From assembly GCF_000270205.1 (NCBI RefSeq), contig NC_015913.1:540109-572108 (forward strand): 32,000 bases of DNA, written 5' to 3'. The position numbers were made by a program, and so were the translations under genes. Each line of letters starts with the position of its first letter. The stretch's first letter is position 1. This DNA comes from Candidatus Arthromitus sp. SFB-mouse-Japan. Lineage in GTDB: Bacteria > Bacillota > Clostridia > Clostridiales > Clostridiaceae. Below the pieces are notes generated by a model that saw only the letters and a program-made list of their open reading frames with translations, did not search any database and was not told the DNA's origin. This document shows, piece after piece, positions 1 to 32,000 of this stretch.

Positions 1-2
1 AT

Positions 3-920
3 CAAAATGGAAATAATTATTTGATATTTAAAATTTTGGAGAGGGATGTAGAAAAATATATTCAGATATTTGATGTTTTACAGAATATAAATTCCATAAA
101 TAGATCAATTCAAGGTATGCATTTTTTTATGGGTAATAAATATTTTATAGATAAGTCCACAGGGCATTATTATGTTGTATTTAATTATCCCAACGGGGAA
201 TATATTAAGTGGCTAGATTTTAATATTAATTCTATCAAAGATATTTTAATTAATTTTTACAATGGATCTCAGGATATTCTTAAAGATTTGTATAATTTTA
301 ATTTAAAAGAAGATGTAAAGTTACTGACCATAGGTGATGAGGTAAAAGAAATAGATGAATATCTTTTAAACATACAAAACATAGAAATTTTCATTTTGCA
401 TAAGTACAATAAGGATAGGTTTGATGATTTATTTCTTGAAAATAAAACTTACATGAAGGATGAGCTAATAAAAATTAGAAAGTTTTTCACTAGCTCTAAG
501 TTTAAAAATTACGTTAGTAACCATAAAAATATAAGATTTATAAATGGAAATTTATCGAATAAGTCTTTTATATTTAATAATGATAGAAGTTATATTATAA
601 ATTTTTATAATGCATCTATTGATTTATTTATTAAGGACATAGGTATTTTATCTGAGAAGGCAATATTCAATATTAATGTGGATGAGTTTAAAACATTTAT
701 TATAAATTTTTTGAGTAACTTTGAAGGAAATATTAATGAACATATAGAGATGTTATTTAATTATATTAGACTTAATAATCGCATGTTTAAATGGTTTAAT
801 ACTCAATACAAAAACATTCATTATAGTGGTAGAAAAGTTGATTTAGATAGTAAGATATCAGAAATTTATATGTATAAACAAAATATTAACGATTTTATAA
901 ATATATTATCCTTCACTTAG
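3..920 (+). CDS. CotS/CotI-like spore-coat kinase-fold protein (5' end lies outside the window)
   Basis: The frame stays open from nt 3 to the window edge, so the TTG at 21 is probably not the true start. The segment IRFINGNLSNKSFIF...YIINFYNASIDLFIKDIGILSEK has the spacing of the HGDxxxxN ... IDFDxxxxDxxxxDL core of CotS/aminoglycoside-phosphotransferase-fold proteins, but with Asn/Tyr at the catalytic positions. Family call by eye only. Confidence 0.4.
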   Translation, partial: QNGNNYLIFKILERDVEKYIQIFDVLQNINSINRSIQGMHFFMGNKYFIDKSTGHYYVVFNYPNGEYIKWLDFNINSIKDILINFYNGSQDILKDLYNFNLKEDVKLLTIGDEVKEIDEYLLNIQNIEIFILHKYNKDRFDDLFLENKTYMKDELIKIRKFFTSSKFKNYVSNHKNIRFINGNLSNKSFIFNNDRSYIINFYNASIDLFIKDIGILSEKAIFNINVDEFKTFIINFLSNFEGNINEHIEMLFNYIRLNNRMFKWFNTQYKNIHYSGRKVDLDSKISEIYMYKQNINDFINILSFT

Positions 921-936
921 TGTGAAGGTTTTTTTA
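910..936 (+). terminator. Rho-independent terminator of the CotS-like gene
   Basis: Stem CCTTCAC (910-916) / GTGAAGG (922-928) with loop TTAGT, followed by T7 (929-935). It overlaps the TAG stop at 918-920. Confidence 0.6.
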
Positions 937-1396
937 TAGTTTGTTGTTATTTATAATGTGTTTTAATAGAGAATCGCATCCAGCTTTAACGAGTTCAAAT
1001 GTTAAATCAAAATTTCTTGTATAATAAGGATCAGGAATAAATTTATGTGATGTATTTTCAATAAAATCTGTTAATTTATACACTTTTATATTAGGATTTA
1101 TGTTCATGACATCATTCATATTTGAATCATCCATAACAATTATATAATCGTTTGTATTTAAATCTTTTTCTGTAAGTTTTTTTAGATACAATGTTTGAAA
1201 AATCTATATTTAATTTTTTAAGGATTGTTTGAGTACCGTGATGAGGAGGATTTCCCACATTGTATCCAGATGTAGCCCTAGATGATACGTTAATTTTATC
1301 ACTAAGATTATTTTGTTTAATGATATGTCGCATATAGGCCTCACTCATTGGAGATCTGCAAATATTGCCCAAACATATGAATAAAATATTGACCAA
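934..1396 (-). pseudogene. Low-molecular-weight protein-tyrosine phosphatase, interrupted by a +1 frameshift in a homopolymer
   Basis: Two overlapping minus-strand ORFs (1127-1405 and 934-1191) together span about 155 codons, the normal LMW-PTP size. The N-terminal part carries the P-loop CLGNICRSP (CX5R) and the C-terminal part carries the DPYY acid loop. The frame changes inside an A7 run (T7 on the + strand, 1177-1183). With one A fewer, ...ATT GTA TCT AAA AAA continues CTT ACA GAA AAA GAT, giving IVSKKLTEKDL. The likely start is TTG at 1396, 6 nt after GAGGTG (complement of 1403-1408). Confidence 0.8.
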
Positions 1397-1546
1397 AGTA
1401 ATCACCTCAAATATAATTTTCTTAAGATTATATCATAATATAATTATAAATAGATGTTGTTTTTATTGGTATATTTCGTATAAAATTAAGTATAGACTCA
1501 AATACTAACTATTAAGATAATAATCAGTAGGGGTGAAATAAGAAGA

Positions 1547-2371
1547 ATGTACATATATTCACACTTAAACATAACAGATGTTTTAGAAATAATTAGGAAA
1601 GTGAATCCCGTAAAGATATTAGACGTTAATGTTGGATTTGGACGTTGGGGCATCTTGTGTAGAGAATTATTAGAGAGAGACAATATGGGAAAGGTTCGAA
1701 GGCCTGACTTATGGAATATTAAGATAGACGGAATAGAAAATATCACTAGTTCTTGTATACAAACCTATCATGATATCTTTTATGATAATATATATAGGCA
1801 AGATTTAGAGGGATTCTTTAAAAACCATTTAGCACTATATGATTTAACAATTTTTTCAAATGTATTGGAATATAGGTCAAGAGAAGAAAGTATTAGAATG
1901 TTAAGTAGTGCAATGGAGATATCGAGATTTATATTGGTTTATGTTAAACTTGGAAAACATAATGATCAATACACACCAGATGAAAGACAAGTTAGTATCT
2001 GGAAAAAAGAGGATTTTAATGGATATGATGTTGTTAACAATATCATTTTAAATGATAGATATGGAAATAAATATGGGATTTTCTTGATTGAGTGTAATAC
2101 GATTAAGAGAATATACAATAAAAATGTTGTTATATATGGAATAGATGATTATTTTGATTTATGTGTTAAACCATTTATAGATGAAAATAAAATCATATGT
2201 TTTATGGAAGAGAATGTATTTAAACAAGGACTTTTTCATATGGGAAAGATAATTCATACTATAAAGGGAGTTAAAAAAATAAAGGATGATTTTGTAATAA
2301 TAATAGCAAGTGTATTTTATAGAGAAATAAGGAAAAAACTTGAGGCCGCTAGCTTATATAATTTTATATAA
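1547..2371 (+). CDS. Putative class I SAM-dependent methyltransferase with a C-terminal Rossmann-like module
   Basis: ILDVNVGFGRWG resembles SAM-binding motif I (hhDhGxGxG), and DLTIFSNVLEY resembles the downstream acidic/hydrophobic motif. The C-terminal VVIYGIDDYF...FVIIIASVFYREIRKKLE resembles the small nucleotide-binding-like module seen in glycan-modification enzymes. RBS AGGGGTGA lies about 10 nt upstream of the ATG. Confidence 0.5.
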   Translation: MYIYSHLNITDVLEIIRKVNPVKILDVNVGFGRWGILCRELLERDNMGKVRRPDLWNIKIDGIENITSSCIQTYHDIFYDNIYRQDLEGFFKNHLALYDLTIFSNVLEYRSREESIRMLSSAMEISRFILVYVKLGKHNDQYTPDERQVSIWKKEDFNGYDVVNNIILNDRYGNKYGIFLIECNTIKRIYNKNVVIYGIDDYFDLCVKPFIDENKIICFMEENVFKQGLFHMGKIIHTIKGVKKIKDDFVIIIASVFYREIRKKLEAASLYNFI

Positions 2372-2382
2372 TTGTAATTTTT

Positions 2383-2418
2383 GACGCAAGACCTAATTCT
2401 TGTGTCTTATTATTTTTT
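2383..2418 (+). terminator. Rho-independent terminator
   Basis: A 9-bp stem GACGCAAGA (2383-2391) / TCTTGTGTC (2398-2406, one G-U pair) with a 6-nt loop, followed by TTATTATTTTTT. Confidence 0.55.
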
Positions 2419-2569
2419 AAAGGATATTTTTCATTTAATATTGAATTCTTGGTTTAATATAATTTTAATAATGTTCTAGAAATAATTTATTTTAAATAAT
2501 GTAAAATTGATTGAAGTTTTTTAAAAATAATGTATTTAATGAATGATTTATTTAGGAGAGATTGATATT

Positions 2570-3121
2570 ATGGACAATTTGAGTACAGAGGTAGTCACAG
2601 GAAAAGTTCGTTTTAATTGTGTGTATTTATGGGAACCTAGAATTATTAATAGTAATCCTGAATATTCAGTATGTTTATTAATACCAAAATCAGATGAAAG
2701 GACACTGAATGATATTAGACAGGCTATGAAAAATGCAAAGGAAATAGGGATAAGTATTTTAAATTACAATATGGATTTAGATCTTAAAATGCCATTAAGA
2801 GATGGCGATATTGAACGATCAGATGAGGTTTACGAAGGATGTTATTTTATGTATGCTAGTAGTGCTAATAAGCCACTTATATTAGATGAATTTAACAATC
2901 AAATTAATAATAAGGAAGATTTTTATAATGGTTGTTATGGATATGCATCAATTAATTTTTATGCTTTTAATACAGATAAGAATAAAGGCATAGCGTGTAG
3001 GATTAATAATATTGTCAAGATTGAAAATGGAGATTTACTAGATGATAAATCGACTGTAAAAGAAGATATGATATCTATAGAGGCTATAAAATTAGAAAAT
3101 TTAGAAGGTTTTATGGTTTAG
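2570..3121 (+). CDS. Phage-type ssDNA-binding protein (DUF2815 / Enc34-like SSB family)
   Basis: The full-length motif pattern of the family is present: VVTGKVRFNCVYLWEP, YSVCLLIPKSD, LKMPLRDGD, YFMYASSANKP, FYNGCYGYASINFYAFNTDKNKGIACRINNI and ENGDLL. I prefer the ATG at 2570 (MDNLS...), 9 nt after AGGAGAG (2554-2560), over the ORF-track start at 2543. Confidence 0.8.
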   Translation: MDNLSTEVVTGKVRFNCVYLWEPRIINSNPEYSVCLLIPKSDERTLNDIRQAMKNAKEIGISILNYNMDLDLKMPLRDGDIERSDEVYEGCYFMYASSANKPLILDEFNNQINNKEDFYNGCYGYASINFYAFNTDKNKGIACRINNIVKIENGDLLDDKSTVKEDMISIEAIKLENLEGFMV

Positions 3122-3193
3122 TGAAATTATATAAATTTAGATATAAAGTATTTTGTTTCATAGAAGTTTGAAACTTGTTTGTTATAGAGTTCT

Positions 3194-3230
3194 ATAGAGC
3201 AAATGCAGAGCATTTGCTCTATATTTTTTA
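3194..3230 (+). terminator. Rho-independent terminator
   Basis: A perfect 13-bp stem ATAGAGCAAATGC (3194-3206) / GCATTTGCTCTAT (3210-3222) with a 3-nt loop, followed by TTTTTT. Confidence 0.85.
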
Positions 3231-3363
3231 TAGGAAAAGATACAATTAATTTAATGATTTCTCATTAAAAGATACTATTTCAAAATTTTATATTTGTATA
3301 TAATTAAAACATTAAATAGAACAAGCAAAACAATATATAAATAATTTTTAGTAGATGATTAAT

Positions 3364-3486
3364 ATGTTAAAAGATAAGATTAAGAAGATAGTATCAGCGG
3401 TGGTTTTAGGGGCATTGTTAACAATTGGAGTAGGAAGTATAAAATCAATGGCAACAACAGACAATACACAACAACAAAATTTATAA
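3364..3486 (+). CDS. 40-codon ORF encoding only a Sec-type signal peptide; probable 5' part of a nonsense-interrupted gene
   Basis: The translation is MLKDKIKKIVSAVVLGALLTIGVGSIKSMATTDNTQQQNL followed by a stop. It has a Lys-rich n-region, a hydrophobic core and an SMA cleavage-like site. It ends at TAA 3484-3486, in the same frame as the ORF starting at 3496 (3496-3364 = 132 nt). Confidence 0.5.
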   Translation: MLKDKIKKIVSAVVLGALLTIGVGSIKSMATTDNTQQQNL

Positions 3487-3495
3487 GAAGTTTAT

Positions 3496-4149
3496 ATGGA
3501 CTTTGATAGTGTAGACGGAGATTATTATGAATATGATGAGTCTACTTACTCTGAGATTATAAAAGAATTGCTAGATTCAGGATATATAGATCAAGCTAAA
3601 GCTGATAGGTTTATACAAAATATTAATTCTGAATCAGTACAAGCGGAAATTATTAAAGAGTATAATTTATATGCAGTTGATTCATATGTGAAAGAAGGAT
3701 ATTATAGTGCGGAAGCTGGGGAATTAGAGAAGCAGTTAATAGAAGCACAATATGCAGGGAATGATGCACTAGTTGAAGAGTTAAATAATAAATATATGGA
3801 ACAATTAGAAAAAGATGGAGTGGTTTTTGATCTTTATGATAATACGTATTATCAAGATGCTGTGGATCATCTATTGAGTGAAGGATATATAGATCAAGCT
3901 AAAGCTGATAGCTTTACACAAAACATTGATTTTGAATCAGTACAAGCAGAAATTGTTAAAGATTATACTTTATACGCAATTGATTTATGGGTAAAAGATG
4001 GATATTACAGTGAAGAGACTGGAAAATTAGAGAAACAAATAGTAGAAGCAGAATATGCGGGGAATGATTCACTAGCTGAAGAGTTAAGGAATAAATACAT
4101 GGAACAATTAGAGAATGATGAACTAGCAAGTTTTTATGAACTTGGATAA
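3496..4149 (+). CDS. Acidic internal-repeat protein of unknown function (2 x 101 aa); probable 3' part of a nonsense-interrupted secreted-protein gene
   Basis: A 217-aa ORF with two near-identical halves (GYIDQAKAD.F.QNI..ESVQAEI.K.Y.LYA.D..VK.GYYS.E.G.LEKQ..EA.YAGND.L.EEL.NKYMEQLE.D). There is no obvious RBS before the ATG at 3496, and it is in frame with the upstream signal-peptide ORF. Confidence 0.6.
   Translation: MDFDSVDGDYYEYDESTYSEIIKELLDSGYIDQAKADRFIQNINSESVQAEIIKEYNLYAVDSYVKEGYYSAEAGELEKQLIEAQYAGNDALVEELNNKYMEQLEKDGVVFDLYDNTYYQDAVDHLLSEGYIDQAKADSFTQNIDFESVQAEIVKDYTLYAIDLWVKDGYYSEETGKLEKQIVEAEYAGNDSLAEELRNKYMEQLENDELASFYELG
3547..4146 (+). repeat. Tandem intragenic duplication, period 303 nt (units 3547-3849 and 3850-4146)
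   Basis: GGATATATAGATCAAGCTAAAGCTGATAG recurs at 3580 and 3883 (offset 303 nt). The protein halves align residue for residue. Confidence 0.85.
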
Positions 4150-4176
4150 GAAATTATTTAGATATGATGGTATTTT

Positions 4177-4208
4177 AAGAAAGCTTTATAATAAAGCTTT
4201 CTTTTTTT
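4177..4208. terminator. Terminator hairpin shared by convergent genes
   Basis: Stem AAGAAAGCTTT (4177-4187) / AAAGCTTTCTT (4193-4203) with loop ATAAT, T-run 4202-4208 on the + strand, and an A/T run on the other side. Confidence 0.8.
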
Positions 4209-4437
4209 ATGTGAGTGTATCTTTTACATAAACAACATCACAATTTAAATGAGTGAATAATGGTTCTATTGATGTTTTGAATTCTCCAATTTCGTAATTT
4301 AAAGATTGGTTAAATAAAATTTGATTTGTTACATTGTTCATAACTAATAGATTTCCACTTGAAATATCATAGGTAACTGATAAGTCTGTATCATTAGATC
4401 TTATGTAATTTAATAAATCGTCGATTGAGTCGAACAT
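4207..4437 (-). CDS. Small hypothetical protein (76 aa)
   Basis: ORF with the ATG at 4437 (MFDSIDDLL...) about 5 nt after AGGAGGTG (complement of 4443-4450). I prefer this start over the ORF-track start at 4461. No recognisable motifs. Confidence 0.55.
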   Translation of the reverse strand: MFDSIDDLLNYIRSNDTDLSVTYDISSGNLLVMNNVTNQILFNQSLNYEIGEFKTSIEPLFTHLNCDVVYVKDTLT

Positions 4438-4522
4438 AATAACACCTCCTAATTTATACATAATTTAATTATTTCAAGTAAATTAGAAATTATTCAACAT
4501 ATTTTAAAAAAATTAGTTTGTG

Positions 4523-4531
4523 TGGTAGAAT
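4523..4531 (+). promoter_or_regulatory. Extended -10 promoter element upstream of recJ
   Basis: TGgTAGAAT (TG at 4523-4524, TAGAAT at 4526-4531) sits 28 nt upstream of the recJ ATG. The -35 region is weak (TTTAAA). Confidence 0.4.
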
Positions 4532-4559
4532 TGCAGTATGGTTTTAATAGGAGGAATGT

Positions 4560-6332
4560 ATGTTAGAGCGGTGGATTTTGAGAAATAGAAATACCTTAAT
4601 AGAAGGGATAGAAAAGCTTGAAGTATCTAGCAAGCTTTTAAAGATACTCATTAATAGAGATTTTAAAAATTTTGATGATATGAGAAGTTATATGTATCCG
4701 AGTGAGGTTTTATTAAATGATCCATTTGAATTAAAAGATTTTCAAAAGGTTATTGATATTTTGATTTCATTAATTGAAAGTGGAGATAAGATAAGAATTG
4801 TTGGCGATTATGATGTTGATGGTATAATTAGTGTCTACATATTATATACAACTTTTAAGAATATTGGAATTGATGCTGATTTTGTAATACCTGATAGGGT
4901 TAAAGACGGTTATGGAATAAATAAAAAGATAGTTAGTGAGGCTAAAAATGATGGAGTTAAGGTTTTAATAACGTGTGATAATGGTATAGCTGCTATTGAT
5001 GTTATAAAGTTTGCAAAAGAGAATGATTTAATTGTAATTGTTACGGATCATCATGATATTCAAATTATACACGGTGAAGATGGAAATTGTGATAGGGTTT
5101 TGCCTGATGCTGATGCGATTTTAAATCCAAAGCAAGATGAGTGTGCATATAAGTTTAAAAAACTTTGTGGAGCTGGTATTTGTTTTAAGCTTTGTTCTGA
5201 GCTATATAAGAAGTTTGGGTTAGAATATAAGATAGATGATTTGATAGAGGTAACTGCTATTGCAACTATTTGTGATGTTGTTGATTTGGAAGATGAAAAT
5301 AGATTTTTAGCAAAGAAGGGTATTGAGTTATTAAGATCAACAAATAATATTGGCTTGAATGCTATAATTGATATAAATTCTATATCAAGAGAAAATATTT
5401 CTTCGTATGAGATAGGTTATATAATTGGTCCTTGTTTGAATGCACTTGGAAGGCTTGAGAGTGGTATGAAGGGACTAGATTTATTATTGTGTGATGACAA
5501 TGATAAGGTTTATGAACTCGCATCAGAAATAAAGGATTTAAACGATAGAAGGAAGTCTATGACTTTGGATGGTTTTATTGAGTGTTTAAATATAGTTATG
5601 GATGAAGGATACTTCAATTCAGATATAATTGTTGTTTATAATGAAAATATTCATGAAAGCATAGCGGGTATAATTGCTGGAAGGATTAAGGAAAGGTTTT
5701 ATAAGCCTACAATTGTTTTAACAAAAGGTGAGGAAATTTGTAAAGGATCGGCTAGGTCAATTGAGGGAATAAATATTTTTGATTTAATTTCTGAAAATCG
5801 AGATATACTTGAGACATTTGGAGGTCATCCTATGGCTGCAGGATTATCTATTAGAGAAGAAAATATAAATTTATTTAGAGATAGATTGAATTCATCAAAT
5901 AGAATTGATAAGGAGAAGTATTTAAATACTGTGTATATTGATATCTTTTGTCCAATTCAGGATATAGATTATGATTTTGTCAGAGATTTGGACAAACTTG
6001 AGCCATTTGGAAAATCAAATCCAAAACCAATTATTGGTGATAAAAGGTTAAGATTATATTCCATCAAAAGAATTGGTAAAAATAGGAATTATATTTCTAT
6101 GAAATTAATTTCGAGGGATAACAAAATTTTTGATTTTGTTTATTTTGGATATGCTGATGAATTTGATAAATCATTTAGTAATTATTATTCAAGAGTTGAT
6201 CTCGAGAAACTATATTCTGGAAGATGTAATATGAACAGTCAATTTTTTATTGATGTTTTATATGAAGTTAAGATAGATAATTATAATTTTAGTGAGACGA
6301 TAAAGTATTTTTTATTAAAGTATAGATTTTAA
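4560..6332 (+). CDS. recJ: Single-stranded-DNA-specific exonuclease RecJ
   Basis: DHH-family motifs are present: IVGDYDVDGI, VITCDNG, VTDHHD and GGHPMAAG (DHHA1). The 590-aa length fits. RBS AGGAGG lies 5 nt upstream. Confidence 0.92.
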   Translation: MLERWILRNRNTLIEGIEKLEVSSKLLKILINRDFKNFDDMRSYMYPSEVLLNDPFELKDFQKVIDILISLIESGDKIRIVGDYDVDGIISVYILYTTFKNIGIDADFVIPDRVKDGYGINKKIVSEAKNDGVKVLITCDNGIAAIDVIKFAKENDLIVIVTDHHDIQIIHGEDGNCDRVLPDADAILNPKQDECAYKFKKLCGAGICFKLCSELYKKFGLEYKIDDLIEVTAIATICDVVDLEDENRFLAKKGIELLRSTNNIGLNAIIDINSISRENISSYEIGYIIGPCLNALGRLESGMKGLDLLLCDDNDKVYELASEIKDLNDRRKSMTLDGFIECLNIVMDEGYFNSDIIVVYNENIHESIAGIIAGRIKERFYKPTIVLTKGEEICKGSARSIEGINIFDLISENRDILETFGGHPMAAGLSIREENINLFRDRLNSSNRIDKEKYLNTVYIDIFCPIQDIDYDFVRDLDKLEPFGKSNPKPIIGDKRLRLYSIKRIGKNRNYISMKLISRDNKIFDFVYFGYADEFDKSFSNYYSRVDLEKLYSGRCNMNSQFFIDVLYEVKIDNYNFSETIKYFLLKYRF

Positions 6333-6342
6333 AGGTGATTTT

Positions 6343-8013
6343 ATGGAAATATATGAGCTTGATAAGCAGATTGACATTATTAATTCGTTTAACGATATTG
6401 TTTTGGTTACAGATCTTAACAATATCATTAGATCGTATAATAAAAGGGCCTATGAATCATTTTCATTTGATAAGGATTTTTTAAGAGATAAAAGTATAAT
6501 TGATTTTATTAGTGCGTTTGAAGTAAGAATATATGATGAATTTATTGATGGGAAAAATTTTGATTTAACGAGCAAAATGCCAAGGAATATATTGAACTAT
6601 GATATGAAGACTGTTGTTTTTAAGAGAGTTTTTAAGCGTAAAGAATTATTTTTTAAGCTTGGGATTTATGAACATAAGTTATATGGTAGGGAAATAATAG
6701 GAAATATTTACATATTGACGGATATAACGGACATTTATATGGCTTATAATGATTTAAGTAAAAATAATGAAGCGATGAGAAATTATATTGTTGATATGAA
6801 GGGTCTCATTGATATAAAGCATAGATTGAATAAAAAGAAACATAATCAATTTATACATATAAATAATATAATTAACAATTTGCATGAAGGAATCATAGTA
6901 GTAGATAATATGTTTTCTGAAATTTACTGTAATGATGTCTATAAAAACACTTTTGATTTTACAGCAAGAGAATTTTTATCTTTAAAATTTTTGGATAATT
7001 ATAAGGTTGAATCTATAGGAAATAATTTTATTGATATTAGAGAATTTTTGAAAAATATTAAATGTAAGAATGAAAAGCGGACGGGGCAATTTTTATTTAA
7101 GAATATTGAATATAATATTGAAAAATATTTTCAAATAACACTGAACACGATAGATTATCATGAAAATTCTAAGCTTAAATATCATAATATAATTACATTT
7201 TCAGATATAACTCAGCTTAAAATTCAAGAGTTGTTGAAGGATGATTTTTTTAATATGGTATCTCATGAATTAAGAACACCTATTACTTTAATAAAATCAT
7301 CTCTTCAGGCACTTGAAAATTTGTGTAAAAACGAACTGACGATGGGCATGAAAAAATATTTGAGTATGATGAATAAAAATAGCTCAAGATTGTTAAAACT
7401 CATTAATAATATTTTGGATTTATCGAGAGCTGAATCTGGTTATATGTTACCTGTTATGAGTTATTTTGATATAGTAATTATAACAGAAGACATAGTTACA
7501 TCAATAAATTTGCATGCTAATCATAAAAAGAACATAAAGGTTATATTTGAACCAAATGTAGAGGAAGAATATTTATTTTTTGATAAGGATATGTACGAGA
7601 AAATTTTACTTAATTTATTATCTAATGCAATTAAATTTACTCCAAATAATAAGATGGTTTATGTTAATTTGATTATAAATAGTGATAATTTTGTATTGAA
7701 AGTAAGAGATCAAGGGATAGGAATACCTAAAGATAAATTAGATGGTGTTTTTGATAAATTTAGTCAGGTTAACTCTGTTTTAAGTCGTGGTGCAGAGGGA
7801 AGTGGAATAGGATTATCTATAGTTAAGAGATTTGTAGACATTTTGAAAGGTAAAATTGTTGTTAATAGTGATATTGGAATTGGGACAGAATTTATTTTAA
7901 CATTTGATAGATCTATTGTAGACAATAATTTTGATACAATTGAGGAGGATATATTGATAAATGATGAGATTGATGTTAAAGTAGATATTCATTTTTCTGA
8001 TATTTATCCTTAA
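6343..8013 (+). CDS. Soluble PAS-domain sensor histidine kinase (no partner response regulator in the window)
   Basis: H-box FFNMVSHELRTPIT, N-box LLNLLSNAIKFTP, G1 VRDQGIGIP and G2 GSGIGLSIVKRFV. Two PAS-like segments lie N-terminally, and there is no hydrophobic transmembrane stretch. It starts 10 nt after the recJ stop, behind AAAGGTGA. Confidence 0.9.
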   Translation: MEIYELDKQIDIINSFNDIVLVTDLNNIIRSYNKRAYESFSFDKDFLRDKSIIDFISAFEVRIYDEFIDGKNFDLTSKMPRNILNYDMKTVVFKRVFKRKELFFKLGIYEHKLYGREIIGNIYILTDITDIYMAYNDLSKNNEAMRNYIVDMKGLIDIKHRLNKKKHNQFIHINNIINNLHEGIIVVDNMFSEIYCNDVYKNTFDFTAREFLSLKFLDNYKVESIGNNFIDIREFLKNIKCKNEKRTGQFLFKNIEYNIEKYFQITLNTIDYHENSKLKYHNIITFSDITQLKIQELLKDDFFNMVSHELRTPITLIKSSLQALENLCKNELTMGMKKYLSMMNKNSSRLLKLINNILDLSRAESGYMLPVMSYFDIVIITEDIVTSINLHANHKKNIKVIFEPNVEEEYLFFDKDMYEKILLNLLSNAIKFTPNNKMVYVNLIINSDNFVLKVRDQGIGIPKDKLDGVFDKFSQVNSVLSRGAEGSGIGLSIVKRFVDILKGKIVVNSDIGIGTEFILTFDRSIVDNNFDTIEEDILINDEIDVKVDIHFSDIYP

Positions 8014-8060
8014 ACTAAGATTAAATTAGAATTTATTTTAATATAAAGAGGGTATTCTAG

Positions 8061-9128
8061 ATGAGTAAGAAGATTATATTAACTGGTGGTGGGACGGCAG
8101 GCCATGTTATTCCAAATATTGCAATAATACCTAAATTAAAGGAAATTGGATATGATATTGTTTATATTGGAAGCAGGACTGGGATAGAAAAAGAGCTAAT
8201 ACAGGCACATAAAATTAAGTATTATGGTATAAGTACGGGTAAGCTCAGACGTTATTTTGACATGAATAATTTTAAAGATCCCTTTAGAATAGTTAAGGGT
8301 GTTTTTGAGGCAGTTAAAATAATGAGAGATGAAAAACCTGATATTGTATTTTCAAAAGGTGGATTTGTTGCTATACCTGTAATATTAGGGGCATTTATAA
8401 ATAAAATTCCTATTGTTTCTCATGAGTCAGATATCACTCCAGGACTTGCAAATAAAATTGCTATGCCTTTTATAAAAACTATATGTACGACTTTTCCAGA
8501 AACGGAGAGATATATTGGAAGTAAAAAAATTGAGCTTACAGGTACTCCAATACGGAAAGAACTATTTTTAGGAAGTGAAATAAAGGGGAAAGAAATTTGT
8601 AAATTTAAGAATAATAAGCCTATTATACTTGTAATGGGAGGAAGTCAAGGTTCTACTTTTATAAATAATTTAATACGTAAGAATTTGGATAGACTTTTGG
8701 TTAAATTTAATATAATTCACATTTGCGGCAAAAATAATCTAGATAACAGTTTAGATAATAAGGAAGGATATATTCAAAATGAATATATTAAATCTGAATT
8801 ACCTCATTTATTTAAAATAAGTAGCTTAATAATATCAAGAGCGGGATCAAATAGTATATATGAAATACTTGCGTTAAGAAAACCTAACATACTGATTCCA
8901 TTATCAAGACGAGCTAGTAGAGGAGATCAAATTTTAAATGCAAAGTCTTTTTTTGACAGGGGATTTAGTGAATTTATAGAGGAAGAAGATATAAAGAGTT
9001 TTGATGAATTAAATAATTTAATTAATAAGGTTTATGATAATAGAGAGATGTATATAAACAATATGAATATAAATTCTGATAATCCAATTAAAAATATAAT
9101 TAATGTTATAGTTAAATATTCAAAATAA
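8061..9128 (+). CDS. murG: UDP-N-acetylglucosamine--N-acetylmuramyl-(pentapeptide) pyrophosphoryl-undecaprenol GlcNAc transferase
   Basis: N-terminal ILTGGGTAGHVIPNIAI is present, along with later VMGGSQGS and ISRAGSNSIYEILA motifs. The 355-aa length fits. RBS AGAGGG lies upstream. Confidence 0.92.
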   Translation: MSKKIILTGGGTAGHVIPNIAIIPKLKEIGYDIVYIGSRTGIEKELIQAHKIKYYGISTGKLRRYFDMNNFKDPFRIVKGVFEAVKIMRDEKPDIVFSKGGFVAIPVILGAFINKIPIVSHESDITPGLANKIAMPFIKTICTTFPETERYIGSKKIELTGTPIRKELFLGSEIKGKEICKFKNNKPIILVMGGSQGSTFINNLIRKNLDRLLVKFNIIHICGKNNLDNSLDNKEGYIQNEYIKSELPHLFKISSLIISRAGSNSIYEILALRKPNILIPLSRRASRGDQILNAKSFFDRGFSEFIEEEDIKSFDELNNLINKVYDNREMYINNMNINSDNPIKNIINVIVKYSK

Positions 9129-9130
9129 GA

Positions 9131-9167
9131 AAGGAGAATTCAATTTTAAGTTGAATTCTCCTTTTAT
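9131..9167. terminator. Terminator hairpin shared by murG and the convergent gene
   Basis: A perfect 13-bp stem AAGGAGAATTCAA (9131-9143) / TTGAATTCTCCTT (9151-9163) followed by TTTTAT. Confidence 0.8.
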
Positions 9168-9748
9168 GTTATAAAATTTTTATAGATACCAGATGTCAAT
9201 ATATTTAAAAGTTTGTCTGAAACTATCATATACCACTGATTATTTTTTTTAGATAATTGTATATCTAATATGCTGGAAAATTTATATTTTGTAGATTTTA
9301 ACGATTCTAAAAAAATTTCGTATTTATTTTCATCATCTGGAAAAGATGGATCATTTTTAAAAAAGTTTATTATGTGCTTAGCTATATCGTAATATGTAAA
9401 TCTTATTTTAAGTGTTGATGAGTTAAAAAATGTTTTTGAGGATAATATTTCGTAATCTATGTTGAACATCATATTTTGTATTTCGCTAATTATTTCCATT
9501 TTACTCTCATTGTCTGATTGACTTAATACATTATCAAACACATGATTTATATTTGGTATAGAGATATTTAATAAATATTTATTGGCTTGTTCAATATCTT
9601 TTGAGGTATATGAATTAATAAAATTTTGAAATGTGATTTCACTATCTTTAGATATTGATAGGGAAAATAGGATAGCAAAACCTAAGACTATAGAAATTAG
9701 TATTACACAACAAAATTTTAATAATATATTTTTACTTGTAATTTTCAC
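9164..9748 (-). CDS. Membrane-anchored hypothetical protein
   Basis: GTG start at 9748 behind GGACGGAG. An N-terminal hydrophobic helix (LLKFCCVILISIVLGFAILFSL) is followed by a soluble domain of about 160 aa with no recognisable motifs. Confidence 0.6.
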   Translation of the reverse strand: MKITSKNILLKFCCVILISIVLGFAILFSLSISKDSEITFQNFINSYTSKDIEQANKYLLNISIPNINHVFDNVLSQSDNESKMEIISEIQNMMFNIDYEILSSKTFFNSSTLKIRFTYYDIAKHIINFFKNDPSFPDDENKYEIFLESLKSTKYKFSSILDIQLSKKNNQWYMIVSDKLLNILTSGIYKNFIT

Positions 9749-9797
9749 ATTACTCCGTCCTTTATATTAGATTATTTTAAAATTAAAAGGTGATCTT

Positions 9798-10907
9798 ATG
9801 AAAAAGAATAACAAAAAATTAAAGAATTATACTGATAGAAAATTAATTAATTTAAGATTATTACAAATAAGGTTAATAAGTAGATTAAATGCACCTGATT
9901 TGGAGTACAAGCTATATAATTTACAACAATTAATTACTATTCTTGAAGAAGATGAATTTTATGATCATAAATTAGGTAAACAATACTTAGAAGATATAAA
10001 AAATAATAATTTTAATTGCATTGAGCAGTTTAAAGAGGATAATTCAACTATAGATTTAAATTTTCAAAGTGATTTTAAAGAATTAACATATAACCTTAGA
10101 AAGATAATTTACGATGGAAATTATGAAAAAGCAATAGAACTTGGAAATAAAATAGGAGAAATATATCAAAAAAAGGATTTAATATGGTTTTTAATAGCTT
10201 TATGTCATGACTTAAATGGTGATAAAGAAGAAAGTGTATTCTATTATAAACGATCTATATTGTTAAATGAATCAGAAGTTAAATATTATTATTATTTAGC
10301 TAATGTATATATAGATATAGGGGATTTAGAAAATGCTAATAAATATATTTCGTATGCATTAAAATTAGATTGTGAAAGCAGATATATACTTGAATCCCAT
10401 GCTTATATTTTATTACACAACAATCAGTATGATAGTGCAATTAGTATTTTTAAAGAATTTATGTCTGATACTGAACAGTATAAAAATGTCAATAGAATAA
10501 TTTCAATTATATATTTTTTGAAGGGTATTAATTATTCTTATAAATCAAAGGATGGATATCTTTATAACATAGATAAGAATGATACTTATAATGTTATTGC
10601 GTGTATAGATAAGGCTATGGATTTTGATAGTAGCGATTTATATTTTAAGGAGCATATTGATAATGCAAGAAATTCTTTAAAAATGTGTTTTGATTTAAAG
10701 AGAATATGGATTCTTTTGATAACGAGTTTATTTTATATATTAAATGTTCCTTTTATTAAAGTTTTAGTTATTATTATGTTGTTTGTTATATTTATATCTA
10801 GTTTTAAAATGGTATGTGTACTTGAAAGATTTAAAATAACAAATGATGGGAGTAAAATAGATAATTTCTGTGATAGAATAAATAAAGTATTTTATTTTAA
10901 AAGATAG
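9798..10907 (+). CDS. TPR-repeat protein with C-terminal transmembrane helices
   Basis: TPR-like helix pairs are visible (GNYEKAIELGNKI..., VFYYKRSILLNESEVKYYYYLANVYIDIGDLENANKYISYALKLD, YDSAISIFKEF). The hydrophobic C-terminus is IWILLITSLFYILNVPFIKVLVIIMLFVIFISSF. RBS AAAGGTGA lies upstream. Confidence 0.65.
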   Translation: MKKNNKKLKNYTDRKLINLRLLQIRLISRLNAPDLEYKLYNLQQLITILEEDEFYDHKLGKQYLEDIKNNNFNCIEQFKEDNSTIDLNFQSDFKELTYNLRKIIYDGNYEKAIELGNKIGEIYQKKDLIWFLIALCHDLNGDKEESVFYYKRSILLNESEVKYYYYLANVYIDIGDLENANKYISYALKLDCESRYILESHAYILLHNNQYDSAISIFKEFMSDTEQYKNVNRIISIIYFLKGINYSYKSKDGYLYNIDKNDTYNVIACIDKAMDFDSSDLYFKEHIDNARNSLKMCFDLKRIWILLITSLFYILNVPFIKVLVIIMLFVIFISSFKMVCVLERFKITNDGSKIDNFCDRINKVFYFKR

Positions 10908-10927
10908 TTGAAATTGGAGGTATCAAG

Positions 10928-11416
10928 TTGACTACATTGTATGAACATAATATATTGGGATCTAAGATTTCGATGATTAGTGCTATTTTTAATATACCAT
11001 TTCTTGTTGGAGAAGGTACAATCTGTTTATATGAGCAAGGAATAACTCTTTTAGATAAAAATGGCAATGAAAAATACATTATAGGATTGGATGAATTAGT
11101 TATTAGCTATGAATCCTTTGTTAACACAAGAAATTTAAAATACATTTCTAATATAAAGTTTTTTACATATGATATTAGTTCTAAATTTAGAAACTTAAAT
11201 AAAAAACTTAAGCATGTTAATGGATCTTATTATGGTAAGATGGTAATAACAATATCTGAGATTGGTGAAGTAGAACTTTTTGATAATCAATCATTTAAAT
11301 ATAGAAAGTTTTATAATCTTGTTAATGATTTAAAAAATGGAATTAGCCCTTTAAAAAATATAGAGGAACAAAAAGGAACGTTTTTATCAAAGTTATTTAA
11401 ATATAAATTATTTTAA
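10928..11416 (+). CDS. Hypothetical protein
   Basis: TTG start 8 nt after GGAGG (10915-10919). A 162-aa ORF ending just before a strong terminator. No recognisable motifs. Confidence 0.55.
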   Translation: MTTLYEHNILGSKISMISAIFNIPFLVGEGTICLYEQGITLLDKNGNEKYIIGLDELVISYESFVNTRNLKYISNIKFFTYDISSKFRNLNKKLKHVNGSYYGKMVITISEIGEVELFDNQSFKYRKFYNLVNDLKNGISPLKNIEEQKGTFLSKLFKYKLF

Positions 11417-11451
11417 AAACTTTTGGCAAGTATTTGCCAAAAGTTTTTTTT
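11416..11451 (+). terminator. Rho-independent terminator
   Basis: A perfect 14-bp stem AAAACTTTTGGCAA (11416-11429) / TTGCCAAAAGTTTT (11434-11447) with loop GTAT, followed by a T-run. Confidence 0.85.
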
Positions 11452-11499
11452 ATAAAAAATGAATATTAATTTATTTAATTTTAAAAAATATTAAAGATT

Positions 11500-11886
11500 T
11501 TAATTATTAAGTTCAAATGAGTATGTACCAATACCATTATCGTATTTTAAATCTATGTAGTATATTTTTTCACTGTTAGGTTTAAGAGTAACTTCTTCTT
11601 TTGAAGAAGAACTTATATGTAAATATTCTTTACCATCTTCATCTACAACAGTTATATATGTTTTACCTGTTCTAAGTTTTAATGAAGATTTTAGAGTAGA
11701 TTCTTTTGAAATTGTGAATTTATAGGATTCAGTGCCAGAAAACTTTGAAAAATCTTGTGTTATTTGGGAATTTGGTTCTATTTCACCAATTATTGTTCTT
11801 TTTGTTTTAGGAGCATTAGAACATGAAGTTAAGAAAAGAGTAAGTGTTACAATAAATGTCCCTAATATTAAGTGTCGTGATTTCAT
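11500..11886 (-). CDS. Small lipoprotein of unknown function
   Basis: Signal peptide MKSRHLILGTFIVTLTLFLTSC with lipobox L-T-S-C. RBS AAAGGAGAG (complement of about 11894-11902). The mature part looks beta-rich. It is divergent from the giant-protein operon. Confidence 0.75.
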   Translation of the reverse strand: MKSRHLILGTFIVTLTLFLTSCSNAPKTKRTIIGEIEPNSQITQDFSKFSGTESYKFTISKESTLKSSLKLRTGKTYITVVDEDGKEYLHISSSSKEEVTLKPNSEKIYYIDLKYDNGIGTYSFELNN

Positions 11887-12002
11887 TATTGAACTCTCCT
11901 TTTAAGTACTTTGGATTTAGTATTGCACAAAAATAGGAAAAATTTCAAACAGTTTTACGATTTAACAATTATTTTAAGAATTTAGGAAAGGAAGGAATTA
12001 AT

Positions 12003-15000
12003 TTGAATAATGGAGCTTTAAAAATTTTAAATTCAATATTTTTACTCTTGTTTGTGGTAAATTGCTTGGGATTTTCTAGTGCATATTCTAAAAATAAAGT
12101 AGTTAAACAATCGAGAGCATATGATTTGGAATTAAAGATTGATAATGTGAATTTCAATTCAGCTAAATTTAGTTGGGTATATCCGGAAGACATTGAATTT
12201 ACATTTGGAGATTACATAAGTTTGATTTTGATTAATGAAGAGAATGGAAGTCAAGGAGAAACTCCTATATTTTCTGTCATTCATGGTAAAGATGAGGCAG
12301 ATTTATCAGAGATTACAAGTTTTGAAATTAATTCACTAATACATTCAACAAAGTATCAGTTGAAATTAGAATTAAGCAAAATACAAGGGGATTATTATTC
12401 TGTTGAGGAAAGTTTTGAAACATCTGATTTTGAAATATTTGATATTCAAATAGAGGGAGCAGAGGAGGGAGTAGTTAGAAATAAGCTATTGAAGGTTAAT
12501 TGGAAAACAAATCCTGAAACAGTAGATTTTGGAGAAAATGATAAGGTTGAGATATTTTTAAAGAAATTAAGTGACAATGATTTTTCGAAAAAGCCAATTT
12601 TTTCATCAGATAAAGATGTTAAGAGTGCAGAATTTTCTCTCCCTGTGTTTGAAGAAATGTATGATTTCAAAATAGCGTATCGCTTGAAAGGAAATGTAAT
12701 TTATAGTGATTTCTTTTACTGTGATTTAAAAAGTGGGGGAGCAATTCCTGAAATGCAAGATATAAAATCTTCATCGGCTAAGCTTACTTTGAATTATCTG
12801 AATGAGGAAATGTTAACTGAAAATAGTAAAGTTAATATCTACATTAAAGAAGATAGGAATCTTGATTATAGTAAAGATCCGATTGTTTCATTTGATGGTA
12901 AGGAAGAGATTATTAAAAATAAAGAATATGTATTTAATAAACTTAAGTTTTCAACAAAATATTATGTTAAAGTTCAACTTGTTGTTGAAAGTTTTAATGA
13001 ATTTGGAAAAGATATGCTAGCTATGGATGAGAATAGATGTGAGTTTGAAACGAAAAAATTTGATATAAAGGATTTAGTTTTTACTGATGGAAATGAAAAT
13101 ATCTCAAAGCTTAGTTGGAATTTTGATGGTGAGGATATTTCATTTTCTGAAGGAGATAATTTGAAAGTTTACATAAAAGAGAGCTCAAAAGATAGCTATT
13201 CAGAGGATATTTTAAAAGACAGTACTTTAAGTGTAGATGAATTATTGACAAAAAAAGAGTTGAATATTACGTTTCCTAAGTATGATACAAAATATGATAT
13301 CAAGTTAATTTATACTATTGGGGGTAAACAGCTTTCTAAATATTTAACTCATACTGTTTCTTTACCTAAAATTGATTTTGGAGTAAAGGTGTTAAGTGAT
13401 GAAAGTTTGGAATTTAAATTTAATTTTGATCAAAATAAAACTAGGTTTGAAAAAAATGAGAATGATAGAATAGAAATTTTTGTTAAAAAATATGGTGAAA
13501 AAGATGAGGCTTATAAGTCTATAACATTTAACGATGAGGAGTTAAATGATATGGAAGTTTCATCAAGAGAGGGAGAAGATGTAACTGAGAACAAAATAGA
13601 GCGAAAATTGAAGATTGAAAATATTTCATCTGTTGTTAATGGAGCTTCGGGATCAAGAGAGGGAAGTCAGGATGAAGGAGATCAAGTTAACAGTAGTGGA
13701 GGAGGTCAAGATGATTCAAGTTCCACGCAAGAGGAGAAAAAGCAATATGATTTTAAAATCGTTGTAACAAAAGATGGGGCTTTGTTCCAAGAGAAGTTTT
13801 ATAGAGTGTCAATGGAAAAGGATTCACTTCAAATTGTTGATGTGGTTTTTAAGAAGATAAATGAGAAAAAGGTTGAGACAAGTGTTGAGTATGCACCTTA
13901 TGATTATGATTTTAATGATAAGGTTGAATCGCTTAGTTATACAAAGGAGAAGAATTCATCTTCTAAAAGTAAAAATCCTGAATTTAAGAGGTCATCGAAT
14001 AAGACTACATCAATAACTAATGATTTTAAAACAAATAACAAATTTGAGATAGAGTTTGAAGATTTCGGAGTTTATAAATTGAAATTTTCGTATAAGATGA
14101 AGGAAAATGGAACTACAGATGGGGTTACTACTACTACTAGAAATTCAGAAAATCAGTTTAAATGTAACGAGATGGAAAAAATTTATGATAATAAGTTTGA
14201 TGTTTTTAAATTTGAGTTAGTAGATGATGTTTTTAATGAAATAAAATTAAATTTAAATTTTGTGAATTATTATAAGCCTAAAAATGGAGATAAAGTTGAT
14301 ATATTTTTCAAAGTAAGTGGTGATGAAAGTGAATCTGAATCCGGAGATGATAGTTTTAGTAAAGATCCATTAGTCACATTTGTTCATAAAGATAATGAAC
14401 TCAATTTAGTAAATATGGGAGCTTTTGATTTATCTGGACTTGATGCTGGAACTAAGTATACTTTTAGAGCGAAATTCACCGCTAAGGATCATATATCAAA
14501 TGTGATACAAGAAGATAAAAATGCAGCTACTAAAGATATTAAAATTTCTAATTTGAGGATTGATCATGTATCTGACATAGTTGCATATGTAAGATGGGAG
14601 CTTGAAGAGGGATTTGAGTTTGGAGTTAATGATAAAGTGGATATTTTCTATAAAGTAGATGGAGAGGAATATCCAGAAGAAGCAAACCAACAGGAAGAAG
14701 ATTTATATATTAGTGATGGAGTTATTATTTATTTAGATACAGTTGATACTCAATATAAAGTAAAGTTTATATTTAGGAGTGGAAGTAAAACTCTTGAGAA
14801 AGAAATAGATTTTAATAATAAAATAGATGATTTAGATGCCGAAATTACAGATGTTTATGAAACATCCACTTATATAAAATGGAATTATCCTTCTAATTAT
14901 GATTTTACAGATGGAGAAAGTATTGCAATATTTATAAAAACAAAGGATGGAACTTATGATGAAGAGCCAGATTATTATGTTGAACAAAATGAAGAAGAGG

Positions 15001-16388
15001 GCGAGGATGTAAAAACATTTAAAAGTATTAAAATGACAAATTTGTATCCAAATACAGAATATGATGCAAAAATTTTATTAGATTTTGGGGATGTAGGGAA
15101 GAAAGAAAAGGAAGTTAGTTTTAAGACTAAAGAAATTGATATGTTAAATATTTCACTTAAGGCGTTGTCTAATAATTTTTTTGATATAGGCTGGGAGTTT
15201 TCTTCAGATACACTTGATTTTGATGAATATGTGGATTCTTTAAATATATATAGGAAGCTTGAAGATGATGATTTTTCGGATTCTAATATTATTTATAAAA
15301 TTGAAAATGGTATTGATAAAAGAAATAGTATAAGACTTGAAGTAGATGATATTTATGAGAGTTATGATATTAAGATTGAATACAAATTTTTATCTGGAAG
15401 TATAGAGAAAACGATTTCTGCAGGAGGGTTTCTTGCGGAGTTTGAAGGGGATACATCTAATTTGATGGTGAAATATCCTGAATCTTTAGTATTTGAAAAA
15501 GGTGATTTTATAAAAGTTCTTGCAAGAGAAGGATTAGAGGGAGATTATGAAGATTTTATAAATATAGAACATTCATCTTCTGAAAATTTAAATAAATTAG
15601 AAAATATAGAATTAGATAGTTTACTTAGTGGAACATCGATTATTTTGAGCATTAACAATAAAAATACTCAAGTTTTTCCTGTAGAGATTACTTATGAATA
15701 TGAGGAAGTTGGAGATGAAGACGGGGGAGAATCAGAATATCCAGTTTTAGATATTGTAAGTGAAATGAAAGGAAATTGGGTAGATATAAGTATTCCAGAT
15801 GAATATGATATTGATACTTCATCAGAAGTTTTAAATAGCATTGGTGGTAATTCTTACTATGACCAATTAGAAGATGGAACGTATGTAATAGTAATAGATA
15901 GAATTGTACCTAAAAAAGTTTACTCTAATGTATTTGTTTTAACATCTGATATGAGTGGAAATGAAGTTAGGTTTGATATAGGTGAATTTCAATTAGAACC
16001 ATATAATTTGTTAGAAGATTTTCTATTTAACTCTTATTATTTTGCTTTTGATAGGGAACCTGATGAAAACGGATACAATTATTGGAAAGATCAACTTGAA
16101 GTAGAGGGAAATTTGTCAGGGAAGTATTTTCTTATTAATTTAATGTTTGCAGAAAGAGAGTTTGCAGATAGAAATCTGAGTGATGAAGATTTGATTAAAG
16201 CTTTATATCAAATTGTAGTTAACAGACAGTATGATACTGAAGGATTAAATTATTGGATTTATATGTATGGTGAATATTTAAATGAGTTCGGCGGTGATAA
16301 ATATGAAGCGAAGAAAACTTTAGTTTTAAGGATGGCTTATGAACCTGAGTTCGGAAGATTATGTGATGAAATGGGAATAGCTTGGTAA
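12003..16388 (+). CDS. Giant secreted Fn3-like repeat protein with C-terminal twin DUF4214-like cassette (paralogue A, 1461 aa)
   Basis: An uninterrupted 4.4-kb ORF. TTG start behind AGGAAAGGAAGG. The N-terminal hydrophobic signal-like segment is ILNSIFLLLFVVNCLGFSSA. About 12 modules of roughly 100 aa carry Fn3 hallmarks (W.YP...F..GD.I.IF.K, L.P.T.Y.AK). The C-terminus is FAFDREPDENGYNYW...ALYQIVVNRQYDTEGLNYW. Confidence 0.9.
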   Translation: MNNGALKILNSIFLLLFVVNCLGFSSAYSKNKVVKQSRAYDLELKIDNVNFNSAKFSWVYPEDIEFTFGDYISLILINEENGSQGETPIFSVIHGKDEADLSEITSFEINSLIHSTKYQLKLELSKIQGDYYSVEESFETSDFEIFDIQIEGAEEGVVRNKLLKVNWKTNPETVDFGENDKVEIFLKKLSDNDFSKKPIFSSDKDVKSAEFSLPVFEEMYDFKIAYRLKGNVIYSDFFYCDLKSGGAIPEMQDIKSSSAKLTLNYLNEEMLTENSKVNIYIKEDRNLDYSKDPIVSFDGKEEIIKNKEYVFNKLKFSTKYYVKVQLVVESFNEFGKDMLAMDENRCEFETKKFDIKDLVFTDGNENISKLSWNFDGEDISFSEGDNLKVYIKESSKDSYSEDILKDSTLSVDELLTKKELNITFPKYDTKYDIKLIYTIGGKQLSKYLTHTVSLPKIDFGVKVLSDESLEFKFNFDQNKTRFEKNENDRIEIFVKKYGEKDEAYKSITFNDEELNDMEVSSREGEDVTENKIERKLKIENISSVVNGASGSREGSQDEGDQVNSSGGGQDDSSSTQEEKKQYDFKIVVTKDGALFQEKFYRVSMEKDSLQIVDVVFKKINEKKVETSVEYAPYDYDFNDKVESLSYTKEKNSSSKSKNPEFKRSSNKTTSITNDFKTNNKFEIEFEDFGVYKLKFSYKMKENGTTDGVTTTTRNSENQFKCNEMEKIYDNKFDVFKFELVDDVFNEIKLNLNFVNYYKPKNGDKVDIFFKVSGDESESESGDDSFSKDPLVTFVHKDNELNLVNMGAFDLSGLDAGTKYTFRAKFTAKDHISNVIQEDKNAATKDIKISNLRIDHVSDIVAYVRWELEEGFEFGVNDKVDIFYKVDGEEYPEEANQQEEDLYISDGVIIYLDTVDTQYKVKFIFRSGSKTLEKEIDFNNKIDDLDAEITDVYETSTYIKWNYPSNYDFTDGESIAIFIKTKDGTYDEEPDYYVEQNEEEGEDVKTFKSIKMTNLYPNTEYDAKILLDFGDVGKKEKEVSFKTKEIDMLNISLKALSNNFFDIGWEFSSDTLDFDEYVDSLNIYRKLEDDDFSDSNIIYKIENGIDKRNSIRLEVDDIYESYDIKIEYKFLSGSIEKTISAGGFLAEFEGDTSNLMVKYPESLVFEKGDFIKVLAREGLEGDYEDFINIEHSSSENLNKLENIELDSLLSGTSIILSINNKNTQVFPVEITYEYEEVGDEDGGESEYPVLDIVSEMKGNWVDISIPDEYDIDTSSEVLNSIGGNSYYDQLEDGTYVIVIDRIVPKKVYSNVFVLTSDMSGNEVRFDIGEFQLEPYNLLEDFLFNSYYFAFDREPDENGYNYWKDQLEVEGNLSGKYFLINLMFAEREFADRNLSDEDLIKALYQIVVNRQYDTEGLNYWIYMYGEYLNEFGGDKYEAKKTLVLRMAYEPEFGRLCDEMGIAW
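12126..16007 (+). repeat. Array of about 12 divergent Fn3/Ig-like coding modules (about 300 nt each) in paralogue A
   Basis: The repeat is at protein level only. Recurrent signatures are W.[YF]P/W.F..., GD/ND-K-[VI]-x-I-[FY]-x-K, and either L.P.T.Y..K (type A) or Y[DS].K[IL].Y..GG (type B). No long identical nucleotide repeats were seen. Confidence 0.75.
16008..16385 (+). other. Twin DUF4214-like C-terminal cassette of paralogue A
   Basis: LLEDFLFNSYYFAFDREPDENGYNYWKDQL...EREF followed by LSDEDLIKALYQIVVNRQYDTEGLNYW. This gives two copies of the hh..hY...h.R.sD..G..YW pattern typical of DUF4214. The protein ends ...EMGIAW. Confidence 0.7.
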
Positions 16389-16411
16389 TTTTGTATTTAT
16401 GGAGGAGAGGA

Positions 16412-19400
16412 ATGAAAATATGTATGAAGAGATTCATTATTAATCTTATGACTCTTATATTTTTGTTTGAATTGATACCATTTGGGGAAATGGGAATTAA
16501 GTTCGGCTTTTTTAAGAAAGCCGAAGCTTATTATACCCAACTTGAAATGGTTGCACCAGGTTATGTGATAAGCCCTGAGGAAGGGGGGATTGTATTTGAT
16601 TTAAGTCAAAGATTATCATCTTCAATGAGTGTTGAATCGTTTAGTGTAAAGAATACAAATCCTGAACAGCAGAAGAAAGATTTAAAAGAGGAATCTTCTG
16701 ATGGAGTTAGATGGTTATCAAAGGATGAAATGATAAATGGTCATATTTATGAAATTGAAAGTAAGATTTATGATACTGACACGCAGGAAACAATAACATT
16801 TATAAATTCTTTTAAGTATATAGATAAAAATATAGCTTATAATCCTAAGCTATCTTTTTCGAAGTTTGATTCTAGTAGAATGGTTACTCAAGATGTTATA
16901 TTTGATTTTTCTGAGTGCAGGGAATTAATAGATAATTCAAATAATCTTAAGCTTGAGATTTTAAATTCTGATTTAACAAGAGCAGAGATAGATCCTATGA
17001 ATATTAATAAAAATGATGTTGTAAATAATGGATATAAGTATACTATTTCTAGAGCAGCTTCTTTATTTAGACCAAACAAAGATTATATAGTTAGACTCCA
17101 TGCAGATGGTATTATTTGGGATAAAATGATTTCTTGTCCAGTAAAGGGGAATCCTACGATAGTTGAAAATATTAAACCTGTAGCTATGGATTTTAGATAT
17201 TATCCTGAAAGCAGAAATTTTTACTTTCATACAATAGATCTTGGAATTTTTAAAAAATTTGAGGATAGGATTAATGTTGTGGTTAAGGCTATTTTAAATA
17301 ATCCAAAAAAAGGTTTTGTTCCAGTTGAGGTAACAGCTGAAATACCACATGTAATAGAAATTAAAGTTCCAGAAGAATATTATACTACATCAATACCAAG
17401 TGATTTGAGGGTTTATGTTATTGATAAGAGTACTGGACTTGTACTTGCTGAATATTTATTTCAGTTTACATTTAGGTCTGATAAGGGAATTATGATGTGG
17501 AGAAATTTAAAGCATTCAGCTGAAAAAGAAGCAACAGGATATAAGATTAATAAAATAAAATTAGATCATACTGACGATAACAATACTATTCCACATTCAT
17601 GGGATGGACTTCCTAGGGCACATTATATAACTCTTTATGATAATAAATTAGAAAATCAAATAGGTGGAGAATTCAGATTTGATGTTACAGATCCTGAGTA
17701 TAGAAAACAATTCCTTGAGCCGACTCATGATGTTAGAGGAGCTAATTTTAAGATACCATTTACTGATATGAAGCAAGGGTTTAATAGTTATAATTTTAAA
17801 GTTGAATCTAGTAGTCAGTATCCAGAGTGGGCATATGCACATATACCATTTGGATTTTATGCAGATGTTGCTGAAATAAAAGATTTAGATATTAATATAA
17901 AAAATGTAAAACCAAATGAAAATGGAGATAAGTATAGTTTTACTCTTGAAATAAAGAATCAAAAAATTGTTATTGGCGATAAGATGAGCTTTATAGATGA
18001 TGACGGTAAGGAGCATATATCTACTTCAAATAGTTCGAAGACATTTGACTTTAAAGATGTCCCAATGGTATTTGGAGGGAAATATGTGGTAACTTATAAT
18101 CAAATAAGTTCTTTGCTTCATTTTAAATCTACAGATTTATCTATATTGTTTAATCCAGTTGTTATAGGTACTTTTTCAGATGAGAGGGATAGTATTGAAA
18201 TTACTATCGATAATAAATATGAAAAAATTTTGAGCACTGATAAAGGTCAAAATAAGTTAAGAATACTTAATATGAATGGTACTAGTACGGGAAATGATTT
18301 TTCAAATTTTGGGATAGGAAAAACTAAATTTGCGTTAAATGGAAATTTGATTGAAGGAGAAAATTATATAGCAGAGGTATCTAATTCTAAGGGAGAAGTA
18401 TATAAAACTACTTTCCAGTATTCTACAATGAAACTTGATTTATCGGAGATAACAGGTACAACAGCAAAGCTTGACTGGGAATATCCTGATAATTACCTAA
18501 TAACTGATGGAGATGCATTAAGTATATATTTCAAAAAAGATGGATCTGGATATCCTGCTGTTCCCGATGCAAAAATAGTGCATGGTTTTCAAGGAGTAGA
18601 TTTCAATGACGTTACTACATACACGATTAAGAATATGAGCCCGAATGTAAACTATACGGCAAAGCTTGAACTTGCAACAAATGAAGGCATGACTTATGTG
18701 GATGAAGTTGAATTTGTAACGAGTACTTTTAAAATTTTAAATGAAGAAATTGAGGGTATTTCTGAAGATGGAACCGTAAATAGTAAATCTATAACTTTTA
18801 AGTGGGATATAAATCTTGGTGATATAGAATTTTATGAAGGTGATAAAGTTGAGGTTTTTCTTAAACCACTTTCTCATAATGCATTTCCCAAAACACCGAC
18901 GGCAACTATTGATAAAGATTTAAATAGAATGAAACGGATTAAATTTGATGTACCAAATTATTATGAATCTTATAGTGTCAAAATTGTATATACAATAGGT
19001 GGAGTTAGGCATACGAGTAAAGTATTAAATTTTACTGTGAATATGCAAGATGTTGAAGTATATATGAGTACTATTACTCAGTGTACAGCTAATATTAACT
19101 GGAAGTATCCAAAGGATGTAGATGTAGATAGTAATTTTGAAGAGGTTAGGATTTATACAAAAAAACACAGTGATTTAGAATTTAAGCTTGAAAAAACTTA
19201 TAATAAATCTGAGAAAGCTCTTAATGATGTAGTTAAACATGTGATTAAGAATTTAGGTATCGATACCAAATATAAAGCTAAATTAGTATTTAAAATTGGT
19301 GAAAAGTCAGTTGCAGGAGTGAAAGAAGAGATAACTCAAGTTGTTGAGACTGAATTTAAAACAGAGAATTTTGTTATAGAAAAATTTAATGTTACGAATG

Positions 19401-22400
19401 ATATAAGTAATTTCATAATAGCAACATGGGATATAAAAGATGATAGTTATCCTTATACTACAAATGATAGTGTGGCACTTTTTGTAAAAGAAAGAGGAGA
19501 ACCATCACAAAATTATATTAGAATTAATTCTATGGGAGGAGATATTGCAGGGAAAAGATCATTTAATGGATCTATGGTACCTAAATACAATGTGGATTAC
19601 GATGTAAAATTGACCTATACCTTAGGAGAAAAAGAAGTTAGTGCTTATTCAGCTATTAAATTAGATATTGGTTATATAAAACTCAAGATAGACGAAATAA
19701 ATGATACTAAAATTAAACTTTCTTGGACTTATCCAAATGAGATTTTAAGAGGTGATAAGGTCGAAATAAGTTTAAAAAATCTTAGTAATGAAAATGACGT
19801 AAAATCTGAATCAAAGGTTCAGAATTTTGATCATGGAAATACTGTTATGATTGAAGAGTTTAGAGAAAAAGAATTTGATTTAACTAAGGATAATATGTAT
19901 GAAGTTAAACTTAGGTTAACTTCAGATTATTTTTATCCTATGGAAGAATCATTCAGGTTTAAGGCTACTTCTGATTTTCAAATTTTAAGTTTAGATGGTG
20001 AGTCTATGGACTCTAGTACATTTAAACTTGATTGGGATTTTTATAATAATAATCAAGAATTTAATACAAGTGATAAAGTTGAAATTTTATATAAACGATT
20101 GAATGAATTAGATTTTCAAAGTAATGCTAGGACGACAAGTGAAGATGATCAATTTACAGGTATTAGTTCTGTTAATATGCAAACTGGAACTGAATTGAGC
20201 AGATTTAAATCCTACATAGTTCAGGGACTTGATGTGAATAAGGATTATTTATTTAGAGTACGTTATACATTTAATAAAGATAGAATTCAAAAGGTAGTAT
20301 ATAAAGATTTAGTAGGAAAAACAGAGCCTAAAAAACTGAATTCAAGTGTAATTGATGTACAGCCAACAGGTGTTAAAATTATGCTTGAGTATCCAGAGGC
20401 CTATGAAATAGTGGAAGGCGATATTTTAGATATATTTATAAAGGAAAAAGAAGGAGCAAATTATGGAGTTAATCCTAATTTTACTGGGAAACATGGTAAT
20501 GAAGAGGGCGATTTTGATTTAAATGAGGTAACTATGCTTGATATACTTGGATTATCTCCAGATAAAGAGTATAATGCTAAAGTTGTATTTTGGCCAGATG
20601 GTGGGTCAGGAAATAAAGAAGAGGTAGAACTTAGTTTCAAAACAGATACCGTAAAAGGTATAGCTGAAGTATCTATAGGTGATGTATTGGATTATGTTGT
20701 AAAAGTTGGTATCAAGATGAATCCAGAAGAAATTATTTTAAGTGATAAGGATAGTTGTAAAATTTTTATAAAGAAAAAGGATCAACCACATTATCAAGAT
20801 ACACCAAATGGTGAAATGCGAGGAGATATATTCAACGAAGAAAGATTTGTATCAGCATATTTCGATGAGTTGAATGCAGAGTATACTGTAAAAGCTGTGG
20901 TAAATATCGGAGGTAGTGAATTTGAATATGAGACCGACTTTGTAAGCAAAGTTGATGATTTTAGTATTGATGTTATAGAAATTAATCCGATGACAACACA
21001 AGTTGAATGGAAATATCCAGATAACTATACTCTTGTAAATGGTGAAAGTATTCAAATATTTATTAAGTATAAAGATGAAGAAGATTTCTTGAGTGAACCT
21101 GATCTTGAACTTATTCAATCAGAAGAAATGAGCTTATATGATACAAATTTGGTTGAGTTATATTCACTAATACCTGATACAGATTATGAAGTTAAAGTTA
21201 AATTGAATTTATTGGAGGCAGATATTGAACCGATTATTAAAGAATTTACAACAACGACTTTTGAAATAGAAAATTTGGAGATAGCAGATGTAAGCAGTGA
21301 TGGAATGTCTCTCACATGGGAGTTAAGTACAGAGGAATTGGATTTTTTAGATGATTATGATAATTTAGCTATATTTATAAAAAATAAGAATGAAGATGAT
21401 TATGATTTTTCGAATCCTGTGGCGGAGTTTACTGAAGACTTAAATAATATAAGATCTGTGTCTTTTGAGACAGAAGAGAGTATAGCAGATATTGATATTT
21501 ATGTATCATATTTAATTGAAGATTATGAAGCAGCTATGGAAATATCATATACAGCAATTGAACTTAGTGTTGAAGTGCAAGATGAGGGTGTATTAGTTGA
21601 ATGGAGTTATCCTCCTGGAATAGAATTTGAACCTGAGGATAAACTCGATATTTATTTGAAACACGCAAATAAGTCAGGATATAAAACAGAGCCAAATTTT
21701 AGATACACTCATGAAGAAGATGGGGATTTGACTGAGTTGAATCAAATATTCTTTAAGAAATTAGAAAAAGGGAACTATAAGATGAAATTTTCTTTAATTA
21801 CTGCTGATATGAGATATAATCCTATAGAAATTGAGTTTAGTACGGAAGGTAGTCAAGAAGTAATAGATGGAATAGAACTTAAGTTTAATGGTAAATCGAG
21901 TGGAAGAAAAATAGAACTAAATATTGTTGGAGATGAAGAATTTGATTATGAAAAAGGATTTTATATTGATCCTGAAGGATTAGATCTTGAAATAGATGAA
22001 GATAGAAATAAGTTTATAGTTTTAAATTTAGTTCCAAATAAGGAATATAAAAATATAATTATAACGTTCTTTACAGCAGATGATGAAGAAGTTAATTTTG
22101 TTGTTAAAAATGTGAAAATAGATCCAGAAACTCTTTTGGAAGAATTCATAACAAATATTTATAAGTTTGCGTTTGAACGTTATCCAGATGAAGAAGGATA
22201 TAGCTATTGGTTAGGGAAACTTCTTGAAAAAGGTGAAATTACAGGTAAATTTGTTTTATATAATTTGATGTTTTCAGAACGTGAGTTCTCTGATAGAAAT
22301 CTTTCTGATGATGATCTCATAAAGGTTTTATATCAGATAGTGGTTAATAGAGAGTATGATGAGGGAGGACTTAATTATTGGATAGGTGAATATAGAAACA

Positions 22401-22516
22401 CATATTTACCTCAAGCAAATAATGATAGTTATGAAGCACAGAAGGCTATAGTAGAGAGAATGTTACATGAACAGGAATTTAAAGATTTGTGCAACAAAAT
22501 GGGAATCTTATGGTAA
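16412..22516 (+). CDS. Giant secreted Fn3-like repeat protein with unique N-terminal region and C-terminal twin DUF4214-like cassette (paralogue B, about 2034 aa)
   Basis: An uninterrupted 6.1-kb ORF. I prefer the ATG at 16412, 6 nt after GGAGGAGAGG (16401-16410), over the ORF-track start at 16382. The N-terminal hydrophobic segment is FIINLMTLIFLFELIPFG...KKAEA. A non-repeat region of about 635 aa precedes about 12 Fn3-like modules, and the C-terminus is colinear with paralogue A. It starts 23 nt after the paralogue A stop with no terminator in between. Confidence 0.9.
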   Translation: MKICMKRFIINLMTLIFLFELIPFGEMGIKFGFFKKAEAYYTQLEMVAPGYVISPEEGGIVFDLSQRLSSSMSVESFSVKNTNPEQQKKDLKEESSDGVRWLSKDEMINGHIYEIESKIYDTDTQETITFINSFKYIDKNIAYNPKLSFSKFDSSRMVTQDVIFDFSECRELIDNSNNLKLEILNSDLTRAEIDPMNINKNDVVNNGYKYTISRAASLFRPNKDYIVRLHADGIIWDKMISCPVKGNPTIVENIKPVAMDFRYYPESRNFYFHTIDLGIFKKFEDRINVVVKAILNNPKKGFVPVEVTAEIPHVIEIKVPEEYYTTSIPSDLRVYVIDKSTGLVLAEYLFQFTFRSDKGIMMWRNLKHSAEKEATGYKINKIKLDHTDDNNTIPHSWDGLPRAHYITLYDNKLENQIGGEFRFDVTDPEYRKQFLEPTHDVRGANFKIPFTDMKQGFNSYNFKVESSSQYPEWAYAHIPFGFYADVAEIKDLDINIKNVKPNENGDKYSFTLEIKNQKIVIGDKMSFIDDDGKEHISTSNSSKTFDFKDVPMVFGGKYVVTYNQISSLLHFKSTDLSILFNPVVIGTFSDERDSIEITIDNKYEKILSTDKGQNKLRILNMNGTSTGNDFSNFGIGKTKFALNGNLIEGENYIAEVSNSKGEVYKTTFQYSTMKLDLSEITGTTAKLDWEYPDNYLITDGDALSIYFKKDGSGYPAVPDAKIVHGFQGVDFNDVTTYTIKNMSPNVNYTAKLELATNEGMTYVDEVEFVTSTFKILNEEIEGISEDGTVNSKSITFKWDINLGDIEFYEGDKVEVFLKPLSHNAFPKTPTATIDKDLNRMKRIKFDVPNYYESYSVKIVYTIGGVRHTSKVLNFTVNMQDVEVYMSTITQCTANINWKYPKDVDVDSNFEEVRIYTKKHSDLEFKLEKTYNKSEKALNDVVKHVIKNLGIDTKYKAKLVFKIGEKSVAGVKEEITQVVETEFKTENFVIEKFNVTNDISNFIIATWDIKDDSYPYTTNDSVALFVKERGEPSQNYIRINSMGGDIAGKRSFNGSMVPKYNVDYDVKLTYTLGEKEVSAYSAIKLDIGYIKLKIDEINDTKIKLSWTYPNEILRGDKVEISLKNLSNENDVKSESKVQNFDHGNTVMIEEFREKEFDLTKDNMYEVKLRLTSDYFYPMEESFRFKATSDFQILSLDGESMDSSTFKLDWDFYNNNQEFNTSDKVEILYKRLNELDFQSNARTTSEDDQFTGISSVNMQTGTELSRFKSYIVQGLDVNKDYLFRVRYTFNKDRIQKVVYKDLVGKTEPKKLNSSVIDVQPTGVKIMLEYPEAYEIVEGDILDIFIKEKEGANYGVNPNFTGKHGNEEGDFDLNEVTMLDILGLSPDKEYNAKVVFWPDGGSGNKEEVELSFKTDTVKGIAEVSIGDVLDYVVKVGIKMNPEEIILSDKDSCKIFIKKKDQPHYQDTPNGEMRGDIFNEERFVSAYFDELNAEYTVKAVVNIGGSEFEYETDFVSKVDDFSIDVIEINPMTTQVEWKYPDNYTLVNGESIQIFIKYKDEEDFLSEPDLELIQSEEMSLYDTNLVELYSLIPDTDYEVKVKLNLLEADIEPIIKEFTTTTFEIENLEIADVSSDGMSLTWELSTEELDFLDDYDNLAIFIKNKNEDDYDFSNPVAEFTEDLNNIRSVSFETEESIADIDIYVSYLIEDYEAAMEISYTAIELSVEVQDEGVLVEWSYPPGIEFEPEDKLDIYLKHANKSGYKTEPNFRYTHEEDGDLTELNQIFFKKLEKGNYKMKFSLITADMRYNPIEIEFSTEGSQEVIDGIELKFNGKSSGRKIELNIVGDEEFDYEKGFYIDPEGLDLEIDEDRNKFIVLNLVPNKEYKNIIITFFTADDEEVNFVVKNVKIDPETLLEEFITNIYKFAFERYPDEEGYSYWLGKLLEKGEITGKFVLYNLMFSEREFSDRNLSDDDLIKVLYQIVVNREYDEGGLNYWIGEYRNTYLPQANNDSYEAQKAIVERMLHEQEFKDLCNKMGILW
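18434..22132 (+). repeat. Array of about 12 divergent Fn3/Ig-like coding modules in paralogue B
   Basis: Examples are AKLDWEYPDNYLITDGDALSIYFKK...IKNMSPNVNYTAKLEL, VEWKYPDNYTLVNGESIQIFIKYK...LYSLIPDTDYEVKVKL and VEWSYPPGIEFEPEDKLDIYLKH. These are interleaved with type B modules ending YSVKIVYTIGG, YDVKLTYTLGE and YTVKAVVNIGG. Confidence 0.75.
22133..22513 (+). other. Twin DUF4214-like C-terminal cassette of paralogue B
   Basis: LLEEFITNIYKFAFERYPDEEGYSYWLGKL...EREF followed by LSDDDLIKVLYQIVVNREYDEGGLNYW. The protein ends ...KMGILW. This is the segment most similar between the two paralogues. Confidence 0.7.
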
Positions 22517-22520
22517 TATA

Positions 22521-22554
22521 TTAACCATCAATATTAATTGATGGTTAATTTTTT
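22521..22554 (+). terminator. Rho-independent terminator of the giant-protein operon
   Basis: A perfect 12-bp stem TTAACCATCAAT (22521-22532) / ATTGATGGTTAA (22537-22548) with loop ATTA, followed by TTTTTT. Confidence 0.85.
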
Positions 22555-22682
22555 GGCAAATTTGGAAATAATTAATTTTGTAAAGTTAATAATGATAATT
22601 TGAGTTAAAAATAGTAGATAGACTTCAGGTGCAATTATAAAGTAAGATATAAATTATTGGTAATAAACGTAGGAGGTGGATC

Positions 22683-23201
22683 ATGAATATTGTGACAATT
22701 AATGTAAATGGCGTTGAATATAAGTTGAAGGGTGAGGAATCAAAGGAGTATTTAAATAGCATAGCTAAAGAGGTGGATGATAAAATAAAAGAGATGATGG
22801 CATTAAATACGAATCTTACGTTGCACTCCTCATCAATTTTATTAGCAATAAATTATTGTGATCAGTTACATAAACTAGAAAATGATAAGGAAAATTTAAA
22901 TAATAGCATTGAAAATTGTAATTTTAAAATACAATCTCTTATTGATGAAAATAATGAACTTAAAGAAAGAATAATACATATTGAAAATGAGAATTGTGAA
23001 ATTAAATTAAAGAATGAAAATCTTGAAGAAGAAATAGAAGCCTATAATATTGTTTTAAAAGATGGAAATAAAGATTTATTTTCTAATAACAATGAGATTG
23101 AAGAGCTAGAGAAAGAAATAGAGCTCCTTAAAGATACAGTGAGAAAAATTAAAGATGAAAATTTTGAATTACAAAATAAATTGAAGGGGAAAATATCTTA
23201 A
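22683..23201 (+). CDS. zapA: Cell division protein ZapA with an extended C-terminal coiled coil
   Basis: The N-terminal 65 aa (VTINVNGVEYKLKGEESKEYLNSIAKEVDDKIKEMM...ILLAINYCDQLHKLEN) align by eye with Bacillus ZapA ([33 protein letters not shown]...). The remainder is heptad-like and E/K/N/L-rich. RBS AGGAGGTGG lies upstream. Confidence 0.75.
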   Translation: MNIVTINVNGVEYKLKGEESKEYLNSIAKEVDDKIKEMMALNTNLTLHSSSILLAINYCDQLHKLENDKENLNNSIENCNFKIQSLIDENNELKERIIHIENENCEIKLKNENLEEEIEAYNIVLKDGNKDLFSNNNEIEELEKEIELLKDTVRKIKDENFELQNKLKGKIS

Positions 23202-23259
23202 TATTATCAATACTTTAAAGTATTTTATTAAATACTAAGGATAATAGGAGGTATTTGAG

Positions 23260-23844
23260 ATGAATTTAGCTAACAGTCAAACTAAAGAGAATTTAATGAG
23301 AGCGTTTGCGGGTGAGTGCCAAGCTCATATGCGTTATGATTTTGGAGCCAATTTAGCGAAAAGGGAAGGATTTCATGTTATTGAGAAGGAAATTAAAATT
23401 ATTTCTACACAAGAGATAGCACATTCCAATGTATTTTATAAATTTTTGAGAGAATTTAATGGTCAACATATAACCTTACAAGGAGCTAAGTATCCAGTTG
23501 ATTTGTATGATAAAACTTTAGATTTTTTGAAAGCTTCACATGAGAGAGAATTAGAGGAACATGATAGTATATATAAAGAATTTGCTGATGTAGCAGCTAA
23601 AGAAGGTTTTATGGATATAAGCTATAAGTTTAAAGAAATTAGTGAAATTGAAAAATTACATGCAGATAGATTTATAAAATTATATAATGATTTATCTAGT
23701 GGTATGATGTTTAAGAAAAATACTAAGATAAAATGGTTTTGTACAAATTGTGGTCATGTGCATGAATCTGAGGAGGCCCCAGAATACTGTCCTGTTTGTA
23801 GTCATCCACGTGGATATTTTACCCCATATACTAATCAAGCTTAA
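23260..23844 (+). CDS. rbr: Rubrerythrin
   Basis: The N-terminal ferritin-like di-iron domain has NLMRAFAGECQAHMRY plus ExxH/ExxE motifs (EIAH, ELEE, EKLH). The C-terminal rubredoxin-like part is CTNCG...CPVCSHP. RBS AGGAGG lies upstream. Confidence 0.9.
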   Translation: MNLANSQTKENLMRAFAGECQAHMRYDFGANLAKREGFHVIEKEIKIISTQEIAHSNVFYKFLREFNGQHITLQGAKYPVDLYDKTLDFLKASHERELEEHDSIYKEFADVAAKEGFMDISYKFKEISEIEKLHADRFIKLYNDLSSGMMFKKNTKIKWFCTNCGHVHESEEAPEYCPVCSHPRGYFTPYTNQA

Positions 23845-23847
23845 TTA

Positions 23848-23892
23848 AATTTTAGGAGTATGATAAATTATCATACTCCTAAAATTTTTTTA
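23848..23892. terminator. Terminator hairpin shared by rbr and the convergent transporter gene
   Basis: A perfect 18-bp stem AATTTTAGGAGTATGATA (23848-23865) / TATCATACTCCTAAAATT (23869-23886) with a 3-nt loop, followed by a T-run. It overlaps the stop codon of the minus-strand gene. Confidence 0.85.
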
Positions 23893-24787
23893 AAGCATTT
23901 GAAAATGTGATAAAAATTTGAGTATTTGTTATCCTTGAATTGACTATCTTTTTTAATTCTTGCCGAATTTCATCTAATTCATCTATGGAAAATCTGCCGT
24001 TTAAACTTAATGTGATGTATATTTCGGTGAATTTACCAAGTTTTGATATAAATATATCATAAATTCTAATTTCTGGATAATTATGTTCAATTAATAACAT
24101 AAGTTCTTGTTCAGATTTATAGTGAATTCTTTTATAAGTTAAGATATTTATTTGATTTTTTAAGAGTTGTATTGGTTGATATGCGAAAAAAATAGTTAGA
24201 ATGATGACAATAATTGCATCCGAGATTGGGAATAGAGGTTTAAGAAATGGAATTACATTAAATAAAATAAATGCAATAGATGCGCCAAGGCTGAGTATTG
24301 CATCAATGCTTGCACCGATTGCTTCAGATTTTAAGACTTCTGAACAATTTTCATTTTTTTTGTTGTAGTGCTTATAGATTAAATATAAAGCAAAACAAAG
24401 GAGAGTCATTAATGCTCCATTAGTAATGATCAAATTTAAATCTACTTTGGGAATTAGATTTGGATCAGAAATAAATGTGGAAATAGTCATCATACTTGAG
24501 AAAATAGATGAGACAAGCAATATTATTATAAGAATTGATTTGAATAAAACATAAAGAGTCTCTTTGCTATATTGACCCAAAGGATATTTTTTCCTACTCG
24601 AGGTTTCGATGTCTTTAGAAATTTTTATTGCTATTATGACTGAAATAAATTGTATGAATGAGAACAATCCGTCTATTAATACTGCTTTTGATTTGGAAAA
24701 TATAAATAATATAATTCCTATAATAGCCATTAATAAGTTTAATATATTTCCACGTTTTAATGCTTTTTGCTCAATTGATAAATCCAT
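23879..24787 (-). CDS. Cation diffusion facilitator (CDF)-like transporter with divergent metal-site residues
   Basis: There are about six hydrophobic helices plus a C-terminal alpha/beta-like cytoplasmic domain (IRIYDIFISKLGKFTEIYITLSL...). LIDGLFSFIQF and ASIDAILS align with the CDF TM2/TM5 motifs (DxxHxxxD / HxxxD) but retain only some of the ligands. RBS GGGTGA lies upstream. Confidence 0.55.
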   Translation of the reverse strand: MDLSIEQKALKRGNILNLLMAIIGIILFIFSKSKAVLIDGLFSFIQFISVIIAIKISKDIETSSRKKYPLGQYSKETLYVLFKSILIIILLVSSIFSSMMTISTFISDPNLIPKVDLNLIITNGALMTLLCFALYLIYKHYNKKNENCSEVLKSEAIGASIDAILSLGASIAFILFNVIPFLKPLFPISDAIIVIILTIFFAYQPIQLLKNQINILTYKRIHYKSEQELMLLIEHNYPEIRIYDIFISKLGKFTEIYITLSLNGRFSIDELDEIRQELKKIVNSRITNTQIFITFSNALKKF

Positions 24788-24887
24788 TTTATCACCCTAA
24801 TTTTTATTAGAAATTCTACTTATAATTATTTTAACATATTTGGGTTATGGTGTTCAAAAATAAAATTAAAAATAAGCGTTTATTTTG

Positions 24888-24896
24888 TGGTAAAAT
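24888..24896 (+). promoter_or_regulatory. Extended -10 promoter element upstream of the MATE gene
   Basis: TGgTAAAAT (TG at 24888-24889, TAAAAT at 24891-24896) sits about 45 nt upstream of the TTG start. There is no convincing -35. Confidence 0.4.
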
Positions 24897-24940
24897 ATCG
24901 TAAGGCATATTTTTAAACAATTTATTGGAGGTTATTAATT

Positions 24941-26296
24941 TTGTTTTTTGTAAAGGATAAGAATTTCTATAGGAAAATATTAACTATAGCTGTGCCTATA
25001 ACATTACAAAGTCTTATAACTTTTGCAACTAATATGATGGATACAATAATGGTTGGAAGTCTTGGTGAGATAGCTTTGTCGGCAGCATCATTATCAGGAC
25101 AGATTTTTTTTGTATTGAGTGTTTTATGTTTTGGTATAGGTGGAGGAGGAGCAGTTTTAACTTCTCAGTTTTGGGGTAAAAAAGATATTAGTTCAATTTC
25201 AAAAACATTATCGATAACGATTAAGTTAAGTTTAGTGGTTGGAATTATAGCCATGATACTTGCTTTAACTATGCCAGATAAATTACTCGGATTTTATATA
25301 AATGATTCAGCGGTTATACAGGCTGGAGTTTCTTATTTAAAATTGGCATCTCTTATTTATCCGATTTTTGCTGTATTAACTATAACATCAATAATACTCA
25401 GAACTACATCTCAAATTAAAATTTCTGTTTTGGGAAATAGCGTAGCATTTGTACTTAATGTGTTTTTCAATTATATTTTTATATTTGGTAAATTTGGAAT
25501 GCCACAGATGGGTTTAACGGGAGCAGCGGTTGGTACAGTAATTTCAAGGATTGTTGAATTCTGTATAATAATGGGATATTTATTTTTTGTAGATAAAAAA
25601 ATACAATTCAGATTTAAGGATTTAATTAGTTTTGACAAATTGATATTTGTAAAATATCTTAGGAGTGGTATTAATGTTCTTATAAGCGATGCACTATTAG
25701 TTGCAGGACTTACAAGTCTTACAATGATATTAGGAAGGCTTGGACCTGAAATGATTGCAGCAAATAGTATTTGTAGTATAGTAATTCAACTTTCGACGGT
25801 ATTTATAAATGGAATATCAAGTTCAGGACTTGTTATAATAGGAAATACAATTGGAGAAGGGAAATTTTCGCTTGCGAAGGAGCAATCTAGGACGTTCTTA
25901 TTAATTTCTATAATAGTTGGAATAATAGCATCTTTATTAATTATTATAATGAAACATTTCATTATAGATTTTTATAATGTTGAACAAGTAACAAAGGACA
26001 TAGCTCATGAATTAATGAATGGGGCAATATTTATTATAATTTTCCAAGTTCCATCTTCTGTATTAACGAAAGGTATTTTGCGTGGAGGAGGAGATACAAA
26101 ATTTTTGGTATTTGCTGATGTTTTGTTTTTATGGCTATTATCAATACCACTTGGTATGTTAGCAGCATTTGTGTTTAAATTTTCACCAGCTTTTATATAT
26201 ATTTGCTTGAAATTTGATGAAATAATAAAGGCCATTTGGTGTAGCGTAAGAATGATTGGTAATAAATGGATTAAAGATGTTACTGTAAAAAATTAA
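24941..26296 (+). CDS. MATE family multidrug/toxic-compound efflux transporter
   Basis: The N-terminus ILTIAVPITLQSLITFATNMMDTIMVGSLGEIALSAASL is typical of the family. There are about 12 hydrophobic segments over 451 aa. TTG start 9 nt after GGAGG. Confidence 0.88.
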   Translation: MFFVKDKNFYRKILTIAVPITLQSLITFATNMMDTIMVGSLGEIALSAASLSGQIFFVLSVLCFGIGGGGAVLTSQFWGKKDISSISKTLSITIKLSLVVGIIAMILALTMPDKLLGFYINDSAVIQAGVSYLKLASLIYPIFAVLTITSIILRTTSQIKISVLGNSVAFVLNVFFNYIFIFGKFGMPQMGLTGAAVGTVISRIVEFCIIMGYLFFVDKKIQFRFKDLISFDKLIFVKYLRSGINVLISDALLVAGLTSLTMILGRLGPEMIAANSICSIVIQLSTVFINGISSSGLVIIGNTIGEGKFSLAKEQSRTFLLISIIVGIIASLLIIIMKHFIIDFYNVEQVTKDIAHELMNGAIFIIIFQVPSSVLTKGILRGGGDTKFLVFADVLFLWLLSIPLGMLAAFVFKFSPAFIYICLKFDEIIKAIWCSVRMIGNKWIKDVTVKN

Positions 26297-26323
26297 TGTA
26301 CTTTAATTAGAGAAGGGATTTAT

Positions 26324-27028
26324 ATGGGATGTTTATTTAGGATAATTAAATCATTCATAGTGGTATCATTATTTGTTATTATTTTAGTTCTAGCGAGAGG
26401 TTTTTTATTTTATAAGGATGCATTGGACAAGACGCCTTTAAGTGTTAAAGTGAGTGAGATTACTTCAAACTCAAATTATGTAACTATAGATAATATTTCA
26501 GATAGTATGAAAAAGTTTATTGTAACTGTTGAAGATAAGAGGTTTTATACACATAGTGGTATTGATATAACCGCAATAGTAAGTTCGATGATCAGTAATT
26601 TATCTGTTGGATATTATAAATATGGTGGGAGTACGATAACTCAACAATTAGCGAAGAATATGTATTTTTCGAATGATAAGAATATTACGAGGAAAATTGC
26701 TGAAATGTTTACTGCGTTTAAAATTGAAAGAGAGTACTCTAAAGATAAAATTTTGGAAATGTATTTAAATCAGATATATTTTGGACACGGATATTACGGA
26801 ATAAATTCTGCAAGTTATGGATACTTTGGGGTATCTCCAAAGGATTTAACAAGATATCAATCTTCATTACTTGCTGGTATACCACAATCTCCTAGCATGT
26901 ATGATTTAAAAACTAAAAATAAATCAATGGGAAAGCGATATTCAGTTGTTCTTAAGAATTTATTGAAAAATGGGGATATAACAATTGACGAGGTAAAGAA
27001 GTTTGAAGATGATTATAAGGCATCATGA
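26324..27028 (+). CDS. Monofunctional peptidoglycan glycosyltransferase (GT51 family, no transpeptidase domain)
   Basis: An N-terminal membrane anchor precedes the GT51 motifs EDKRFYTHSGID, GGSTITQQLAKN, RKIAEMFTAFKIEREYSKDKILEMYLNQIYFG and GIPQSP. It starts 27 nt after the MATE stop. Confidence 0.9.
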   Translation: MGCLFRIIKSFIVVSLFVIILVLARGFLFYKDALDKTPLSVKVSEITSNSNYVTIDNISDSMKKFIVTVEDKRFYTHSGIDITAIVSSMISNLSVGYYKYGGSTITQQLAKNMYFSNDKNITRKIAEMFTAFKIEREYSKDKILEMYLNQIYFGHGYYGINSASYGYFGVSPKDLTRYQSSLLAGIPQSPSMYDLKTKNKSMGKRYSVVLKNLLKNGDITIDEVKKFEDDYKAS

Positions 27029-27051
27029 TTTGATTCATGATGCCTTTTTAT
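27017..27051 (+). terminator. Rho-independent terminator
   Basis: A 12-bp stem AAGGCATCATGA (27017-27028) / TCATGATGCCTT (27035-27046) followed by TTTTATTT. It overlaps the stop codon. Confidence 0.8.
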
Positions 27052-27117
27052 TTATGTTATAATGTAATTGATTTATGTTAACTCATATTTATTAGGATAA
27101 AATTAAGGAGAATTGAG

Positions 27118-27705
27118 ATGAATTTAAATAAAACTGAGCGAAATATAATTATAGATATTGATAATTACAAAAATAAGTATTTAAATGATCCGATTTTTAC
27201 GAAATACGTAATAGAGTTTTCTGAAAAGGGTGGGGCTACAGCATTTTTAACTAATAATTTTACAAATTTTAAAATATTAAAAGAGTCAACGAGTTTACCA
27301 GTATTTTTTGAAGTTGATAGACAATTTAATGGAATAATAAATATAGATCCTGAATTTTTAATTATAGATATAGTTAACTTTGATGGTATTTATGAACAAT
27401 TAAATGAATTTTTAAATGGAATTAGAGATAAATTTAAGGGAAAAATAATCGGTAAGATTTTTAATAAGAAACAGGCTATATTGGCGTGTAAATTATATTT
27501 GGATGGTATTTTGATTGATGTATCTGAAAATAATTTTGATAAAGATTTTATAGCCGAAATTTATTTTGATATAAATATATCTGTTATATTAAGAATTAAA
27601 TCTTTAGATATAAATAGTTGCAAGGATTTAGTTAAAATTGGTATAAATTACTTTATTTTGGGGGAGGATATAACTAATCCTAATAAAATTCTGAGTAAGA
27701 TTTAA
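27118..27705 (+). CDS. Hypothetical protein; possible eroded OMP-decarboxylase-like barrel (tentative)
   Basis: RBS AAGGAGAA lies upstream. By eye, IIIDIDNY, VFFEVDRQFNG, YLDGILIDVSE and the C-terminal GINYFILGEDITNPNK fall in the same order as PyrF segments (IIALDF, LFLDLKLHDIP, GLDGVVCS, IVVGRSITKAEDP). The DxKxxD catalytic residues are not conserved and the protein is about 40 aa shorter. Confidence 0.3.
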   Translation: MNLNKTERNIIIDIDNYKNKYLNDPIFTKYVIEFSEKGGATAFLTNNFTNFKILKESTSLPVFFEVDRQFNGIINIDPEFLIIDIVNFDGIYEQLNEFLNGIRDKFKGKIIGKIFNKKQAILACKLYLDGILIDVSENNFDKDFIAEIYFDINISVILRIKSLDINSCKDLVKIGINYFILGEDITNPNKILSKI

Positions 27706-27706
27706 A

Positions 27707-27746
27707 AAAACTATACTTCTTAACTGAAGTATAGTTTTAATTTTTT
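27707..27746. terminator. Terminator hairpin shared by convergent genes
   Basis: A 13-bp stem AAAACTATACTTC (27707-27719) / GAAGTATAGTTTT (27726-27738) followed by AATTTTTT. Confidence 0.8.
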
Positions 27747-28243
27747 GCTGAACTCATTATCAAAATTTTTAAAACCTTTTCTTTATATATCAATTCTGTA
27801 ATCATATCCAAATTTTTAATTATTTCATCAAATGATATATTCAAATTCAAATATAAATTACTATCAATTATTCGCTTTGATTTTAGAAAATATTTTTTAT
27901 CAAATGAAAAATATTTATTGTTTAATTTAGGTGATGATATATTTTCATTGAAGACGTCTTTATGATTAATGTATAAAAAATCTATTATGTTTGGATAAAG
28001 ATCAAATAAAGAAGGATTGTAGAATACTAAATCATTGATCTTAATTCCACAAAATTTTTTATACCCTAGGGTGTACTCATTAGCTGGTATGTTTTTAAAA
28101 TATATCTTTACTTCTGAGGTATTATTTAATTTGGCAGCAGACATAATTATATTTTCGATTTCTTCATTTTTGAGGTTATAGGTATTTTTTTCATGATTAT
28201 TGTTACGAATAATTTTGAATTTATAATTTTGATTATTTTGCAT
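27737..28243 (-). CDS. Hypothetical protein
   Basis: A 168-aa ORF with RBS GGAGAC upstream of the ATG at 28243. It lies downstream of, and in the same orientation as, the RpiR-like gene. No recognisable motifs. Confidence 0.5.
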   Translation of the reverse strand: MQNNQNYKFKIIRNNNHEKNTYNLKNEEIENIIMSAAKLNNTSEVKIYFKNIPANEYTLGYKKFCGIKINDLVFYNPSLFDLYPNIIDFLYINHKDVFNENISSPKLNNKYFSFDKKYFLKSKRIIDSNLYLNLNISFDEIIKNLDMITELIYKEKVLKILIMSSAKN

Positions 28244-28316
28244 AATTAGTCTCCATATTTTAAAGTAGTATATTAAATATTGTATTTATATTTTAAAAAA
28301 GTATGTAGAGGCATAT

Positions 28317-29048
28317 TTAATTTTTAATATTGACTAGTTCGATTAGTTTTGAAATTATAAGATCAATGAAGATGAAAAAATTACCACTGCAATTTAAATT
28401 GTATGTTTTCATTAGTTTGTTTTCTGGTAAAAATACAAATAACGAAGCTGAGTTATTTATATTTTTTATCATTGTATTTGATAAAACGATAATTGTTTTG
28501 TTTGATAATCTCTCTAATGAATTTCTTAGAGCAATATCTCTAATAGAATCAACTATGTAAATGATTAATGGTGCATCTTTATTTTTTGAGTTTATTTTTA
28601 AGGATGATGTTATGCTTGTTTTAATATTTAGGCATTTTAGTTTATCCTCAAAATACTGTGCTATTATTTTATATGATTCTGAAAATAGGAGTGACACTTC
28701 TTTGTATTTGAAGAGGAAATCGGATATTAGATTTATATGGGTTTCGTTGAGATTTTGAATGAAATTGTTTAACAAATCTTTTGATATGTTGTACATATTA
28801 TTTTTATTTGATAGTTCTGCTTTAGAACATTCATTTAGTATAGAAATTAAATTTTCGTAGCTATCCAAGTTTAATTTACTGCAAAATTTATTTATTGAAT
28901 ATTCGCTTAAGTTTAAAGATAAACTGAGTTCTTTTATATTCATTTGTGAGACGTGTGATATGTTGCATGAAATAAAATTGAATATAAATTTTTCCTTTTC
29001 AGACAGAGAATTAAAAAAGTCTCCAAACATTTCCTTAAATAAATTCAT
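28317..29048 (-). CDS. RpiR/MurR-like HTH transcriptional regulator with a degenerate SIS-like C-terminal domain
   Basis: The N-terminus LSEKEKFIFNFISCNISHVSQMNIKELSLSLNLSEYSINKFCSKLNLDSYENLISIL matches the RpiR HTH_6 layout (LS..E..IA.YI......MSI.ELA....VS..TI.RF.KKLG..GF.EF). The C-terminal half has alternating beta/alpha character, but the SIS GxGxS loop is not recognisable. RBS GGTGGTGA lies upstream. Confidence 0.55.
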   Translation of the reverse strand: MNLFKEMFGDFFNSLSEKEKFIFNFISCNISHVSQMNIKELSLSLNLSEYSINKFCSKLNLDSYENLISILNECSKAELSNKNNMYNISKDLLNNFIQNLNETHINLISDFLFKYKEVSLLFSESYKIIAQYFEDKLKCLNIKTSITSSLKINSKNKDAPLIIYIVDSIRDIALRNSLERLSNKTIIVLSNTMIKNINNSASLFVFLPENKLMKTYNLNCSGNFFIFIDLIISKLIELVNIKN

Positions 29049-29145
29049 ATTATCACCACCTAGAAAATAATTTTACTCCTAATAAATTTTTAAAAACTTA
29101 CGATTTAAAAGTTGATTGATAAATTTTTATTGGGAGGTTTATACG

Positions 29146-29493
29146 ATGAATAGTTTATGTGAACATAAATTGAATAAAAAATTTTTAAAGTATGCCCTCC
29201 TGCTAGGCGGAGTGGCAATAATTTCATTACACATAGGTAAAAGTATGTTAAAGAAAAAACGTAATGAGCATTCTTATAATTTAATAGATTGCTATATTTC
29301 AAAGATCAATAATTTTGATGATTTGGAAGGTTTGGTTTACAGTAATGGAACCCAAGTTATTTTAGATGAGACGAGTGGAGTAGTATCAATAGTGTTTATT
29401 AATGCTGATGGAAAAGCTGAAATCATTGAGATATCTGATAGCGATTTAAGTGAATTAATTTCTAATAGGTTTTTTGATACAGCTAAGAATTAA
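29146..29493 (+). CDS. Small membrane-anchored hypothetical protein (115 aa)
   Basis: I prefer the ATG at 29146, 8 nt after GGGAGG (29132-29137), over the ORF-track start at 29116. There is a single hydrophobic helix, YALLLGGVAIISLHIG. Confidence 0.55.
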   Translation: MNSLCEHKLNKKFLKYALLLGGVAIISLHIGKSMLKKKRNEHSYNLIDCYISKINNFDDLEGLVYSNGTQVILDETSGVVSIVFINADGKAEIIEISDSDLSELISNRFFDTAKN

Positions 29494-29514
29494 TTTTATT
29501 AGAAATTTTTTATG

Positions 29515-29543
29515 TTGTAAACCATGCATAAATATTTTAAAAT
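29515..29543 (+). promoter_or_regulatory. Candidate sigma-A-type promoter
   Basis: TTGTAA (29515-29520), a 17-nt spacer, then TAAAAT (29538-29543). In DNA this AT-rich, chance matches are common. Confidence 0.3.
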
Positions 29544-29561
29544 ATTTTATAAATGTTTGGA

Positions 29562-29595
29562 AATTAACCACTATTTTTATAGTGGTTAATTTTAT
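29562..29595 (+). terminator. Terminator-like hairpin 20 nt upstream of the U32 start codon
   Basis: A 13-bp stem AATTAACCACTAT (29562-29574) / ATAGTGGTTAATT (29579-29591) with loop TTTT, followed by TTATATATTT. It lies 69 nt after the stop of the preceding gene. Confidence 0.6.
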
Positions 29596-29615
29596 ATATT
29601 TGGAGGAAGAATTTT

Positions 29616-31964
29616 ATGTCAGTTGAGCTATTAGCTCCAGTTGGAAGTTATGAGTCTTTTATCGGTGCAATTAATGAAGGTGCGGATGCTATATATTTGG
29701 GGGGTGAAAAATTTTCTGCAAGGGCGAATTGTGAGAAATTTTCAGATGAAGAATTTCAATATATGATTGATTATGCTCATGAATATGAGGTCAAAGTTTA
29801 TGTTGCTTTCAATACTCTTATAAAGCAAGAGGAGCTTAAAGAAGCTTTTGAATATGGGTTGAAGTTGTATAACATGGGTGTGGATGCTTTAATAGTTCAA
29901 GATCCTGGGCTTATATATATGTTTACAAAATTTAAGGAACTTGAGGTTCATGCGTCAACTCAATTAAGTATACATAATTTATTTGGTGCAAAGTATTTTA
30001 AAGATAACGGAATAACTCGTATTGTGGTTGCGAGGGAATTATCTATTGAGGATATAAGAACTATTTCTGAGGAAGTTGAAACTGAGGGATTTATTCATGG
30101 AGCAATTTGTGTTAGTTATTCGGGTCAATGTACTATGAGTGGACTTATATCAGATAGAAGTGGGAATAGGGGAAGGTGTGCTCAGCCCTGTCGTATGGAA
30201 TATTCTTTGATAGATGATAATAGTAAATTTCATAAAACAGGTTTTCTCATGAGTACAAAAGATTTGATGACTATAAATATTTTGCCAAAACTTTTAAAGG
30301 AAACGAAGATTAAATCATTAAAGATTGAGGGAAGAATGAAACGTGGAGAGTATGTTGTGAATACGGTTCGTTCTTATAAGGAAGTAATAAGGGAGATTGA
30401 AAAAAATAAGGAAGTTACAGATTTATATATAAAGAAAAAGGAAGATGATTTATTAAAAGTATTTAATAGAGAGGGATTTACAAATGGATATATGCTTGGT
30501 TATGAAGGTGAGAAGTTTTTATCTGTAAATAACCCTAAAAATCAAGGCACATATTTAGGAGAGATGTTAAATGATGGATATATTATTTTGAAGAATGATG
30601 TGTCACTTGGAGATGGAATTTCTTCGTTATATGATGGATGTATTTTAACAAAGATACTTTATAATAATGAAAAGGTATCTGTAGGAAAGTCTGGCATGAA
30701 GGTTAAATTATTTCCAACGAGATTTTCAAAAGGAGATAAAATTTTTAAGACTAATGATCAAAAATTTGAGAGAGAATTGAGGGAGAGTTTTAAAAAAGAA
30801 TATGTAAATAAAAATTATGTTAATGCTAATTTTGTATTTGAAGTTAATAAACCTATGACTTTAGAACTTAAATATAAGGGTTATAGGGTGAAAGTATTTG
30901 GTGGGGTTGTTGATGAAGCCATAAATACTCCTTTAGACAGAGATAGGATTATAACTCAGTTAAAGAAAGGAAGTATTGGAAGCTTTTCTATAGGTGAGGT
31001 TAGTTTGAATTACCAGGAGGGATATATAAATATTTCAAAGATAAATGAATTAAGAAGAGAGTCTCTAACTAAGTTAAGAGATAAGGTGGTTAATAGTTAT
31101 CACAATAATTTTGAATTTAGTTTTGATGAAAATTTTTTAGCTGATAAAAAAGATATTCAAAATGATGATGAAAGTTATATTATTTATGTTTCAACTCAAG
31201 AACAGTTTAATGTTGTTTATGAAAATGGATATAGAAATATTATAATATCTCCTTTTATATATAGAAGAAAATTAGACTTTGAAAGTATTTTATCGAAGGG
31301 TGATTTAAATTTATATGTGAAATTTCCAACAATAATAAAAGATAGTGAAATGGAAAAAATATTTAGAGTATTTGAAAAATTTAAAGATAGTATAAAAGGA
31401 ATTTTAACAAGTAATGCAGGTATACTTAGACATTTTAGAGGTTCAGACTATGAAATAATAGGAGATGTTAAACTAAATGTATTCAATGAAGTTTCAACTA
31501 GATTTTATAAAGAAATAGATATTTTTACAATAAGTGTGGAACTGTCTAGGAAAGAAATATTTGATTTATCTACGATAAGCGATAAAAAACTTTGTATGTT
31601 TGTTTACGGGAAGACGGACATAATGGTTAGTGAATATTGTCCAATAGGAACATTTGTAGGGAAAAGGTCTTTAAATAATAAGTGTTCACGACCTTGTACT
31701 AGGGACAATTTTTATTTAAAAGACAGGGTTAATAATAAGCTACTTTTAACAACGGAAATTAATTGTAAAATTCATACATATAAAGAGAAACCTATTGATT
31801 TAATAAGTCAGATTAATGAGATTAAAAATAAAAATATAAATGTTTTTAGGTTAGATTTTATTGATGAAAGTTGTGAAGATGTTCAGAAAATATTAAATAA
31901 TTTGTTTGAAAAACGTTCAGCTAAAAATGCATTTAGTGGGAACTATTATAAGCCTGTTGAGTAA
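29616..31964 (+). CDS. U32-family protein (annotated 'collagenase-like peptidase' family; long two-module form)
   Basis: The N-terminus is LLAPVGSYESFIGAINEGADAIYLGG. The U32 signature region is EGFIHGAICVSYSGQCTMSGLISDRSGNRGRCAQPCR. A second Cys-rich segment, MVSEYCPIGTFVGKRSLNNKCSRPC, lies near the C-terminus. RBS GGAGGAAG lies upstream. Length is 782 aa. Confidence 0.88.
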   Translation: MSVELLAPVGSYESFIGAINEGADAIYLGGEKFSARANCEKFSDEEFQYMIDYAHEYEVKVYVAFNTLIKQEELKEAFEYGLKLYNMGVDALIVQDPGLIYMFTKFKELEVHASTQLSIHNLFGAKYFKDNGITRIVVARELSIEDIRTISEEVETEGFIHGAICVSYSGQCTMSGLISDRSGNRGRCAQPCRMEYSLIDDNSKFHKTGFLMSTKDLMTINILPKLLKETKIKSLKIEGRMKRGEYVVNTVRSYKEVIREIEKNKEVTDLYIKKKEDDLLKVFNREGFTNGYMLGYEGEKFLSVNNPKNQGTYLGEMLNDGYIILKNDVSLGDGISSLYDGCILTKILYNNEKVSVGKSGMKVKLFPTRFSKGDKIFKTNDQKFERELRESFKKEYVNKNYVNANFVFEVNKPMTLELKYKGYRVKVFGGVVDEAINTPLDRDRIITQLKKGSIGSFSIGEVSLNYQEGYINISKINELRRESLTKLRDKVVNSYHNNFEFSFDENFLADKKDIQNDDESYIIYVSTQEQFNVVYENGYRNIIISPFIYRRKLDFESILSKGDLNLYVKFPTIIKDSEMEKIFRVFEKFKDSIKGILTSNAGILRHFRGSDYEIIGDVKLNVFNEVSTRFYKEIDIFTISVELSRKEIFDLSTISDKKLCMFVYGKTDIMVSEYCPIGTFVGKRSLNNKCSRPCTRDNFYLKDRVNNKLLLTTEINCKIHTYKEKPIDLISQINEIKNKNINVFRLDFIDESCEDVQKILNNLFEKRSAKNAFSGNYYKPVE

Positions 31965-31980
31965 TAGGGGAGGTAATCAA

Positions 31981-32000
31981 ATGAATTCTAGAGTTTTAAA
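31981..32000 (+). CDS. Start of an unidentified gene running off the window
   Basis: ATG at 31981, 7 nt after GGGGAGG (31967-31973). Only 6 codons (MNSRVL) are visible. Confidence 0.4.

Follow-up and report, generated by a model that had tools for sequence, protein, structure and literature searches.

A conserved gene pair for two putative Fn3-rich surface rods with DUF4214 tails in SFB, one carrying a dimorphic segment

The gene pair and its chromosomal setting

The window studied here, a stretch of 32,000 nucleotides from Candidatus Arthromitus sp. SFB-mouse-Japan, contains two adjacent genes for giant proteins, designated ORF1 and ORF2. Their elements, with positions in the window, are as follows.

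11984..11995, + strand: purine-rich ribosome-binding site AGGAAAGGAAGG, read from the sequence, 5' of the ORF1 TTG start
12003..16388, + strand: ORF1, DUF4214-domain surface protein; TTG start, 1461 aa, 169 kDa, pI 4.45
16389..16411, + strand: intergenic spacer of 23 nt, with ribosome-binding site GGAGGAGAGG, including GGAGG, at 16401-16410
16412..22516, + strand: ORF2; ATG start after GGAGGAGAGG, 2034 aa, 235 kDa, pI 4.64
22520..22555, + strand: intrinsic terminator after ORF2; perfect 13-bp stem, 4-nt loop, T-run (hairpin and T-run read at 22520-22549)

An earlier note had described two co-oriented ORFs 23 nt apart, a ribosome-binding site between them and a terminator after the second only, and all of this was reproduced on the sequence; the spacer contains no terminator-like hairpin. 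The ORF2 product is identical to SFBM_0511 (BAK56289.1 / WP_014017878.1) of SFB-mouse-Japan, annotated as a hypothetical or DUF4214 domain-containing protein; thus, the note's guess of a gut-epithelium-associated relative of Clostridia as host was correct, and the host is mouse SFB. The TTG start of ORF1 agrees with the deposited WP_007443675.1 (1461 aa) and with a cluster member starting LNNGAL; the 90%-identity cluster holds SFBSU_006G241, SFBNYU_010710, and WP_007443675.1. The ORF listing begins ORF2 at TTG 16382 (2044 aa), but the true start is the ATG at 16412, which gives exactly the deposited protein. No literature on the locus tags of ORF1 or ORF2 was found.

In three distant SFB lineages, the pair has the same neighbours on both sides, and this synteny, which is a new observation, reaches down to about 40% identity. 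Both genes are present in all the SFB lineages sampled, with intact orthologues down to 43% identity, and the two remain adjacent in distant lineages with gaps of 7-24 nt. The earlier note's claim of co-transcription gains support: ORF1 and ORF2 are probably co-transcribed as a tightly coupled same-strand pair.

Large repetitive proteins with Ig-like domains can look like phage fibres, and ORF2 is split into 1229 + 805 aa in one assembly; both points would accord with genes of a prophage or mobile element (e.g. for tail fibres) or with non-functional ORF artefacts. However, housekeeping genes (RecJ, a histidine kinase, MurG, ZapA, and rubrerythrin) flank the pair, with identical synteny in distant lineages, a PHROG search with the genes gave no matches, the distant orthologues are intact, and dN/dS in ORF2 is 0.29 outside the variable cassette described below. 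The probability of this reading is negligible, as it is effectively refuted by the flanks, the synteny, and the PHROG result.

Export signals and beta-sandwich rods

The N-terminal and central parts of the proteins comprise the following features.

12003..12083, + strand: ORF1 signal peptide; MNNGALK, hydrophobic core, predicted cleavage between SSA and YS (hydropathy, -3/-1 rule; kept in orthologues)
12117..15707, + strand: ORF1 stalk, 11 Fn3-like modules, aa 39-1235 (iterated module HMM, per-module E 1e-27 to 1e-14)
13635..13742, + strand: ORF1 low-complexity Ser/Gly/Asp/Glu-rich insert, aa ~545-580, between modules 5 and 6
16412..16528, + strand: ORF2 signal peptide; MKICMKR, Glu-containing hydrophobic core, predicted cleavage between KKAEA and YY at residue 39
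16529..18415, + strand: ORF2 N-terminal region, aa 40-668, about six all-beta Ig/Fn3/MG-like domains (AlphaFold2 pLDDT 87.8, pTM 0.78)
18416..21850, + strand: ORF2 stalk, 11 Fn3-like modules, aa 669-1813 (iterated module HMM; Pfam fn3)

The signal-like N-termini noted earlier were confirmed in both proteins, in each of which the sole hydrophobic stretch is N-terminal. The ORF2 motif [KE]A-x-A followed by [FY] is retained in all orthologues, and four paralogous families preserve AXA sites. ORF1 has a second candidate site between A and Y at residue 39. Both signal peptides would thus be cleaved, as judged from sequence. The predicted site of ORF2 lies about 14 residues beyond the hydrophobic core, which is unusually far, so that N-terminal membrane anchoring of ORF2 by an uncleaved signal-anchor is possible.

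The Fn3-rich make-up described in the earlier note was also upheld. With Pfam cut-offs of 25 bits for fn3 and 23.2 bits for DUF4214, fn3 scored 30.8 bits in ORF1 and 66.3 bits in ORF2, and the iterated HMM resolved 11 modules in each. Further Pfam matches at E<=1 were all sub-threshold (one fn3-like; SH3_1, SH3_2, and hGDE_N in ORF1), and an NCBIfam search of both proteins gave nothing. Two module subtypes, odd and even, alternate in the ORF2 stalk. The two stalks are paralogues and in part collinear: among the best cross-matches between ORF1 and ORF2 are modules 1-1, 2-2, and 10-10, as well as the two pre-anchor domains and the two C-terminal cassettes with each other, whereas module 4 of ORF1, which scores high against module 4 of ORF2, scores higher against module 2. 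The low-complexity insert of ORF1 is weakly conserved between SFB lineages.

The earlier note had regarded ORF2 as a head on a stalk, and this did not hold. ORF2 aa 40-668 had no Pfam match and no PDB sequence match, and neither these searches nor Foldseek revealed an enzyme-like, lectin-like, or other recognisable binding fold. The Foldseek matches in the PDB were multi-Ig/Fn3 ectodomains, complement MG domains, the Bap BSP domain, and a large-adhesin extender, with E values of 1e-11 to 1e-8, yet with TM<0.2. As the AlphaFold2 model of this region consists of about six beta-sandwich domains, ORF2 is better described as a longer rod than as a globular head on a stalk. The note's two-component fibre, made of a stalk-only and a head-plus-stalk protein, stays a conjecture, the supposed head being further rod.

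The C-terminal unit and attachment to the wall

Each protein ends in a common unit, an Ig-like domain followed by a helical cassette.

15708..15998, + strand: ORF1 pre-anchor Ig-like beta-sandwich, aa 1236-1332 (aligns with the modelled ORF2 domain)
15999..16385, + strand: ORF1 twin-DUF4214 helical cassette, aa 1333-1461, ending ...MGIAW (Pfam PF13946, 45.4 bits, 2 stretches)
21851..22123, + strand: ORF2 pre-anchor Ig-like beta-sandwich, aa 1814-1904 (AlphaFold2 pLDDT 87.4, strands at model residues 8-88)
22124..22513, + strand: ORF2 twin-DUF4214 cassette, aa 1905-2034, ending ...MGILW (8-helix bundle in the model; DUF4214, 53.3 bits)

The shared DUF4214 cassette of the earlier note therefore stands, by Pfam and by 60% identity between the two copies, but the common unit is fuller and includes the Ig-like domain, which gave weak Ig/Rib/CopC-like matches in Foldseek for ORF2. 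The C-terminal ~175-220 aa are common to four giant-protein families and are the best conserved region (74-83% mean pairwise identity). The ORF2 cassette contains 16% aromatic residues, and its fold had no significant match in the PDB. Both cassettes are acidic (pI 4.3-4.5), unlike many wall-binding modules, which are basic.

Canonical Gram-positive anchors are absent, as the earlier note had stated. Pfam gave no SLH, CWB2, LysM, GW, or choline-binding match in either protein, and neither has a C-terminal hydrophobic segment or an LPXTG-like signal; the LP motif list (LPVFE, LPKID, LPRAH, and LPQAN) was exactly reproduced, with LPQAN as the only loose pattern match. However, the note's further claims of an uncharacterised architecture and of no anchoring device must be revised. 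SFB-specific secreted proteins with a DUF4214 C-terminus were first described in 2012 (PMC3371716) and have been treated by Pamp 2012, Jonsson 2020, and Cruz 2025; ORF1 and ORF2 are uncharacterised members of this surface-protein family. SFB have no sortase, and at least 14 of their surface proteins, P3340 among them, have been postulated to be anchored through the C-terminal motif (PMC7474095). DUF4214 has been called a 'likely surface-anchoring domain', which occurs also in SFB peptidoglycan hydrolases (PMC12780176). P3340, a Th17 antigen, is an abundant cell-wall-associated protein (PMC12780176), as seen by immuno-EM (PMC7474095, PMC12780176).

A profile of the 130-aa cassette detected 12,207 representative proteins at E<=1e-3. 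Among 64 close non-SFB relatives, the partners include peptidoglycan-active domains (GH25, glucosaminidase, VgrG3-like_C, NlpC/P60, CHAP, YkuD, phage lysozyme, VanY, and polysaccharide deacetylase) and wall-binding modules (SH3_3 and choline-binding repeats). Such fusions resemble the classic autolysin layout, in which a catalytic domain is joined to a wall-binding module, and their frequency among the relatives supports the cassette as an anchor. The shared DUF4214 tail is thus the probable wall anchor of ORF1 and ORF2.

Binding to the wall by the cassette, and a polarity with the C-terminus in and the N-terminus out, would both follow from these comparisons. An opposite arrangement, with ORF2 held by an uncleaved signal-anchor, or release of both proteins with the cassette as a docking or oligomerisation module, would accord with the long spacer in the ORF2 signal region, with the acidity of the cassette, and with PF00427 co-matches in 28 of the 64 relatives. 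The only known structural analogy of the DUF4214 C-terminus is to a phycobilisome linker, PDB 2KY4 (PMC3371716); as this linker serves as an adaptor between proteins, the docking partner of the cassette might be another protein and not a polymer of the wall. Nevertheless, all orthologues and the paralogous families retain the AXA site before [FY], fusions of the cassette to peptidoglycan hydrolases recur among other Firmicutes-type proteins, P3340 with the same tail is wall-associated, and a conserved C-terminus with a variable N-terminus fits a proximal C-terminus. We consider inversion or release quite improbable.

A two-allele segment in ORF2 and possible roles

Near the predicted outer end of ORF2, we found a dimorphism of two alleles, a new observation.

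16750..18100, + strand: dimorphic hypervariable cassette, ORF2 aa ~120-560, core aa 250-400 (DNA identity, dS, allele classes)
17591..17686, + strand: conserved patch PHSWDGLPRAHYITLYDNKLENQIGGEFRFDV, aa 394-425 (14 invariant columns, P394 to V425, n=16 orthologues)

Two discrete allele classes, 63% identical over ORF2 aa ~150-520, occur in genomes that are otherwise 99.7-100% identical. DNA identity to a near-clonal SFB contig is 62-81% over the ~1.3 kb segment, against 98.7-100% over the other ~19 kb alignable and 99.0-100% throughout the rest of both genes. As dS is 0.42-0.75 in the segment and 0.006 in the rest of ORF2, the allele was likely imported or anciently maintained. With omega at 0.5-0.74 in the variable cassette, a range that does not exceed 1, the data do not demonstrate positive selection. 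The cassette is the least conserved part of ORF2 across lineages; between host-specific lineages, the N-terminal region diverges fastest (20-29% mean identity at aa 251-350), and the conserved patch sits within the cassette just beyond its most variable core. Within the segment, the window allele is nearer to rat-SFB than to the other mouse allele.

Our preferred explanation, which we hold to be probable, is that the pair is an SFB chromosomal unit for two paralogous, strongly acidic Sec-exported rods, held at the wall by the C-terminal unit, with a variable distal end in ORF2. Each protein would be attached non-covalently to the cell wall through the Ig-like domain and the 8-helix twin-DUF4214 cassette, the putative replacement in the SFB lineage for anchors of the sortase/LPXTG, SLH, or CWB2 type. 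From the wall, beta-sandwich domains would extend outward as a rigid chain, 12 in ORF1 (~40-45 nm if extended) and 18 in ORF2 (~58-68 nm). The distal third of ORF2 would bear two ancient, recombining alleles, as expected of an exposed end meeting host antibody, a host ligand, or phage.

A specific role, as adhesin or surface-layer subunit, may be proposed from the sequences. Outer layers of SFB have been seen by cryo-electron tomography, with hairs 28-34 nm long and ~1.3-1.4 nm wide that touch the outer wall zone and are common to mouse- and rat-SFB (PMC12780176). ORF1 and ORF2 could be the structural subunits of one of these layers, with the Fn3 rods as hairs and the cassette in the wall: thin rods of 38-68 nm are of the right order of length, being partly buried if wall-anchored; both proteins are acidic, as S-layer proteins are, and occur in every SFB lineage sampled; and two proteins in one operon would suit the reported inner and outer hair-like layers. 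The predicted lengths, however, exceed those measured, and an Fn3 rod is ~2-2.5 nm wide against 1.3 nm. In addition, at least 14-19 SFB proteins have the same tail, and at least two further giant Fn3 and DUF4214 paralogue families exist, so that there are many other candidates, and a dimorphic tip is unexpected in a lattice-forming subunit. This role is possible, with the balance of evidence leaning against it.

It is rather unlikely, as we see it, that ORF2, alone or together with ORF1, acts at the holdfast tip as a host-specific adhesin whose variable N-terminal domains bind an ileal epithelial ligand and aid the host specificity of SFB. Gram-positive and RTX adhesins typically have a long Ig/Fn3 stalk with a distal binding region, the Foldseek matches include the Bap BSP domain and the large-adhesin extender, and the fastest divergence between host-specific lineages adjoins the invariant patch. 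In SFB, moreover, the surface proteins change faster in evolution than the remaining proteome, and a role in host specificity has been proposed for them (PMC7474095). Against this, the region has no recognisable binding fold, and the immunodominant antigens identified in SFB so far (SFB3340, 3310, 5460, 15470, and 003240) include neither protein. Both alleles, furthermore, occur in genomes near-identical to the mouse reference; if both came from mice, the variation would not track the host.

The gene pair and its surroundings

Two long ORFs on the forward strand, ORF1 and ORF2, fill positions 12003-22516 of the window, as the earlier note had described and as the ORF listing bears out. The features discussed here are as follows.

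11500-11886 (-), ORF of 128 aa divergent from the pair
12003-16388 (+), ORF1, 1461 aa
12117-15707, ORF1 stalk
13635-13742, low-complexity linker in the ORF1 stalk (aa ~545-580)
16412-22516 (+), ORF2, 2034 aa
16502-16525 (+), hairpin in the signal-peptide coding region of ORF2
17591-17686, conserved patch of ORF2 (aa 394-425)
18416-21850, ORF2 stalk
22520-22549, terminator after ORF2

ORF2 exactly matches SFBM_0511 (BAK56289.1 / WP_014017878.1) of Candidatus Arthromitus sp. SFB-mouse-Japan, and the speculative guess in that note of a gut-epithelium-associated relative of Clostridia as the host was correct. ORF1 clusters with SFBSU_006G241, SFBNYU_010710, and WP_007443675.1, and proteins from SFB-mouse-SU and SFB-mouse-NYU are in the cluster. 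On the question of which taxa carry such proteins, the homologue search returned only proteins of the segmented filamentous bacteria (SFB) type. The cluster entries of both ORFs are annotated only as hypothetical or DUF4214 domain-containing proteins, no NCBIfam model matched either ORF, and their locus tags were absent from the searchable literature.

The start codon of ORF1 is the TTG at 12003, with AGGAAAGGAAGG just upstream. ORF2 was also listed from the TTG at 16382; the sensible start is the ATG at 16412, where GGAGG in GGAGGAGAGG lies six nucleotides before the codon, and this start is supported because the 2034-aa product exactly matches the deposited protein. The 23-nt spacer contains no hairpin, and a terminator, a 13-bp perfect stem-loop with a T-run, is found only after the second gene, in agreement with the earlier reading.

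The neighbours of the pair are chromosomal housekeeping genes; those upstream encode RecJ, a PAS histidine kinase, MurG, and a TPR protein, and those downstream encode ZapA, rubrerythrin, CDF and MATE transporters, a transglycosylase, and a U32 peptidase. We rejected an origin of the pair from a phage or mobile element, since PHROG gave no matches and housekeeping genes lie on both sides. With 21-31% GC, the window is rich in AT. Over positions 1-32000, most of its large genes are on the forward strand and each 1-kb interval has a positive GC skew, as would be expected of a leading-strand segment. A scan for promoter consensus sequences gave 59 sites, versus 73 expected by chance, and neither Rfam families nor tRNA genes were detected in the window. 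The 128-aa ORF carries a lipoprotein signal with the lipobox LTSC and has no Pfam or PHROG match; the near-identical SFB contig L004 has an ORF call at the corresponding position. The hairpin within ORF2, a 10-bp GC-containing stem (TTCGGCTTTT-TTAA-GAAAGCCGAA), was marked as resembling a terminator; since a proper T-run is missing, it probably does not act as one, and it might influence translation or mRNA stability.

We then examined the conservation of the pair by a degenerate-pattern scan of one genome per species. Three further loci were obtained, from a Clostridiales MAG, Candidatus Dwaynia gallinarum, and an uncultured Arthromitus, with ORF2 orthologues of 2019-2043 aa that are 43-48% identical. 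Directly 5' of each is a large ORF on the same strand, of 1523 and 1528 aa in two cases and cut by the contig end in the third. As to whether the two genes occur together, the upstream ORF is the orthologue of ORF1 (40-48% identical) in both complete cases. Gaps of 7-24 nt and the flanking genes are kept at these three distant loci; thus, the adjacency predates the divergence of the lineages, and argues, from sequence comparison, for co-expression of ORF1 and ORF2.

Export signals, stalks, and overall shape

Both N-termini resemble signal sequences, as had been proposed, and the N-terminal segment is the sole hydrophobic stretch in each protein. Each consists of a basic region, a hydrophobic core of 17-20 residues (Kyte-Doolittle value of 2.4 in a 15-residue window), and an AXA site that orthologues share. 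On this heuristic of hydropathy and AXA sites, cleavage is predicted at SSA|Y or SRA|Y in ORF1 and at KKAEA|Y, residue 39, in ORF2, and the two proteins would be exported by the Sec system. In ORF2 the AXA site is unusually distant from the hydrophobic core, and cleavage there is putative; every ORF2 orthologue keeps the pattern [KE]A-x-A|[FY], as do members of a third paralogous family. The signal peptides of ORF1, ORF2, and the paralogue families share a typical shape, in which the core contains E, D, or N, a polar or acidic residue, and the C-terminal region is long and closes with [KE]A-x-A. That signal sequences are unusually conserved in the SFB DUF4214 family has been noted in the literature, and their shape might point to export or sorting by a route of their own.

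The proposed make-up of Fn3-like modules of about 100 aa held: fn3 (PF00041) scored 30.8 bits in ORF1 and 66.3 bits in ORF2, above the Pfam cutoff of 25. An iterated module HMM delimited 11 modules per protein (ORF1, aa 39-1235; ORF2, aa 669-1813), with E-values of 1e-14 to 1e-28. The modules of ORF2 alternate between two subtypes, odd resembling odd and even resembling even. The best cross-matches between ORF1 and ORF2 are partly collinear (modules 1-1, 2-2, and 10-10, the Ig-like pre-anchor domains, and the C-terminal cassettes), which indicates that the two stalks are old paralogues; module 4 of ORF1 scored 110 against module 4 of ORF2, but 131 against module 2. BLOSUM scores between modules were low. 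No tandem repeats were found in the stalks at the DNA level, where Tandem Repeats Finder gave only two trivial 15-nt repeats. The linker between modules 5 and 6 of ORF1 is rich in Ser, Gly, Asp, and Glu, is poorly conserved, and varies in length between lineages.

Ahead of its stalk, ORF2 carries an N-terminal 'head' (aa 40-668, 629 aa), which was modelled from 14 orthologous sequences with a pLDDT of 87.8 and a pTM of 0.78. The model is confidently an all-beta array of about six sandwich domains. The head has no match to Pfam, or to the PDB by sequence or profile. Foldseek matched it, with E-values of 1e-11 to 1e-8, to cytokine-receptor ectodomains, MG domains of complement and alpha-2-macroglobulin, the Bap BSP domain, and fibronectin fragments; the TM-scores were below 0.2, and thus the single beads are alike and the overall path is different. 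No enzyme or lectin structure was among the Foldseek matches.

Both proteins are very acidic (pI of 4.45 for ORF1 and 4.64 for ORF2), with masses of 169 and 235 kDa; acidic pI and large size would be only indirect indications of an S-layer protein. In extended form, ORF1 would be roughly 40-45 nm long (12 beta domains) and ORF2 58-68 nm (18 beta domains).

This design recalls the giant adhesins (Bap/Esp, Rib/alpha-like, SasG, SraP, and RTX proteins), with which the pair shares a long beta-sandwich rod presenting a distinct distal region; the adhesin structures matched by Foldseek were the Bap BSP domain (7c7u), a large-adhesin extender (6xi3), and the Rib domain. In contrast to the Bap, Rib, and SasG types, the modules of ORF1 and ORF2 are ancient and divergent, do not form near-identical repeats at the DNA level, and in ORF2 belong to two alternating subtypes. 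Unlike the giant adhesins, the pair has no LPXTG motif, RTX/T1SS signal, or identifiable ligand-binding fold.

The C-terminal DUF4214 unit and its proposed retention at the wall

The four LP motifs quoted in the earlier note are indeed the only ones in the two proteins, and neither protein has an LPXTG-like motif or a C-terminal hydrophobic segment. Pfam also confirmed, at E<=1 in both, the reported lack of SLH, CWB2, LysM, GW, and choline-binding repeats. The conclusion drawn at that time, an uncharacterised architecture with no anchor, did not stand: the family has been recognised since 2012, and an anchoring role has been proposed for its DUF4214 tail.

The first account (Pamp et al. 2012, PMC3371716) is of clusters of proteins, specific to SFB and predicted to be secreted, including Cluster.1 and Cluster.3, which are united by four conserved C-terminal regions, PF13946-like and made of tandem helices, with a modelled likeness to the phycobilisome linker 2KY4; one Cluster.3 member has an Fn3 domain, and the proteins were proposed to be components of surface structures. 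SFB have no sortase gene, and this C-terminal motif has been postulated as the anchor of at least 14 SFB surface proteins, including P3340 (Jonsson et al. 2020, PMC7474095). The Th17 antigen P3340 (SFBNYU_003340) is the only family member localised to the wall by immuno-EM (PMC7474095, PMC12780176). Cruz et al. (2025, PMC12780176) regarded DUF4214 as the likely surface-anchoring domain, noted it also in SFB peptidoglycan hydrolases, and showed the Th17 antigen to be an abundant wall-associated protein. A CD8 T-cell epitope lies in another DUF4214 protein, SFBNYU_003240 (2026 preprint, PMC13174671). The immunodominant antigens P3340 and SFBNYU_003240 thus bear the same tail as the pair.

ORF1 and ORF2 are uncharacterised new members of this family. 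With it they share the organism group, an N-terminal signal sequence, the helical PF13946 cassette at the C-terminus, low similarity outside the ends, and rapid divergence between host-specific lineages. They differ from P3340 (~110 kDa) in their much larger masses, in the 11 Fn3-like modules of each, and in forming a conserved adjacent pair, and, unlike P3340, neither has been reported as an antigen or localised. We rejected the identity of either with P3340. A QF[ST]G motif, as in the 7B8 epitope, had suggested it for ORF2, and the epitope strings (QFSGAV, GAVPNK, and related ones) were absent from the six frames of the window. Size also excludes the identity, since the recombinant tagged Th17Ag is ~114 kDa versus 169 and 235 kDa here. 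ORF1 and ORF2 are not among the four SFB B-cell antigens from a phage-display screen, and two DUF4214 peptides in a human-SFB proteomics table had no apparent match to them when compared by eye.

PF13946 (DUF4214) scored 45.4 bits in ORF1 and 53.3 bits in ORF2 (cutoff, 23.2), with two stretches per protein. In the model of the last 221 aa (pLDDT 87.4, pTM 0.81), a small beta-sandwich precedes a bundle of eight helices, which corresponds to two DUF4214 repeats. The bundle is acidic and rich in aromatic residues (16-20% F, W, and Y). Searches of the PDB with sequence, profile, and Foldseek returned nothing significant for it; Foldseek yielded only weak Ig matches for the C-terminal model, with the helical part unmatched. 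The C-terminal ~175-220 residues, with 38 invariant alignment positions, are common to four giant SFB protein families:

ORF1-like proteins
ORF2-like proteins
proteins of ~1900-1980 aa, including an SFB-mouse protein
proteins of ~1430-1710 aa

The families of ORF1 and ORF2 are thereby joined by at least two others with the shared unit (P0038-P0050, for example P0040 of SFB-mouse, 1918 aa; and P0016-P0027/P0052). Members of the ~1900-aa family have an extra tail of 12-13 residues, RQQDQDAAGVVA, beyond the otherwise terminal Trp, and those of the ~1430-aa family end in Tyr and lack the conserved Cys.

A word-indexed homologue search with the cassette alignment gave mostly fragments, and we used exhaustive HMMER instead. 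The 130-aa helical cassette was found in 12,207 representative proteins at E<=1e-3 (4,098 at E<=1e-10), many of them with 3-10 tandem copies. We scanned 64 of the closest non-SFB matches against Pfam for partner domains.

Partner domains among 64 of the closest non-SFB proteins with the cassette (domain, members)
GH25 muramidase, 3
Glucosaminidase, 3
VgrG3-like C-terminal domain, 3
NlpC/P60, 2
CHAP, 2
YkuD L,D-transpeptidase, 2
Phage lysozyme, 2
Polysaccharide deacetylase, 2
VanY, 1
Choline_bind_3 (choline-binding repeat), 4
Choline_bind_1 (cell wall binding repeat), 2
SH3_3, 3
G5, 1
Big_2, 4
BspA-type LRR, 3

[quoted passage not shown] The partner domains support the cassette as a putative wall anchor, by association and without proof, and the hydrolase fusions are independent comparative support for its being a wall-retention module. 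By analogy, the logic would be that of CWB2 (the Cwp proteins of Clostridioides difficile), SLH, SH3b, LysM, and choline-binding modules, a conserved terminal module that holds varied passengers with no need of sortase. In contrast to CWB2, SLH, SH3, and LysM, the cassette is modelled as an all-helical bundle, and neither protein matches one of these families in sequence.

Alternatively, the cassette may be a protein-docking module. PF00427, the phycobilisome linker family (2KY4), matched weakly in 28 of the 64 close relatives, consistent with the reported linker-like fold. ORF1 and ORF2 themselves had no PF00427 match at E<=1, and the linker, helical and similar in size to the cassette, belongs to an unrelated context, the assembly of photosynthetic antennae. 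In the reading that is best supported, Sec would export ORF1 and ORF2, the DUF4214 unit and the Ig-like domain before it would retain them at the wall, and both would stand out as long acidic rods, with the tip of ORF2 under diversifying or balancing pressure. Wall retention would assign a function to a domain of unknown function that occurs in over 12,000 representative proteins. Our results sharpen the existing anchor hypothesis and do not overturn current views. Of interest are the putative conserved operon for two collinear 11-module rods, the comparative link between DUF4214 and peptidoglycan hydrolases, and a sharply delimited two-allele segment in ORF2.

The variable segment of ORF2 and the SFB surface layer

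The cluster of ORF2 at 90% identity contains proteins of two lengths, 2034 and 2029 aa. In windows of 50 residues, the two forms are 96-100% identical outside aa ~100-550, and identity falls to 34-84% at aa ~150-500. The same pattern was observed in DNA from an independent sample, the 20-kb contig L004, which is 98.7-100% identical to the window over the flanking genes and 99.0-100% across ORF1 and the remainder of ORF2 (~19 kb of alignable sequence in all), but only 62-81% at ~16,900-17,800, with transitions at ~16,750 and ~18,100 (ORF2 aa ~120-560). Thirteen members of the cluster fall into two discrete classes, the 2034-aa and the 2029-aa forms, 98.6-100% identical within and, in this segment, 63% between. 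No mention of this segment was found in the SFB literature searched.

By the Nei-Gojobori method, dS in the variable segment was 0.42 (0.45-0.75 in its core) with omega of 0.5-0.74, and the remaining 1474 codons gave a dS of 0.006 and an omega of 0.29. Such high synonymous divergence excludes local hypermutation. At aa 200-480, the allele in the window is 63.3% identical to rat-SFB versus 56.9% to the other mouse allele; beyond aa 600, the two mouse alleles are 99.7% identical, versus 73% to rat. Such a pattern is typical of an allele of old standing that homologous recombination has kept or brought in. We also considered variation from silent cassettes or a diversity-generating retroelement, and rejected it for the window, since the 32 kb hold no second (silent donor) copy of the segment, no reverse transcriptase is among the neighbouring genes, and dS is 0.42-0.75.

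Among ten divergent orthologues, the least conserved part of ORF2 is aa 251-350 (20-29% mean identity) and the best conserved is the DUF4214 cassette (74-83%). This gradient fits a C-terminus close to the wall and an exposed N-terminus. Within the variable segment, shortly beyond its most variable core, lies a conserved patch, PHSWDGLPRAHYITLYDNKLENQIGGEFRFDV, in which 14 residues are invariant in all 16 orthologues (pattern PHSWDG.PRAHY...QIGGE.R.DV); it may be a functional site.

In mouse SFB that are otherwise near-clonal, ORF2 has two alleles that differ over a sharply delimited segment, and the locus could serve as a strain marker. The segment is a candidate target of selection by host antibody or ligand, and the alleles may help explain differences among the SFB stocks of different colonies. 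A host-adhesin role is likewise hypothetical; the analysis revealed no binding fold, and each allele is represented among SFB genomes that elsewhere hardly differ from the mouse reference.

Cryo-ET has revealed hair-like structures in SFB, 28-34 nm long and ~1.3-1.4 nm wide, which contact the outer wall and are conserved in mouse- and rat-SFB (PMC12780176). The two members of the largest class in the family form a putative conserved operon for rods tens of nanometres long, and the pair is a plausible candidate for the source of these structures, although other members of the DUF4214 family are equally candidates and the predicted dimensions of ORF1 and ORF2 are somewhat larger. The fuller proposal, that ORF1 and ORF2, both anchored by DUF4214, build the hair-like structures and layer, with the dimorphic domains of ORF2 outermost, facing the host or its immune system, as an ancient balanced polymorphism, seems to us unlikely as a whole. 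If true, it would for the first time identify the SFB outer layer in molecular terms, and would give DUF4214 its first experimentally assignable function, that of a non-covalent Gram-positive wall anchor.

Two members of the ORF2 cluster, P0065 (1229 aa) and P0066 (805 aa), correspond to an ORF2 split near aa 1229 in one NCBI/JGI assembly; the split may reflect a frameshift, a pseudogene, or a fault in the assembly.

Follow-up and report, generated by a model that had tools for sequence, protein, structure and literature searches.

Introduction

Tandem Fn3 arrays, such as those of fibronectin, titin, contactins and cytokine receptors (PF00041), consist of seven-strand modules of about 100 aa joined by short linkers, and each position in an array has its own orthologue across species. 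Leptospira LigA and LigB are bacterial surface paralogues with 13 and 12 Big_2 domains, respectively; these Ig-like modules are diverged, fixed in number and matched by position. In SasG and Aap, two kinds of modules, G5 and E, alternate along the stalk. Together with SHIRT and Rib proteins, these belong to the Periscope proteins, in which a rod-like stalk projects a distal domain and is encoded by DNA repeats that are nearly identical and differ in number from strain to strain (PMC8201768). Fibrillar adhesins, as defined by Monzon and Bateman, are long secreted proteins with repeated stalk domains, a C-terminal anchor and a distal N-terminal region; surveys of them have already noted stalks with diverged rather than highly identical repeats, as well as stalk-like N-termini (PMC9210967).

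Several surface proteins of segmented filamentous bacteria (SFB) have been described. The set of Pamp et al. (2012; "Cluster 1/3") comprises secreted proteins with a conserved C-terminal domain, DUF4214, proposed as an anchor; an Fn3 domain was noted in one protein of Cluster 3, and the DUF4214-bearing CD8 antigen SFBNYU_003240 belongs to the same set (PMC3371716). SFB are without sortase, and a conserved C-terminal motif, found in the Th17 antigen P3340, was proposed to serve as the anchor instead (PMC7474095). An anchoring role of DUF4214 was proposed in two studies (PMC12780176 and PMC7474095).

Here, we analyzed a stretch of 32,000 nucleotides (the window) from Candidatus Arthromitus, an SFB. 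We propose, as the probable reading, that the region under study encodes the rod of a secreted SFB surface fibre protein, in which alternating Fn3 modules were assembled once and act as a passive spacer. No description of such a 12-module alternating architecture was found in the literature searched. The fixed 12-module rod is real and strongly conserved, yet it lies within a familiar class of bacterial surface fibre.

The gene pair and its module map

Two adjacent tandem paralogues, A and B, were found on the forward strand. In the ORF list and its translation, gene A (12003..16388) encodes 1461 aa; it starts with TTG and has an RBS-like AGGAAAGGAAGG upstream. Gene B (16412..22516) encodes 2034 aa counted from the ATG at 16412, which follows GGAGGAGAGG, and its orthologues begin with MKICMKRF. 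The mechanical ORF start of B is a TTG at 16382 and overlaps the end of A. Both proteins have an N-terminal signal-like sequence and the same overall plan, with a signal peptide, 12 modules of ~100 aa each and a C-terminal DUF4214. Directly 3' of B, a terminator-like hairpin with a 13-bp stem and a T run was observed (22520..22549, forward strand), and no comparable hairpin was found in the 23 nt separating A and B; hence, the two genes are probably one operon. Five further SFB lineages keep the tandem and its flanking synteny. Elsewhere in SFB genomes lies a third paralogue family, D, and A, B and D share 26-31% identity, which indicates an old separation.

An HMM grown from the sequence recovered 11 modules per protein and a divergent 12th. 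All 21 of the peptide strings quoted in the original prediction were found in the modules to which they had been assigned. Its span of 18434-22132, equivalent to aa 685-1917 of the ORF 16382..22516, nearly coincides with the stalk of B in our map, which covers aa 683-1923 of that ORF (nt 18428-22150). The stalk of A (12126..16019, forward strand) begins at aa 42 with no head before it, and its modules are of types A,B,A,B,A,B,A,B,A,B,A followed by a distinct module 12. These modules start at aa 42, 150, 247, 356, 459, 612, 735, 849, 944, 1048, 1142 and 1237, and the last one ends at aa 1339. Modules 5 and 6 of A (13377..14204, forward strand) are a degenerate pair with a low-complexity insert rich in S/G/D/E/Q, variable in length among orthologues, and possibly form a flexible hinge.

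The modules of B, all on the forward strand, follow the same order. Module 1 (18428..18751) is a type A module of the classical Fn3 kind, with W-x-Y-P and L/M-x-P-x-x-x-Y, and module 2 (18752..19051) is a type B module with D-K-V-E-V-F-L-K and Y-S-V-K-I-V-Y-T-I-G-G; their hhalign scores against A01 and A02 were 105 and 128, respectively. By hhalign and HMM typing, modules 3 (19052..19378) and 11 (21560..21850) are type A, and modules 4 (19379..19675) and 10 (21269..21559) are type B. Type A was also assigned to module 5 (19676..19984; B05-D05 score 82), module 7 (20336..20662; B07-D07 score 120) and module 9 (20960..21268; A09-B09 score 115), and the call of type B for module 8 (20663..20959) was weak. 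Module 6 (19985..20335; B06-D06 score 88) is a hybrid with a variable low-complexity insert, the N-terminal half being type-B-like (W-D-F...D-K-V-E-I) and the C-terminal half type-A-like (G-L-D-V-N-K-D-Y). Module 12 (21851..22150), with an l-v-P-x-K-x-Y motif, is akin to neither type: the A12-B12 score was 72, scores against every other module were 20 or less, and the hhalign probability against type A or type B was 2-4%.

Two alternating subtypes of one fold

Type A modules are about 103-109 aa long and carry W-x-Y-P plus the tyrosine corner L-x-P-x-T-x-Y, so that they share the strand B Trp and the tyrosine corner with tandem Fn3 arrays. Type B modules are about 94-100 aa long and carry D-K-V-E-I-F-x-K and Y-D-x-K-x-x-Y-x-I-G-G. 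With Pfam fn3, whole protein B scored 66.2 bits and whole protein A 30.8 bits, both above the cut-off of 25. Single type A modules fell slightly below it (23.6 bits for B01 and 21.7 bits for B09), and type B modules scanned singly gave no match.

Structure models were made for one single module, B02, and for the head of B. The AF2 model of B02 (pLDDT 89.4, pTM 0.80) has seven strands. In Foldseek searches of the PDB, nearly all of its top 50 hits were Fn3 domains or Fn3-containing receptors, and it superposes on Fn3 of myomesin, contactin, NCAM, titin and fibronectin (TM 0.55-0.69), with weak E-values (best 6e-3). By this model, type B is predicted to be a seven-stranded β-sandwich of the Fn3 fold. 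The type A and type B profiles aligned with an hhalign probability of 98.8% (E 1.3e-16, 92 columns), and judged from this alignment the two types are homologous. The idea that they represent distinct topologies was thus not borne out.

The predicted alternation of the two subtypes along modules 1-11 was confirmed. Among the 462 possible 6/5 partitions of the modules, the odd/even split ranked first, and the mean score was 82 at a module shift of 0, 45-48 at shifts of +/-2 and 33-34 at shifts of +/-1. HMMs trained on family D alone typed all 22 window modules at positions 1-11 as A,B,...,A, with weak margins for A05, A06 and B08. Modules 5 and 6, which had been regarded as outside the alternation, therefore fit it, though weakly. 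The module 6 profile is about equally near to type A (score 86) and type B (score 76), and in several orthologues of B and D it was called type A. The motif F-[KET]-T-x-x-F-x-I was present at all odd-to-even boundaries, and no common motif was seen when the even-to-odd junctions were compared. An A-to-B pair seems to be the unit that repeats.

The type B profile gave 29 matches among 1.84 billion cluster representatives. The strong ones belong to this protein family, and the two weaker outliers that bear names are both eukaryotic Fn3 proteins. On these matches, type B is nearly restricted to this protein family and lineage. The SFB stalks thus differ from the known tandem Fn3 arrays in being bacterial, in their strict period-two alternation, in ending with DUF4214, and in having one subtype that Pfam fn3 misses wholly. 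No Pfam match to G5, SasG_E, Rib or SHIRT was found in A or B, and the likeness to the G5-E rod of SasG and Aap lies in the principle of alternation only. LigA and LigB are built from another domain family, have a lipoprotein anchor and lack a two-subtype alternation.

Module-by-module correspondence between the paralogues

Single sequences revealed the correspondence between A and B only in part. The Smith-Waterman Z-scores were strong at positions 1, 2, 4, 10 and 12 and ambiguous at positions 3, 5, 6, 7, 8 and 11, and the best match of A07 was B06. With orthologue-built profiles, the same-position module of B was the top match (among 23) for 11 of the 12 A modules, and eight pairs were reciprocal best matches at the same position. 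The optimal assignment was 1-1 ... 12-12, in agreement with the original prediction. Its summed score of 988 was not equalled by any of 100,000 permutations (mean 480 +/- 68, maximum 818).

The module order in family D is the same as in A and B. When A, B and D were considered together, the top match was at the same position for 30 of 36 modules and within the module's own protein for just four. Given an identity assignment as the optimum and a third paralogue with the same order, the 12-module order predates the gene duplication, as had been suggested. D01 and D07 were mutual best matches (score 121), a hint of some exchange within the gene, and A05 and A11 grouped together in the module clustering.

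Constancy of the module number

Family A was represented by 10 members, family B by 16 and family D by 13, with identities down to about 40-47%, and five loci from other SFB lineages were added. Every orthologue of A, B or D that was compared has 12 modules, and no gain or loss of a whole module was found among them or the five further loci. Most module lengths are constant within 0-2 residues even at about 40-50% identity. The exceptions are modules with low-complexity inserts: module 5 (102-218 aa) and module 6 (118-223 aa) of family A, B06 (104-137 aa), and the likewise length-variable D04-D07, with inserts in modules 4-7. The inserts, through which overall length drifts, reach up to about 120 aa. 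Of the fixed stalk that had been claimed, the module number is therefore constant, but the physical length is not strictly so.

At the DNA level, TRF and a repeat search detected no array with a period of about 300 nt. The longest shared stretches were 25-47 nt at 66-82% identity, and the modules share only about 20-30% identity. Hence, the substrate for recombination or slippage that underlies Periscope-type variability is absent. Positional orthology is to be expected of repeats this old and diverged, and to call the stalk unusual for repeat adhesins was an overstatement; stalks that lack highly identical repeats had already been noted among fibrillar adhesins (PMC9210967). The SFB stalks, with diverged modules in invariant number, differ in both respects from the Periscope proteins and are not members of that class. 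It is also highly improbable that the stalk is a concertedly evolving, variable-length array of this type in which the positional match arose by chance. Nothing beyond the D01/D07 match and the A05/A11 grouping speaks for such an array, and it is refuted by the permutations, by the rarity of top matches within the same protein, by the constant module number in all orthologues compared, and by the lack of near-identical DNA repeats.

A further question is whether the constant number reflects selection for length or evolutionary inertia, the identity of 20-30% leaving no substrate for unequal recombination. Inertia as the whole explanation is a minor alternative, which we consider less likely than not. 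The missing DNA repeat of module period, the low identity between modules of one protein and the drift of overall length through the inserts all agree with it. So does a related family C in other lineages (1397-1442 aa), which has about 9-10 modules, indicating that module number can change over long times. On the other hand, single modules are held to 0-2 residues at about 40% identity, three long-separated paralogues each retain 12 modules, and indels do arise yet are confined to modules 5-6 (modules 4-7 in D); such observations are suggestive of constraint but not decisive. We attribute the stable module number to modules whose divergence prevents recombination and, with less certainty, to selection on length and order.

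The N-terminal head and the proposed role of the rod

The B-specific N-terminal region (16412..18427, forward strand) consists of the signal peptide and about 640 aa, which were modeled as several β-sandwich domains. The head of B (670 aa) is all-β, that of D has about 420 aa, and A is headless. The last ~180 aa of the B head are a neck common to paralogue D, and B500-2044 is collinear with D236-1906. The AF2 model of the B head (pLDDT 84.6, pTM 0.72) consists almost wholly of strands, and Foldseek matched it to generic multi-domain β-sandwich chains only (TM 0.10-0.17). A Pfam scan of the head gave no match, and neither Pfam nor the head model revealed a known adhesive domain in A or B. Distally, the head is formed by an allelic cassette (aa 157-500) with only 60% identity between two otherwise identical mouse-type alleles.

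Like fibrillar adhesins, B and D have a head, a repeated stalk and a presumed anchor, DUF4214, in this order (PMC9210967). They could be classical members of that class, whose stalk presents a host-binding head at the SFB tip with a length tuned to enterocyte reach. The allelic cassette would be expected of a ligand- or immune-facing part, and exterior-facing SFB proteins evolve fast (PMC7474095). Nevertheless, we consider this role rather unlikely, as the generic head model and the silent Pfam scan give no adhesive domain, paralogue A lacks a head altogether, and the authors of a cryo-ET study hold the filament coat to be protective, not adhesive (PMC12780176). The pair also differs from fibrillar adhesins in lacking an LPXTG-type sortase motif. 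The label "adhesin" was accordingly an assumption, and the most likely role is that of a wall-anchored surface fibre or spacer.

In the spacer model that we favor, the rod would consist of 12 β-sandwich modules with very short linkers. Modules 1-11 would all have the Fn3 fold, their two sequence subfamilies strictly alternating, and module 12 would be a separate kind that joins the rod to DUF4214. The array would have been assembled once, probably by amplification of a two-module unit. The gene would then have multiplied into at least three paralogues (A, B and D) before the sampled SFB lineages split, with no module gained or lost since the paralogues formed. Taking about 3.5 nm per Fn3 domain, as in fibronectin FN7-10, the extended rod would span roughly 35-45 nm. 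In B and D it may keep the distal N-terminal domains off the wall; alternatively, in headless A, the rod itself may be a surface "hair". The variable inserts of modules 5 and 6 are a probable hinge, which would separate two stiffer arms.

The C-terminal domain

DUF4214 (Pfam PF13946) was found on the forward strand at 16020..16385 in A and 22151..22513 in B, with scores of 45.4 and 53.3 bits, respectively (cut-off 23.2). No relative of the domain was found in the PDB by sequence. The motif LP.[TSA]G is absent throughout A and B, which end in ...GIAW and ...GILW, so they do not belong to the LPXTG sortase-anchored class, and DUF4214 is presumed to be the wall or surface anchor. In organism, secretion and this conserved C-terminal domain, A and B resemble the SFB surface set of Pamp et al. 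(PMC3371716). They are not its CD8 antigen or the Th17 antigen, since the epitopes are absent and the Th17 antigen, as a recombinant protein, measures only about 114 kDa. The mean pairwise identity of DUF4214 among orthologues is 77% for A and 83% for B, and the domain is the most conserved part of A.

Gene pair A and B

The window has a G+C content of about 27% and carries two large open reading frames in tandem on the same strand, gene A at 12003-16388 (1461 aa) and gene B at 16382-22516. Called mechanically, B starts with a TTG at 16382, within the end of A. Translation almost certainly begins instead at the ATG at 16412, since this codon lies 23 nt past the stop codon of A, it is preceded by GGAGGAGAGG, a strong ribosome-binding site, and the orthologous proteins begin with MKICMKRF. 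No terminator-like site was found between A and B, and a terminator-like hairpin (a 13-bp stem followed by a T run) was observed at 22520-22549, directly after B. Hence the two genes probably form one operon. Each protein consists of a signal peptide, a stalk of 12 modules and a C-terminal DUF4214 domain, and B has an additional head. Pfam recognised only fn3 (weakly) and the C-terminal DUF4214 in A and B, and the best named relatives are annotated as "DUF4214 domain-containing protein" in SFB-mouse and, at about 70% identity, in Candidatus Arthromitus sp. SFB-rat-Yit. These relatives identify the source as one of the segmented filamentous bacteria (SFB).

Correspondence of the stalk modules by position

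The original prediction, that the modules of the two stalks match one by one, was based on positions 18434-22132, which are amino acids 685-1917 of B, the B stalk. All 21 peptide strings that it quoted were present in the modules stated. A sequence-bootstrapped HMM delineated 11 modules in each protein and a divergent twelfth ahead of DUF4214. BLASTP of A against B gave two long collinear segments, A29-495 with B669-1132 (26% identity, E 2e-39) and A747-1461 with B1331-2044 (31% identity, E 2e-75). Some weaker matches were out of register and show that the repeat can be recognised within the proteins.

In single-sequence Smith-Waterman comparisons, the Z-scores were high at positions 1, 2, 4, 10 and 12 and ambiguous at the others, where a register shift appeared (A07 with B06, A09 with B07 and B05 with A01). 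This shift was overruled by orthologue profiles, built from 15 B clusters (2012-2058 aa, 43-93% identity) and 10 A clusters (1386-1558 aa). The profiles were strictly collinear, with scores of 78 for A07-B07, 89 for A07-D07 and 88 for B06-D06, where D is a third paralogue family encoded outside the window. The shifted single-sequence matches reflect the general similarity among type A modules, the subtype at odd positions, together with the hybrid nature of module 6.

With the orthologue profiles, the same-position B module was the top match among 23 for 11 of the 12 A modules, the exception being the degenerate A06, and eight A-B pairs were reciprocal best matches. The score-maximising assignment of A to B modules was exactly 1-1 through 12-12. 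Its score sum of 988 was never reached in 100,000 permutations, which had a mean of 480 ± 68 and a maximum of 818. When the 36 modules of A, B and D were compared together, the top match was at the same position for 30 and inside the same protein for only four. Average-linkage clustering on the scores paired same-position modules at 11 of the 12 positions, and only two single-protein clades were seen, both small (A05 with A11 and D01 with D07). D01 and D07 are each other's best match (score 121), which hints at an exchange within that gene. Concerted evolution, under which the modules would group by protein, is ruled out by the permutation test and by the scarcity of own-protein top matches. 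The modules group by position, as had been predicted, and the position-by-position correspondence is real and statistically solid.

Two alternating module types of one fold

The two module subtypes, type A at odd and type B at even positions from 1 to 11, are distinct from the genes of the same letters. This odd/even split gave the largest within- minus between-type score difference among 462 partitions of six and five modules. The mean score between the two proteins was 82 in register, 45-48 at a shift of ±2 and 33-34 at a shift of ±1. HMMs of the odd and even modules were trained on family D only, as a cross-validation independent of the window, and they typed A01-A11 and B01-B11 as A,B,A,B...A in 22 of 22 cases, with small margins for A05, A06 and B08. 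The same alternation recurs in other orthologues and at five further SFB loci, with module 6 changing type in several. The profile of this module is nearly equidistant from the two types (86 against type A and 76 against type B), its N-terminal half being type B-like and its C-terminal half type A-like. The earlier description of modules 5 and 6 as irregular was therefore fair, but neither module breaks the alternation. Module 12 shows no relationship to either type (probability 2-4%).

The two types differ consistently in length, type A modules exceeding type B modules by about 8 aa. The motif F-[KET]-T-x-x-F-x-I recurs at the odd-to-even junctions in A, B and D and was not found at their even-to-odd junctions, which points to a pair of one type A and the following type B module as the repeating unit.

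Type A is the subtype that the Pfam fn3 model recognises, with B01 and B09 at 23.6 and 21.7 bits in single-module scans, just below the cut-off of 25. No match was found in Pfam or NCBIfam for type B modules and the heads, and searches of PDB sequences with the type B profile and with DUF4214 gave no meaningful match. The profiles of the two types are clearly homologous, hhalign giving a probability of 98.8% with E 1.3e-16. When B02 was modelled with AlphaFold2 on a 46-sequence type B alignment, the resulting model was seven-stranded and confident, with a pLDDT of 89.4 and a pTM of 0.80. Its Foldseek matches in the PDB were almost all Fn3 domains (TM 0.55-0.69), including myomesin My5, contactins, NCAM, BOC, cytokine receptors, titin and fibronectin FN11. 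A distinct fold for type B is rejected on the profile homology and the predicted structure with its matches, and the suggestion that the types might be different beta-sandwich topologies gives way to one shared Fn3 fold.

An exhaustive search of 1.84 billion cluster representatives with the type B profile returned 29 matches at E <= 1e-3. The strong ones were this protein family itself, and the two named weaker outliers were eukaryotic fibronectin-like or titin-like and RPTP-beta-like proteins. The type B alignment retrieved only three fragments when proteins were searched by word index. Because of the profile homology, the B02 model and the near restriction of matches to its own family, type B is assigned as a lineage-restricted, highly diverged Fn3 subfamily.

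Constancy of the module number

The proposal that the 12-module stalk predates the duplication and has kept its number is supported, and it now extends to family D and to many lineages. Family D comprises proteins of 1888-1983 aa (P0038-P0050), among them P0040 of SFB-mouse (1918 aa), in which a head of about 420 aa is followed by 12 modules in the same order and by DUF4214. A single BLASTP segment aligns D collinearly with B (B500-2044 with D236-1906, E 6e-150). On contigs of divergent SFB lineages, including a chicken-associated MAG (Candidatus Dwaynia gallinarum) and an uncultured Arthromitus, A and B likewise stand in tandem between the TPR gene region and zapA, indicating that the duplication is older than the diversification of the SFB sampled.

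When the orthologue alignments were sliced by module, none of the A, B and D orthologues lacked any of the 12 modules. For most modules the length is the same throughout or differs by 1-2 residues, also between sequences of 40-50% identity. All 26 sequences of A and B have a module 1 of 108 aa, and B07, B08, B09 and B10 measure 109, 99, 103 and 97 aa, respectively, in almost every B sequence. Length variation in A is concentrated in A05 (102-218 aa) and A06 (118-223 aa), the latter being too degenerate for any significant partner. B06 varies from 104 to 137 aa, and D04-D07 vary as well. These variable stretches contain low-complexity inserts rich in S/G/D/E/T; in A, modules 5-6 (13377-14204) carry an S/G/D/E/Q-rich insert with a length range of more than 100 aa among orthologues. 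No DNA-level repeat of the module period was found. Since the per-module lengths are tight and three old paralogues all keep 12 modules, we lean towards constraint rather than inertia as the reason for the constant stalk length. The module number does differ among more distant DUF4214 relatives from metagenomic lineages (P0016-P0027, 1397-1442 aa, and P0052, 1710 aa), which show the A/B alternation with about 9-10 detectable modules and also have a variable P/E-rich linker.

To call such a stalk unusual for repeat adhesins was an overstatement. The A/B/D stalk is a variant of an already known kind of surface fibre, closest to tandem Fn3 arrays and fibrillar adhesins. Periscope proteins have near-identical repeats of varying number (PMC8201768), whereas the A/B/D stalks are the opposite, diverged in sequence and fixed in number. 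The stalks of A and B share the principle of alternation with the G5-E repeats of SasG/Aap, but contain no G5 or E domains. A and B belong to the set of DUF4214 surface proteins already noted in SFB (PMC3371716), and no published account of the 12-module alternating architecture was found in the literature searched. They are a clean bacterial example of a stalk whose two-module super-repeat has stayed frozen at one module number.

Heads and putative anchor

A is headless, with module 1 starting at aa 42 directly after the signal peptide. The first 672 aa of B were modelled as several beta-sandwich domains (pLDDT 84.6, pTM 0.72). Foldseek matched this model only to generic multi-domain beta-sandwich chains (TM 0.10-0.17), namely CD109/TEP/complement MG domains, gp130, the Bap BSP domain and fibronectin, and thus gave no functional assignment. 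With no specific match for the B head and no head on A, the adhesin function previously ascribed to both proteins was overstated.

The last ~180 aa of the B head region are common to D and were typed as extra A-like modules. The neck of B (18077-18427, aa ~566-682) holds at least one further type A-like module, with an HMM match at aa 598, and a junction motif, F-K-S-T-D-L-S-I, at aa 579-588. The repeat array of B and D therefore extends towards the N-terminus by about two modules beyond the 12 that A also has.

Further out, B contains an allelic cassette (16850-17881, aa 157-500), which is only 60% identical to its counterpart in a second mouse-type SFB allele (P0001, with 59 member sequences), a value equal to the mouse-versus-rat divergence of that segment. 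The flanks are 97-99% identical between the same two alleles, and the stalk and DUF4214 100% (four substitutions). This pattern suggests recombinational replacement or diversifying selection in the distal head.

Conservation is highest in DUF4214, where mean pairwise identity within families reaches 77-87%. No LPXTG motif was found in A or B. SFB are without sortase (PMC7474095), and published work regards a C-terminal conserved motif or domain, DUF4214, as the probable anchor of SFB surface proteins (PMC7474095, PMC12780176, PMC3371716).

Proposed arrangement on the cell surface

We propose that A and B are exported and that DUF4214 would hold them at the wall or surface. One Fn3 domain spans about 3.5 nm in the fibronectin FN7-10 structure, so that 12 modules of this fold would form a rod of about 35-45 nm. 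The rod would project the distal domains in B and D, or would itself be a surface hair in A, and the variable inserts at modules 5/6 may mark a hinge. In tandem arrays, dissimilar neighbours disfavour misfolding between domains; the two alternating subtypes would keep neighbouring domains dissimilar and leave no substrate for recombination.

A cryo-ET study in 2025 described hair-like structures at the SFB tip, with a length of 34 ± 6 nm and a width of 1.3 ± 0.4 nm, and a regularly spaced hair-like layer with a subunit spacing of about 5 nm (PMC12780176). The predicted rod dimensions are compatible with these hairs, but SFB encode many DUF4214 proteins, and we regard it as unlikely that A, B and D in particular are components of the layer or of the tip structures. 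If they were, the invariant module number would set the thickness of the coat, and the cassette of the B head would be an exposed, immune-selected tip.

The contact of SFB with the ileal epithelium drives Th17, IgA and CD8 responses of the host. New here are the domain maps of three conserved, SFB-restricted paralogues of predicted surface fibres and a lineage-specific Fn3 subtype, together with a predicted rod length, a probable hinge and a hypervariable distal cassette in the B head. Their main value is as defined candidates for uncharacterised SFB surface structures. Neither A nor B is the known Th17 antigen (P3340) or CD8 antigen (SFBNYU_003240), as the epitopes SGLIYVTL and QFSGAVPNKTD were both absent from the two proteins.

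Neighbouring genes

The gene pair lies among housekeeping genes encoding RecJ, a histidine kinase, MurG, a TPR protein, ZapA, rubrerythrin, a cation efflux protein, a MATE protein and a transglycosylase. At 2543-3121, one ORF strongly matches the Enc34 phage ssDNA-binding protein family (PF10991, E 5e-49). Pfam matches of the ORFs around it (21-4149) are absent or marginal, and this region may therefore be a prophage remnant. A few genes downstream of A-B, at 29616-31964, a U32 peptidase of 782 aa with a DUF3656 "collagenase" domain is encoded.
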